From assembly GCA_963783385.1 (NCBI GenBank), contig CAWANJ010000003.1, positions 288,001-352,000 of the forward strand: a stretch of 64,000 nucleotides of DNA. Direction: 5' to 3'. This stretch comes from an uncultured Gemmatimonadales bacterium (GTDB lineage: Bacteria > Gemmatimonadota > Gemmatimonadetes > Palauibacterales > Palauibacteraceae). Each line of letters starts with the position of its first letter. Position 1 is the stretch's first letter. The notes under the pieces were generated by a model, which did not search any database, was not told the DNA's origin, and saw nothing but the letters and a program-made list of their open reading frames with translations. A program made the translations under genes and the position numbers. This document shows, piece after piece, positions 1-64,000 of this stretch.

Positions 1-808
1 CCACCTGGTCCAGCACCGGGAGCGCGAAGGGCTCGAAGTGCATCTGGGGCGGGTAGGCACCGGTCTCCGCGTGGATGCGCCCGACGATCGTGCGGAGCTC
101 GGCCGTCACCGAAGCGGTCGTGGCGCCCGGGGCCAGCCTCCCGACACCGTACAGGTAGTGGCTGCCGCGGGTGAGATTGGCCGGGTCGAGCACGAGGGGC
201 ACGAACATCTCCGCGGGTCGCTGCGAGCCGAACTGCAAGGGCAGCCGGACGCCGGGCGGGAGGATGCCGACCACCGTGCGGGGCGCCCCGTCCACCACGA
301 TCCTCCGGCCCAGGACCGAGGGATCCGCCCCGTACCGGCGGCGCCACAGCTCGTCCGCGAGGATCACGACATCGCTCGGTCCGCCCGGCCGACCTTCCTC
401 CTCTCGGAAGGTCCGACCCCTCTCGGCCGAGACGCCCAGGACGTCGAAGACCCCGGGCGTCACGTCCGCGGCCGCCACCCGCTCGGCCCCCTGCTCACCC
501 TCCAGGTTGGCGGCATCGGGGCTGAAGGCGGCCACGGAGGTCAGACCCTTCGCCTTGCGGTAGTCGAACAGCTCGGCCGGCGAGATCCACGTGCGCTCGT
601 AGCCGGTCCAGCGGTTCCAGACCATCACCACGCGGTCGGGATGCCCGTAGGGGAGGGGGCGAAGGAGCACGCCGCGCACCACGCTGAAGATGGCCGTCGT
701 GGCCCCGATCCCGAGCGCCAGGGTGACGAGAGCCACGGCGGCGAAGCCGGGGCTCCGGCGGAGCTGGCGAAGCGCGTAGCGCAGGTCCTGCTTCAGGGCG
801 TCCAGCAT
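1..808 (-). CDS. ABC transporter permease, MacB/FtsX duplicated (ADOP) family; 3' end beyond window
   Basis: Read manually: ATG at 808 after [32 protein letters not shown]...ALGIGATTAIFSVV...LLRPLPY; same N-terminus as the neighbouring paralogs. Confidence 0.9.
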   Translation of the reverse strand, partial: MLDALKQDLRYALRQLRRSPGFAAVALVTLALGIGATTAIFSVVRGVLLRPLPYGHPDRVVMVWNRWTGYERTWISPAELFDYRKAKGLTSVAAFSPDAANLEGEQGAERVAAADVTPGVFDVLGVSAERGRTFREEEGRPGGPSDVVILADELWRRRYGADPSVLGRRIVVDGAPRTVVGILPPGVRLPLQFGSQRPAEMFVPLVLDPANLTRGSHYLYGVGRLAPGATTASVTAELRTIVGRIHAETGAYPPQMHFEPFALPVLDQV

Positions 809-917
809 GCTCACTCCTCCGGCGACGGGCACATGGGCTCGGTCCCCGCGGCCGGCCGGGCCGGCGCACGGAAGATCGCGAGGTTGCGGCGAGCGCGGGC
901 CGACCGTCCGACGGCTG

Positions 918-3344
918 TCACTCCGACCTCAGCGCCCGGACCGGATCGACCCGGGCGGCGCGCCGGGCCGGAATCCAGGTGGCGGCGGCGGCCACGGAGG
1001 CCAGGACGACCGCGGCGGCGGCCACGGTCGCCGGGTCCGTGGGCCTCAGGCCGTACAGGAGGCTGGAGAGCAGCCGCGACGAGACCAGCGTGCCGGCGAG
1101 GCCTATGGCGATCCCGGCCCCGACGGGAAGGAGCCCATCGCCGAGCGCTCGCCTGAGGATCCGGCCCGGCGTGGCGCCCAGAGCCATGCGGACCCCGAAC
1201 TCCCCGTGGCGCCCTCCCACCTGGTAGGCCATCACGCCGTAGACGCCCACAGCACCCAGGGCCAGGGCCAGGAGCGCGAAGAACGCGAGCACGCCCGCGA
1301 AGAAGCGCTCACGGGCCAGTGAGTCGGTCAGCACGTCCCCCATCAGCCGCGTCCGCGCCACCGGGACGTCGGGGGCCACGTCGTGCAGGGAGCGCGTCAT
1401 GGGCCCGATGAGGGCCGTCGGATCCCCCTCGGTCTTCAGGAAGACGTCCATGCCGGCGAGCGGGTACTGGGCCAGGGGTCGGTACATCTCCGGCCGGGGC
1501 GCCTCGCGCAGAGACCGCTGGTGGACATCGCCGACGACCCCGACCACCCGGAAGGGCTCCGAGCCGAACAGCTTGATCTCCTTGCCGACCGCGCTCTCGC
1601 CGGGCCACAGCTGTCGGGCCATCGTCGCATTGACGAGACCGACCGGGGCCCCGTCCTCGCGGTCGTCTGGACCCAGGAGGCGGCCCGCGACAAGCGGGAT
1701 GCCGAGCGTCCGGAAGTAGCCCGGCGTGACCACGCGGAAGTTGGCGCTGGGCAGCGGCGCGCCCTGCGGTGGCGGGTGGCCCTCCGCCAGGTACGGGAAG
1801 GCCCAGTTCCCGTCGGTGAGGGGCAGGAGCTGGATCGCTCCCACGCTCTCCACGCCGGGGAGGGCGCCGAGGCGGGCCTGGAGCTCCGAGTAGAGGGCGC
1901 GCGCCCGGCCACCGCCGCCTCCTTCGTAGGCATGGCTGGGGGGCTCGAGGCGGAGGTCCAGCACGTGATGCACGTCGAGGCCCGGGTCGACCGACCTGAG
2001 GGCGCGCAGGCTTCCGAGGAGCAGGCCGGCGCCCGTCACCACCACGAGGGCGAGCGCGACCTCGGCGGCGACGAGGACACGTCCGAGTCGGCGGCCGGAT
2101 CGGCTCCCCTCCGAGCGCCGCCCCTCACCGATTCCGGCCCGGATGGCGCCCGAGCTGGCCCGGAGCGCCGGGAGCAGGCCGAAGCCGACCGCGCATGCCA
2201 ATGAGACGCCGACCGCGAACGCGAGAACCCCGGGGTCGAGGGGAAGGGAGCCGGCCCGGGGCAGTCCCGAGATTCGAGACACCCTCAGCGCGGCGAGGAT
2301 CAGCCGGGCCAGACCGATCCCGGCCGCGCAACCCGCGAGGGATAGTACGAGGCTCTCCACGAGCTGGTCGCGGACCAGGCGGCTCCGGCCGGCCCCGAGG
2401 GCGGTCCGCACGGCCAGCTCCCGTTGGCGATGCTCGCCCCGGGCCAGCAGGAGGTTGGCCAGGTTCGCGCACAGCAGGAGGAGCACGAGCCCGACCGCGC
2501 CGAGCAGGGTCCACAGCGGCCGGCTCACGTCGCCGACCATGGACGCGAGCACGCCGGTCGCGCTCGCGGCGCGGACCGCGTCCCGGTCGATGACCTCCGG
2601 GAACCGGTCGTGCAGCCTCTCCATCGTGGCGCGGACCTCGGTCGCCACGCCATCCACGGTGGCGCCGGGCCGCATGCGGCCGACGATCGTGTTGACGTAC
2701 CACGTGCTGTCCGTGGCCACCGTCCGTCCGGGAGGCGCGTCGAGCGGCGCCCACGCCTGGAAATCGGAGCCATCCAGGGCGGCCGGGCCGTGAAAGCCAC
2801 GCGGCATCACGCCGACGACCGTCCGGAAAGCGTGGCCGTTGCCGTCGAGCGCCAGCCGACGCCCGACAATGGACGGGTCGCCCCCGAACCGGCTCTGCCA
2901 CAGCGACCAGCTCAGGATCACGACGTCCGAGCGGTCCCGATTCCGGTCGGCGGGCCGGAACGCACGGCCCAGGAGCGGCTGCACCCCGAACACTGGGAAG
3001 AAGCCGGCGTCGACCATCTGGGTGGGGATGGCCGCGGGCTCGCCCGCGCCGGTCAGGGTCAGGGTCCAGCCCGACAGGCCCGTCCACGCCTCGATGTCCG
3101 GGGCGCTCTCGGACACTTCCGTCGCCAGCGCGATGTTGGCGTTCTCTCCCGGCAGGAGCTCGACGAGCCGGTCCGGATGTGGGTACGGGAGCGGCCGGAG
3201 GAGGACGGCGTTCACGACCGTGAACATCGCCACCGACGCACCGACCCCGAGTGCGAGCGTGAAGATCACCGATAACGTGAAGCCGGGGCTGCGCGTCAGT
3301 CGTCGCAGGGTGTGGCGAAGGTCCCGGCGGAGAGCGTCACTCAT
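918..3344 (-). CDS. ABC transporter permease, ADOP family (808 aa)
   Basis: RSPGF..ALGVGA start, [27 protein letters not shown] motif, C-terminal [17 protein letters not shown]. Confidence 0.93.
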
Positions 3345-5836
3345 GCCGGAGCGCCTCCATCGGGTCGATGCGCGCCGCCCGACGTGCGGGAAGCCAGGTG
3401 GCCGCCAGGGCCACGCCGGCGAGGAGGAGGGCGGCCAGCGCGAAGGTGGCCGGATCGAGGGTCGAGACGCCGAACAACATGGAGCCGAGGACCCGCGTCA
3501 CGGCCACGGCGCCCGCCAGGCCGAGGCCGACGCCGATGACCACCAGCGCCAGGTTCTCCCGGATCAGGAGACCCACCACCTGGCGGGGTCGGGCGCCGAT
3601 GGCCATTCGAAGGCCGATCTCCCGGGTGCGCTGCGCGACGGCGTAGGCCGTGATGCCGTAGATGCCCACCAGCGCCAGGAGGAGAGCCAGCCCCGCGAAC
3701 AGGGTTAGGAGCGTCATGCCCTGGCGTCGCGAGGCCGTGGAGCGCGAGAGCTCCTGGTCGAGACTCACGATCTCGCCGATGGGCTGGCCCGGGTCGATGC
3801 GCCGGACCGCCGACCGCACGGCCCCCGCCAGAGCCAGCGGGGTCTTGCGGGCCTTGAGGACGACCCACATCTGCGGGATCTCGCCCGCCTGAAGGACCGG
3901 CAGGTAAACCTCCGGCATCACGGTCGACTCGAGGGACGAGTAGTGGACGTTGCCGATGACTCCGATGACCACGGGGTGGGCATTCCCGATGCCGGGCATT
4001 CTCACCGGAAGGGTCTTCCCCACCGCGTCCTGGCCGGGCCACAGCTCGTCGGCCAGCGCGCGATTCACGATCACGACCTTGCGGGAGTCCGATCGGTCCG
4101 CCGGCGTGAAATCCCTTCCGTGGAGGGCGATTCCGGTGGCGGCGAAGTAGCGCGGTCCAACCACGCCGAACCGGACGAGCATGAACTCCCGCCCGGCGTC
4201 CGGTCGGATCGTGCGCGGGTCGAAGGCGAAGACGTTGACGCTCCGTGTGAGGGGAAGCGTGCGCGACAGACTCACCGCCGCGACGGCCGGATCGCGGGCC
4301 AGTGTCGTGGTCAGCGTCCCGAAGAAGTCGTCCTGTTGCCGCACGGTCGGATAGCGCGACGGTGTGAGCCTGACGCGCGCCGCCAGGACGTCCCGCGTGT
4401 CGTAGCCCGGGTCCACCGACATGAGGCGGATGAAGCTCCGAACCAGGAGCCCGGAGCCGACCACGAGAACGAGGGCCAGGGCCAGTTCCGCCGCGACGAG
4501 GGCGCTGTGGGTCCGCTTTCGTCGCCTGGATCCGGTGGTCGCGGTGCCTTCGGCCCTGAGGGCCTGCTCCATGTCGAAGGTCGTGGTCCGAAAGGCCGGG
4601 AGCAGGCCGAAGGCGAGGCCGGTGATGACGGATAGCCCAACCGCGAAGGCGAGGACGCCCGGGTCGATCCCGACCTCGCTCGCTCGCGGCACGTTCGTCC
4701 ACACGGCCAGGCCGGCTGCCAGTCCCCAGCGGCTCAGCAGCACGCCCAGCATCCCGGCCACCAGCGCCAGGAGCACGCTCTCGGTCAGGAGCTGCCGGAC
4801 CAGCCGACCGCGGTCCGCGCCCAGGGCTCGACGCACCGCCATCTCCCGGCGGCGCTCCGTGGCGCGCGCGATGAGCAGGCCGGCGGCGTTGGCGCAGGCG
4901 ATGAGGAGCACGAGCGCTACCGCGCCGAACAGGACGTACAGCGACGATCGCGCGTCCCCCACGACCGCCGCCTTGAGCGGCCCGATCTCCATTCGGAGGG
5001 ACCCGATCGCGGCGGCCGTCGGCGCGCCGGCCGGGGGCGGACCCTGGGCGCGCATCTCCACGCGCCGCTCGCCGCCGCTTCCCGGCTTCTCCCCTTCCTG
5101 GATGTGCCGGTTCAGGGCCTCGACGTCCGCGCGAGCGCGCTCGAGCGTGGCCCCCGGCGCGAGCCGCGCCACGTTCTGGAACGCGTAGACGTACCGTCCG
5201 AACTCGAGCTGCGGATTCGACCGGAACGCCTCCCCGATCGGGACCCAGAGCTGCGTCTCGTCGCTCGGGAAGCCGAAGCCGCGCGGCATGACGCCCACGA
5301 CGGTGAAGCTGCGGCCATCCAGGCTCACGGAGCGGCCGACGATCGTCGGATCGGAGCCGAAGTCCGTGACCCACATTCCTATGGCTCAGCACCGCGACAT
5401 GCGCATTTCGCTCGGAGTCCGTGAACGAGCGACCCACCGCGGGCGAACTGTCCAGGACCCGGAAGAGATCGGGCGAGACGACCGCGGCCCGGACCTCACG
5501 GGCCTCGTCGGCCAGGGCGAGGTTGAATCGCCGGGAGCTGTACGCCGCGACGCCGCTGAAGTCGGACGTGAGCTTCCGGGCGTCCTGCACGTCCGGATAC
5601 GACAGTCCGCTGCGGAAGGACGCGCCGCCCCGAGAGGAGAGTCTCGTGAGGTCGACCAGCCGATCCGCCTCCGGGTAGCGCAGCGGCCGAAGGAGGACCG
5701 AGTCCACCACGCTGAAGATGGCCGTGTTGGCGCCGATCCCGAGTGCCAGCGTCAGGATAGCCACGACCGCGAATCCGGGGCTCCGTCGGAGCTGCCGGAT
5801 CGCGAAGCGGAGGTCCTGGCGGAGCGTGTCGAGCAC
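3337..5836 (-). CDS. ABC transporter permease, ADOP family, one frameshift near 5378
   Basis: N-part [22 protein letters not shown] (ORF 3341..5836) switches frame into [14 protein letters not shown]...[10 protein letters not shown] (ORF 3337..5376). Confidence 0.88.
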
Positions 5837-5920
5837 GGTCAGGTCTCCCGGACCAGGCAGGGGACGCGGTGAACCCGGACGACCGTGAGCGTCGGGGCGT
5901 CGAACCGGAGCCGCCGCGCC

Positions 5921-8317
5921 TCACTCATGGCGCAGTGCGTCCATCGGATCGGTGCGCGCGGCCCGGCGGGCGGGTAGCCACGCGGCCAGTCCCGCCACGG
6001 CGAGAAGAGTCATCCCGGCGGCTCCCAGGATGGCCGGGTCGCCCGGCCGCACCCCGTACAGCAGGGACGCGAGCGCGCGGGTCGTCGGCAGGGCGACCGC
6101 GATTCCGATCGCGACCCCGAGCGCGCCGACCGCGAGTCCCTGGCCGACCACGAGGCGGACCACGCGCCGGCGGTCGGCTCCCAGGGCGATCCGGATCCCG
6201 ATCTCGTGCGTCCGCTGCGCCGCCAGGAAGGCGATCACGCCGTAGATGCCGATGGCGGCGAGGACCAGGCCGAGGACGCCCAGGAGGGTCAGGAGGGTCG
6301 TGTTGAAGCGCCGGGTCGCCGTCGAGCGGCGGATGATCTCGTCCATCGTGCGCGGCGCCGTCAGGGCGAGCAGGGGATCCACCGAGGCGACGGCCCGGCG
6401 CACCTGGGGCGCGAGCCCCATGGCCGGCACGGAGCCGCGGACCACCAGGTACTGCGACCTCTGAGATCGCTGGCCCTCCGGATAGTAGACCTCGTCGGCG
6501 ACCTCCCGGTCGAGCCCGTTGGCGTGGGTGTCCGCCGTGACCCCGATCACCGTGTAGGCCCGGTCCCCGTCGCAGTGGGTGAGGCGCCGGCCCAGGGGGT
6601 CGGCGTCACCGAACAGGCGGTGGGCCAGGTCGGAGTTGATCACGACGACGCCCGGTGCATCCGCTACGTCACCCGGGCCGAAGGTCCGTCCCCGCAGGAG
6701 CGGGATCCCGAGGGTCGAGAAGTAGTCCCCCGTGGCCACGCGGAGGTTGGCGTCCACACCCACACGGCTTCCTTCCCGCCGGGCTCCGCAGTCGTAGCCG
6801 GACGCCCCGATCGGGATGCGCGAGACGAGTGCCGCCGAGGCTACGCCGGGGACCGCGCCCGCCGCGTCGTGGATGCGCTCGAAGGCGCTCCGGACCTCCC
6901 TCGCGGAGGGATACCGGGAGGCCGGGAGCTCGGTGGCCGCGACCAGCACGTCGCTCGGATCGAAGCCCGGAGAGACACGGCCCAGAAGGACGGCGCTCCG
7001 CACGAGCAGTCCGGCGGCCACCAGCAGCACGAGGGCCACCGACACCTGGGCGACCACTAGGGCCGATCGGAGCCGCGCGGAAACGTGACCGGCGCCCGAG
7101 CGCGAGCTCTCCCGGAGCGTGCCCTGCGGCTCGACGCGGGCCGCGCGGAGAGCCGGCAGGAGACCGAACAGCACGCTCGAGAGGAGGGCGAGTCCGACGG
7201 CGAAGGCCACGACCGTGCCGTCGACCGACGTGCCCTGGAGCCGTGGCACGCCGGCGGGGGCGCGGGTCACGAAGTAGCGCACGCCTGCCCACGCGACCGC
7301 CAGGCCGACGGCGGATCCCGCGAGCCCCAGGACGAGGCTCTCCGCGAGCATCTGGGACACGAGCCGGCCCCGATCGGCCCCCAGAGCGCCGCGGATCGCC
7401 AGCTCCGACCGGCGCGCCACGCCGCGGGCCAGCAGGAGGTTGGTGAGGTTGGCGCAGGCGATGAGGAGCACGAGCCCCACGGCGCCGAACAGGATGAGGA
7501 TCTGGTCGCGCACCGTACCCACCACCATGTCGCGCATGGGCCGAGCGACGATGTGTCCGTCGAAACCGCCGTCCGGGTACTGGCGAGCCAGGCGCGTCTC
7601 GATCCGTGTGAGCTCGCGGACGGCCGCCGCGGCCGTCACCCCGGTGCGCATCTTTCCCACGACGGCGAGCTCGTGGTCTCCATGCTCCGCTCGCTCGGAC
7701 GGACCGAACACGAGTGGCACGTAGACGAGATTCGGCCTGTCGGAGAGGGCGTAGGCCGGCGCGGCGACCCCGGCCACCGTGTACGGAGCCCCGCTGAGCG
7801 TGATCGTGCGGCCCACGACCGAGGGATCGCCCCCGAATTGCGACTCCCACAGCGAATGCGACAGGACCACGACGTGCGGCTCTCCGGGATCGGCGTCGCG
7901 CGGAGCGAAGTAGCGGCCCGCGCTCGGCTGGATGTAGAGGGTCTTGAAGTAGTCCGCGTTCACGGCCAGGGCCTGGAGCCGCCGGGGCTCCCCGGTGCCG
8001 GTCAGCGTGAACGCCCCGTAGCCCCACGCGGCGAACGACTCGAACGAGCGAGAACGCTCCTGCCAGGCGGCGAAGTTGCCGAAGGTCACCACCATGCCGT
8101 GGGTGTCCTGGGGCCCATTGCGCTCGCGGAGCTCCAGCAGGCGACCCGCGCCGGCGTAGGGCAGCGGCCGAAGCAGCACCTCGTGGGCCACGCTGAACAG
8201 GGCGGTGTTGGCGCCGATGCCCAGCGCGAGGGTGAGGATGGCGGCCAGGGCGAACCCCGGGCTCCGTCGGAGCTGCCGGAGCGCGAAGCGGAGATCCTGG
8301 CGGAGCGTGTCGAGCAT
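5921..8317 (-). CDS. ABC transporter permease, ADOP family
   Basis: Likely start ATG 8317 ([15 protein letters not shown]) overlapping upstream TGA; LLIACANLTNLLLARG motif; ends TDPMDALRHE. Confidence 0.93.
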   Translation of the reverse strand: MLDTLRQDLRFALRQLRRSPGFALAAILTLALGIGANTALFSVAHEVLLRPLPYAGAGRLLELRERNGPQDTHGMVVTFGNFAAWQERSRSFESFAAWGYGAFTLTGTGEPRRLQALAVNADYFKTLYIQPSAGRYFAPRDADPGEPHVVVLSHSLWESQFGGDPSVVGRTITLSGAPYTVAGVAAPAYALSDRPNLVYVPLVFGPSERAEHGDHELAVVGKMRTGVTAAAAVRELTRIETRLARQYPDGGFDGHIVARPMRDMVVGTVRDQILILFGAVGLVLLIACANLTNLLLARGVARRSELAIRGALGADRGRLVSQMLAESLVLGLAGSAVGLAVAWAGVRYFVTRAPAGVPRLQGTSVDGTVVAFAVGLALLSSVLFGLLPALRAARVEPQGTLRESSRSGAGHVSARLRSALVVAQVSVALVLLVAAGLLVRSAVLLGRVSPGFDPSDVLVAATELPASRYPSAREVRSAFERIHDAAGAVPGVASAALVSRIPIGASGYDCGARREGSRVGVDANLRVATGDYFSTLGIPLLRGRTFGPGDVADAPGVVVINSDLAHRLFGDADPLGRRLTHCDGDRAYTVIGVTADTHANGLDREVADEVYYPEGQRSQRSQYLVVRGSVPAMGLAPQVRRAVASVDPLLALTAPRTMDEIIRRSTATRRFNTTLLTLLGVLGLVLAAIGIYGVIAFLAAQRTHEIGIRIALGADRRRVVRLVVGQGLAVGALGVAIGIAVALPTTRALASLLYGVRPGDPAILGAAGMTLLAVAGLAAWLPARRAARTDPMDALRHE

Positions 8318-10738
8318 CACTCCTCCCGCAGGGCCTTCATGGGATCCACTCTGCCCGCCTGCACCGCCGGGCGCAGCGCGGCTAGCAGCGCGCACGTGCC
8401 GAGCACCACGACCGCCGTCGCAAAGGTGACCGGATCCTCGGTCGGAACGCCGTGGAGCGTCCCCCGTAGCGCGCGCGCGAACAGGAGCCCGCCGGCGATT
8501 CCGGCCAGGCCCCCGACCGCGATCATTCCGGCGGCGTCGCCGAGCACCCACAGGACGACGCGACGCGGCGACGCGCCCAGGGCCAGGCGCATCCCGATCT
8601 CGCCGGCGCGGGCCCGGGTCGTGTACGCGATGAGGCCGTACAGGCCGAGCACGGCCAGGAGCATCGCGACCACCGCGAACATCGACACGACCAGCATCTC
8701 GAATCTCGGCTGCACGAGCTGGGCGTCGATGTGGGCGCGCATGGTGCCCAGGTGGGACGCCTCGAGGTCGGGGTCGATGCCGGCCAGTGCCCGCCTCACC
8801 GCGGGAGCGAGCGCGGCGGGATCGCCGTCGGTCCGGATGACGAAGTAGGTGGCCCAGCGCGTCCGCTGCCGGTTGGAGAGGTAGATCTCGGGCTCGATCG
8901 CCCGGTCCGGCAGGAACGGCTGGACGTCGGCCACGACGCCGACCACGCGAACGGTCGGGGCGCCGTCCAGCTCCGGCAGGGCGAGCGTCGCTCCTACCGG
9001 GTCTCCATCCGGCCAGAAACGGGATGCCATGGCCCGGTCGATGACCGCCACGGTCGGCGAGCCGGTGTCGTCCGACTCGCGGAACGTGCGGCCTCGCAGC
9101 AGCGGCTGACCCAGGGTGCTGAAGTAGTTCGGGCCGGCGTCGTACCAGGCCACGCCGGGAGCCTGGTCCCGGGTCCAGCCGCGCCCCTGGACGAGGAGCG
9201 GGGTGAGTCCATCGCCGCCGCCGAACAGCGGCCCGGCGGACACCGTCCCCACCGAGCGGACGCCCGGCAGCCCCTCCAGCCGAGCGTCGATGCGCCGGTA
9301 GAGGCTCAGCACCTGGGGAGGCTCCGGGTACTTCCCCGTCGAGGCGAAGGTCCAGAAGGTCAGCAGGTGCTCCGTGTCGAACCCCGGCCGCCAGTCCAGC
9401 AGGTTGGTGAAGCTGCGGAGCAGGAGGCCGGAGCCGGTGACCAGCACGAGCGCCAGGGCCAGCTGGCCGGCCACGAGGACGCGCCTGGACCGGCGCGTCT
9501 TACGGTCGACCGAGGTGCCCCGCGCACCGCGGAACAGGTGCGCGAGATTCTGCTCGCGGAGCCGCATCGCGGGCAGCAGTCCCACCGCGAGGCCGGTGAC
9601 CACGGTGACCAGGCCGGCGACGAGCAGGACGCGTCCGTCCACGGCCACCCGGTCCAGACGCGGGATCCCGGCCGGAGCGAGGGCCCGCAGCACGTGAACG
9701 CCCCACACGGCCAGGAGCGCTCCGGCGCCGCCCCCCAGCACGGCCAGCGCCAGGCCCTCGACGACGAGCCCGGAGGCCACCCGGCCGCGGCCGGCTCCGA
9801 GCGCGAACCGGACGGCCATGTCGCGCCGCCGGCCCACCGCCCGCGCCAGGACCAGCCCCGACACGGTGGAGCACGCGAGGAGCAGCACGAGCGCGACCGC
9901 GCACAGGAGGGCCAGGAGCAGGGGGCGCGCCGAGCGAACCAGGTACGCGCGCATCGGGTGCACGTCCACGCTCCAGCCGCGGACGGCATCCGGATAGGCC
10001 GCGGCCAGCGCGGACTCGGCCCGGCGCAGCTCGGCCCGGGCCTGTTCGACGCTCACGCCGGGCGCCAGTCGGGCGGCGGACGCGAAGCCGCGCCAGTTCC
10101 GGTACTGGGCGGTCGCAGGGTCCCACGGGAGCGGGATCCACAGCTGCGCGTGCTCCAGTCGGGGAACCGAAGTGCCCCGCGGGAGCACGCCGATCACCCT
10201 GTAGCTGTCGCCATCCAGGACCAGCGTCCGGCCCAGCACGTCCGGGTCCCCGCCCAGCTCGCGGCTCCAGAACTCGTGGCTCACGACGGCCACCCTGCCG
10301 TCCCCGTCGGGCGGGCCGTCGGCTGCGGCCAGCATGCGGCCGCGCTCGGGCGCGATGGCCAGGGCGCGGAGGAAGCCCGGCATGGCGATCCCGACGGTCA
10401 CGCCCCGGGCCCCCGCGGCCGTCCGCAGCGCCATCGACTCGGTGCGGGCCGCGCCCATGACCTCGATGCTCGGGCTGCTGCGGGCCCATTCGACCAGGTT
10501 CGGGGTGGCCACCGCGCAGTAGTCTCCGGATCGCGGGCCGGTCTCGCACAGCGTGACCACGCGACCCGAGTCCCGGATGGGAAGGGGTCGGAACAGGATG
10601 TGGTCCACGACGCTGAACACGGCCACGCTGGCCCCGATGCCGAGCGCCAGCACGAGAATGGCGGGCAATGCGAACCCCGGACTCCGCCACATTCTGGCGG
10701 AGGGCGAAGCGGAGGTCCTGGCGGAGCGTGTCGAACAT
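8317..10738 (-). CDS. ABC transporter permease, ADOP family, frameshift near 10693
   Basis: [15 protein letters not shown] (from 10738) joins WRSPGFALPAILVLALGIGA...VDPMKALREE in another frame. Confidence 0.88.
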
Positions 10739-10851
10739 CGGCGTGCCTCCGTCGCGCGGCGCTTCTCGGCGCCGGCGGGTGCGCGGTGGGTCTCGGTGGC
10801 CGGGCGCGCGCCCGGCCGGGTGTGGTCGCCGTGCTGGGATCTACGGAACGA

Positions 10852-11637
10852 TCACAGCTCCACCTCGTAGCCGCTCTCGCGAAGCTCCTCTATGACCTCG
10901 GGTGAGCGCACGCGGTCCTCGACGATCTGGCCGTCGAACAGGTGGATCTGGCGCCCGGCGTATTCGGCGTAGCGGGGGTCGTGGGTGACCATGCAGATGG
11001 TGGCGCCGTCGGCGTGGAGCTCGCTGAGGAGCTCCATCACCGCCTCGCCGTTGGTGGAGTCCAGGTTCCCGGTCGGCTCGTCGGCCAGGAGGATGAGCGG
11101 GTCGCCGACCACGGCGCGCGCCACGGCCACGCGCTGCTGCTGGCCGCCGGAGAGCTGGGCCGGATAGTGCCGCGTGCGATGCGACATGCCCACGCGCTCG
11201 AGGGCCTTCATGACGCGCTCCTTGCGCTCCGCCGAGGGCATGTCCCGATAGGTGAGCGGGAGCTCGACGTTCTCGAACACGTTGAGGTCGCCGATCAGGT
11301 TGAAGGCCTGGAAGATGAAGCCGATATGACGGTTCCGGATCGTGGCGCGCTGCGAGGCCGACAGCCGCGCCACCGGCGTGCCGTCCAGGTCGTACTCGCC
11401 CTCGGTGGGGGAGTCCAGGAGCCCCAGGATCGAGAGGAGCGTCGTCTTCCCGCAGCCGGACGGCCCGGCGATCGAGAGGAACTCGCCCTCCTGGATCGCC
11501 AGGTGCACGTCGGAGAGGGCGTGCGTCTCGACCTCCTCGGTGAGGAACACCTTCTTGACCCCCTCCATCCGGATGAGGGGCGACGTGGCGGTGGCGGCGC
11601 CGGCGCCCGTCTCGGAAAAGGACTCGCTCTGGTTCAT
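10852..11637 (-). CDS. ABC transporter ATP-binding protein (MacB/LolD-like)
   Basis: Walker A GPSGCGKT, signature [10 protein letters not shown], Walker [15 protein letters not shown]-loop VTHD. Confidence 0.96.
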
Positions 11638-11680
11638 GGCGTCTCCCCTGGAGGGTGGGTCGGACCGGCTCCGCGCCGGT

Positions 11681-12928
11681 TCACTTGAGCTTCACGCGGT
11701 CCACGTCCCCGTAGCGGGACATGTCCGAGAGGATGACCTCGTCGCCGGCCTGGAGGCCGGCGAGGACCTCGACCTGGTCGACCGAGGCGCGGCCGAGCTT
11801 GACCGGCACCCGCACCGCGGCGTGCCCGCCGTCGACCAGCTTGAACAGGCCCACGGTGCTCCGGGCCTCCCCGTAGGTGGGACGATCCACGTGCAGCACG
11901 TCGGTCAGGTGGTCGATGATCACGGTGCCGTCGACGCTGAGGTCGGGGCGCGCGGCGCGTGGCAGGTCGCCGCCCAGGTGGACGTCGATCTGCACCGCGC
12001 CCTGCTGCACGTTGGGGTCGATCCGGCTCACGGTGCCCGGCACCGTGTCGGTCCTGAGGTCGACGAGCACCCGCTGGCCGAGCTGGACGTCCCGGATCTG
12101 GCTCTGCGGGATGTCGATCTGGGCCTTGAGGGAGCCCGGCTGCGCGACCCGGGCCAGGGCCGTGCCGGACTGGACCCACTGGCCGGGCTGGAGCGTGAGG
12201 TCCTGGAGGATGCCCGAGCCGCCCGCCGTCACCTTCATGGAGGCCACGCGCCGCTCCTGGTACTCGTAGATGGACTTGAGCCGGGCCACCAGTTCCCTCT
12301 GCACCGAGAGCTGATTCTCCATGGTCCGTGCGAGGAGGTCGAGCTGCTCCTTCGCCGCGTCGAGCGCGGCCCTGGCGGCGTCCGCCTGCTCGGCCACGCG
12401 CTCCGCGTCGTTGCGGGCGATGAGCTGCCGGGCCGCCAGCGCGGAGTCCACCTGGGCCTCGCGCTGCGCGTTGAGCCACGTGGCCCGGGCGCTGGCCACG
12501 GCGGAAGCCTGAGCCGCCTTCTGCGATCCCAGCGTCCGCTGGAGCTCGACCAGGCCGCCCTGGGCGCTGGTCCACTGCTGCTGGGCCTGGAGGGCGGCCA
12601 GGTCCACGTCGGGGTTGCTGAGTTCCAGTACGACCGTGGAGGAGTCGACGGTTTCGCCGGCCTGCACGTGGACCCGGTCGACGCGGCCGGCGGTGAGGGC
12701 CGAGATGTAGTGGATGTGCTCGGGGACGAGGGTGCCGGGACCGCGCACCGAGATCGTCATGTCCCCTTGCTGGACCGTACCGGTGAGGATGGAGTCGCGG
12801 TCCACGGAGGGCGCGGCCGGGCCGAGGCGGGAGAGGACGATGCTGATCACGATCACGACCGCGACAGCCGCGGCGCCGATCAGGATGTACCGTCTCCGCT
12901 TGTTCGTGGGCTCGCGGGCCACGTCCAT
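11681..12928 (-). CDS. HlyD/MacA-family periplasmic adaptor subunit (start may be 13108)
   Basis: MDVAREPTNKRRR, TM helix, VRGPGTLVPE, lipoyl-like halves around a coiled-coil hairpin, C-terminal GLQAGDEVILSD; directly upstream of the ABC ATPase. Confidence 0.88.
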   Translation of the reverse strand: MDVAREPTNKRRRYILIGAAAVAVVIVISIVLSRLGPAAPSVDRDSILTGTVQQGDMTISVRGPGTLVPEHIHYISALTAGRVDRVHVQAGETVDSSTVVLELSNPDVDLAALQAQQQWTSAQGGLVELQRTLGSQKAAQASAVASARATWLNAQREAQVDSALAARQLIARNDAERVAEQADAARAALDAAKEQLDLLARTMENQLSVQRELVARLKSIYEYQERRVASMKVTAGGSGILQDLTLQPGQWVQSGTALARVAQPGSLKAQIDIPQSQIRDVQLGQRVLVDLRTDTVPGTVSRIDPNVQQGAVQIDVHLGGDLPRAARPDLSVDGTVIIDHLTDVLHVDRPTYGEARSTVGLFKLVDGGHAAVRVPVKLGRASVDQVEVLAGLQAGDEVILSDMSRYGDVDRVKLK

Positions 12929-13239
12929 GCGCGAGCCCGCCACCGCGGAGGGGCGGTCGCGCGGGTCGCGCCGTCCGGACCGTCCCGAATCCGCGTCGTC
13001 CGCCAGGCGCGGCCCCAGGGGACGCGGTCCGGCGTCCGCTTCCGGGTCCTTCTTCCCACCGGGAAGGGCGCGGGCGGCGCCCTCGAGGAGGTCGCGGAGT
13101 GACTTCATGAGCGCTCGCTTCGGGGCGCGGCGGCGGACGGCGGTCGAGACGTCATCGGGCGTGCTCTCCCCTGTGCGGTCGGGGTCGCGGTTTCGGAGCG
13201 CCGCCGACGGGCGGAGCCGTTCCGTCGGGGCTCTGCAGG

Positions 13240-13254
13240 GCAACGGTCGTACCA
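13240..13254 (-). promoter_or_regulatory. sigma54 (-24/-12) promoter of the hlyD-ABC-permease operon
   Basis: Minus strand reads TGGTACG-ACCG-TTGC, matching the TGGYACR-N4-TTGC consensus with correct spacing. Confidence 0.7.
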
Positions 13255-13329
13255 TGCGCTCATAGCATCGTACGATATTGTGTTACAGTGAGTTGGCGGT
13301 GTCGCACGATCCGGCGCCCGGCGGCTGGA

Positions 13330-13367
13330 GTGTCCGATTCCGGGACCCGGTGTCCGGAAACGAACAC
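13330..13367. promoter_or_regulatory. Two tandem imperfect palindromes, candidate enhancer-binding-protein sites
   Basis: GTGTCCG-ATTC-CGGGACC (13330-13347) and GTGTCCG-GAAA-CGAACAC (13350-13367), starts 20 bp apart, about 75-115 bp upstream of the sigma54 motif. Confidence 0.55.
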
Positions 13368-13582
13368 CGGCGGGTCCCCTCCGGGAGTGGGCCGCGGGCC
13401 GGATCGAGTGGCCGGCCCGGGCCGGGCGCGCCGCCGGGTGGCAGGTTCACGGCCGCGGTCGATATCTTGGTGACTCGACGCCTCGCCTGGCCGACTCTCG
13501 CAGGATCGTCCGACCGTGCCGGGGCGAGCTCCCAGGTGATGCTCCCCTCGATGTCGATGAGATTCCCCTGGAAGACGACGCC

Positions 13583-14938
13583 GTGATCGGCCGCCCCGCG
13601 GCCACCCGCCCGGTCGGGCCGAACCAAGGACCCCTCCCTCGCATCCTCGGCGCCACCTCGCTGGCGGCAGTCGCCGTGGGACTCATGATCGGGAGCGGCA
13701 TCTTCCGGGTGCCCGGCTCCGTCGCCGGGTCCGTCGGTTCGGTGGGGGCGCTGGCCCTCCTGTGGGTCTCGGGCGGGGTCCTGGCCCTGTTCGGCAGCAT
13801 GACCGTCGCCGAGCTGGCGTGCCTGTATCCCGAGGCCGGCGGAGTGTACGTCTTCCTCCGGGAGGCCTATGGCTCCCTGGCCGCCTTCCTGTACGGATGG
13901 ACGCGCCTCCTGCTCCTCGTTCCGGCCTCGATCGGAGCCATCGCGCTCATCTTCGCTGCCTACCTGCGTGGCCTGGTGGGGCTACCACCCGCGGCCGACC
14001 GGTGGCTGGCGGGCTCCCTCATTGCCGTTCTCGCCGCGGTCAACTACCGCTCGCTTCTGTGGAGCGCGCTCCTCGAGAACGCGGTCACCGCCGCCAAGGT
14101 GGTGGCGCTGGCCTGCGTGGCCGTGGCGGCCTTCGCGCTGGGGGGCGGGGGCGCGCTGAGCCGACCCGTCTCGCTGGCGCCCACGAGCTGGCCAGGCTTC
14201 GGTCTCGCCCTGGTCACGGTGATGTGGACGTACTCGGGATGGTCTAGCGTGGCGGCCCTGGGCGGCGAGGCGCGCGACCCGTCGCGGACGCTGCCCCGGG
14301 CCTTGCTCGGAGGGGTGGCGCTGGTCGTCGTGATCTACCTGGTCGTAAACGCTGCGTACCTGTATGTGCTCCCGATGGACGCCATGGCGCGCTCACCCGT
14401 GATCGCCGCCGATGCGGCCGTGCGAGTCGTGGGGAGGGCTGGAGCCGACGTGGTGGCCACCCTGGTGGTGGTCTCGACGATGGGCGCCGTGCAGGCCGCC
14501 CTGATGTTCAACCCGAGGATCTTCCTGGCCATGGCCCGTGACGGCCTCCTGCCCGGGCCGGTCGGCCGGGTGCACGAGCGCTTCCAGACCCCGCACGTGG
14601 CCACGCTCGTAGCGGCGCTGCTCGGAATCGTGTACGTGTCCGTGCGCTCGTTCGAGCAGCTCGCCCAGGCCTTCATCCTCGGGGTGTGGCCGTTCCACAT
14701 CTTGATGGTGTGGGCCGTGTTCCGGCTCCGACGGAGGCGCCCGGACGCGGACCGTCCGTATCGGACGCCGGGCTACCCGGTCGTGCCCGCGCTCTTCCTG
14801 TTCGCATCGGTGGCCATGATCATGAACGCGCTCTTCCGGCGGCCGGGACTCACCCTGTTCGGCTTCGGGCTCATCGCGGCCGGGCTTCCGGTCTACGCGT
14901 GGATCCGAAGGGCCCGGCGGAGCGATGCGCTCCGGTAG
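13583..14938 (+). CDS. APC-family amino acid permease (LAT/SteT-like)
   Basis: MIGSGIFRVP, AEL...PEAGGVYVFLREAYG, WTYSGW, PRIFLAMARDG, RPYRTPGYP; about 12 TM helices. Confidence 0.92.
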   Translation: MIGRPAATRPVGPNQGPLPRILGATSLAAVAVGLMIGSGIFRVPGSVAGSVGSVGALALLWVSGGVLALFGSMTVAELACLYPEAGGVYVFLREAYGSLAAFLYGWTRLLLLVPASIGAIALIFAAYLRGLVGLPPAADRWLAGSLIAVLAAVNYRSLLWSALLENAVTAAKVVALACVAVAAFALGGGGALSRPVSLAPTSWPGFGLALVTVMWTYSGWSSVAALGGEARDPSRTLPRALLGGVALVVVIYLVVNAAYLYVLPMDAMARSPVIAADAAVRVVGRAGADVVATLVVVSTMGAVQAALMFNPRIFLAMARDGLLPGPVGRVHERFQTPHVATLVAALLGIVYVSVRSFEQLAQAFILGVWPFHILMVWAVFRLRRRRPDADRPYRTPGYPVVPALFLFASVAMIMNALFRRPGLTLFGFGLIAAGLPVYAWIRRARRSDALR

Positions 14939-14995
14939 CGGCCCCACCCCGGCCCGACCGGGGCGCGGTCGCCCCTGGCACGGCGGGACCCGCGG

Positions 14996-17900
14996 TTACC
15001 GGGACGTGGCCGGCTTCAGCCGCTCCCAGCGCGCCGCTAGGCCGTCCAGCTCCTTCCGGTAGGCCTCCAGCACGTCCCGCAGCCCCGAGGCGGGCGCCGC
15101 GTCGGCGCCCTGCACGCGCCCGGCCAGCTCCGTGAGGACGCCGGCCACCGACCGCAGGCTGGGCTCGCCGCCGTCCGCCAGGGCGCGCAGCGAATCGGCC
15201 CGGTCGCCGGCGAGCAATGTCCCGCCCGCCTTCAGGGCGGCCTCCACCTCCCGGTGGGTCGACACGGCCCGGTCGAGGGTCGAGTCCACGGCCAGGGCGA
15301 GCGCGAGCTGCGCGCGCAACGCCTCCGCGTCGACGTGCGCCCTGGGATCGAGCTTCACGGTCAGGGGCTGCGCGTAGTCCTTCCCGTTCGCGTGCAGCGT
15401 GGCCGTGTAGCGTCCGGGCAGGACCAGCGGCCCCTCCGGGTCCAGCGGCTCGCCCTCCCTCCACACCGCGGCGATCGAGTAGCCGTAGCCGAGCGCCTTC
15501 GGCCGCGGGTAGCGGAGGTCCCACACGAAGCGGTGCATGCCGGCGCGCGCCGAAAGGGGACGGCCGCCGTACGGGGTGCCGGCGGCCACGCGCCGACCGT
15601 CCGGCCCCAGCCAGTCCGTCTCGAAGTAGCGGGTCGCCGGGAGCGCCTCGGTCGTGTCCGCGCTCGAGAAGCGCCGCACCACGCGCCCGGCGTCGTCCCG
15701 GACGGTGAGCGTCACGGGCCCGGACGCCGCGCCGCCCAGCCAGTAGTCGAGGATGGCGCCCGATGGCGGGTTCTGGCCCAGCGGCGTGGAGGGCGGCCAC
15801 GGCGTGTCCCGGTTCTCGTCGGCGCGCACGCGCAGGGCGGCGGGGGGCTGGAACAGCCGGGCGGGCTCGGAGGCCAGCTCGTCGCCCGCCTGCCGCAGGG
15901 GCGCCAGGTCGTCCAGGATCCAGATGCCCCGCCCCTGCGTGGCGGCGATCAGGTCCCCGTCGTGCACCAGGAGGTCCCGCACCCAGGTGGTCGGGAAGTC
16001 GAGCGACAGCGACTGCCAACGGGCGCCATCGTCGAACGAGACGTACAGGCCCCGGTCGGTGCCGGCGTACAGGAGCCCCCGCTTCTCGGGGTCGGCCCGC
16101 ACCACCGTGGTGTACTCGTCCCGCGGGATCCCGGCGTCGATGCGGCTCCAGCTCCGGCCCCCGTCGGTGGTCTCGAGGAGGAGGGGCTCGAACCGGTCGA
16201 TCCGGTGCAGGTCCACCGCCGCGTAGGCCACATCGCTGTCGGAGGGCGACAGCGCGACGGCGCTCACGCGGCCCCAGGCGGGGATCTGCTTGGGGGTGAC
16301 GTTCGTCCAGTGCGCCCCGCCGTCCCGGGTGACCCGGATGAGGCCGTCGTCCGTGCCCACCCAGATGGTGCGTGCCGAGGTGGGCGAGGGAGCGATCGTG
16401 TAGATGACCCCGAAGCCGCAGGCGCGGGCCGTGGCCAGGTCCGGCTCCCGGCAGGCCTTCGCGGAGGGCCCGTCACCTCCCGTGACTTTCCCGCTCAGGT
16501 CGGGGCTCACCACCGTCCAGTGGTCCCCGTCGTCGGTGGAGCGGAAGAGCACCTGCGCGCCGAAGTACATGGCGTGGTCCACGGGCGAGAACTCGAGCGG
16601 GCTGATCCAGGTGTAGCGGTACTTCACGCTGGTCGGCCGCGCCCCGTAGCTGGACACCGGCCACGGCGAGACCTCGGCCACCTGCCGCGTGACCTCGTCG
16701 AAGCGCGACACGTGCCCGCCGAGCCCGCTCCCGAACACGAGGTCCGGATCGCCCGGCTTGGGCACCATGTAGTCGCGCTCGTCGCCGCCCACCGGGTGCC
16801 AGTCCCGGAGCTCGATGACGCCGTAGGGCCCCCGGCTGGCGATCTCCACGGTGCCGTTGTCCTGCTGTCCGCTGTAGATCCGGTAGGGGAAGCGCTGGTC
16901 GGCGGCCAGGTGGTAGAACTGGCCGGTGGGCTGGTTGTACCAGCTCGACCAGCTCGCGCCGCCGTTCACGGTGACCGCGGCGCCCTGGTCGGCCCCCGAG
17001 ATCATGTGGTCGGGCGCCGCGGGGTCGATCCACATGAAGTGGTAGTCGTCCCCGCCCGGCGAGCCCTTGAAGATCGTGAAGTGGGCGCCGCCGTCGTCCG
17101 ACCGGTGGATCGAGCGCCCCATGACGTAGACCACGTCCGGGTCGTCCGGCGCCGTCGTGATGCGGCTGAAGTAGTCGTTGGCCAGCTCGGGATCGTCGTT
17201 CAGGAGCTTCCAGCTCCGGCCGCCGTCGTCGGAGCGGTAGAAGCCGTTCCGCCCCGCCGGGGGCGATCACGGTGGCGTACACGCGCCCCCCGCCGCTTCC
17301 GCGCGGGACCGCCAGCCCAATGCGGCCCAGCGGCCCCTTCGGGAGCCCGGTCCCGCCAGCCTCGTCCAGGTCTCGCCCCCGTCCTCGCTCTTGTAGATGC
17401 CCGATCCGGGACCCGCCTGGGGGATGAAGTAGTCCAGGTAGGGGTGGAGCCGCATCTGCCACGCGGCGGCGTACACGACCGCGGGGTGCTCCGGATCGCG
17501 GGCCAGGTCCACCACGCCCGTGTTGTCGTCGACCTTCAGCACCTGCTTCCACGTCCGGCCGCCGTCCGTGGTCAGGTAGATCCCGCGCTCGGGGTTGGGT
17601 CCGAACGCGTGCCCCAGGGCGCCGACCAGCACCCGGTTCGGGTCCTGCGGGTCGACCAGGATGCGGCCGATGTGCCGGGTGGCGTCCAGCCCCAGGTGCT
17701 TCCACGTCTTCCCGCCGTCGTCCGACCGGTACACGCCGTTCCCGGCCATGGCGTCGTAGCGGATGGTGGGCTGGCCCGTGCCTACGTAGATCACGTCGGG
17801 GTCCGAGGGCGCGACCGCCAGCGCTCCGATCGACGAGGCCTCCTGGTGCTGCATGAGCCCCTGCCACGTCCGGCCGGCGTCCGTGGTCTTCCACACGCCG

Positions 17901-18175
17901 CCGCCCGCCGAGCCGAAGTAGAAGGTGTTCGGCTTCCCCGGCACGCCCGCGGCCACCGTCGCCCACCCGGCCCGGAAGGGACCCACCAGCCGCCAGCGCA
18001 TGCCCCCGTAGGCGGCGGGTGGCACCGAGTCGGGACGGGCCTGGGCCGCGTGGCCGGCGGCGGCGACGGAGGCCTCCGCGAGTGAGCGCGGGTGGGAGGA
18101 CGCGATCCGGGTGCTCGGGAGCGCCGGGGCCGGGAGGGCGAGGAGCGCGGCGAGCAGGCAGGCGAGGGGCGTCAT
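14996..18175 (-). CDS. Secreted Vps10/sortilin-like BNR-repeat beta-propeller protein; frameshifts near 17250-17345
   Basis: Signal peptide MTPLACLLAALLAL, WRLVGPFRAG, repeated S.D.G.TW Asp-boxes, SWYNQPTGQFY, HRFVWDLRY; pieces in ORFs 17267..18925 and 14996..17134. Confidence 0.85.
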
Positions 18176-21100
18176 CGTGGGGACTCCGTGATCGTTCGCG
18201 TGGTATCGGACGGCGGGGCGGCGAGGGGCTGCAGCCCGGCCTTCTTCAGGCGTGCGTCGAGGGCCGGGACCTCCGTCCGCAACACGGCTTCCCAGCGCTC
18301 CCGGGCGCTTCGCAGGGCGGCCTCCTGGCGCGAGAACGCCTCGCGGGTCTGGGCCGGCGGCTCGCGGTCGGCGCTCTGCACCACAGTCTCCAGCGATGCG
18401 AGGCCGTCGGGCAAAGTCGCCGCGGCCGCCATCACCTGCCGGCGCAGGCGACGGGCGGCGTCGGCCAGTCCGGCGGGCAGATCCCCGCGGGCCGCGAGTG
18501 GCGCCGAGACGGCCGGCCAGACGCCCGGCGTCGCGGGCGATCCCGGTCCGCTCGGTGAGGGCGTCCCGGACCGCGAGCGCCAGGGAGAGCTGATCGCGGA
18601 GCGCGGCCTCGGAGACGTGGACGCGCGGATCGAGGGCGACCTCGAGCGGGACCTCGACGGTGCGGCTGTCGGCGGTGAGCCGGACCCGATATGTGCCCGG
18701 GACGGCCACCGGGCCCTGCGGCTCCATCACCGTTCCCTTGCCGGCGATGGCCGCAATGCTGTAGTCGCGCGTCGCGAGAGGCGGCGGCGCCCAGCGCAGG
18801 TCCCACACGAACCGGTGGTGACCGGCGCCGGCCCCGGGGATCTCCGAGCGCGGCAGCCAGTTCGAGGTGAAGTAGGTGGGCGCGGGGGGCGTGAAGGGCG
18901 CCTCGTCGCTCGAGTAGGCTCGCACCGTGTCGCCCGCCGCGTCCAGGATCTGGATGCGGACCGGCCCGGAGGCCCCGGCCGGGAGCCAGTAGTCGATGAT
19001 GGCGCCGGCCGGCGGATTCTCCCCCTGGGGAAACTCGGCCGGGGAGCGGCGTGTCGTTGTTCTCGCTGCGGCGCAGCCGCCACGCGCGGGCGCGGGCGGT
19101 ACAGGTGGGGCGCGGCTCCCACCGTCTCCGGGCCCAGCTGCCGCAGCGAGGGTGAGGTCGTCCAGGATCCAGAATGGAGCGTCCGTGCGTGGCGGCCACC
19201 AGGTCGCCGTGCGCTACGGCCAGGTCGCGCACCGCCACGGTCGGCAGGTCGAGCTGGAGCGACTGCCACCGCGCCCCGTCGTCGAAGGACACGTACACGC
19301 CCCGCTCGGTGGCGGCGTACAGGAGGCCCCGCCGTACCGGGTCGGCCCGCACGGCCCGCACGAAGGCCCCCTCGGGGATCCCGGAGTCGATCCGGGTCCA
19401 GTGCGCGCCCCCATGTCGCGGGTGCGGTAGATGTAGGGCGACAGGTCGTCCAGCCGGTGGCGGTCGATCGCCGCGTAGGCGGTGGCCGAGTCGAAGGGCG
19501 ACGCCTCGAGGACGCTCACCTTGCTCCAGGGGGTGAGGGCGGGCGGCGTGACGTCCCGCCAGCGGGCGCCGCCGTCGGTGGTGAGCTGGATGCGGCCGTC
19601 GTCCGTCCCGGCCCACACCAGGCCCTCGCGCACCGGCGAGGGGGCGATCGCGTACACGACCCCGTGCCCGCGCGCCGAGGCGTTGGCCACGGACAGGGGT
19701 CCCCGTCCCGTGTCGGCCGGGGCGCCGCCAGCCGCCGCCGCGCCGGTGAGGTCCGGACTCGCCGCCTCCCAGTGGAGCCCGCCATCCCGGCGTCCGGAGC
19801 ACCATCTGGGCGCCCAGGTAGAGGGTGTGGGGATCGAGCGGGTCGAACACGATCGGCGACGTCCAGGTGAAGCGGAAGCGGCGCTCCGAGAAGGGCGTGT
19901 AGAAGCTCGCCGCCGGGGCGGGAGAGACGTCCTGGCTCTGGCCCGTGGACCGGTCGAAGCGGTGCACGGTCCCGTAGGTGTCCCCGGCGTAGGCGACCCC
20001 CGGGTGCAGCGGATCGGGCGCGATGTAGCCGGCCTCGCCCCCACCGGCCGAGATCCAGTTCCGGAAGGTGATGCGGCCGTAGTCGTCCCGGCTGTCGATC
20101 ACCACGTTCCCGGCGTCCTGCTGGGCGCCGTAGATCCGATAGGGGAAGTGGTCATCCACGCTCACGTGGTAGAACTGCGCCGTGGGCTGGTTGTACCAGC
20201 TGCTCCAGGTCCGGCCGCCGTCCAGGCTCAGGGTGGCTCCCTGGTCCACGCCCGCGATCATGCGGCGCGGGTCGCGTGGGGTCGATCCACAGGTAGTGGT
20301 AGTCGTCCCCGCCCGGCGATCCCTTGATGGACGTGAAGGTCTTCCCGGCGTCCGTGGATCGGTACAGCCCCACCTTGGGGAGGTAGACGACCTCCGGGTC
20401 CTTCGGGTCCAGGAACACCCGCCCGAAGTACCATCCGCGCGCGGTGACGCGGGGGTCGTCGCTGGTGCGCTTCCAGGTGGCGCCTCCGTCGTCCGAGCGG
20501 TACAGCCCACCCTGCTGCGGAGCGTCCACGATCGCGTACACCCGCTTCCCGCCCGGTGCCACGGCCACGCCGATGCGCCCGACGCCCCCCCCGGACGGGA
20601 AGCCCCCGCCCGTGACCGCGGACCAGCTCTTCCCGCCATCGGTGGACCGGAACAGGCCACTGCCCGCTCCCTGCACGGGCGGATACTGGCTCCAGGTCGG
20701 GCGGTGCATGGACCACAGGGCCGCGTACACGAGGTCGGGGTTCGAGGGATCGGCGGCCAGGTCGATCGCCCCCGCCTCCGGACCTCGGTACAGGACCTTC
20801 GTCCACGTCTTCCCGCCGTTCGTGGTGCGGTACACGCCGCGCTCGGGGTTGGGGCCGTACGCGTGGCCCATGGCCGCGACGAGCGCCACGGACGGGTCCC
20901 GCGGGTCGACGAGGATCTTCCCGATGTGCCGCGTGGCCTCGAGCCCGACGTGCGACCAGCGCGCCCCGCCGTCGGTGGAGCGGTACACGCCGTCGCCGTA
21001 TGTCATGTCGGAGCGCATGTCGGCCTCTCCCGTGCCCACCCACAGCACGTCCGTGTCCGAGGGCGCGATCGCGATCGCGCCGATCGAGGGGGAGACCTGG

Positions 21101-21465
21101 CCGTCCGAGATGGACTCCCAGGTGAGGCCGGCGTTGGTGGTCTTCCATACGCCGCCGTCCACGGCCCCGAACAAGAAGGTGCGCGGGTTGCCGGGGATCC
21201 CGGCGGCCGCCAGGACGCGGCCCGCCCGGAAGGGACCGATCAGTCGCCAGCGCATGCCCACGTAGGCCGCGGCCGGGACCGTGTCGGTGGACGTCGATCG
21301 GTCCGCACCGACGATCCGGGCCGGGTCGACGCCGGCCGGTCGGAGGTCGTCGACGCTCGCGGCTCGCGTCTGGGAGAAGGGGACGGCCCCGACCACGAGG
21401 CCGAGGGCGAGGGCCGGGGAGGCCGTTCGGATCCGGCCCGCCACTCTCGAGATTCGCGCCAGCAT
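18172..21465 (-). CDS. Second Vps10/BNR-repeat beta-propeller protein; multiple frameshifts in 18400-20290
   Basis: MLARISRV.. signal, WRLIGPFRAGR, Asp-boxes, SWYNQPTAQFY, HRFVWDLRW spread over several frames; stop overlaps next start (ATGA). Confidence 0.8.
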
Positions 21466-21684
21466 CGCACCACTCCGCTGCTTCGGGAAGGCCCCCGTCC
21501 ACACCGGAGGCAGGCCAAGATGCGCGGAGCCGCCGGGCGCCCACAAGCGGAGCGCCGCGCCGCGGAGCGGGGGCCTGTACGGGCCGGGAGCCCGGGCTCA
21601 GATTGCCTCGAGGATCGGCGAGTTGGCCGGGCGGCGGCAGCCTGGCGACGGCGAACCGCGAGGCGATCACGAGGAGGAGACGCG

Positions 21685-23430
21685 ATGAGGACTCTCTCGA
21701 GGATGGCGTTGGCGACGGCACTCCTTGTCGGGATCGGCGCCTGCGGTGGCGGGAGCGGTTCCGCGGGGAGCGGCGGCTGGGCCAGGGAGGACCTCACGCC
21801 TCGCCAGGGCTACGTGCACGTGCCCGGGGGGCGGATCTGGTACCGGATCGTCGGGACCGGCAAGGGCACGCCCCTGCTCACCCTGCACGGCGGCCCCGGC
21901 GTTCCCCATTACTACCTGAAGCCGCTGGCGGGGGTGGGCGCGGACCGGCCCGTCATCTTCTTCGACCAGCTCGGCGCCGGCCGCTCGGACCGCGTCACCG
22001 ACCCGGGCCTGTTCACGATCCCGAAGTACGTGGAGCGCCTGGACAGCCTCCGGCATCGGCTCGGCCTGCGGGAGGTGCACCTGTACGGGCAGTCGTGGGG
22101 GACGATCCTCGGGACGGAGTACGTGCTGGCCCACCCGGAGGGCGTGCGCAGCCTCATCCTGTCGAGCCCCGCCCTGGACATCCCGAGGTGGGGCGCGGAC
22201 GCGAACGAGCTGGTCGCCACGCTCCCCGACTCGCTGCAGGAGGCCATCCGCCGGGGGGACAGCACGGGAGACTTCCAGTCCCCGGCCTACCAGGCCGCCA
22301 CCCAGGCCTACTACCAGCGCTATCTGGCCAGGAAGCAGCCGTGGTCGGCCGACATCGACAGCGCCTTTGCCGGGATGGACACCGTGCAGTACTACGCCCT
22401 CAACGGGCACAGCGAGTTCACCATGGACGGCGGCCTGAAGGACTACGACATCACCGACAGCCTGCCCTCCCTGCACCTGCCCGTGCTCTACATCGCGGGG
22501 CAGTACGACGAGGCCCGGCCGCCGACGGTGCGCTCCTTCGCCGCCCGGACGCCCGATGCGATCCTGTCGATCACTCCGAACGCCGGCCACCTCACCATGC
22601 AGGACGACTCGGCCCACGACGTCGAGACGATCCGAAGCTTCCTGCGGCGAGTGGACGCGGGGGGGATGGCGGCGGGCGGAGCGTCGACCGCTTCGGCCGG
22701 AGGGACCGGGCCGGGCTCCGTGGCCGCGGCGCCGGCCGCCGCGACCCGGTGGACCATCCCCGACTCGGCGGCCTGCCGGGGCGTCACCTTCGCCTGGAGC
22801 GTGCCGCTGGAGCGGGCCCGGGCCCTGGTCGGCCCCGAACTGGAGCCGGCCGAGACCTCACCCGGCGAGAGCACGGTGAGCGTGTTCGGCACCACCTGTC
22901 CCGGCGGCGCGGTGGGCGGCGAGAGCACGGGACCCACCGGGCTCGCGGCCCTCATCGTTCCGGTGCGGGCGCCCTCCGACTCCCTGGGCCAGAGCGGCGT
23001 CGATTTCTGGGCCGCGATCCCGGAGGTCGTCGCCCCGGTCGGGAGCCCGGTGGCGGCGCTGTTCCGGAGGACCGGCTTCCACGTCACCGACGGCACGGTC
23101 CGGATCGAGTCCGGCGATCTCGCGGCCGGGGGGCGGGTGACCCTCGCGGTGACCACGGGCGAGGGCCGGCTTCGGGGCTCCGCGGCCGTTCCCCCGGCCG
23201 CCGCGGCCGTCTCCCGCTCCGTGCACTCGGGTCTCGTCGGGCCCGGCTCGGGTGCGGTGCCCCTGTTCCAGGGCATCGAGACTCCCCACCGACGGACCGC
23301 CACCTCGCCCGCGATGCGAGAGGAGGGGGCCGGGTGGCTCTCGCGCGTCGGGCTCGAGGGCCCGCCCGCCACCGCCTTCGTGGACACCGACTTCACCTGG
23401 GACTTCGGCTTCGCCCGGGTGAAGCGGTAG
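21685..23430 (+). CDS. Proline iminopeptidase-family (S33) hydrolase lipoprotein with an extra C-terminal domain
   Basis: GGAGGAG RBS, lipobox LVGIGA-C, LHGGPG oxyanion motif, FDQLGAGRS, nucleophile GQSWG, AGQYDE, AGH; about 230 extra C-terminal aa. Confidence 0.88.
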   Translation: MRTLSRMALATALLVGIGACGGGSGSAGSGGWAREDLTPRQGYVHVPGGRIWYRIVGTGKGTPLLTLHGGPGVPHYYLKPLAGVGADRPVIFFDQLGAGRSDRVTDPGLFTIPKYVERLDSLRHRLGLREVHLYGQSWGTILGTEYVLAHPEGVRSLILSSPALDIPRWGADANELVATLPDSLQEAIRRGDSTGDFQSPAYQAATQAYYQRYLARKQPWSADIDSAFAGMDTVQYYALNGHSEFTMDGGLKDYDITDSLPSLHLPVLYIAGQYDEARPPTVRSFAARTPDAILSITPNAGHLTMQDDSAHDVETIRSFLRRVDAGGMAAGGASTASAGGTGPGSVAAAPAAATRWTIPDSAACRGVTFAWSVPLERARALVGPELEPAETSPGESTVSVFGTTCPGGAVGGESTGPTGLAALIVPVRAPSDSLGQSGVDFWAAIPEVVAPVGSPVAALFRRTGFHVTDGTVRIESGDLAAGGRVTLAVTTGEGRLRGSAAVPPAAAAVSRSVHSGLVGPGSGAVPLFQGIETPHRRTATSPAMREEGAGWLSRVGLEGPPATAFVDTDFTWDFGFARVKR

Positions 23431-23725
23431 TTCGGACCGGTCGGCCGCCCCTCCCGGCCTTCGGCGCCGGCTCCGCAGGCGGGTGTAGCGCAGGCGCCAC
23501 GGTCGGGCGCGCGGCACGCCCGCGTGACGCGCGAGATCTCTGCCGCCCCCGGCCCGGCGCGGGACCGGGGACCGCGCCGCGGCGGGGCCTCCCCGGCACC
23601 TCCCGTGGGCGCCCGGCATGGCCTCCCTCCCCGGACGCAGCGGTGGCCGGGAACCTGCAAGGAGCGTGTCCCAGGTTGCGTGTCCCCGGATCCGGATAGA
23701 GACAGATCGCCTGCTGGAGGAATCG

Positions 23726-26165
<2,440 letters not shown>

Positions 26166-26182
<17 letters not shown>

Positions 26183-26330
26183 CGAGGCCGGTGAGGACCA
26201 GCGCGCCGGCCCACAGCCGGTCCAGGTCGAGCCACGCCGTACGCAGGAGGCGGAGTCCCACCCGGCGGTACACCACCAGGGCGACCACCGCGGTGACCAG
26301 GAGATAACCCGCCGTGTGGAACCCGGTCAC
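26166..26330 (-). pseudogene. Short hydrophobic ORF or 5'-truncated membrane-protein remnant
   Basis: Minus frame VTGFHTAGYLLVTAVVALVVYRRVGLRLLRTAWLDLDRLWAGALVLTGLVTPWL*, two TM-like segments, coding-like codon usage; too short for the ORF track. Confidence 0.55.
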
Positions 26331-26524
26331 GGCCAGCCCGGCCGGGGCCCCGCCGCCCCCGTGGGGAGCTCCCCGGCGCGACGAGGCGTGTGTTGCCCCA
26401 CGGGAAGATCCGGACTCTCCCTACAGCCGCACCGGCGGCGCCACCGCAGTGTGCAACCCATCGAAACAAGCGGGAATGCCCGGGCGCGGGGACCCAACGC
26501 CCGGCGGTCCGGTCGGAGGTCGCC

Positions 26525-26869
26525 ATGACGGAATACGGTTCGCGGTGGAACGGGCGGGAGCCCAGCTGGGACGTGATGCTGCGCGAGCGCCAGGTGACGC
26601 GTCGGCTCGAGCGCGAGCGCCGCGTGCCGCCCCTCACTCCGGCGGAGGCGAGGGCGGTTCGGGAGGCGATACGGGCCGTTCTTCGGGGACCGGGCGCCCC
26701 CTCGGCCTACGGGATCCTCAAGCGCTTCGATGGGGGCGATGGGGCCTTCGACAGCCGCCACCTGGACCTCCTCCGCGAGGTCGAGCGGCGGGTCAGCGAG
26801 CGCCGCGGCGGCCGCGCGGGCACCCGGGCCGCCGAGCGGGCCGCAGACCTGGAGCTCGTCGGAGTCTGA
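26525..26869 (+). CDS. Hypothetical protein (114 aa)
   Basis: GGAGGT RBS before ATG 26525, GC3-biased codons; no recognisable motif. Confidence 0.6.
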   Translation: MTEYGSRWNGREPSWDVMLRERQVTRRLERERRVPPLTPAEARAVREAIRAVLRGPGAPSAYGILKRFDGGDGAFDSRHLDLLREVERRVSERRGGRAGTRAAERAADLELVGV

Positions 26870-26913
26870 GCGATGGCGTGAAATCGGGGTCCGGGTCCCC
26901 TACCTTCGGGGGG

Positions 26914-27831
26914 ATGGCGATGCGCCGCACGGACCCCGAGACGATGGACCGACCGACGACCCTCCCCCTCCTGGCCGACCTGCTCCGCGACCGGAGCCTG
27001 GTGGTCCTCACCGGCGCCGGGATCAGCACCGAGTCCGGGATCCCCGACTACCGCGGCGCCGGCAAGGAAGAGCGCGTCCCCATGCCGATCCGCTACCAGG
27101 AGTTCGTGCGGAGCCGCGAGGCCCGGAGCCGCTACTGGGCCAGGAGCGCAGTGGGCTGGCCGCGCATGTCCAGCGCCCGCCCCAACCCGGGCCACCTCGC
27201 GCTGGCGAGACTCGAGCGGGCCGGCCTCGTCCGCGGAGTCATCACCCAGAACGTGGACGGGCTCCATCAGGCCGCCGGGAGCCGGCGGGTGGTCGAGCTC
27301 CACGGCACCCTGTCCCGCGTCCTGTGCCTGGAGTGCGGGGCGCCGGAGGCCCGCTCGGAGGTCCAGGACCGGCTCCGGGGGCTGAACCCGGGCCGGCTCC
27401 GACCCGACCGGGACGCCGAGCTCCGGCCGGACGGCGACGCGGATCTGCGGCCCGACGGCGACGCGGACCTGGGCGGGGTCGACCTCGGCGCCTTCTGTCT
27501 GCCCGGCTGCCGCTGCTGCGGGGGCGTCCTCAAGCCCGACGTGGTGTTCTTCGGCGAGAACGTGCCGCGCCCCACCGTGGAGCGGGCGTGGCGGCTGTTC
27601 GGGGAGTGCGAGGTTCTCCTGGTGGCCGGCTCCTCTCTGACCGTCTACTCCGGCTACCGGTTCGTGCGCCGCGCCGCCGAGGAGGGGAAGCCCATGGCCA
27701 TCGTCAACGTGGGTGACACCCGGGGCGACCCGCTGGCCGACGTCCGCGTGGACGGACGCACGGGAGAGGTGCTGCCGCGCCTGGCCGAGGCGCTCCTGGG
27801 CGCCGCCGGGGGCGACGGCCGGACCGCCTGA
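26914..27831 (+). CDS. cobB: NAD-dependent protein deacylase, sirtuin class II (SIRT4-like); start uncertain (26914-26944)
   Basis: [32 protein letters not shown], CxxC...CxxC zinc ligands, [21 protein letters not shown]. Confidence 0.93.
27397..27468 (+). repeat. Three tandem 24-bp in-frame repeats ([24 protein letters not shown]) inside the sirtuin
   Basis: ctccgacccgaccgggacgccgag / ctccggccggacggcgacgcggat / ctgcggcccgacggcgacgcggac. Confidence 0.85.
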
Positions 27832-27864
27832 GCACCGGGCGGCCCCGGCGCGGCACCCGATGCA

Positions 27865-27892
27865 CGAAGGCCCCGCCGCGGCGGGGCCTTCG
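27865..27892. terminator. Hairpin between convergent genes, likely bidirectional terminator
   Basis: Perfect inverted repeat CGAAGGCCCCGCC..GGCGGGGCCTTCG. Confidence 0.7.
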
Positions 27893-27946
27893 CGTGTCCG
27901 GTGGTCCCGGCGCCGCGCCCGCGCCGGTCCTTCGCCGCGCCCTGTC

Positions 27947-29488
27947 TCAGACCGCGGGCGGCTCCCCGGCGGCCGCCTCCCGCCTCTGCCGCAGCTGGCT
28001 GTTCCGGATCCCGTACGTGAAGTAGAAGATCATCCCGAGCACGAACCAGATGAGCAGCCGCAGCCACGTCACCATCGGCAGGGACGCCATCAGGTAGAAG
28101 GCCGAGATGGCGCCCATCGGCGCCACGAACCACACCCACGGCGTCCTGAAGGGACGGGGAAGCTCCGGCTCCCTCACCCGCAGCACCATGATCCCGATCG
28201 ACACGATCACGAAGGCCAGCAGGGTGCCGATCGACACCAGGCTGGCCGCGTCGCGCACGGGCAGGATGGCCGCGAAGAAGGCCACGATCGTGCCGGTCAC
28301 GATCGAGGTGATCCACGGGGTCCGGAACTTGGGGTGGATCTTGTTCACGAACTGTGGCAGGAGCCCGTCGCGCGACATGGTCCAGAAGATCCGCGACTGC
28401 CCCATGAGCATGACCAGGATCACCGAGGAGAGACCCGCGATGGCCCCCAGCTTGATGATGCCCGACATCCAGCCCAGCCCGGCGTGGTCGGCGGCCAGCG
28501 CGATCGGGTCCGGCACGTCGAGCTGCTTGTAGGGGACCACGCCCGTCGCCACCAGGGAGACCACGATGTAGAGGGCCGTGCAGATGAGGAGCGACCCGAT
28601 GATGGCCTTGGGCATGTCCTTCTGCGGGTTCTTCGCCTCCTGCGCCGCCGTGGTGATCGCGTCGAAGCCAATGTAGGCGAAGAACACGATCCCGGCGCCC
28701 GCCATGACCCCGGTCCACCCGAACGCCTCGCGCGTGCCGGCGTTGGGTGGGATGAAGGGGTGCCAGTTGGCCGGGTTGATGGCCGCCGCGGCTCCGCCGA
28801 TGAACAGCAGCACCACCGCGACCTTGATGAACACGATGATGTTGTTGGCGGTGGCCGACTCGCGGATCCCGAGCACGAGCAAGCTGGTGACGCAGAAGAT
28901 GATGAACACGGCCGGAAGGTTGAAGATGGCCGTGGCGTGCGGCAGCGTGGCCACGTTCACGCCGCCCTGCGTGAGGCTGTGCGTGAGGTCCGCGCTCATC
29001 ACCTGCCACCCGTGCCCGGGGACCTCGATGAGGTGCGTGCCCCGCGCGGCCTGCACCTCGGGCGGGATGTAGATCCCGATCCCGTCCAGGAAGGAGACCA
29101 CGTAGCCCGACCAGCCGATGGCCACGGTCACGGCGCCGAGCGCGTACTCGAGGATGAGGTCCCATCCGATGATCCAGGCGATGAGCTCGCCCAGGGTGGC
29201 GTAGCCGTAGGTGTAGGCGCTCCCCGCCATGGGGACGAGGGAGGCGAACTCGGAGTAGCACAGGGCCGCGAAGACCGAGGCCACGCCCGCCAGGATGAAG
29301 GAGAGGACGACGGCCGGGCCGGCGTTCTGGGCCGCCACGGTGCCGGTCAGGACGAAGATGCCGGTGCCGATGATGGCGCCCACTCCGAGCAGGGTCAGGT
29401 TGAGCGCGCCCAGGGCCCTCCGGAGCGTCTTGTCGGTGAGCGCCTCTTCCTGGAGCTCCGTGACCGTCTTTCGACGAAACAGGTTCAC
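27947..29488 (-). CDS. Amino acid permease, APC/CAT family
   Basis: GTG 29488 with GGAGG RBS; GAIIGTGIFVLTG, LCYSEFAS..P.AGSAYTY, FFAYIGFD, SRDGLLP. Confidence 0.94.
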   Translation of the reverse strand: MNLFRRKTVTELQEEALTDKTLRRALGALNLTLLGVGAIIGTGIFVLTGTVAAQNAGPAVVLSFILAGVASVFAALCYSEFASLVPMAGSAYTYGYATLGELIAWIIGWDLILEYALGAVTVAIGWSGYVVSFLDGIGIYIPPEVQAARGTHLIEVPGHGWQVMSADLTHSLTQGGVNVATLPHATAIFNLPAVFIIFCVTSLLVLGIRESATANNIIVFIKVAVVLLFIGGAAAAINPANWHPFIPPNAGTREAFGWTGVMAGAGIVFFAYIGFDAITTAAQEAKNPQKDMPKAIIGSLLICTALYIVVSLVATGVVPYKQLDVPDPIALAADHAGLGWMSGIIKLGAIAGLSSVILVMLMGQSRIFWTMSRDGLLPQFVNKIHPKFRTPWITSIVTGTIVAFFAAILPVRDAASLVSIGTLLAFVIVSIGIMVLRVREPELPRPFRTPWVWFVAPMGAISAFYLMASLPMVTWLRLLIWFVLGMIFYFTYGIRNSQLRQRREAAAGEPPAV

Positions 29489-29669
29489 GTGCGCCTCCAC
29501 GGCCCGCCCCGGGCGAGCCCCTCGGGTGAGTCCCCATCGACGTGTCCCGGGAGCTCCCCGAGGGGGGACGGGCCACGTCGCGCCGAGCCCAAAGAAGGGA
29601 CAGGGCCGGGCCGCCGCGCACAAGAGGCCGCGGCGGCGTCCGGCCCCTCGCCTCCTCCCGGGGCGCTCC

Positions 29670-31979
<2,310 letters not shown>

Positions 31980-32184
31980 GGGTGCACGGGCCTCCGATCG
32001 AGGGTGGTGGTCGGGCTACGAAGGGAGGACAAGGTGGCGCGGAGGACCTCGCCCGGCAACGTGGGCGCGGAGCGCCACCGGAGGCCCCCCCGCCGCCGAG
32101 ATGGGGACGCGCGCGTGCTGGCGGGCGGGAGCCGGGCCGCGCAGGTTGGGGCGCCGGGAGGACTCGATCTCGCCCGAACACGCC

Positions 32185-33603
32185 ATGCCCCCTCGCCGGA
32201 GCGGCCCCGTGACCCATCCCTCCCCCGGTACGCCGTCCCCCTCGCCTTCCCACGTCCCCTCGGGCGATCGGCTGCCGAGGCGCCTGGGCGCCTGGAGCGC
32301 CGGGGCCGTCCTGGTGGGAACGACGATCGGGAGCGGCATCTTCCGCGTGCCGAGCACCGCGGCCGCCGAGGTCGGGACCGCCGGCGCCCTGGCCCTGGTG
32401 TGGATCGCCGGCGCGGTGGTCGTGGTGTGCGGAGCGCTCACCCTGTCGGAGCTGTCAGCCATGCTGCCCGAGTCGGGGGGGATGTACGTGTATCTGCGCG
32501 AGGGCTTCGGCCCGCTGCCGGCGTTCCTGTACGGCTGGGCGGATCTGGTGCTCACCAACCCCTCGGCCAACGGCGCCATCGCGGTCATCTTCGCCAGCTA
32601 CCTGGGAGCCTTCCTGCCCCTCTCGGACCTCGGAGTCCGGGCGGTGGCGGCCGCCGCGATCCTGGGGGTGTCGGTGGCGAACATCCGCTCGGTCCGCTGG
32701 GGCGCGCGACTCGAGAACGCGACCACGGCGGCCAAGATCCTGGGCCTGCTCGGACTGGCGGGGCTCCTGTTCGCCTTCGGCAGCCGGGCCGGGGGCGGCG
32801 CCCTGTCGGCCCCGCCGCGCTTCGCGCCCACGACGTGGGGCGGCTTCGGCGTGGCCCTGATCGCCGTCCTGTGGGCCTACGACGGCTGGGCGGACCTGGT
32901 CAAGATGGCGGGCGAGGTGCGGGACCCGGGGCGCACCTTGCCCCGCGCCCTCCTGGGGGGCGCCCTCACGGTGGTGGCGATCTACCTGCTCGTGAACGCC
33001 GCCTACCTGTACGTCCTGCCCATGGGCCGCATGGCCGCGTCGAAGCTGGTGGCCGCCGACGCGGCCACGGTCGTGTTCGGTCGGGGCGGCGCCTCGCTGG
33101 TCGCGGGCCTGGTGGCGCTGGCCACCTTCGGCTCGCTGAACGGCTCGACCATGACGGGACCCCGCGTGTTCTGGGCGATGGCCGAGGACGGACTCTTCTT
33201 CCGCCCGGTGGCGGCCGTGCATCCCCGGTGGCGGACCCCGTGGGTGGCGATCGCCGTGCTCGGCGCGCTGGCGATCGCGTTCGTGTCCTTCCGGACCTTC
33301 GAGCAGCTGGCCGACGCCTTTATCCTGGGGTTATGGCCCTTCTACACCCTGGCCGTGTCCAGCGTCTTCGTGCTGCGCCGTCGTCGTCCGGACGCCCCGC
33401 GACCCTTCAGGACGCCCGGCTATCCCTGGGTGCCCATGGTGTTCATCCTCGCCTCGCTGGGCCTGCTGGCCAACGCGGCGGTGCAGCGCCCGGCCTCCAC
33501 TCTCCTGAGCTTCGGCTTCATCCTGACGGGCGTGCCGGCCTACGCGGTGTGGCGGGCCAGGGGAGGGGGCGGCGGCCCCGGCTGGCGACCGCCGGCCCGG
33601 TGA
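32185..33603 (+). CDS. APC-family amino acid permease (paralog of 13583..14938); start uncertain
   Basis: TIGSGIFRVP, PESGGMYVYLREGFG, WAYDGW, PRVFWAMAEDG, RPFRTPGYP. Confidence 0.92.
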   Translation: MPPRRSGPVTHPSPGTPSPSPSHVPSGDRLPRRLGAWSAGAVLVGTTIGSGIFRVPSTAAAEVGTAGALALVWIAGAVVVVCGALTLSELSAMLPESGGMYVYLREGFGPLPAFLYGWADLVLTNPSANGAIAVIFASYLGAFLPLSDLGVRAVAAAAILGVSVANIRSVRWGARLENATTAAKILGLLGLAGLLFAFGSRAGGGALSAPPRFAPTTWGGFGVALIAVLWAYDGWADLVKMAGEVRDPGRTLPRALLGGALTVVAIYLLVNAAYLYVLPMGRMAASKLVAADAATVVFGRGGASLVAGLVALATFGSLNGSTMTGPRVFWAMAEDGLFFRPVAAVHPRWRTPWVAIAVLGALAIAFVSFRTFEQLADAFILGLWPFYTLAVSSVFVLRRRRPDAPRPFRTPGYPWVPMVFILASLGLLANAAVQRPASTLLSFGFILTGVPAYAVWRARGGGGGPGWRPPAR

Positions 33604-33675
33604 CACACCTTGAGGGGAGACCGCGCCGCTTCAGGCGACCCCGCTTCCCTCTTCCGACTTCCGACGGAGGCACGC

Positions 33676-34203
33676 ATGAGCACCATGGCCGGCCGCAGCA
33701 TGATCGAGCGCATGAAAGGCGCCGCCCTGCTGGACGTGCCCACGTTCGAGGAGGTCGAGCACGACACCACCGCGACCGGACAGGCGGCGGGCGTCGTCGG
33801 ACTGGTGGCGGTGGCCAGCGCGATCGGCGCGATCGGCCACGGCGGCCTGGCGATCGGGTTCGGCATCGTGTGGGCGTTCGTGGGATGGCTGATCTGGTCG
33901 GGCCTGTGCTACTTCATCGGGACCAACCTGTTCGAGGGCCAGGCGACCTGGGGCGAGGTGCTGCGCACGGTGGGATTCGCGCAGGCCCCGGGGGTGCTCA
34001 ACATCGTCGGGTTCATCCCGCTGCTGGGCGGGCTCGTGCGGCTGGCCGTGTTCTTCTGGCTCCTGGCCGCCGTGGTGGTCGCCCTGCGCCAGGCGCTGGA
34101 CATTTCCACGGGCAAGGCGGTCGTCACCGGGGTCATCGGATGGCTGGTCATGGTCGTCCCGATGATGCTGCTCGGCGCCATGGGAGCCTTCCTGGCCCAC
34201 TAG
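33676..34203 (+). CDS. Yip1-domain-like membrane protein
   Basis: GGAGG RBS; RMKGAALLD..TFEEVEHD..ATGQA, LRTVGFAQAPG, ALRQALD; about 5 TM helices. Confidence 0.75.
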   Translation: MSTMAGRSMIERMKGAALLDVPTFEEVEHDTTATGQAAGVVGLVAVASAIGAIGHGGLAIGFGIVWAFVGWLIWSGLCYFIGTNLFEGQATWGEVLRTVGFAQAPGVLNIVGFIPLLGGLVRLAVFFWLLAAVVVALRQALDISTGKAVVTGVIGWLVMVVPMMLLGAMGAFLAH

Positions 34204-34350
34204 CGCCGTGGTCCCCGCCCCGGCCGCCGGGCGCCCCCCCGCCGGCCGCGCGGTGGCCCGAGAGGGCTCGCGTGGGTAGCTTTGAGAACGGGCAGGGAAG
34301 CCCGCCCCGCCCCGGGGCGGCGCGCTGCCCCGGATAGGCAGGGAGACGCG

Positions 34351-34662
34351 ATGGAGACGCGCACCGCCTACTGCTCCGCGTGCGACCGCCCGGTGCCGGT
34401 CATCCTCGACCCGGCCGCCGAGGAGGGCGTGCGCTTCTCCCCCGAGGACGCGACCCGGGTCATCTGCCTGGACTACGGCGTCCGCTGCACCGGCGCCCTG
34501 TGCCCGCTCTTCTCCGTGCGGGATGTCCCGCCCCTCGGCCGCAGCGGCGTGTTCCCGCCGGACCCGGCGACGGACGGCTCCGGCCGCCATCCCGGGCCGC
34601 GGGCCGACCGGCCACGGCGCCCCCGCTCCCCCGACCCGGACCGCCCGCGGCCCACCGCCTGA
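34351..34662 (+). CDS. Small Cys-rich hypothetical protein (putative metal-binding)
   Basis: GGGAG RBS; METRTAYCSACDRPV...ICLDYGVRCTGALCPLF (5 Cys). Confidence 0.65.
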   Translation: METRTAYCSACDRPVPVILDPAAEEGVRFSPEDATRVICLDYGVRCTGALCPLFSVRDVPPLGRSGVFPPDPATDGSGRHPGPRADRPRRPRSPDPDRPRPTA

Positions 34663-34757
34663 GCCGCCGGCCCCGGCGCGGCCACCCCGCCGGGCCCGGG
34701 CGCCAACCTCTCCGGCCCCTTCCACTTCCGCGTCGCTTCCGAGTCCGGGGCGCGACC

Positions 34758-34791
34758 TTGACGCCCAAATATATTACAAGTAGGTTACGAA
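34758..34791 (+). promoter_or_regulatory. sigma70-type promoter of the paaX/benzoyl-CoA operon with overlapping direct repeat
   Basis: TTGACG-17 bp-TAGGTT in an AT-rich patch; TTACAA/TTACGA repeated at 11 bp spacing across the -10 box. Confidence 0.65.
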
Positions 34792-34812
34792 CGTGAGTGA
34801 AAGGAGATAGGT

Positions 34813-35682
34813 ATGGGTTCGTCGCGCAGCCCGCGAGAACGTGTCTTCACCCTGTTCGGGGATTACCTCCTCCACCGTCCGGGCGCCGTGTGGGTCGGGA
34901 GCCTCATCGCGCTCCTCGAGCCGCTCGGGCTGACGGAGGGCGCGGCACGCACGGCCCTGTCCCGCATGTCCTCCCGCGGCTGGCTCGTCTCGGAGCGGCG
35001 CGGCCGCAACGCCTTCTACACGCTCACCCGCAGGGGTCGGGAGCTGCTCGAGGAAGGCGAGGCGCGCATCTATCGTCCCACCTGGGACCGGCCGTGGGAC
35101 GGCGCCTGGTGCCTGGTCCACTACTCGATCCCGGAAGAGGATCGCTCCCTGCGCGACAGCCTTCGCCTGCGTCTCTCCTGGCTGGGCTGCGGGTCGCTCG
35201 GGAACGGCCTGTGGATCACCCCCCACGACATCGTCGACCGCGTGCGCGGCATCGCGGAGACCCTCGAGATCGAGGAGGGCCTGGAGGTGTTCCGCGCCGC
35301 TCGCGCCGCCATCGAGAGCCCCGAGGCCATCGTGGCACGCTGCTGGGACCTGACCTCGGTGCACCGCGACTACCTGGCCTTCATCGACCGCCAGCTGCCG
35401 CGCCTGCGCCGCGCGCAGGCCGAGCTCCGGGCGGGCGAGCTGTCCGGGGAACGGGCCTTCGTGCAGCGCTTCGACCTCGTGCACGAGTACCGGCAGTTCC
35501 CGTTCGAGGACCCCTACCTGCCCCGCCGGCTCCTGCCGGAGGACTGGGCCGGCGACTGCGCCGCCGGGCTGTTCCAGCGCCTCCACGACCTCCTCCAGGA
35601 GCCGGCGGAGTCCTTCGTGGACGGGGTCCTGGCGCGGGCCCAGGCCGAGACCGATTCGACCGTGAGCGTGAGCGTCACCTGA
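34813..35682 (+). CDS. paaX: PaaX-family transcriptional regulator
   Basis: VFTLFGDY, ARTALSRM..RGWL, YTLT..G, WDGAW.LV.YSIPE..R..R..LR..L.WLG, DPYLP..LLPEDW. Confidence 0.92.
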   Translation: MGSSRSPRERVFTLFGDYLLHRPGAVWVGSLIALLEPLGLTEGAARTALSRMSSRGWLVSERRGRNAFYTLTRRGRELLEEGEARIYRPTWDRPWDGAWCLVHYSIPEEDRSLRDSLRLRLSWLGCGSLGNGLWITPHDIVDRVRGIAETLEIEEGLEVFRAARAAIESPEAIVARCWDLTSVHRDYLAFIDRQLPRLRRAQAELRAGELSGERAFVQRFDLVHEYRQFPFEDPYLPRRLLPEDWAGDCAAGLFQRLHDLLQEPAESFVDGVLARAQAETDSTVSVSVT

Positions 35683-35721
35683 GGGACCACACAGCGACCT
35701 GAAGCGTTCGGAGGCAGCCCC

Positions 35722-36861
35722 ATGTCCCATTTCGAGTCCCGACCGGCCGAGGCGTTCGACTTCCAGGACATCCGGTACAGCAAGAAGGACTGGGTGGCCC
35801 GGATCACGATCGACCGACCCCACGCGTACAACGCCTACTCGACGCCGGCCCTGCGCGAGCTGGCCATGGCCTTCGAGGACGCGGCCTTCGACGACTCGGT
35901 GGCGGTGGTGGTCTACACGGGCTCCGGCACGGACGCCTTCTGCACGGGGGGCGACGTGAAGGAGTACGAGCGCCTCTACACCGACCGCCCGCGCGACTAC
36001 TGGAAGTACATGCAGCTCTTCCGCGCCTACCTCGAGAGCATCCTGCGCTGCGGCAAGCCGGTCATCGCGCGCCTCAACGGCATGGCGGTGGGCGGCGGTA
36101 ACGAGTCGCAGATGGCCTGCGACCTGGCCCTGATCGCCGAGCACGCGTGGATCGGGCAGGTCGGCACGCGGGTCGGCAGCGTGGCGGCCGGCGGGGCGAC
36201 GCAGTGGCTCCCGATTCTCGTCGGGGACCGACGCGCCCGCGAGATCCTCATGCTCAACGAGCGCATCTCGCCGCAGAAGGCGCTGGACTGGGGGCTCGTG
36301 AACCGGGTGGTCCCCTCCGTGGTTCGCGACGGCGCGTTCGTGAACGGCGCCACCCAGGAGGAGATCGACAAGGCGCGGCGCGGCCAGGACGGCTACGCCC
36401 TCAGCCTCGAGGCCCTGGACCGGGCCGTGGACGAGGTGGTCGACAAGCTCCTGGACAAGTTCGCCGAGTGCACCCGCTTCACCAAGCTCCAGGTCAACGT
36501 GTGGAAGGAGATGGCCTGGAACCAGACGATCGGCGCCGCCGGGGACTGGCTGTCGATCCACTACTCGAGCTTCGAGCCGTGGGAGGGCATGCGGGCGTTC
36601 GTCGAGAAGCGTGCGCCCCGTTACCGGCACCTCCGGGAGCTGGCCGCCTCCGGCGGTTCCAGCGAGTTCGTGTGGGGGCCCTACCGCCGGAGCTGTGCGG
36701 AGTGCGGAGCCGAGGGGATCCCGAGCGGCTTCTCCTTCTGCGGCGCCTGCGGGGCGCCCCTGGGGGAGGCCCACGCCAACGGCGGGCCGGCGGCCGGGGA
36801 GGCGAACGCCGGGGCGCATGCGGCCACCAGCGGGGCCGGCGCCGGGGAAGGCGGGTCGTGA
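35722..36861 (+). CDS. oah: 6-oxocyclohex-1-ene-1-carbonyl-CoA hydrolase (ring-opening crotonase)
   Basis: Crotonase motifs AFCTGGDVKEY and NGMAVGGG, long C-terminus with zinc ribbon CAECG..GIPSGFSFCGACG typical of Oah/BamA/BzdY; operon context. Confidence 0.85.
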   Translation: MSHFESRPAEAFDFQDIRYSKKDWVARITIDRPHAYNAYSTPALRELAMAFEDAAFDDSVAVVVYTGSGTDAFCTGGDVKEYERLYTDRPRDYWKYMQLFRAYLESILRCGKPVIARLNGMAVGGGNESQMACDLALIAEHAWIGQVGTRVGSVAAGGATQWLPILVGDRRAREILMLNERISPQKALDWGLVNRVVPSVVRDGAFVNGATQEEIDKARRGQDGYALSLEALDRAVDEVVDKLLDKFAECTRFTKLQVNVWKEMAWNQTIGAAGDWLSIHYSSFEPWEGMRAFVEKRAPRYRHLRELAASGGSSEFVWGPYRRSCAECGAEGIPSGFSFCGACGAPLGEAHANGGPAAGEANAGAHAATSGAGAGEGGS

Positions 36862-36880
36862 GCGGGCCGGGGGCCGGCTC

Positions 36881-37663
36881 GTGAGCGCCCCGGTGGAAAC
36901 GGGCTCCCGGGTCCGGTGCGAGCGGGACGGGGGAATCCTGCGCCTGGTCCTGGACCGGCCGCCCCTCAACGTGGCCGACGTGGCGATGCTCGAGGCCCTG
37001 GACGCGGCCCTCCACTCCGAGGCGACGTCGCCGGACACGCGAGTGGTCGTCCTGGCCGGGGCCGGACGCGCGTTCTGCGCCGGTGCGGACGTGGCGGACC
37101 ACGTGCCGGCGCGCGCTCCGGCGATGATCCGCGCCTTCGGTCGTGTCATTCGTGGGCTGCTGGATGTGGAGGTGCCGAGCGTGGCCGCGGTGCACGGGGC
37201 GGCGCTCGGCGGGGGCTGCGAGCTGGCGATGGCCTGTGACCTGGTGTGGGCGCGCGAGGATGCGCGGCTCGGTCAGCCCGAGGTCAGGGTGGGGGCCTTC
37301 CCGCCGGCGGCGGCCGCTCTCCTGCCACGGCTGGTGGGGCCGCAGGCGGCCCTGGATCTGGTGCTCACCGGGCGCACGATCGGGGCCGAGGAAGCGCTGC
37401 GGATAGGGCTCGTGAGCCGCGTCCTCCCCGTGGACTCCTTCGATGCCGACGTGCGCTCGATGGCCGCCGAGCTGGCCGGGTTCAGCCGTCCCGTGCTGGG
37501 CGTGGCGCGCCGGGCCGTGCGCGAGGCGATCGGCCGGCCGCTGGGGACCGCCCTCGACCGTGCCGAGTCGCTGTACCTCGAGGAGCTCCTCCCGCTCCGG
37601 GACGCGGCGGAGGGGGTGGCGGCGTTCATGGAGAAGCGCGAGCCGGCCTGGAGGGACGCGTGA
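36881..37663 (+). CDS. dch: Cyclohexa-1,5-dienecarbonyl-CoA hydratase (enoyl-CoA hydratase family)
   Basis: LDRPPLNV, AFCAGADVADH, GAALGGGCEL, GQPE..VG.FPP, ESLYLEELL..DAAEG..AF.EKR.P.W; next to reductase genes. Confidence 0.8.
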   Translation: MSAPVETGSRVRCERDGGILRLVLDRPPLNVADVAMLEALDAALHSEATSPDTRVVVLAGAGRAFCAGADVADHVPARAPAMIRAFGRVIRGLLDVEVPSVAAVHGAALGGGCELAMACDLVWAREDARLGQPEVRVGAFPPAAAALLPRLVGPQAALDLVLTGRTIGAEEALRIGLVSRVLPVDSFDADVRSMAAELAGFSRPVLGVARRAVREAIGRPLGTALDRAESLYLEELLPLRDAAEGVAAFMEKREPAWRDA

Positions 37664-37697
37664 GCCGGCCGGAAACCAGGGGATCGAGAGGTGTGCC

Positions 37698-38968
37698 GTG
37701 AGCATTCGAAACGGTACGGCGGGGGCCGCGGGCCGGGACCCGGGACGCGAGGCGCGCGAGGCCGCCGTCCGGGAGCTGGTGCCGCAGGGCTCCGGGGCGC
37801 CGCTCCAGGAGACCCTCGCGGCCCTCAGGGAGCTGGTCGAGGACACCACCTTCCCGACCGTGCGCGCCTGGCGCGAGGAGGGTGGGAAGGTGCTCGGCCA
37901 CTTCCAGGTCTACTTCCCGGAGGAGCTGGCGCACGCGGCCGGCATGCTCCCGGTCAAGATGCGGGGCGGCACGGTGGAGCGCCGCGAGGCGGACTCCCAC
38001 TTCGGCTCCTACATCTGCTCGGTGCTGCGCACCACCCTGGAGCTGGCCCTCACGGGACGGCTGGTGCCGGACCTGTTCGTCACCCACCCGATCTGTGACG
38101 CCGCCAGGAACCTGGCCGGGATCTGGGCTCGCACCCTGGACGTCCCGGTGGAGATCCTCTACTTCCCGCAGAATCCGAACTCGGCCTTCTCGGCCGACTA
38201 CCTGGCCAGCGAGTACCTGCGCGTCCTCGAGGACATCGAGGACGTGGCCGGACGCCGCGTGAGCACGGACGACCTCCGGGGCTCGATCCGGGTGTTCAAC
38301 GAGAACCGGCGCCTCCTGCGCGCCCTGTACCGCATCAAGCGCGAGGAGCCGTGGCAGCTGCCGGTGGACGAGGCCTACGTGCTCACGACGGTCGGGGGGC
38401 TCATCACCCGGGAGGAGCACAACGAGCTCCTCTCGGGGCTCCTGCCCCGCATCCAGGAGCGCGACGCCCGGCAGCCAGGACAAGATCCGCGTGGTCTTCG
38501 AGGGCGGCTTCTGCGAGCAGCCCCCGCTCGACCTGCTCGGGCGCCATCGCGGAGTTCTGCTACGTGGTGGACGACGACCTGCTGATCGGCCTGCGCTGGA
38601 TCCTGTCCGACGTGCCCCGCACGCCGGCGACCCCGTGGCACGACCTCGCCGCGGCGTACCTGGACGACTCCTCCTACAGCCCCGTGCAGCACGACCTGCG
38701 CAAGCCCAAGGAGAAGATGCTGCTGGAGCGCATCCGGAACGGGGCGGAGGCACAGGCCTGCATCGTGGCCGCGGCCAAGATGTGCGAGCCCGGCCTCGAC
38801 GAGCAGGTGGCCTACTCGCAGGCGCTCGACGAGGAGGGCATCCCCTACTTCGTCACGGAGTTCGAGGAGCGCATGAGCACCTTCGGCCACCTGCAGATCC
38901 AGCTCGAGACCTTCGTCGAGAACCACCTGCTGTTCGGGGAAACGGCGGCCAAGGGAGGCAAGCGATGA
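37698..38968 (+). CDS. bcrC: Class I benzoyl-CoA reductase subunit C (HgdB family); two frameshifts at about 38475-38545
   Basis: [59 protein letters not shown]; pieces in three frames. Confidence 0.82.
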
Positions 38969-40298
38969 CCACGACCACCGACATCGTGGGCCGCGGCGCC
39001 CGCGAGGGCCGCCGCCTGTTCGAGGGATGGTTCGACGAGCTCACCCGGACGGCGGAGGAGGGCCGGCCGGCCGCGTACGTGTTCGTCATGGGGAGCCTGT
39101 GCGAGATCCTGCGCACCTTCGACCTGCCGGCGGTGTTCCCGGAGATCCACTCGCTGCAGACCGCCGTGCGCCACGTGGCGGACGAGTACCTGAGCCAGGC
39201 CGAGGACGAGGGCTTCTCGCCGGACGTATGCGGCTACGTCAAGGCGGACTACGCGCTCCAGCTCCGGGGGGGCGAGCACCCCATGGGGCGGATCCCGCCC
39301 CCGTCCATCGCGCTCCTCACCAACGCCTGCAACACCTACGTGAAGTGGGCGGAGATCTGGGAGCGCATGTACGGCACCCCCGTCTTTACCCTGGACGTCC
39401 CGGGCACGCGCCAGCCCGTCAACATTGGCGGCATGGGTCCGACGCCCGACTCCGGAGGACCCGGCGCGACGCACGATCCCGGCGGCTTCGCGCGGGATCG
39501 GCGCTACGTGGAGGGCCAGCTCCGGGAGATCATCGACGCGTGCGAGGAGGTCTCGGGGGTGGCGTTCGACATCGACCGGCTACGGGAGGTCCTGCGGCTG
39601 ACCAACGACATGGCGGCCAGCTGGCGCAGGCTTCTCGAGCTCAACCGGCACCGGCCCGCGGCCTTCGACGCCATGCTCGAGGGCACGATCTACCTGGGCG
39701 TGGCCAACGTGCTGCGCGGCACCGAGGAGGGCGCGGCCTACTTCCGCGACCTGGTCGAGGAGATGGAGCTGCGGACCCGGGAGGGGCTGGGGCCCCTGGG
39801 GGCGCGCGTGGAGGAGAAGCACCGCCTGGCCTTCGTGGGCGTGCCCTGCTACCCGATATTCCGCCGCTTCTACGAGCTGTTCTCGGAGTGGGGCGGGGTG
39901 TTCGTCGGCTCCACCTACACCTGGTTCGCCTCGGGCGGACTGGACGAGTCGTTCGAGTACGACCTCGACCACCCCATGGAGAGCCTGGCCGAGGGGGTCC
40001 TGCTCACCGTCCGCCGGGCCATGGACAGCCTCATGCTTTCCAGGACCGCTCGCTCATCCAGGCTATGGACGAGTTCGGGATCGACGGCGTGGTCTACCAC
40101 CCGATCAAGAGCTGCCGGACGGTGTCCACCGGCCTGGCCGCCAGCCGCCGCGCGCTGCTCGACGCGCGCGACGTGCTGTGCCTCTACATCGAGTCGGACA
40201 TGATGGACAAGCGGGTCGTGTCCGAGGCGCAGCTCAAGAACCGCATCGACGCGTTCTTCGAGGGACTCGAGTCCCGGCGCCTACGGAGGGAAGCATGA
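38965..40298 (+). CDS. bcrB: Class I benzoyl-CoA reductase subunit B (HgdA family); frameshift near 40035
   Basis: [64 protein letters not shown]. Confidence 0.85.
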
Positions 40299-41113
40299 GC
40301 TACGCGGCGGGCGTGGACGTCGGCTCCACGCAGACCAAGGCGGTGATCGTGGACCGGCACGCCGAGATCGTCGGACGGAGCCTCATCCCCACGGGCGCCG
40401 ACGTGGTGGCGGCCGCCCAGCGCGCCTACGACCTGGCGCTGGAGGAGGCGGGCGTCGGGGCCGGGCAGGTGGGGAGCGTGGTCGGCACGGGCTACGGCCG
40501 CTACAAGGTGGAGTTCGGCGACACGCAGGTGACCGAGATCGTGTGCCACGCCCGGGGCGCGGCCAAGATGTTCCCGGGCACGCGCACCGTGCTCGACATG
40601 GGCGGCCAGGACACCAAGGCCATCCGCGTGCAGGCGGGCGGCGAGGTGGTCGACTTCTGCATGAACGACAAGTGCGCCGCCGGGACCGGCCGCTTCCTGC
40701 AGTCGGCCGCCGCGGCGCTCGAGCTCCGCCTGGACCAGCTCGGCCCCACGGCCCTGCGCGGCAAGCGCCCGGTGGAGATCACCACCACCTGCACCGTGTT
40801 CGCCGAGTCCGAGGTGCTCTCGTGGCTGAGCCGGGGCCGCAAGGTGGAGGACATCCTGGCGGGGGTGCACCGCTCCATCGGCTCCCGCTCCTTCGGGCTG
40901 CTCAAGCGGGTGGGGATCGAGGACGAGATCACCTTCACGGGAGGCGTCACCCGGAACGCGGCCATGGTGGCCGTGCTCGAGGAGATCCTGGACTCCCGCA
41001 TGAACGTGAGCGAGGACTCGCACTACATGGGCGCCCTGGGCGCCGCCCTGTTCGCCAGGGAGCGGGCGTCGGGCGCCCCGACTCCGGCCGGCGCCGGGGA
41101 GGGGGCCGCATGA
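40295..41113 (+). CDS. Benzoyl-CoA reductase ATP-binding subunit (short BcrA/BzdQ-like ASKHA activase, 272 aa)
   Basis: [54 protein letters not shown]. Confidence 0.9.
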
Positions 41114-41925
41114 GCATCGCGGCGGGCGTCGACATCGGCTCGACCCACACCAAGGCCGCCCTGCTGGTGGACGGCGAGCTGGCCGGGACCGCCATCCGGC
41201 ACACCGGCTTCCGGCTCGAGGAGGCCGCGAGGGAGGCGCTGGAGGAGGCCTGCTCGGTGGTGGACATCCGGCCCGAGGACGTCGACTACCTGACCACGAC
41301 GGGCTACGGGCGCAACCGGATCGCCGAGCGTGACCTCCAGGTGACCGACCTCACGGCGCAGGCGTGGGGCGCGCGGCGCTTCTTCCCGGCCACGCGCACC
41401 GTGCTGGACGTGGGAGGCCAGACCATGAAGGCCCTGCGCCTGGACGACGTGGGGCGCGTGGTCTCCTTCCGGCTCAACGACAAGTGCGCGGCCGGCACGG
41501 GCGCCTTCCTCGAGAAGACGGCCCGCTACCTGGGCCATCCCGTCGAGGAGATCGGCGACGTGGCCGCCGGCGCGACGGAGGCCGTGCCGATCTCGGGCGT
41601 GTGCGCCGTGTTCGCCGAGTCCGAGGTCATCAACCACGTGAGCCAGGGCCGCCGGGCGCCCGAGATCCTGCGGGGCGCCATGGAGTCCCTGGTCGAGAAG
41701 TCCGTGCGTCTCATGAAGCGCGTCGGCCTCGAGCCGGAGTTCACCCTGGTGGGCGGCATCATGCGCTTCCCGACCATGGTCGAGGTGATGCGACGCGACC
41801 TGGCCGAGGAGGTGAACGTCCCGGCCGGGGAGCTGGTCCAGTTCACCGGCGCCATAGGGGCCGCCGTCCTCTCGGCCTACCGGCTCGAGCAGGCGCGCGG
41901 GGCCCCCGCGGCGCGGATCGCCTGA
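41110..41925 (+). CDS. Benzoyl-CoA reductase second ATP-binding subunit (BcrD/BzdP-like, 271 aa)
   Basis: [44 protein letters not shown]. Confidence 0.9.
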
Positions 41926-41932
41926 GGGCGCC

Positions 41933-42145
41933 GTGGACACCGTGCACGCCGAGCGGCTGGCGCCCTGGGTCAAGCGCTTCGTGGCGACCCCGAACCGGGC
42001 CCGGGAGGCCGCCGAGATCTATGAGCGGCTGGGGCACGAGGTGCGCCTCGAACCCGCCGCGGGAGAGGACCTCCCGGACGGCTGCGAGGGCTGCGCCCTG
42101 GCGCTGGGCCTGTTCCAAACCGTGTACACCAGGAGTCTGACATGA
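41933..42145 (+). CDS. 70-aa hypothetical CxxC protein in the benzoyl-CoA reductase operon
   Basis: Fills the gap between reductase and had, GAGG RBS, stop overlaps had start (ATGA); WVKRF....[18 protein letters not shown]...CEGC...VYTR. Confidence 0.75.
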
Positions 42146-43185
42146 GAGCGGCGGTGTTCCACGGGGCCGGCCAGCCCCTCACCCTGGAGGAAGTGGCCCT
42201 CCCCGAGCCTGGACCGGACGACATCGTGGTCCGGGTGGCCGCGTGCGGCGTGTGCCACACCGACCTCCACTACATCGACCACGGGACTCCCACCTTCAAG
42301 GCCCCGCCCCTCATCCTGGGCCACGAGGTGGCGGGCACGGTCCACGCGGTCGGCCGCGACGTGGAGCGGTTCGAGACGGGCGCGCGCGTGCTCCTCCCGG
42401 CGGTCCTCCCGTGCGGCACCTGCCGCATGTGCCGCACGGGCCGGGAGAACATCTGCGAGAACGGCCTCATGCTCGGGAACCACATCGACGGGGGCTACGC
42501 CGAGTTCATCCGCGTGCCGGCCCGCGACGCCTTCCGGCTCCCCGAGGAGATCCCCCTGGTCGAGGGCTCGATCATCGCCGACGCGCTCACCACGCCCTAC
42601 CACGCCGTGGTGAACCGGGGCCGCGTGATCCCGGGCGACGTGGTCGTGGTCGTGGGCTGCGGCGGGATCGGCCTCAACGTGGTGCAGATGGCGGCCGCCG
42701 TCGGCGCCCGGGTGGTGGCGGTGGACCTCAATCCCGCCAAGCTCGAGTGGGCCCGGAAGCTGGGGGCCGCCGAGACGCTGGACTCGGGCGCGACCGACCG
42801 CCCGGACCGCGCCCTGCGCGAGCTCACGGGCGGCGGCGCGGACGTGGCCTTCGAGGCGGTCGGCCACGCGGCCACCCAGGAGCTGGCCCTCGGCAGCCTG
42901 CGCAGCGGCGGGCGGCTCGTCCTGGTGGGCTACAGCCCGGAGACCATGGCGCTCAACGCCGGACGGGTCATGTTCCGCGAGCTCGAGGTGATGGGGTCCC
43001 TGGGCTGCCGGCCGGTGGACTATCCCCGCGCCATCGAGCTGGCCCGCCAGGGCCGCGTGCGGGTGGTCGAGCTCGTCACCCACCGCTTCCCGCTCGAGGA
43101 GATCGACCGGGCGTTCGACGTCCTGCGCTCGGGCGAGGCCATCCGGGCCGTGGTGACGCCGGGCGCCGAGGCGGTGCCGGCGTGA
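42142..43185 (+). CDS. had: 6-hydroxycyclohex-1-ene-1-carbonyl-CoA dehydrogenase (Zn-dependent MDR family)
   Basis: [25 protein letters not shown].......[21 protein letters not shown]; operon context. Confidence 0.85.
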
Positions 43186-43198
43186 CGGGGCCCGTCTG

Positions 43199-43673
43199 AT
43201 GGGGCCGGCGGCAGCAGCCGACGGACCGCCGCGGGTCACGGACGCGCTGCGCGGCGAGCACGGCGCCCTGTACGCGCTGTTCGGGGCAATCCGCGACCTC
43301 CTGGACGAGGCGACCTCGGACGGCGCCCGGGCGCGCCTGCTCGCGCCGGCTCCTCGCCCCGGTGCTCGCCTCGCACGCCGGACCTCGAGGACGGGCTCCT
43401 TCTCGCCCGCGTTCGAGGGTGCGGGAGCCCGGCCCTCTGGCCGCCATGGAGGAGGAGCATCGCGGCATCGAGGCGCTGCTCGAGGCGCTGGCCCGCGAGC
43501 GGGACGACGCGCGCGTGCGAGACCTCCTCGAGGAGCTCCTGGATGCCGCTCGCCTTCACTTCGAGCGCGAGGAGGTGGCCGCCTTCCCGTTCGCCGAGTC
43601 GCACCTGGAGGATGGGGTCCTCCGCCGGCTCGGGAGCGAGTGGGCCGCCCGCCGCGGGGTGCGGCTGGACTGA
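43199..43673 (+). CDS. Hemerythrin/HHE cation-binding domain protein, frameshifted (about 43330-43435)
   Basis: TDALRGEHGALY, SHA..(LED), MEEEHRGIE, HFEREEVAAFP: H/HxxxE pattern over shifted frames. Confidence 0.7.
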
Positions 43674-43871
43674 GCCCGGGGCGCGCGGTCGGCCACCGTC
43701 CGGCCGCGCGCCCGCCGCCCTCCCACCGCCCATTCTCCTCCCGCCCGTCCGCCCCCCTCCACTGGACCGCACATCCCACCCCGCCTAGCTTTCTCTCCCC
43801 CTGGGTCCGCCCTGACGACCGGGCTCCTCGCGGAGGCCCGGCCCAAGGCCTCCCCGTGAAGCGAGGGTTAC

Positions 43872-45698
43872 ATGAGGCCCACCGACGTATCGGATCCGCA
43901 GTACTTCCACCGCGTGGTGGACTGCCAGTGGGCGTGCCCCGCCCACACCAACGTCCCCGAGTACATCCGGCTCATCGCCGCCGGGCGCTACACCGAGGCC
44001 TACATGCTGAACCGGAAGTCCAACGTATTTCCGGGGATCCTGGGCCGAACGTGCGACCGCCCGTGCGAGCCCGCCTGCCGGCGGACGCGCATCGATGGCG
44101 AGCCGGTGGCCATCTGCCGGCTGAAGCGCGTGGCGGCGGACCTCCGGGGCGACGTGGACGGTCTCCTCCCGGCGGTCCCGGACGAGAAGAACGGGCGCCG
44201 GATCGCCTGCGTCGGGGCCGGGCCGGCCTCTCTCACGGTGGCCAACGACCTCCTGCCGCTGGGTTACGAGGTGACGATCTTCGAGAAGCTCGAGCGCCCC
44301 GGCGGGCTCATGTGGACGAACATCCCCGAGTTCCGCTTGCCGGGCCGCGTCCTGTGGGAGGAAATCGATACCATCCTGGACCTGGGGGTGGACCTCCGGC
44401 TGGGCGCGCCGGTCGAGAGCCTGGCCGCGCTCCTGGAGGGCGACATGGGCGGGCCGTTCGACGCCGTGTTCCTCGGCTCGGGTGCGCCCAAGGGCAAGGA
44501 GCTCGAGCTGCCGGGCCGCCACGACACCGACCGCATCCACATCGGCATCGAGTGGCTGGAGGCCGTGCGCTTCGGGCACGTGGACACGGTCGGCGACCGG
44601 GTGCTGGTCATCGGGGTGGGCAACACGGCCATGGACTGCTGCCGCACGGCCATGCGTCTGGGCGCCTCCGACGTGAAGGTCATGGCGCGCAAGAGCCGCA
44701 AGCACTTCAAGGCCTCGCCGTGGGAGCTCGAGGACGCCGAGGGCGAGGGCGTGCAGATCGTGGAGAACCACGCGCCGTCGCGCTACGTGGTCGAGGACGG
44801 GAAGCTGGTGGGCATGGAGTTCGAGCTCGCCACCTGGCACCCGGGCCCGGACGGCCGACTCAAGAAGGAGACGCACGGGAGCACGACGATCGCCTGCGAC
44901 GAGGTCATCCTGGCCATCGGCCAGGACAACGCCTTCCCCTGGATCGAGCGGGACATCGGAATCGAGTTCGGCGACTGGGACATGCCGGTCGTGGATCGCA
45001 CCACCTTCCAGACCACCCGGCCGGGCGTGTTCGCCGGGGGAGACGCCGCCTGGGGCCCGGAGAACATCATCTGGGCCGTCGAGCACGGTCACCAGGCCGC
45101 CATCTCGATCCACTCGTACTGCGAGGGCCGCCCGCTCGAGGAGCGCCCGGCCTACGGCCAGAACCTCATCAGCGAGAAGATGGGGCTGCACGAGTGGAGC
45201 TACTCGAACGACTACGACGAGGCCGAGCGCGCCCGCATGCGCTACGCGGACCTGGAGCGCCGCCGCGCCCACCTGGACCTGGAGGCGGAGCTGGGGTTCG
45301 ACTTCGACCAGGCCCTCCAGGAGGTCGAGCGCTGCCTGAACTGCGACGTCCAGACCTACTTCACGCGCGAGCTGTGCATCGAGTGCGACGCCTGCGTGGA
45401 CGTGTGTCCGCTCTCGTGCTTGACGATCACGGCCGACGGGCCCGAAATCGAGCTGCGCCAGCGGCTCACGGTGCCGGCCCTCAACCTGGACGAGCCGCTG
45501 TACGCCTCCGACACCCTGCCGCAGACCGGGCGCCTCATGATCAAGGACGAGGACCTCTGCATCCACTGCGGCCTGTGCGCCGAGCGCTGCCCCACGGCCG
45601 CCTGGGACATGCGAAGCTCCGATCTCCTCATTCCGTACGCGGGACTGGACGCCGGCCAGGCGCGCCCGGCGCGCGGCGCGCCCGCGGAGGTCGCGTGA
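43872..45698 (+). CDS. GltD-like FAD/NAD(P) oxidoreductase with C-terminal 2x[4Fe-4S] domain (KorC-like subunit)
   Basis: CQWACPAH, GRTCDRPCEPAC, GAGPAS, IGVGNTAMDC, FAGGD, ERCLNC, CIECDACVDVCP, CIHCGLCAERCP. Confidence 0.88.
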   Translation: MRPTDVSDPQYFHRVVDCQWACPAHTNVPEYIRLIAAGRYTEAYMLNRKSNVFPGILGRTCDRPCEPACRRTRIDGEPVAICRLKRVAADLRGDVDGLLPAVPDEKNGRRIACVGAGPASLTVANDLLPLGYEVTIFEKLERPGGLMWTNIPEFRLPGRVLWEEIDTILDLGVDLRLGAPVESLAALLEGDMGGPFDAVFLGSGAPKGKELELPGRHDTDRIHIGIEWLEAVRFGHVDTVGDRVLVIGVGNTAMDCCRTAMRLGASDVKVMARKSRKHFKASPWELEDAEGEGVQIVENHAPSRYVVEDGKLVGMEFELATWHPGPDGRLKKETHGSTTIACDEVILAIGQDNAFPWIERDIGIEFGDWDMPVVDRTTFQTTRPGVFAGGDAAWGPENIIWAVEHGHQAAISIHSYCEGRPLEERPAYGQNLISEKMGLHEWSYSNDYDEAERARMRYADLERRRAHLDLEAELGFDFDQALQEVERCLNCDVQTYFTRELCIECDACVDVCPLSCLTITADGPEIELRQRLTVPALNLDEPLYASDTLPQTGRLMIKDEDLCIHCGLCAERCPTAAWDMRSSDLLIPYAGLDAGQARPARGAPAEVA

Positions 45699-47764
45699 GC
45701 CCGGCGGGCCGCGTCCCGACGTCGCGCGCCCCGGAGCCCTCCGCCGGGACGGAGCCCGGCGCCGAGGGCGAGGGGCGCGACGCGCGGATCAACGACCTCG
45801 CCCTCAAGATCGCCACGGTCAACGGCACCGGGTCGGCCAGCGCCAACGGCCTCCTCATGCAGGCCATCTTCCGCATGGGGATCCCGGTCACGGGAAAGAA
45901 CGTGTTCCCCTCCAACATCCAGGGCCTGCCGACCTGGTACGAGATCCGGGTGAGCGGGGAGGGGTGGACGGCGCGCAGCCCCGAGTACGACCTGATCGTG
46001 GCCATGAATCCGGCCACCTACGCGCGCGATATCGACGAGGTCCAGACGGGCGGCTGGGTCCTGCACGACAGCTCGTGGCCCCTGGCCCGGGAGCTCCGCC
46101 GCGAGGACGTGACCTTCCTGGGCGTGCCCCTGGCCCGCATGGGCTCGGAGCACTTCCACGGCTCGCGCACCCGCATCCTCATGAAGAACGTGGGCTACGT
46201 GGGGGCGCTCTCCGCCCTGCTGCAGGTGGACCGGGACGTGGTGCGCAGCCTCCTCGAGGAGCGCTTCGGGGAGAAGAAGCGGGCGCTCCTCGACGCCAAC
46301 TTCGAGGCGTTCGACCTGGGGTTCGAGTTCGCCCGGGAGCACTTCGACTGCCCGCTCCCCATCCGGCTCTCGCCCATGGACGCCACCAGGGACTCGGTGC
46401 TCATCGATGGCAACACGGCGGCGGCCATCGGGTGTCTGTACGCGGGCGCCACGGTGGCCTCCTGGTACCCGATCACCCCCTCGACCTCGCTCGTCCAGGC
46501 GTTCGAGGCCTTCGCGAACCGGTACCGGAAGGACCCCGACACCGGGAAGCTGCGGGTGGCCGTGATCCAGGCCGAGGACGAGCTGGCGGCGGCCGGCATG
46601 GCGATCGGGGCGGGCTGGATGGGAGCCCGCTCGTTCACGTCGACCAGCGGGGCGGGGATCTCGCTCATGTCGGAGTTCATCGGGCTCGCCTACTACACGG
46701 AGATCCCGGTCGTCCTGTTCGACATCCAGAGGGTGGGGCCCTCCACGGGGATGCCGACCCGGACGCAGCAGGGCGACATCCTCATGGTGGCCTATGCCTC
46801 CCACGGCGACACCAAGCACATCGCGCTCTTCCCGGCCGACCCGAAGGAGTGCTTCGAGCTGGCGGTGGCGGCCTTCGACCTGGCCGAGCGCTTCCAGACG
46901 CCGGTGTTCGTGGTCTCGGACCTCGACATCGGGATGAACGACTGGGTGGTGCCCCGCTTCGAGTGGGACGACGACTACCGCCCCGACCGCGGCAAGGTGC
47001 TCACCGCCGAAGAGCTCGAGGCGGGGGCCGTGTTCCACCGGTACGAGGACGTGGATGGCGACGGGATCCCGTGGCGGACGCTGCCCGGCGTCCATCCGCG
47101 CGGCGCCTTCTTCACCCGGGGCTCGGGGCACGACCGCTACGCCCGCTACACGGAGGACGCCGGCCCGTACACGGACGTGGTGGACCGCCTGACCCGCAAG
47201 CACGCCACCGCCGCCGCGCACGTGCCGGCGCCGGTCATCGCGCGGATGCCGGGCGCCACCATGGGCCTGCTGACGATCGGCGGGTGCGACGCGGCCTGTC
47301 GGGAGGCCGTGCACGGGCTGGCGGAGCGCGGCGTCCCGCTCGACTACATGCGGGTCCGGGCCTTCCCGTTCGGGGAGGAGGTGGAGGCCTTCCTGCTGGA
47401 GCACCCGACCACCTTCATCGTCGAGCAGAACCGCGACGCCCAGCTCCACCACCTGCTCCTGGCCGAGACGGCGGTCACCAAGGACCGCCTGGCCTCCGTG
47501 CGGCGCTACGGCGGATTGCCGCTCAGCGCCGTGCACGTGGTGGAGGACGTGCTCGGCCTCCTGGGGGAGGGGGGCGGGAACGGCGACGGGGCGGCCGCGT
47601 CCGGAGGCACGGTCGGAGCCGCGGCCGGCGCCCGCGGCGGCAACGGAGCGCGGGCGGAGGGCGGACGCGGGAGCCCGGGGCGCTCGGGCTCGGACGGTGG
47701 ATCGCAGGGCCGCGGCGCCGGCGCGCCACGGAACGCCGCGGGCCCCGAGGGAGGTGACGCGTGA
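45695..47764 (+). CDS. korA: 2-oxoacid:acceptor oxidoreductase alpha subunit (gamma-alpha fusion); substrate not certain
   Basis: ATVNGTGSASAN, PSNIQGLPTWYE, WYPITPSTS, QAEDE, QRVGPSTGMPT, VEQNRDAQL; GTG overlaps upstream stop. Confidence 0.85.
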   Translation: MSPAGRVPTSRAPEPSAGTEPGAEGEGRDARINDLALKIATVNGTGSASANGLLMQAIFRMGIPVTGKNVFPSNIQGLPTWYEIRVSGEGWTARSPEYDLIVAMNPATYARDIDEVQTGGWVLHDSSWPLARELRREDVTFLGVPLARMGSEHFHGSRTRILMKNVGYVGALSALLQVDRDVVRSLLEERFGEKKRALLDANFEAFDLGFEFAREHFDCPLPIRLSPMDATRDSVLIDGNTAAAIGCLYAGATVASWYPITPSTSLVQAFEAFANRYRKDPDTGKLRVAVIQAEDELAAAGMAIGAGWMGARSFTSTSGAGISLMSEFIGLAYYTEIPVVLFDIQRVGPSTGMPTRTQQGDILMVAYASHGDTKHIALFPADPKECFELAVAAFDLAERFQTPVFVVSDLDIGMNDWVVPRFEWDDDYRPDRGKVLTAEELEAGAVFHRYEDVDGDGIPWRTLPGVHPRGAFFTRGSGHDRYARYTEDAGPYTDVVDRLTRKHATAAAHVPAPVIARMPGATMGLLTIGGCDAACREAVHGLAERGVPLDYMRVRAFPFGEEVEAFLLEHPTTFIVEQNRDAQLHHLLLAETAVTKDRLASVRRYGGLPLSAVHVVEDVLGLLGEGGGNGDGAAASGGTVGAAAGARGGNGARAEGGRGSPGRSGSDGGSQGRGAGAPRNAAGPEGGDA

Positions 47765-48816
47765 CCTACATCGAGAAGCCGCGGGTCCACCATCCCGCCC
47801 TCGAGAAGAACGAGCTCGGTCTCACCCGGCGCGACTACGAGGGCCGCATGTCGACCCTGTGCGCGGGCTGCGGGCACGACTCGGTCACCGCGGCCATCAT
47901 CGAGACGTTCTGGAAGCTGTCGGTGCCCCCGCACCGGGTGGCCAAGCTGAGCGGGATCGGGTGCTCGGCCAAGACGCCCACCTACTTCATCCAGGAGGCG
48001 CACGGCTTCAACGCCGTGCACGGCCGCATGCCCTCCATCGTCACGGGCGGCAACGCCGCCAACCGGGACCTCGTCTACATCGGGATCAGCGGCGACGGGG
48101 ACTCCCTGTCCATCGGCCTCGGGCAGCTGTGCCACGCCATCCGGCGCAACGTGGACATGCTCTACGTGCTCGAGAACAACGGCGTGTACGGCCTCACCAA
48201 GGGCCAGTTCTCCGCCTCGGCCGACGTGGGCTCGCGGTCCAAGACGGGCGAGGTGAACCGGCAGCGGCCCATCGACCCCGTGCTCCTGGCTCTGTCGCTG
48301 GGGGCCAGCTTCGTGGCCCGGAGCTTCTCGGGCGACAAGGCGCAGCTCGTCCCCATCCTCGAGGCGGGGCTCCGGCACCGCGGTCTGGCCCTGGTCGACG
48401 TGATCTCGCCGTGCGTCACCTTCAACGACCACGAGGGCTCCACCAAGAGCTACCGCTACACGCGCGAGCACGAGGTGGTGGCCGTGGAGGCCGACTTCGT
48501 GCCGCTCCGGCGCGAGATCACGGCCGAGTACGGGCCCGGCGACGTGCGCGAGGTGGCCATGCACGACGGCAGCGTGGTGCGCTTCCGGAAGGTGCCGGCC
48601 CACTACGATCCCACCGACCGCGACGCCGCCTACGCCTACGTTCGCGAGCGCCAGGAGGCCGGCGAGGTCCCGACCGGGCTCCTCCACATCGACCCCACCG
48701 GTCAGGAGATGCACGAGGTGCTGGGCACGGTCGAGACGCCGCTGGTCGATCTCCCCTACGAGGCGCTGTGTCCCGGCCGCGAGAAGCTGTCCGAGATCAT
48801 GGCGGCTTTCCGGTAG
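47761..48816 (+). CDS. korB: 2-oxoacid:acceptor oxidoreductase beta subunit (TPP-binding)
   Basis: STLCAGCGH, SGIGCS, VHGR, SGDGD..SIG, NNGVYGLTKGQ.S, SPCVTFN. Confidence 0.9.
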   Translation: MTYIEKPRVHHPALEKNELGLTRRDYEGRMSTLCAGCGHDSVTAAIIETFWKLSVPPHRVAKLSGIGCSAKTPTYFIQEAHGFNAVHGRMPSIVTGGNAANRDLVYIGISGDGDSLSIGLGQLCHAIRRNVDMLYVLENNGVYGLTKGQFSASADVGSRSKTGEVNRQRPIDPVLLALSLGASFVARSFSGDKAQLVPILEAGLRHRGLALVDVISPCVTFNDHEGSTKSYRYTREHEVVAVEADFVPLRREITAEYGPGDVREVAMHDGSVVRFRKVPAHYDPTDRDAAYAYVRERQEAGEVPTGLLHIDPTGQEMHEVLGTVETPLVDLPYEALCPGREKLSEIMAAFR

Positions 48817-48897
48817 GGCGACCGGGCGCCGCTCACCTCGTGCCCGCGGCTTCTTTCCCGGTCGCGGGGACGCCGAGGATTCTCGAACGTCGTATCC

Positions 48898-49172
48898 TCA
48901 CGAGGCCTCCACTTCGCCGTCGTAGGACAGGACGCGCTCGGCCATGACGCCCGTCACGGCGGGCCCTCGGGGCACGGGCCGTAGGTCAGGATGCGGTAGT
49001 CGATCAGGAAGGAGCCCTCCAGGGTGCCGGTGGCGTGGACGGTCATGCTCCCACCCGGGGTGTTGGGGGTCGGCGCCGCGCGGATCGCGGCTCCGGCAAG
49101 CGAGGCGACGAGCACCGCGACTCCGATCGCCCACGGACCGGCGGCCCGGACCGCGATGGCGCCCCGGTTCAC
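48898..49172 (-). pseudogene. Possible truncated or frameshifted small secreted protein
   Basis: Start overlaps the SnoaL stop; signal-peptide-like N-terminus then GTLEGSFLIDYRILTYGPC; another frame continues AERVLSYDGEV. Confidence 0.35.
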
Positions 49173-49612
49173 GAGTCGGACTCCGATGGCGGCAGCAGGC
49201 CGAGCTGCGCCATGGCCGCCAGGTTGTCCCAGCCGATCCAGGTCTCCGCGATCTCGCCGTCCGCTATGCGGTGGAAGACGAAGTTCATGATGTCGATCGT
49301 CCTTCCCGTGGCGGCGACGTCGCTCATGGCACCACGCTGCGTGCCGGTGCCGCGCGTGATGCAGGCGATGTAGGGTCCCTCGGCCACCATCAGCTCGATC
49401 TCCTCGTGCCAGTCGGGGAAGATGGCGAACTGCTCGCGGAGAAACCGGAGCATCTCCTCGATGCCGCGGATCTCCTGCATGTCCGTGGTCGCCTGACTGT
49501 GCCGGGCGTACTCGGGGCTCAACACGTCACGGAACACGTCCAGGTCGGCCTTGTTGACGCCCTCCTCCACCACATGGCGAACGAGCCGCTTGTTGTCTTC
49601 CAGGCTGCTCAT
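49169..49612 (-). CDS. SnoaL-like ester cyclase family protein
   Basis: GGAGG RBS; EDNKRLVR..VEE..N, FPD...I..MVAEG, GTQRG.....ATGR.I, RIADGEIAETW..WD. Confidence 0.88.
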   Translation of the reverse strand: MSSLEDNKRLVRHVVEEGVNKADLDVFRDVLSPEYARHSQATTDMQEIRGIEEMLRFLREQFAIFPDWHEEIELMVAEGPYIACITRGTGTQRGAMSDVAATGRTIDIMNFVFHRIADGEIAETWIGWDNLAAMAQLGLLPPSESDS

Positions 49613-49732
49613 GCGTGGGATCCTCCCTTGGTGTGAACGTCCGCACGGCGGTGGAGGCCCAGTCACGGGATGCGGCCACGTGTGCTCCGGCCTCGTTCAG
49701 GCGCTCGACCCGCGCGGCCGCCCTCTCTCTGG

Positions 49733-51179
49733 CTACTCCCCGGCCGCCACCCGCCTCACGATCTCGTACATCATGCCGGTCCCCCGCCGGATGTTCTCCA
49801 CGGACAGCCGCTCGTCGTTGCCGTGGATGCCGTGCTCGTCCTCCTCCGGGATCAGGAAGGGCGCGAACCCGTAGCAGTGGACTCCCAGGTCGCGGAAGAA
49901 GTGGCTGTCCGTGAACCCGGTCTCCACGGACGGGACCACGGCGGCGCCGGGGAAGCGCGCCTTCACGACGTCGTGGATGGCCCGGTACAGCGGATCGTCG
50001 GTGGGCGAGACGGCCGGCGTGAAGCCCATGATCTTCTCGATCCGGATGGACGGATCGGCGATGATCGTGGCCAGTCGCGCGATGAACGCGTCCTGGTCCT
50101 GGTCGGGCAGGAGCCGGCAGTCCAGCTGCGCCTCGGCGGTGGGCGGCACCACGTTGATCTTGTCGCTGCCGTGCAGGACCGTGATCGAGCAGGTGTTGCG
50201 GACCAGGGCGGCCATGGACGGGTGGTCGATCTGGAGCTTCAGCACCGTGTCCCGGCTGTTCACCGCCTCCGCGATGTCGCCGTAGGCCTTCTTCCACCCC
50301 GGGCCCACGCTGGGCGCGAGGGCCTTGAAGTAGGCGTCCACGGCTGGGCACGACCCGGGGCTGGAAGTGGTAGGTCTGGATCGCGTACAGGGCCGCCACC
50401 AGCCGGTTCACGGCGGAGGCCACCGGCGGGGTCGAGCCGTGGCCGGGGCACCCCGGTCGAGGTGAGCTTCAGCCACAGCGGCACCTTCTGCGTCACCTCG
50501 ATCCCGAACTGCTCGCGGCCGTCCGAGACCGTGCCCATGCCGCCCTCGTTCAGAAGCATCCCCGCGCCCCGGAACGCCTCGGGGTGGTGCTTCACCACCC
50601 AGCCGGCGCCGTAGAAGCCGCCCGCCTCCTCGTCCGCGGTGGCCATGAAGATCACGTCGCGATCCAGGGGGACCTTCAGCCGGTGCAGGGCGAGGAAGGC
50701 CTCCAGCTCCACGATCCCCAGCGTCTTCGTGTCCAGGGCGCCGCGGGCGTAGACCGTGTCGCTCCTCACCTCGGCCGCGAAGGGAGGCGCGTGCCAGTAG
50801 GCGGTGTCGGCGGGCACCACGTCCATGTGGGAGAGGAGGAGCAGGGCGGGCGCGTCGCCCGAGCCCTTCAGCCGGGCCCACACGTTTCCGCGGCCGGCCG
50901 CCGACACGGCCGTGTCGAACGGGATGCCCTCCCGCGCGAAGATCTGCGCGAAGAAGCGCATGGTGCGGACCTCGTTCCCCGGCGGGTTCGTGGTGTTGAT
51001 GCGCAGGTAGTCGCGCGTCGAGGCTCACCGCCTCGGTCGCCATGGTGGCCGTGTCGGGCGACTGGGCGCGGAGCGATCGCCAGCGGCGGGGCCGCGCTCG
51101 CGGCCAGCAGGAGGGCCATCGCGAGGGCCGTGGACGGCACGGCGGACGACGGGGCGGCTGCGAGCGGGGCACGGCGCAT
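49733..51179 (-). CDS. M20/M25/M40 family metallopeptidase, secreted; several frameshifts
   Basis: LLLLSHMDVVP, YARGALDTK, ADEEAGG, NEGG, GFTDSHFFR, IHGNDERL across several frames. Confidence 0.82.
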
Positions 51180-51315
51180 GGCTCGACCTCGGCGGCTGGG
51201 GTGGCGGCGCGCGCGTCACGACACCGGGGGGCGGAGCGCCCCTCCACGGTAGCGTGCGCGACCGCCTCCGGCCAGTTTGGCACGCCGTAGTGCGCCAGCC
51301 CAGCGGGAGGAGACC

Positions 51316-52109
51316 ATGCCCACCATCGACGTCGACGGCCGCACGATCGGATTCGAGGATACGGGGGGAGACGGTCCCGCCGTCCTCTTCCTGCACGGCT
51401 TTCTCATGGACCGCTCCATGTTCGGGCCCCAGGTCGAGGACCTGGCCCCCGACTTCCGCTGCATCTCCATGGACGAGAGCGGCTTCGGGGAGACGCCGGT
51501 GTGGGGTCCCTTCACCTACTGGGACCTGGCGGACGACGCCGTCGGGCCTGCTGGACGACTGGGCGTGGAACGCGCCGTGTTCGCCGGCATGTCGCAGGGA
51601 GGGTTCGTGGCCCTGCGCGCCGCGCTCCGGCACCCGGACCGGGTCCGGGCGCTGGTGCTCATCGCCACCGACGCCGGCGTGGACGACGAGGAGACCCGCG
51701 AGGGCTACCGGCAGATGTTCGCCACCTGGAGGGCGCAGGGGCCCATCGATCCGATCACCGAGACGCTGGCGGACCTCATCCTGGGGGACGACCCGGAGCT
51801 GCGGAGCCGCTGGATCGCGAAGTGGAAGGCGATCGATCCCGGCGCCCTGGCCGAGCCGGTGGCCTGCCTGCTGGACCGGGAGAGCGTCTCGGACGTCTGG
51901 GCGAGATCCGCTGTCCCGCCCTGGTCGTGCACGGGGAGAACGACGTGTCCATCGATCCCGTCGCGGGCCGAGGCGGTCGCCGCGGCGCTCCCCGATGTCG
52001 CGGCCTGGTGCGGGTGCCGGGGGCCATGCACGCCGCCTGCCTCAGCCACCCGAGGTGGTGAACCCGCCTCTGCGCGCCTTCCTCGACGAGGTCGTGTCGA
52101 GGGGCCTGA
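51316..52109 (+). CDS. Alpha/beta hydrolase; frameshifts in the 3' half, end approximate
   Basis: GGAGGAG RBS; LFLHGFLMD, nucleophile GMSQGG, shifted IRCPALVVHGEND and ..VNPPLRAFL. Confidence 0.78.
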
Positions 52110-52317
52110 CGGGCTCGGCGGCCTTCCGGCGGCCGCTCCGTCCGTCGCGTCGAGACCGGGTCTCATCGAACCCGCATGCCGTTCGTCGCGTGGCCGTTGC
52201 AGTCGGGGCGCGCTCCCTCCCACTTCATCGTGTAGCGGTGCCCGAACTTCGGGCACCGGCTCCGGCACCCCGGCTCGTTCGAAGGCGGGAGCCGACACGC
52301 GGCGGTGGAGGTGGACG

Positions 52318-52945
52318 ATGGCACGAGCGGCTCGCTCCTTCCGGCAGCCATCCCCGGGCGACTTCCGCAGGCCCGGATTCGAGGACGAGGCGATCCCGGA
52401 GCTCGAGGTGCTCTAACGCCCGCGCGCTGCGGCTCACGGGCGGGGACGCCATGCGGGCCTCCGACCTCGTCCAGGACACCATGGTCCGGGCCTACCGCGC
52501 CTGGGACGCCTACGAGAGAGGCACGAACGTGGGCGCGTGGCTCATGACCATCCTCCGCAACACTTTCATCAGCGACTATCGCCGCCGAAAGCGCGCCCCC
52601 ACGCCGGTCGAGCTCGACGAGCGGGCCGTGTCGGTGTTCCACCTGGTGAGCGACAGCGACCCGGAGGGCGAGTTCTTCCACCGGATCATCGACCGCGAGG
52701 TGGTGCGGGCCATCGAGGCTCTCCCCGAGGAGTTCCGCGTCCCGCTGGTGCTCTCGGACCTGCACGGCCTCAACTACGCCGAGATCGGGGAGCTGCTCGA
52801 TATCCCCCTGGGAACGGTGAAGTCGCGCCTGCACAGGGCCCGCCGAAGGCTGCAGCACCGCCTGTACGATTACGCCCTGGAGATGGGATACGTGAGCGGA
52901 CCGGCCCCGGGGCATGGAGAGGCCCGCGCCGCGGCCACCGCCTGA
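52318..52945 (+). CDS. ECF RNA polymerase sigma-70 factor; frameshift near 52415
   Basis: GGAGGT RBS; FEDEAIPEL, DLVQDT..RAY, AWL.TILRNTFI, LPEEFR, YAEI..LLDIPLGTVKSRLHRAR. Confidence 0.88.
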
Positions 52946-53054
52946 GCCCGGGCCGTTCGCCGGACCGAGCGGCGCCCGACCAACCTCGGTCACCGCCGCC
53001 CCACCGCCGTCGCCTGACCCCCGCCACCGCCCTCCGACCCCTCGTCCGGCCGCT

Positions 53055-53080
53055 TTACCACACTGTTACGAATCCTTTGC
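53055..53080 (+). promoter_or_regulatory. 11-bp-periodic direct repeats upstream of the porin gene (regulator box)
   Basis: TTAC (53055), TTAC (53066), TTGC (53077) in an AT-rich patch. Confidence 0.45.
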
Positions 53081-53187
53081 AGCGCCGTGGGGCGCGGCGG
53101 CCATCGTGTGCCGTCGACACCAGCGCGTGTCCATCGCCCGGACGGAGGAGCCGTCCCGCGCGGTGCGATCTGCGACCCAGGAGAGGG

Positions 53188-54225
53188 ATGACGATGAAGA
53201 TCATGCGATGGTCCGCAGCGGCACTGGCGCTCTTCGTGGCCGCCGCGTGGATGCCGCGCTCCGCGAGCGCCCAGGACGTCAGCACCAGCGGCGTGGTGTA
53301 CGCGCAGTGGCTCTACCAGCTCAAGCAGGACGCCGACAGCTCGCACTTCAACGGGTTCGACGTCACCCGGGCATACGTGAATCTCCGGGGCAAGTTCGGC
53401 GGTGGCGTGTCCACCCGGGTCACCGGCGACATCTACCGTGACGCCAACGGGTCCTACAACTACCGGCTCAAGTACGCCTACGTGGGCTTCACGCCCAGGA
53501 ACAGCCCGGTGACCTTCCTGTTCGGCCAGGTGCAGACGCCGTGGCTGGACTGGAACGAGGGCATGTGGGGCTACCGGATGCAGGGCACGATGGCCCTGGA
53601 CCGGAACCACTACCTCTCCTCCTCGGACATCGGCCTGGTGATGGACGGGACCTTCCAGAACCACCTGTTCGACTTCTACGCGGGCGTGTACAACGGCGAG
53701 GGCTACCACGCCGCCGAGGGTGACAGGCACAAGGACGTCATGGCCCGCGCCTCGGTGCGGCTCCTCGAGAGCGACGACATGAGCGCGCGCGGCGGCCTGC
53801 GGCTGACGGCCGAGGGCCAGCTCGGCGCGCCCACCGGCGGCGGCCGACGCAACCGGGCGATCGGGCAGCTCTCCTACAGGTCCAGGCTGCTCACGCTGGC
53901 CACCGAGATCGCCGCGACGGCCGACAGCTCGACCTCCTCGGCCACGCCGGAGGTCAAGGGCGTCGTGTCCAGCACCTTCGGCGTCCTCAACGTCCCCAAC
54001 AGCGCCGTGTCGCTGATCGGTCGGGTGGACATCGTCAACCCGAACAAGGACGTGACCGGCGACAGGAAGACCAACTACATCTTCGGCCTCGCCTACCGGA
54101 TCAGCCCGAACCTCCGGATTCTGGGCGACTGGGACTACACGCACTACGAGACGCCGCCGGCGGACTTCACGGCCGCTGCCGCCTCGTCTTCCAAGGCGCT
54201 CTTCCAGGCGGAGTTCACCTTCTGA
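53188..54225 (+). CDS. Outer-membrane porin-like beta-barrel (OprO/P-like superfamily)
   Basis: Signal peptide ending ASA-Q, FDVTRAYVN, RLKYAY, GVYNGEG, C-terminal Phe (QAEFTF). Confidence 0.75.
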   Translation: MTMKIMRWSAAALALFVAAAWMPRSASAQDVSTSGVVYAQWLYQLKQDADSSHFNGFDVTRAYVNLRGKFGGGVSTRVTGDIYRDANGSYNYRLKYAYVGFTPRNSPVTFLFGQVQTPWLDWNEGMWGYRMQGTMALDRNHYLSSSDIGLVMDGTFQNHLFDFYAGVYNGEGYHAAEGDRHKDVMARASVRLLESDDMSARGGLRLTAEGQLGAPTGGGRRNRAIGQLSYRSRLLTLATEIAATADSSTSSATPEVKGVVSSTFGVLNVPNSAVSLIGRVDIVNPNKDVTGDRKTNYIFGLAYRISPNLRILGDWDYTHYETPPADFTAAAASSSKALFQAEFTF

Positions 54226-54365
54226 TCCTCTGATCCGTCCGGGCGGTGGCGGCCCTTCCTGGCCGCTCCGCCGCCCGGCGGGGACGCGGTCGGCCGGCCC
54301 GCGGGCTGTGGGGTCCCGCGTCGCCGGCCGTCGCGCATCAGGGGCCGGGACCCTATGTCTCCGGC

Positions 54366-54965
54366 ATGGCGAATCCACGGTCCGACGAAGAGCCCCCGCG
54401 CGCCCGCTGTGCGTGGGCGGAGGAGGACGAGCTCCTCCGCGTCTACCACGACGTCGAATGGGGCGTGCCGCTCCGGGAGGAGCGTGGCCTGTTCGAGCTC
54501 CTGGTCCTCGAGGGCTCCCAGGCGGGCCTGAGCTGGCTCACCATCCTGCGCAAGCGGGACGCCTACCGGGAGGCGTTCGAGGGCTTCGATCCCGAGCGGG
54601 TGGCCCACTTCGGCCCGTCCGACATCGACCGGCTGGTGCGGAACCCGGGCCTCGTCCGTCACCGGGGCAAGCTCGAGGCGGCCGTCACCAACGCGCGCGC
54701 CACCCTGCGGCTCCGTGACACCGACAGCGGACTGGCGTCGCTGGTGTGGTCCTTCGTGGACGGGGCTCCGATCGACCACGGGTGGCGCGAGTCCGCTCGG
54801 GTGCCGGCCTCGACCCCGCGCTCGGCCGCCCTGGCGGGGGCGCTTCGCCGACGCGGGTTCGCCTTCGTGGGCCCCACCACCTGCTACGCGTTCATGCAGG
54901 CGGCCGGCCTCGTGAACGACCACGTGGCGGGCTGCTTCCGGCACGCCGAGGTGGGCAGGGACTAG
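54366..54965 (+). CDS. tag: DNA-3-methyladenine glycosylase I
   Basis: RCAWA....YHD.EWG, FELLVLEGSQAGLSWLTILRKR, FVGPTTCYAFMQAAGLVNDH..C. Confidence 0.96.
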   Translation: MANPRSDEEPPRARCAWAEEDELLRVYHDVEWGVPLREERGLFELLVLEGSQAGLSWLTILRKRDAYREAFEGFDPERVAHFGPSDIDRLVRNPGLVRHRGKLEAAVTNARATLRLRDTDSGLASLVWSFVDGAPIDHGWRESARVPASTPRSAALAGALRRRGFAFVGPTTCYAFMQAAGLVNDHVAGCFRHAEVGRD

Positions 54966-55055
54966 GCTCCCGGCTATGTTTCGGCCTCACGGTGGAGCAG
55001 GCTTCCGGGGCGACCGTTCGTGGCCGGCCCGGACCCGAATCGGAACGGAGGGGCC

Positions 55056-55637
55056 ATGACCGCGACAGGCGCTCGGAGCCGGAGGGCGGGCACGCTCCGC
55101 GGGGCGCTCGTCGGGCTGGCGCTCGCCGGGGCGCTGGCGTGTCCCGCGCGGCCGGCCCGCGCACAGGGAGTCACCGTCGGGGCCCTGCGTCCGGGGGCGC
55201 GGGTGCGGGTGCTGGGTCCGAATCTGGCCGAGCCGATCGTGGGGCGGCTCACCGCGCTCGCCAACGACACCCTCGCCGTGCTTCCGGAGGGGGCCGCCTC
55301 GCCCACCAGGATCTCCCTCGAGGACCCGATCGAGGTGCAGGTCAGCCAGGGGGATCACAGCCACCTGTGGCCCTGGGTGTGGAAGGGGGTCGTGGTGGGC
55401 AGCATCGTGGGCTTCGTGGGGGGAACCCTGATCGCCAACCACGAGAGCCTGACCGGGAGCGGCATCACGCGCGACATGGCCATCGGCACCGGCATCGGCG
55501 CCGGGGCCGGGGCGCTGACGGGAGGCGTGATCGGCGCGGTCCTGCCCTCGGAGCGGTGGAAGACCGTCTACCTGTCCTACCGGAAGACCGCCGGACGGTC
55601 CGGGGCCCTGGAGGTGGGTCTCCGCCTCCCGATGTGA
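55056..55637 (+). CDS. Hypothetical exported protein with glycine-zipper-like segment
   Basis: GGAGG RBS, signal ending ARA-Q, PGARVRV, GxxxG-rich hydrophobic helices, ERWK. Confidence 0.65.
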   Translation: MTATGARSRRAGTLRGALVGLALAGALACPARPARAQGVTVGALRPGARVRVLGPNLAEPIVGRLTALANDTLAVLPEGAASPTRISLEDPIEVQVSQGDHSHLWPWVWKGVVVGSIVGFVGGTLIANHESLTGSGITRDMAIGTGIGAGAGALTGGVIGAVLPSERWKTVYLSYRKTAGRSGALEVGLRLPM

Positions 55638-55820
55638 GGGCGGGCGCGTCCGCCGCCCCCACGGGCGCGCCGGTGGGCACCGGCGCGGGCGCGGCCCCGC
55701 TCTCCGTACGTGGCCCGGGGATCGGCCTGCTGATAGGATGCACCCGCGCGGTCCGGGGCGCGGGCCGTGGAACGAAGAGCGTGAGCAGCGGACGGGGCCT
55801 GGCCCTCGAGCGCGAATCCC

Positions 55821-57182
55821 ATGTCGATCAGCACTTCACAGCGACGGGACGTGGACGACGCGGCGACGCCGTTGACGCGGGTGGTGGTTCCCGCGCCGGA
55901 CGCCACGCCCGAGGCCTTCCTGTCCGCCTGCCTGACGCCGCGCGGCTTCTGGCAGCGGGACGCGGCCTGGAACGCCTGGAGCGGGAGCGTGGTCGGGATC
56001 CGAGTGGGGGCGGGAGAGGGCCGCGGTCCCATCGCCACGGTCGCCCGCGAGGCCTCGCTCCGGCTGGCGGGTGGGACCGACGAGGGCCGGCCGCCGCGCT
56101 TCCACGGCGGCTTCGCCTTCCACTCCGACCACCGGGCCGCGGGCGCATGGTCCGACTTTCCAGCCGCCCGCTTCGACCTGCCGGCCGCCGAGCTGATCGG
56201 GGGAGCCGGGGTCGGGACCCGGCTCGTGGTCACCGTGCCCGGCTCGGGAGAGCGGGCCAGGGCGCGGGCGAGGCGCCGCGCCGAGGCGCTCGCCGGTCGC
56301 CTCGGCGCCGGTCCCGCGGCCGGCGCTCCCCGACGACCGGACGAGGTCCGGGACAGGAGCGAGCCCGTGTCGCGGGAGGCCTGGCGCCGGGGAGTCGAGG
56401 CCGCGCTCGAGGCGATCCGGGCCGGGCGCTTTCGCAAGGTGGTGCTCGCCCGGCCCCTGGACGTGGCGCTCGCCCGGGTCCCGGACCCCGCGGCCCTGCT
56501 CCTCCGTCTGCGCGGCCGCGAGGAGGGGAGCTTCCCCTTCCTGTTCGAGCCGGTGCCGGGATCGGTCTTCTTCGGCGCCTCGCCCGAGCTGGTCGCGCTG
56601 CGCAGCGGCGACCGACTGCACGCCATGGCCGTGGCCGGAACCGCGCCGCGCTCCTTCGACGCCGCCGAGGACGAGCGGCTGGGGCGCGAGCTCCTGGACA
56701 GCGCCAAGGAGCGGACCGAGCACGCGATCGGCGTGAGGGACATGCGCGAGCGCCTGGCGGCCCTGGGCGGCGACCCCGAGGTGGACGAGCTGCCCCACCT
56801 CCTGCGCCTGCGCGGCATCCAGCACCTGCGCACGGACCTGTCCGTGCGGGCCGGCCGCGGGCGCGGCGTGCTCGACCTGCTCGAGGTCATGCACCCGACC
56901 GCGGCCGTGTCCGGCTACCCGCGCGAGCCCGCCGCCGCCTTCCTGCGCGAGCGGGAGAGCTTCGCGCGCGGCTGGTACGCCGGGCCGGTGGGCTGGTTCG
57001 ACGCCGCCGGCGAGGGAGCGTTCGCGCCGGCCCTGCGCTGCGCGCTGCTGCGCGGTGACCGGGCGCGACTGTTCGCGGGCGCCGGGCTTGTGGAGGGCTC
57101 GGACCCGGAGCGCGAGTGGGAGGAGACGGCCCTGAAGCTGCGACCCATGCTGGAGATCCTCGCCGGCGGTCCGGAGGCGTGA
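55821..57182 (+). CDS. menF: Isochorismate synthase
   Basis: KVVLAR, FFGASPEL, AVAGT, KERTEH, IQHL.T, HPTAAV.G.P, RGWYAGPVGW, FAGAG.V.GSDP..EWEET. Confidence 0.9.
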   Translation: MSISTSQRRDVDDAATPLTRVVVPAPDATPEAFLSACLTPRGFWQRDAAWNAWSGSVVGIRVGAGEGRGPIATVAREASLRLAGGTDEGRPPRFHGGFAFHSDHRAAGAWSDFPAARFDLPAAELIGGAGVGTRLVVTVPGSGERARARARRRAEALAGRLGAGPAAGAPRRPDEVRDRSEPVSREAWRRGVEAALEAIRAGRFRKVVLARPLDVALARVPDPAALLLRLRGREEGSFPFLFEPVPGSVFFGASPELVALRSGDRLHAMAVAGTAPRSFDAAEDERLGRELLDSAKERTEHAIGVRDMRERLAALGGDPEVDELPHLLRLRGIQHLRTDLSVRAGRGRGVLDLLEVMHPTAAVSGYPREPAAAFLRERESFARGWYAGPVGWFDAAGEGAFAPALRCALLRGDRARLFAGAGLVEGSDPEREWEETALKLRPMLEILAGGPEA

Positions 57183-59122
57183 GGGCCGAGAACCGCAACA
57201 CCGCGTGGTCCTCGGCGTTCGTGGACGAGCTGGCCCGGGCGGGCGTCCGGCACGCCTGCGTGGCGCCGGGCTCGCGCTCCACCCCGCTCGTCCTCGCCCT
57301 GGCGGCCGACGGGCGCATCCGCTGCCACGTGCACCTGGACGAGCGCAGCGCCGCCTTCTTCGCCCTCGGCCTGGGCAAGGCCACCGGCGTGCCGGCGGCG
57401 GTGGTCACCACCTCGGGGACGGCCGCGGCCAACCTGCTGCCGGCCGTGATGGAGGCGGATGCGAGCCGCGCACCCCTCCTCCTGCTCACGGCGGACCGCC
57501 CGGCCCGGCTGCGAGGCACGGACGCCAACCAGACGGTGGACCAGCTCCTCCTGTTCGGGGGGCGGGTGCGGCTGTTCCACGAGGTGGCCGCGCCCGAGGC
57601 GGCCGACCGGCCGCTTCGCTACGTGCGGGCGCTGGCCGGGAGGGCGGTCGGCGCGGCGATCGGACCGCCGGCCGGCCCGGTGCACCTGGACTTCCCCTTC
57701 GAAAAGCCCCTGGAGCCCGTGCCGGTGGCGGGCGACGTGCCCGGCGACCTGCCGGAACGGGCGCCCCTGGCGGCAGCGGGCCGTCCGGGCGGCCGGGCGT
57801 ACACGGCGGTCACCCCGCCGTGCCTGCTCCCCGAGCCGGGGGCGCTCGAGGCGCTCGCCCGACGGCTGGCGGAGGCGGGGCGCGTGCTCCTCGTGTGCGG
57901 GCCGGCCCCGGACGCCCCGGGTGCGCTCCGGCTGGGCGGCCCGGCGCTCCGGCTGGCGGCCGCCGGCGGCTGGCCCCTGCTGGCCGATCCGCTGTCGGGG
58001 GCCCGGTTCGCCCCGGGCGCCGCGGGGGGAACGCTGGGGGCCTACGACCTTTTCCTGCGCTCGGCCCGGATCCGCGGCGCCCTGCGCCCCGACCTGGTCC
58101 TGCGACTGGGGCCGGCCCCGACATCGGCCGCCCTGTCCACGTACCTGGAGGAGCACGCGGACCGCGAGCAGGTCGTGGTCGACACGGGACCGTCCTGGGC
58201 GGACCACGCGGCCGCCGCCTCGATCATGATGCGCGCCGAGCCCGCCGCGCTGGCCGCGCGCCTGGCGGACCTCGTGGAGGGAGCCGCCGAGGGGGCCGGC
58301 CCGGCCGTCGGGGCGGCGGCCGGCCGGGCCCCGACCGGATGGGCCGCGGCATGGCGCGCGGCCGAGACGGCGGCTCGCGAGGCGGCGCTCGCCGCCCTGG
58401 ATGGCCAGGAGGGCGTGTTCGAGGGCGAGGTGCTGGCGGCGCTCGCCCGGGACCTTCCGACCGGCACGCGGCTGTTCGTGGGGAGCAGCATGCCGGTCCG
58501 GGACCTCGACGCGTTCGGCGAGCCGCGCGACGGGACGCTGGTCGTGATCGGGAACCGCGGCGCCAGCGGCATCGACGGCTCGGTGAGCACGGCCCTGGGC
58601 CTGGCGGCCTCCGGCACGGCCGCGGACGGGGCCGACGCCGCCGTCGGCCCGAAGCCGGGCCCGCCCACGGTGGCCGCGCTCGGAGACCTGTCCCTGTACC
58701 ACGACATGAACGGGTTGCTGGCCGCGGGGAAGGAGGGCCTGAACGTCGTGTTCGTGGTCATCCACAACGATGGCGGCGGCATCTTCCACATGCTCCCGAT
58801 TCGGGAGTACGAGCCGGCGTTCACCCCCTTGTTCGCGGCCCCGCACGGCCTGGACTTCGTCCACGCCGCGCGCCTGTACGGACTGGCCTACCGGGCGGTC
58901 GAGCCGGCGGGGACGGGCCGGGTGGCCGGGATGCTGCAGGAGGCGGTCGGTGCGGCGCTCGCGGCCGGCGGCGCCCACCTCGTGGTCGTGCGCTCCGATC
59001 GGCGCCGGAACCACGAGCTCCACGAGCGAGCCGCCTCCGCGGCCGTCGACGCGGCGGAGCGTGCGCTGGAGGGGCGGAGCCCCGGCCTCGCGGCCGGCCG
59101 GGCGGGAGACCGCGGGCCCTAG
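57179..59122 (+). CDS. menD: SEPHCHC synthase
   Basis: PGSRSTPL, DERSAAFFALG, TSGTAAAN, LTADRP, NQTVDQ, SMPVRD, NRGASGIDG, GDLSLYHDMNG, NDGGGIF. Confidence 0.96.
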   Translation: MRAENRNTAWSSAFVDELARAGVRHACVAPGSRSTPLVLALAADGRIRCHVHLDERSAAFFALGLGKATGVPAAVVTTSGTAAANLLPAVMEADASRAPLLLLTADRPARLRGTDANQTVDQLLLFGGRVRLFHEVAAPEAADRPLRYVRALAGRAVGAAIGPPAGPVHLDFPFEKPLEPVPVAGDVPGDLPERAPLAAAGRPGGRAYTAVTPPCLLPEPGALEALARRLAEAGRVLLVCGPAPDAPGALRLGGPALRLAAAGGWPLLADPLSGARFAPGAAGGTLGAYDLFLRSARIRGALRPDLVLRLGPAPTSAALSTYLEEHADREQVVVDTGPSWADHAAAASIMMRAEPAALAARLADLVEGAAEGAGPAVGAAAGRAPTGWAAAWRAAETAAREAALAALDGQEGVFEGEVLAALARDLPTGTRLFVGSSMPVRDLDAFGEPRDGTLVVIGNRGASGIDGSVSTALGLAASGTAADGADAAVGPKPGPPTVAALGDLSLYHDMNGLLAAGKEGLNVVFVVIHNDGGGIFHMLPIREYEPAFTPLFAAPHGLDFVHAARLYGLAYRAVEPAGTGRVAGMLQEAVGAALAAGGAHLVVVRSDRRRNHELHERAASAAVDAAERALEGRSPGLAAGRAGDRGP

Positions 59123-59196
59123 CGAGCGCGGAACCGGGGGACCGGAGCCCGGCACGACACGTCCAGGAACACCGCAGACCAGGGAGAGGAATCACC

Positions 59197-60052
59197 ATGT
59201 CGGAGCTGTACTGGAAGTCGGAGGCGGAGTGGGAGCGGGTGAAGGCCTACGAGGACATCACCTACCACAAGTGGGGCGGCATCGCCCGCATCGCCTTCGA
59301 CCGACCCGAGGTGCGCAACGCCTTCCGCCCGGACACCCTGTTCGAGCTCCAGGAGGCCTTCAGGGACGCCAACGAGGACCCGTCCATCGGCGTGGTGCTG
59401 TTCACCGGGAACGGGCCGGCGGAGGACGGGGGCTGGGCGTTCTGCAGCGGGGGTGACCAGAAGGTCCGGGGCGACTCGGGCTACGTGGGCTCGGACGGAG
59501 TGGCGCGCCTCAACGTCCTCGAGCTGCAGCGTTTCATCCGCACGATGCCCAAGCCGGTCATCTGCCTGGCGTCCGGCTACGCCATCGGCGGCGGCCACGT
59601 CCTGCACGTCATTCTGCGACCTCACGATCGCCTCGGACAGGGCGATCTTCGGGCAGACGGGCCCCATGGTGGGGAGCTTCGACGCGGGCTACGGCTCCGC
59701 GTTCCTGGCGCGCATCGTCGGGCAGAAGAAGGCGCGCGAGATCTGGTACCTGTGCCGCCAGTACTCGGCCGAGGAGGCCCTGGACATGGGTCTCGTGAAC
59801 GCGGTCGTCCCCCACGACGACCTGGAGGCCGAGGGGGTCCGCTGGGCGAAGGAGATCCTCTCCAAGAGCCCGATCGCCATCCGCTTCATCAAGGCGGCCA
59901 TGAACGCGGACGTGGATGGCCAGACGGGACTCCAGGTGCTGGCCGGCGACGCCACCATGCTCTTCTACATGACCGAGGAGGGGCAGGAGGGGCGCAACGC
60001 CTTCGTGGAGAAGCGGAAGCCGGACTTCCAGCAGTATCCCTGGAGGCCGTGA
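59197..60052 (+). CDS. menB: 1,4-dihydroxy-2-naphthoyl-CoA synthase; frameshift near 59612
   Basis: [33 protein letters not shown] then shifted [43 protein letters not shown]. Confidence 0.93.
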
Positions 60053-60999
60053 GCGAGGCCGGAGGCTCCCCGGCTCCCGGGGGAGGCCCCGACGGGCCCC
60101 GGGGCCGGCCCGCGGAGCGACGCGCGGTCGTGCGCGCCTGGACCATCGGCGCCCGGCTCCACACCCTGCCGGCGGCCGCCGCCCCGGTGTTCGTGGGCGG
60201 AGGACTGGCACGGTGGGCGGGCCGCTTCGCGCCGGGCCCGTTCGTGGCCGCGCTGGCGGGGGCCCTCCTCATCCAGATCGCCACGAACTTCGCCAACGAC
60301 TACCACGACTTCCACCGTGGGGCCGACACGGACGAGCGCGAGGGCTTCGTGCGGGTGACGCAGGCCGGCCTGGTCCCGCCCGAGCGGGTCCGCCGCTGGA
60401 TGATCCAGAGCTTCGGACTCGCCCTCCTTCCGGGCCTCTACCTGGCCTGGGTGGCGGGCTGGCCCGTGGTGGCGGTCGGGCTGGCCTCGATCGCGGCCGG
60501 GATGGCCTACACGGGCGGGCCCTGGCCCCTGGCCTACCACGGTCTCGGGGAGCCGTTCGTGTTCGTGTTCTTCGGGCTCGTGGCCGTGTCCGTCACCGAG
60601 TACGTGCAGACGCTGACCTTCGACCCCTCTTCGCTGGTGGCCGGGTGCGGCGTGGGAGCCCTGACCACGGCCATTCTCGTGGTCAACAACCTGCGGGACA
60701 TCCCGACCGACAGGCTCGCGGGCAAGCACACCCTGGCCGTCCGGCTCGGCGAGGAGGGGAGCCGAAGGGAGTACGCCCTCCTCCTCCTGGTCGCTCTCGC
60801 CGCCCCCGTCGTGGGCGTGGCGCTGTGCGGCTGGCCGGCCTGGTCGCTCCTGGCGTCCGCGGCCAGCCTCCTGGGTCTCGCCCCGCTCCGCACCCTGCGG
60901 ACGTTCGGCGCGCGCTCCGAGCTCAACGGCGCGCTGAGCAGCACCGGGCGCGCCGTCCTCGTCTATGGCCTGCTCCTCGGCGCCGGACTGGCCCTGTAG
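60049..60999 (+). CDS. menA: 1,4-dihydroxy-2-naphthoate polyprenyltransferase
   Basis: [23 protein letters not shown]...GAD, YTGGP.PLAY.GLGE, VNNLRDI.TD..AGK.TLAV. Confidence 0.94.
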
Positions 61000-61089
61000 C
61001 GCCGCCCCCACCGCCTCTTTTCGTGCACGAGATTCCGGACTCGGGCCCGGCTTTTGCGAGCATCACTTCCGTCATGTTCGGGGCGGTCC

Positions 61090-61122
61090 TTGCAACCAGG
61101 GGGATGGTGTCTATTGTATAAC
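61090..61122 (+). promoter_or_regulatory. Candidate sigma70 promoter of the OMP gene
   Basis: TTGCAA-16 bp-TATTGT (overlapping TATAAC) in an AT-rich intergenic region. Confidence 0.4.
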
Positions 61123-61182
61123 AGTGCCAATAGTGGATCTTTTCCGTGTGATTTCGAGTCACTCCCGCAGAGAGGGGGCAGC

Positions 61183-61842
61183 ATGAACATGCGTACGAAG
61201 TTCGGGATCGTGGTGCTCGCGGCCCTGCTGGTCGGCGCGCCGGCCATGGCGCACGCCCAGGATGCCAAGTGGTCGATCGACCCGCGCGGCGGCCTGACCC
61301 TGCCGATCGGCAACCTCAAGGACATCGAGAAGCCGGGCTTCGCGGCCGGCATCGGGATCGCGTACTGGGTGGTGCCCCGTGTGGCCATCCGGGCGGACGT
61401 GGCCGCGGACGTGATGAGCGCCAAGGACCAGACGCATCCCGGGATCCTGGTCAACGACGTGCCGGACGTCAGCCTGTACAGCTACACGGGTGGCATCGAG
61501 TTCCTCCTGACCCCGCCGGACCAGGAGCGCTGGGACGTGACCGTCAACGTGGGGGCGGGCGCGACCACCATGGACACGAACTCGGCCACGGCGTTCGAGA
61601 CCGCGTCGGGCGGGCTGCAGACCGACTTCACCAAGACCTACTTCAGCGGCGTGGGTCTGGTGAAGTTCGGCTACAAGGCCAGCGACATGCTCGACCTCTA
61701 CCTGTCGGGCGGCGCCCGCCTCGTGAAGACCAAGGCGGCCGACACGGGCGTGTTCAGCGCGTTCAGCTCGAACCTGCCGAGCGCCGGCTTCAGCAGCGTC
61801 GTGACCTTCCCGATCCAGCTGGGCGTGCGGGCGAGTTTCTGA
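61183..61842 (+). CDS. Outer-membrane beta-barrel protein (small, OmpW/OmpA-TM-like)
   Basis: Signal peptide ending AHA-Q, amphipathic strands, C-terminal LGVRASF. Confidence 0.8.
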   Translation: MNMRTKFGIVVLAALLVGAPAMAHAQDAKWSIDPRGGLTLPIGNLKDIEKPGFAAGIGIAYWVVPRVAIRADVAADVMSAKDQTHPGILVNDVPDVSLYSYTGGIEFLLTPPDQERWDVTVNVGAGATTMDTNSATAFETASGGLQTDFTKTYFSGVGLVKFGYKASDMLDLYLSGGARLVKTKAADTGVFSAFSSNLPSAGFSSVVTFPIQLGVRASF

Positions 61843-61869
61843 GCTCCCGCTCTCCGGACCGGAACGCGC

Positions 61870-61895
61870 AAGGGGCGCCCCGGGGGGCGCCCCTT
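61870..61895. terminator. Hairpin terminator between convergent genes
   Basis: AAGGGGCGCCCC..GGGGCGCCCCTT inverted repeat. Confidence 0.7.
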
Positions 61896-61966
61896 CGTGC
61901 ATCGGCCGGCGGACCGGGCCGCCTCCGGCGCCGTGTCCGCCTCCCGCGCGGCGTCCGCCGGTCGGC

Positions 61967-62611
61967 CTAGTCGCTCTTCCCCAGCGACAGGAGCTGGAGC
62001 CTGGTGACGATCATGTCCTCCAGCCGGCCGGTCGACGTGCAGTCGGTCTGGCTGGAGCTGAGGCCGTGCTGCCGCGCCGTGCCGCTCACCAGGGTGATCA
62101 CCTCGCTCTCCTTCGACGCCACGTCGGCGGCGCGGATCTGGGTGGCCACGGTCATGGTGAGCTCGCCCTGGTCCGCCATGGAGCCGGTGATAGTCCTACC
62201 GCAGTCCAGGAACAGGGAGAGCCGGTGGTCCCCCAGGCGGCGCGTGGCGTCGAAGTCGACGCTGCCCAGCACGTGCGCCTCTCCGTTTCGAACGTGGACC
62301 GGGACCGAGAGCGAGTCGTAGACCTGCTCCAGGAAGGGCCATAGCTTCTGCGGCGGCTCTGCGATCGTGTCGACCCTGGCGGCGCCCTGGGCGGACCTCC
62401 GGAAGTTGAAGCGGCCGTTGGCCGTGTTGAGCTCCGCGACCATGTTGTCGCCGCTGCCGCTGACGCTCGAGACCTGCATCTGCCGGCTGGCGCAGGCGGT
62501 CGCCGCGAGCCCGAGGGCCAGCGCCACGGCGAGCTCGACGTGCCTTCCGACGGGCGGTCGCCGCCGCGTGTGATCGGAGGCGTGGGCCCGGTGGCCGGAG
62601 AGAGGGATCAT
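61967..62611 (-). CDS. Hypothetical lipoprotein (start uncertain)
   Basis: Lipobox LAATA-C, LS.FLDCG and C.STGRLE motifs (two Cys, possible disulfide). Confidence 0.72.
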   Translation of the reverse strand: MIPLSGHRAHASDHTRRRPPVGRHVELAVALALGLAATACASRQMQVSSVSGSGDNMVAELNTANGRFNFRRSAQGAARVDTIAEPPQKLWPFLEQVYDSLSVPVHVRNGEAHVLGSVDFDATRRLGDHRLSLFLDCGRTITGSMADQGELTMTVATQIRAADVASKESEVITLVSGTARQHGLSSSQTDCTSTGRLEDMIVTRLQLLSLGKSD

Positions 62612-62720
62612 GGCAGGTCACCCGTCCGAGGTTGGAGGAATTCAAAATCCGAGGGACCTTGACGTCATCTAGAGTATGATGCCCGATCCGGCGGGACAAC
62701 GGTCGGGCCGGAGAGCGCAG

Positions 62721-64000
62721 GTGGAACCGCGGGCCGCGGGCGGCGCCCCGGCGCGCGATCCCCTCGCCCGGGCAGCGCGGCGCTGGCCCGACGCGGTCGC
62801 CCTGGATGGACCGGACGGCACGCGCAGCTACGGGGAGCTCGAGGACGCCGCCACCGGGCTCGTGGGGCGGCTCCGGGAGGCGGGCCTCTCCCCGGAGCGG
62901 CGCGGCGGGCGAGGCACGGGCCCGGTGGCCTTCCTCCTCCCGAGGGGCCCGGCCGCGGTGGCCTGCCTGCACGCTGTGCCCCGCACCGGTGCGGCCGCCG
63001 CTCCCCTGCACCCCGGCTGGACGGAGCCGGAGCTCGGCGCGTACCTGTCCCGGCTCCGACCGGCGGCGCTGGTGTGCGGCGCGGAGACGCGCGAGCGGGC
63101 CGATGCCGTGTGCCCGTCCGGGACGGTGATCGTGCGGCTCGGGGACGGGTGGCCTCCGGCGGACGGTGCCGAGATCCTGGGCACGGGCCCACCGGACGCG
63201 GGCGGCCCCGCCCCCACGGTCCGGCTCCACACCATCCTGGCCACGTCGGGCTCCTCGGGTCGGCCCAAGGCGGCGGGGCTCACCCTGGAGAACCACCTGG
63301 CCTGCGCCGCCGCCACGGAGCGCCGCATGCTGCTCGGGCCCGCCGACCAATGGCTGGCCTCGCTGTCCCCGGCTCACGTGGGCGGCGTGGCGCTGGTGAT
63401 CCGGGCGGCGTGGACCGGTGCCGCCCTGGTGCTCCGGGAGAGCTTCGACGCCGAAGACGTGGCGGCGCTGATGGAGGAGGGCCGCGTGACCCACGCATCG
63501 CTGGTCCCCACCATGCTCGCCCGGCTGCTGGAGGCGCGGGCGGGTCGGCCGGCCCCCCTCACCCTGCGTGGCATCCTCCTGGGCGGGGACGCGGCGGCCC
63601 CCGGGCGGGTGGCGGCGGCGCAGGCGCTGGACTATCCACTGTTTCCCACCTACGGGCTCACCGAGGCGTCCTCGCAGGTGGCCACCGCGCGCCCCGAGGA
63701 GGCGCGGCGCTTCCCGGGCACGGTGGGGAGGCCCCTGGACGGCACCGACGTGCGCATCGGGGCGGGGGACGAGATCCTGGTGCGGGGGCCGACGGTGATG
63801 GCGGGTTACGTGTGGGGCCCGGAGTCGGCCGGCGGATCGGAGGATCTTGAGGACGCCGGGCGCGCCCCCGCAGGCGAGGCGCACGAGCCGTGGCGAACCG
63901 CCGACGGGTGGCTGCGCACCGGGGACGCCGGCCGGCTGGATGACGGGGGACGGTTGTGGGTGACGGGCCGACTGTCGAACCGGATCGTGTCGGGCGGCGT
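62721..64000 (+). CDS. menE: o-succinylbenzoate-CoA ligase (AMP-binding family), 3' partial; start may be 62676
   Basis: Manual translation, open to the window end: ATSGSSGRPK, WLASL...HVGG, SLVPTML, YGLTEASSQV, WLRTGDAG.LD..G.L.VTGR...IVSGG; men context. Confidence 0.82.
   Translation, partial: MEPRAAGGAPARDPLARAARRWPDAVALDGPDGTRSYGELEDAATGLVGRLREAGLSPERRGGRGTGPVAFLLPRGPAAVACLHAVPRTGAAAAPLHPGWTEPELGAYLSRLRPAALVCGAETRERADAVCPSGTVIVRLGDGWPPADGAEILGTGPPDAGGPAPTVRLHTILATSGSSGRPKAAGLTLENHLACAAATERRMLLGPADQWLASLSPAHVGGVALVIRAAWTGAALVLRESFDAEDVAALMEEGRVTHASLVPTMLARLLEARAGRPAPLTLRGILLGGDAAAPGRVAAAQALDYPLFPTYGLTEASSQVATARPEEARRFPGTVGRPLDGTDVRIGAGDEILVRGPTVMAGYVWGPESAGGSEDLEDAGRAPAGEAHEPWRTADGWLRTGDAGRLDDGGRLWVTGRLSNRIVSGG

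Follow-up and report, generated by a model that had tools for sequence, protein, structure and literature searches.

The 64,000-nucleotide stretch of DNA analyzed here (the window) carries a 13-gene run on its forward strand (positions 34813-48816) that, judged from its sequence, is an operon for a class I, ATP-dependent aryl-CoA reductase. By PDB bit scores, the closest solved relatives of all four reductase subunits are MbdN, MbdO, MbdQ, and MbdP of the 3-methylbenzoyl-CoA reductase (MBR) type. The run was defined using Pfam, NCBIfam, and a codon-frame Viterbi analysis, and it contains every gene listed by the initial annotation, in the same order and on one strand. The translational coupling described there was likewise evident from the sequence and the list of open reading frames. 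Four-base ATGA/GTGA start-stop overlaps join the reductase genes gamma to beta (38965), beta to alpha (40295), and alpha to delta (41110), as well as s70 to had (42142), korC to korA (45695), and korA to korB (47761). The remaining intergenic gaps are 7-39 nt, except for 198 nt upstream of korC, and cluster and flanks do not differ in G+C content (0.70-0.75 in the cluster). All genes but s70 have Pfam or NCBIfam matches, with E values of 1e-07 to 1e-159. Because of these matches and the recurrence of the gene order in other genomes, the cluster stands well above chance.

The reductase is encoded by gamma (BcrC/MbdN-like, about 37698-38968), the catalytic subunit beta (BcrB/MbdO-like, 38965-40298), and two ATPases, alpha (MbdQ-like, 40295-41113) and delta (MbdP-like, 41110-41925). 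When compared with the PDB, beta scored 387 bits against MbdO (9g87_A), 90 against HadB, and 45 against BzdO, while gamma scored 282 bits against MbdN (9g87_B), 96 against HadC (3o3m_B), and 65 against BzdN (8s02_B). Alpha matched MbdQ (9gai_D) with 373 bits and delta matched MbdP (9gai_C) with 254 bits; activators of 2-hydroxyacyl-CoA dehydratases (HAD) scored 177-212 bits against the ATPase subunits, the 212 bits being for alpha. In addition to these four one-to-one best matches, the system resembles MbdONQP (PDB 9g87, 9gai, 9gal, 9gba) in its conserved cysteines in both catalytic subunits (positions 89 and 122 and a KSCR motif in beta; five universally conserved residues in gamma) and in its two short ATPases, which are about 270 aa (269 aa in the MbdQ chain and 273 aa in MbdP). 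Pfam assigns the catalytic subunits to HGD-D only and the ATPases to BcrAD_BadFG (224 bits for alpha and 178 for delta). The best NCBIfam models for gamma (TIGR02263, 151 bits versus a cut-off of 421) and beta (TIGR02260, 174 versus 486.55) are of the Thauera type, and alpha covers only profile positions 233-432 of TIGR02259, lacking the long N-terminal part of BcrA. All scores for the benzoyl-CoA reductase (BCR) subunits, Dch, Had, and Oah fall below the curated equivalog cut-offs; thus, by the standard that NCBI applies, they do not count as the characterized Thauera or Bzd proteins. BzdNOPQ of Aromatoleum/Azoarcus (PDB 8s02) belongs to the same enzyme class and uses the same type of iron-sulfur chemistry (PMC11971306), although BzdO and BzdN are distant from our subunits. 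In a mapping by motif only, BzdO has His131 three residues past its second Cys ligand (PMC11971306), and the sequence here has Tyr (NACNTY).

The arrangement of the genes is less singular than the initial annotation, which matched it to no known cluster and ranked it first as a candidate for something undescribed, had supposed. The order gamma-beta-alpha-delta is that of bcrCBAD in Thauera aromatica and badDEFG in Rhodopseudomonas palustris, and those systems share the Dch, Had, and Oah trio and a 2-oxoglutarate-type oxidoreductase as electron source. They differ in having a ferredoxin, whereas the window has no free ferredoxin gene, and in using KorAB, to which a third subunit with NAD(P)H-binding and ferredoxin domains is added here. 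The mbd genes run O-N-Q-P, under a TetR-type regulator (MbdR), in Betaproteobacteria; our cluster is N-O-Q-P-like, has a PaaX-family regulator and a Gemmatimonadota host, and additionally contains the conserved s70 and a gene for a hemerythrin. At least 596 related loci emerged when species-representative genomes were scanned, and 80 of these were kept for detailed synteny counts. The order paaX-oah-dch-C-B-A1-A2-s70-had (C, B, A1, and A2 being gamma, beta, alpha, and delta) is identical in 8 of the 80, with three more lacking only paaX, and C-B-A1-A2 is complete in 70. The cluster is not unique, the same operon being present in many public metagenome-assembled genomes (MAGs). The JGI annotation names MAG beta subunits "benzoyl-CoA reductase subunit B".

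The genes around the reductase include candidates for the steps downstream of dearomatization. The best NCBIfam family of each of the three ring-processing enzymes is dearomatization-specific: TIGR03200 for the Oah-like ring-opening crotonase (6-oxocyclohex-1-ene-1-carbonyl-CoA hydrolase-like, 35722-36861; 206 bits, cut-off 464), TIGR03189 for the Dch-like dienoyl-CoA hydratase (36881-37663; 192 bits, cut-off 292.5), and TIGR03201 for the Had-like Zn-dependent 6-hydroxycyclohex-1-ene-1-carbonyl-CoA dehydrogenase (42142-43185; 266 bits, cut-off 338.65), which also matches Pfam ADH_N and ADH_zinc_N. Oah matches Pfam ECH_1 and, weakly, a zinc ribbon at aa 323-347; all 21 homologs with >50% identity in related loci carry this C-terminal CxxC..CxxC tail. 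The coding frame of dch begins 3' of the oah stop, and GTG at 36881 is its inferred start. At the head of the run, the PaaX-family transcriptional regulator (34813-35682) exceeds the gathering scores of Pfam PaaX, PaaX_M, and PaaX_C and reaches 242 bits with TIGR02277, slightly below the cut-off of 264.55. Of the 53 loci with 3.5 kb of DNA upstream of the gamma gene, 16 have a paaX homolog in that interval.

At the other end, the three-subunit 2-oxoacid oxidoreductase of the initial annotation holds for KorA and KorB but needs correction for its third member, an NfnB/GltD-like, NAD(P)H-binding flavo-iron-sulfur protein (KorC-like, 43872-45698). This 608-aa protein has a C-terminal 2x[4Fe-4S] ferredoxin domain and matches Pfam Fer4_20, Pyr_redox_2, and Fer4_7, NCBIfam NF009410 (389 bits), and, in the PDB, NfnA (268 bits) and the NfnI large subunit (234 bits). 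KorA (45695-47764), an alpha subunit with fused gamma and alpha domains, exceeds the cut-off of TIGR03710 (531 versus 482.75 bits), with PDB 6n2n as its best solved match (223 bits); KorB (47761-48816), the TPP-binding beta subunit, matches Pfam TPP_enzyme_C and, below cut-off, TIGR02177 (204.5 versus 261.9 bits). The same three-subunit layout occurs in the 2-oxoglutarate:NADP+ oxidoreductase KorABC of Azoarcus evansii, where KorA and KorB are joined by a flavin/FeS NAD(P)H subunit. Only the window and its closest relative (L001) have korCAB next to the cluster, so these genes are not a conserved component. As first reported, a gene and Pfam survey of the window found no benzoate-CoA or other aryl-CoA ligase and no free ferredoxin; it likewise found no upper-pathway gene.

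Between delta and had lies s70 (41933-42145), whose 70-aa CxxC product belongs to a large conserved family without a name. It has no match in Pfam (ScdA_N included) or NCBIfam, and its predicted model (pLDDT 85.5) resembles no PDB fold at E ≤ 1e-3. The family comprises 1,016 cluster representatives at E ≤ 1e-3, and W, G, V, C, C, and R are invariant in its alignment (A2). In 42 of 68 loci, an s70 homolog follows the delta ATPase gene within 1.5 kb. The hemerythrin (HHE) domain gene (43199-43673), identified by a Pfam Hemerythrin match on its C-terminal piece, has counterparts in 26 of 80 related loci, with three different hemerythrin subtypes that vary by locus. These co-occurrences, the order delta-hemerythrin-s70 in four loci (L029, L050, L066, and L077), and one natural s70-hemerythrin domain fusion (P0209) indicate, at the sequence level, that the two genes are linked. 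In the RIC/YtfE di-iron repair proteins, a small N-terminal domain with Cys accompanies a hemerythrin domain. P0209 has this layout too, a likeness that is architectural only. COG3945 hemerythrin/HHE genes, their role being unclear, have also been noted in benzoate (box) clusters of the benzoyl-CoA pathway in Rhodocyclales (PMC6449761).

Six frameshifts, overlooked in the initial annotation, interrupt the cluster. Gamma spans three frames, with +1 switches near 38469-38475 and 38539-38542, and its three pieces correspond to contiguous residues of intact homologs (L007 and L009). Beta spans two frames with a break near 40036-40041; a tblastn search with a 93%-identical homolog (P0001) splits between DSLM and FQDR, with 92.8% identity 5' of the break and 92.4% 3' of it. 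The long open reading frames resembling bcrC (37443-38585) and bcrB (39027-40298) are therefore not the true frame throughout. The reading frame of the hemerythrin gene changes at three points in the interval from about 43330 to 43425, and an intact 160-aa ortholog (L001) aligns across three window frames. If these frameshifts were real mutations, the cluster would be a decaying relic in an organism without an active reductase. Consistent with decay, the two catalytic genes together have three breaks and the hemerythrin gene has another three, while the adjacent ATPase, had, oah, dch, and kor genes are uninterrupted and nearly all relatives are in one frame (beta in 78 of 79 loci, gamma in 72 of 72). 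Six of at least 14 frameshifts lie within the 14-kb cluster, compared with at least 8 proven in the other 50 kb, a contrast drawn with more sensitive detection in the cluster than elsewhere. However, those elsewhere affect menB of a menaquinone operon (one), an M20 peptidase (two), a MacB permease (one), and a BNR protein (at least four), which points to a general assembly indel problem. Furthermore, the breaks lie at or beside short runs of G, C, or T, identity is equal on both sides of the beta break, and the displaced pieces have not accumulated in-frame stops or deletions. Because at least eight more frameshifts occur in unrelated genes, those in the cluster are most likely assembly errors, and we regard a relic as unlikely.

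Somewhat less doubtful is that the enzyme, while a true arene reductase, acts physiologically not on benzoyl-CoA but, as in the MBR branch, on an aryl-CoA that is substituted or derived from amino acids (methyl-, halo-, hydroxy-, or amino-benzoyl-CoA). The operon would then serve aromatic amino-acid catabolism, a possible source that the initial annotation had also put forward. The closest solved enzyme is not one named for benzoyl-CoA, scores do not reach the equivalog cut-offs for BcrCBAD, and phenylacetyl-CoA is the known ligand of the PaaX family. In 8 of 80 loci the cluster has a neighboring gene of the Beta_elim_lyase type (tyrosine phenol-lyase/tryptophanase family), confirmed by Pfam in all three of these that were scanned, and the window flanks include three amino-acid permeases and M20 and M28 peptidases. 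Such permease and peptidase neighbors are weak evidence, however; MBR reduces benzoyl-CoA as well, and neither the window nor eight scanned related loci contain a route-defining ligase, decarboxylase, carboxylase, or dehydroxylating enzyme. A third reading, that this is a non-arene member of the BCR/HAD radical family (for example, a 2-hydroxyacyl-CoA dehydratase, a double-cubane-cluster reductase, or an enzyme that reduces CoA esters of alicyclic or partly reduced rings), could draw on the HGD-D assignment, on NCBI records that call some homologs "2-hydroxyacyl-CoA dehydratase", and on the sub-cut-off BCR scores. We consider it highly improbable. The dehydratases (HadBC with HadI, HgdAB with HgdC) are of the same superfamily, sharing with the cluster catalytic subunits of the HGD-D type and an ATPase of the BcrAD_BadFG type, but their catalytic subunits score 90-96 bits versus 282-387 for those of MBR, and the double-cubane protein 28-32. 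Moreover, they have one activator gene, whereas the cluster has two different ATPase genes, each with its own MBR counterpart, and Dch-, Had-, and Oah-like neighbors that best fit benzoyl-CoA-pathway families. The grouping with 2-hydroxyacyl-CoA dehydratases that the initial annotation held against its own class I BCR reading was thus not observed, and that reading stands.

The host belongs to Gemmatimonadota, in agreement with the guess made at the outset. A flanking PEP synthase has its best named match (83% identity) in a Gemmatimonadota MAG, and in a quick tree built without characterized BcrB, BadE, or MbdO references, the window beta falls in a 22-row clade that is otherwise all Gemmatimonadota (SH-aLRT 100). 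Our literature searches returned no experiment on any member of this clade. Together with the matching G+C content of cluster and flanks, the PEP synthase match and the placement of beta suggest that the operon is native to its host. We think it probable that this native operon supports ATP-driven, oxygen-independent dearomatization, most likely of benzoyl-CoA or a close ring-substituted analog. ATP hydrolysis by the MbdQ/MbdP-like ATPases would drive low-potential electrons into the gamma/beta module, which would convert the aryl-CoA ring to a cyclic dienoyl-CoA; Dch-like hydration, Had-like oxidation, and Oah-like ring opening would then yield a pimelyl-CoA-type product. KorAB may be the local electron source, and the KorC-like NAD(P)H/FAD module with its built-in ferredoxin domain may stand in for the absent free ferredoxin. 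The PaaX-family repressor probably senses an aryl-CoA, and s70 and hemerythrin may act together as accessory proteins in the protection, repair, or maturation of the iron-sulfur reductase, which is oxygen-labile. The cluster is a known type of anaerobic dearomatization gene set in the little-studied Gemmatimonadota, common to many uncultured relatives.

Because the window has a G+C content of ~73%, long open reading frames occur in all frames; genes were called from third-position G+C and a codon-usage Viterbi model and then checked against Pfam and NCBIfam. The calls confirmed the same-strand, coupled run of dearomatization genes proposed in the initial annotation. The cluster occupies 34813-48816 on the plus strand and encodes, in order, a PaaX-family regulator, an Oah-like crotonase, a Dch-like crotonase, the gamma and beta catalytic reductase subunits (HGD-D-type), two BcrAD_BadFG ATPases, a 70-aa CxxC protein (s70, 41933-42145), a Had-like zinc dehydrogenase, a hemerythrin-domain protein, a 608-aa NfnB/GltD-like flavoprotein, KorA (fused gamma and alpha domains), and KorB. 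Start and stop codons overlap by 4 bases at six junctions, and the other gaps are 7-39 nt except for 198 nt upstream of kor. The genes directly downstream of the cluster lie on the opposite strand. A search for operators, promoters, and terminators returned only G+C-rich, low-specificity repeats around paaX and no sigma-70-like promoters; four terminator-like sites were found compared with 2.0 expected, every one on the minus strand. Rfam and tRNA scans detected no RNA genes in the 64-kb window. At positions 2-13168 of the window (minus strand), four tandem paralogous genes encode MacB/FtsX-type permeases of ~800 aa each, followed by genes for an ABC ATPase and an HlyD-family adaptor, an unusually expanded efflux or lipoprotein-release-type locus.

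The four subunits required of a class I benzoyl-CoA reductase are present in adjacent, overlapping genes, with two HGD-D and two BcrAD_BadFG domains detected by Pfam. In a search of all PDB chains with the longest in-frame fragment of each gene, every subunit had a different subunit of 3-methylbenzoyl-CoA reductase (MBR; MbdONQP) as its best match. Beta scored 387 bits against MbdO (E = 7e-115), compared with 90 against HadB of 2-hydroxyacyl-CoA dehydratase (HAD), 45 against BzdO, and 28 against a double-cubane protein. Similarly, gamma scored 282 bits against MbdN, 96 against HadC, 65 against BzdN, and 32 against a double-cubane protein. The first ATPase (alpha) scored 373 bits against MbdQ and the second (delta) 254 bits against MbdP, each with lower scores against the other Mbd ATPase and against HAD activators. 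By PDB bit scores, the catalytic subunits are thus nearer to characterized arene reductases than to HAD or double-cubane proteins. Both ATPases are ~270 aa, short as in MbdQ and MbdP, and alpha aligns to the BcrA model over its C-terminal portion only (profile positions 233-432 of 432). A HAD system was rejected, as the cluster encodes two different ATPases rather than a single activator and the HAD scores are three to four times below those of MBR. The earlier assignment to class I benzoyl-CoA reductases, which grouping of the subunits with HAD would have contradicted, is upheld by these scores.

None of the subunits reached an NCBIfam equivalog cut-off. Scores were 151 bits (plus 56 for a second piece) against 421.15 for BcrC, 174 (plus 28) against 486.55 for BcrB, 211 against 578 for BcrA, and 130 against 312.85 for BcrD; BzdN, BzdO, and BzdQ yielded 61, 45, and 173 against cut-offs of 380-454. 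The gamma and beta scores are lowered because their frames are broken, and no Mbd-specific model was among the NCBIfam matches. The best families for gamma and beta were nevertheless the Thauera-type BcrC and BcrB models, far under cut-off, with the Bzd models lower still. Taken together, the PDB bit scores and the NCBIfam ranking place the predicted enzyme in the Thauera/MBR branch of class I reductases, with MBR nearest, and as an equivalog of neither BcrCBAD nor BzdNOPQ. A tblastn search of plasmids with the beta fragment returned 13 records, all at ≤26% identity and none a characterized benzoyl-CoA reductase.

Both catalytic subunits have conserved cysteine residues. Cys89 and Cys122 of beta are invariant and the Cys of its KSCR motif is nearly so (n = 24 sequences), while five Cys are universal in gamma (n = 71 sequences). 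A sixth gamma position (window ~37824-37826) is Cys in 82% of the 71 sequences and in MbdN, and Leu in the window and 12 loci. We matched these residues by motif, not by structural alignment, to Cys95/128/380 of BzdO and the six ligands of BzdN. As described for BzdNO, these sites are a three-Cys aqua-[4Fe-4S] and a six-Cys [8Fe-9S] cluster (PMC11971306), with which the window pattern, mapped by motif only, agrees in kind. In place of the sixth Cys, the window gamma has, within the motif AQACIVAA, a Cys that is otherwise rare (3% of sequences).

Not all four subunits have uninterrupted frames: the coding signal passes through three frames in gamma (two switches) and two in beta (one switch). 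Intact gamma homologs from two related loci (L007 and L009) align as residues 25-247, 249-269, and 271-399, each piece in another frame (37803-38471, 38476-38538, and 38543-38938). P0001, a 444-aa beta homolog with 93% identity, matches two window frames through its residues 1-360 and 359-437, and the break falls between DSLM and FQDR near 40036-40041. The hemerythrin gene has three frame changes between ~43330 and 43425 relative to the intact 160-aa ortholog in L001, the closest related locus.

That the breaks strike both catalytic genes is the main evidence against assembly errors. However, breaks of like kind occur in menB (59191-60034; one split at ~59611, the two frames covering ECH_1 profile positions 4-107 and 109-250), an M20 peptidase gene (49736-51024, minus strand; two splits at ~50345 and ~50445), a MacB-type permease gene (3340-5845, minus strand; one split at ~5386), and a BNR/sortilin-repeat gene (17267-21468, minus strand; at least four splits compared with an intact adjoining paralog). 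The break sites inspected sit at or next to short G, C, or T runs, and identity to P0001 is equal on both sides of the beta break (92.8% before and 92.4% after), both of which speak against real mutations. Because at least 8 of the at least 14 frameshifts in the 64 kb fall in genes unrelated to the cluster, the breaks are most likely assembly indel errors, a reading we hold with good confidence; real mutations are unlikely. Programmed frameshifting was rejected, since the matching pieces share a single frame in nearly all related loci (beta, 78 of 79; gamma, 72 of 72) and similar breaks occur in unrelated genes. Indel errors seem to be frequent throughout the assembly from which the window derives. 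All gene models in the window therefore call for verification, and the catalytic genes should not be taken at face value before the indels are checked.

To examine the host and distribution of the cluster, we searched proteins with the beta fragment and found 3811 at E ≤ 1e-20 among 8000 candidates scored. The 120 matches listed share 64-93% identity, are 387-483 aa long, and, where named, derive mostly from Gemmatimonadota MAGs; homologs are called "benzoyl-CoA reductase subunit B" by JGI and "2-hydroxyacyl-CoA dehydratase" by NCBI. A scan of one genome per GTDB species yielded at least 600 stretches, at least 596 of them encoding a relative, and the best 80 of these at least 596 loci were compared. 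Judged by their record titles, 33 of the 80 are Gemmatimonadota, and the rest belong to Chloroflexota, Planctomycetota, Acidobacteriota, Actinomycetota, and seven other groups. A quick maximum-likelihood tree was built from the N-terminal fragment of beta and rooted at the midpoint only; in it, the window falls next to L001 in a clade of 22 rows, the other 21 of which are all Gemmatimonadota (SH-aLRT 100). The flanking PEP synthase has top matches at 95% and 90% identity and a best named match, at 83%, in a Gemmatimonadota MAG, and the cluster does not differ from its flanks in G+C. These results support the Gemmatimonadota-like host suggested at the outset, and the cluster looks native to this phylum. 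Horizontal acquisition from Proteobacteria was rejected on the basis of the all-Gemmatimonadota clade and the matching G+C.

Gene order was compared by tblastn of the window gene products against the best 80 loci; the counts are minima because contig ends cut many loci. The C-B-A1-A2 reductase set (gamma, beta, alpha, delta) is complete in 70 of 80. The full order paaX-oah-dch-C-B-A1-A2-s70-had occurs in eight (L006, L007, L014, L016, L017, L021, L023, and L039), of which L021 is an Anaerolineae MAG, and three further loci lack only paaX. The initial annotation had considered this gene order and accessory set to match no known bcr, bzd, or bad cluster and the system to be the best candidate for an undescribed one; neither claim is supported. 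The reductase genes follow the gamma-beta-alpha-delta order of bcrCBAD/badDEFG, and the operon recurs in other genomes, where annotation pipelines already label the genes. Outside the full-order group, in loci from Acidobacteriota, Acidimicrobiia, Planctomycetota, and others, the had and oah genes are more distant (32-43% identity) and differ in position.

Two further features were observed among these loci. One Phycisphaerales contig (JASMMN010000024.1) carries the cluster twice, at 9261-30277 (L033) and, reversed, at 32908-53924 (L034); the two copies are inverted relative to each other and have the same beta gene, an arrangement that is either genuine or an artifact of assembly. A second, far more distant BCR/HAD-type set lies upstream of the main cluster in L062 (647-8105) and in L033, L045, and L064 (at ~30-1600). 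Its beta-like proteins share 22-31% and its ATPase-like proteins 39-45% identity, and in L062 it also includes dch-like and korC-like genes. These sets may be paralogous radical-enzyme systems.

For each of the lower-pathway genes, the top NCBIfam model is the one specific to the benzoyl-CoA pathway, with scores under cut-off: TIGR03189 for the Dch-like protein (192 bits; cut-off 292.5), TIGR03201 for the Had-like protein (266; 338.65), and TIGR03200 for the Oah-like protein (206; 464.45). The Oah-like alignment to TIGR03200 extends only up to profile position 328 of 360, and the protein ends in a zinc-ribbon-like CxxC..CxxC tail (residues ~323-347, window 36688-36760) that is present in 21 of 21 Oah homologs with >50% identity among the related loci. 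In the regulator, all three PaaX Pfam domains (N-terminal, middle, and C-terminal) exceed their gathering scores, while the score against TIGR02277 (242.1 bits) is under the cut-off of 264.55. Because of this difference, we call the regulator a predicted member of the PaaX family but not a proven phenylacetyl-CoA-responsive equivalog.

The third kor subunit, the 608-aa NfnB/GltD-like flavoprotein, has a C-terminal 2x[4Fe-4S] domain, and KorA passes TIGR03710 (531 bits; cut-off 482.75). Compared at the level of domains only, KorA, KorB, and an NAD(P)H-binding flavo-FeS subunit reproduce the three-subunit KorABC architecture of Azoarcus. KorCAB is a candidate 2-oxoglutarate:NADP+ oxidoreductase of the Azoarcus type. 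The 2x[4Fe-4S] domain of the KorC-like subunit could take the place of ferredoxin. Among the 80 best loci, korC and korA homologs with >80% identity were found downstream of the cluster in L001 alone, which marks the electron-supply module as an addition specific to this lineage. In L001, a DUF222/HNH endonuclease gene (4952-6700, minus strand) is inserted between the hemerythrin gene and korC, where the window has only the 198-nt spacer.

The s70 protein has no match in Pfam or NCBIfam, and s70 and five family members together gave no Pfam match except in the hemerythrin part of P0209 (see below). Alignment of s70 with homologs from 35 loci revealed the motif GWxRRF...E..Y..LG.EV...C..C....YTR, in which W, G, V, C, C, and R are invariant. 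A profile search of 1.84 billion cluster representatives returned 1016 matches at E ≤ 1e-3, of which 633 reach E ≤ 1e-10. Only one of the 150 matches listed falls outside a length of 69-132 aa, and every database name seen in the family is "hypothetical protein". Where at least 600 nt of DNA is available downstream of the delta gene, s70 lies within 1.5 kb of it in 42 of 68 loci. The AlphaFold model of s70 is confident (pLDDT 85.5), with a beta-alpha-beta-alpha-beta arrangement, and Foldseek returned no PDB fold matches at E ≤ 1e-3. Matches in the ESM Atlas (0.86-0.88) were to "hypothetical protein" clusters only. A dynein docking protein was the best PDB profile match but, at E = 0.007, was taken as a chance match.

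Hemerythrin-domain genes are present in 26 of 80 loci and fall into three sequence subtypes of 17, 5, and 4 loci, with the window type in the group of 5. In L029, L050, L066, and L077 the order is A2-hemerythrin-s70. The one long s70-family match, P0209 (295 aa), combines an s70 domain at residues 22-97 with a hemerythrin (HHE) domain at residues 114-247 and so links the two accessory genes of the cluster; this putative fusion is either a true fusion or read-through on a draft contig. A predicted complex of the L017 hemerythrin and s70 scored 0.00 in both runs, which is evidence neither way. Benzoate (box) clusters of Rhodocyclales are described as carrying a hemerythrin/HHE gene of unclear role (PMC6449761), and the hemerythrin association therefore has precedent; for s70, we found none in the literature. 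RIC/YtfE was rejected as an identity for s70 and hemerythrin, as no ScdA_N domain was detected and RIC proteins were absent from the results of both the fold and the PDB profile searches; the likeness is architectural only.

Because of the gene linkage and the one fusion, we infer that s70 and the hemerythrin could act jointly on the oxygen-labile iron-sulfur centers of the reductase, through protection, repair, maturation, or O2/NO sensing. We offer it as a speculative idea, and a rather improbable one, that the pair is a module devoted to protecting, repairing, or maturing the iron-sulfur centers of MBR-type reductases, or else serves these enzymes as an O2/NO gate. We know of no such module described for MBR-type arene reductases. 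If real, it would enable lineages that are mostly aerobic or microaerobic (Gemmatimonadota, Anaerolineae, Acidobacteriota, Planctomycetota, and Acidimicrobiia) to carry out ATP-driven, Birch-type reduction of aromatic rings where oxic and anoxic zones meet. In that case, ATP-dependent dearomatization would be common among uncultured phyla, with aromatic amino acids as a possible source, instead of being confined to a few denitrifying Proteobacteria.

The cluster contains no upper-pathway gene and, as had been noted from the sequence, neither an aryl-CoA ligase nor a ferredoxin gene. The AMP-binding, MenE-like gene at the window edge (62790) should not be read as the missing benzoate-CoA ligase; it lies inside a menaquinone operon (55848-64000) that also encodes a chorismate-binding MenF-like protein, a MenD-like TPP enzyme, MenB (frameshifted), and a UbiA-family MenA. 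Several observations lead toward aromatic amino acids. The regulator belongs to the PaaX family, and the window cluster is flanked by three amino-acid permeases and two peptidases. A Beta_elim_lyase gene (tyrosine phenol-lyase/tryptophanase family, ~450-480 aa), absent from the window, is a neighbor of the cluster in 8 of 80 loci, each from Gemmatimonadota (L002, L004, L007, L008, L009, L015, L018, and L024; e.g., L009:14306-15706), and was confirmed by Pfam in L007, L009, and L018. This gene is a possible link to aromatic amino-acid breakdown. All of these are leads, and none defines a route.

To our knowledge, the biochemistry of class I benzoyl-CoA reductases comes from only a handful of Proteobacteria. 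Our literature search found no biochemical work on this reductase clade and no description of s70. For such lineages, bcr genes are mentioned at survey level only in the accessible literature (e.g., PMC12008989). The words "benzoyl", "aromatic", "bcr", and "2-oxoglutarate" do not occur in a paper on Gemmatimonadota genomics (PMC9426454), and Gemmatimonadota, Chloroflexi, and Actinobacteria go unmentioned in PMC10803450. Both the type of enzyme and its pathway are already known, and the genes carry pipeline labels. The window adds a new phylum to the range of MBR-like class I reductase operons; its version has a different regulator, includes KorCAB as a lineage-specific module, and encodes a conserved accessory protein that has no name. 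Together with at least 596 related loci, the window shows one well-conserved MBR-like operon in Gemmatimonadota and in eleven or more further named groups. If the operon is active, abundant uncultured bacteria share in anoxic aromatic-carbon turnover, and the conserved s70 and hemerythrin genes provide a testable handle on the upkeep of an oxygen-sensitive enzyme in organisms that also respire oxygen.
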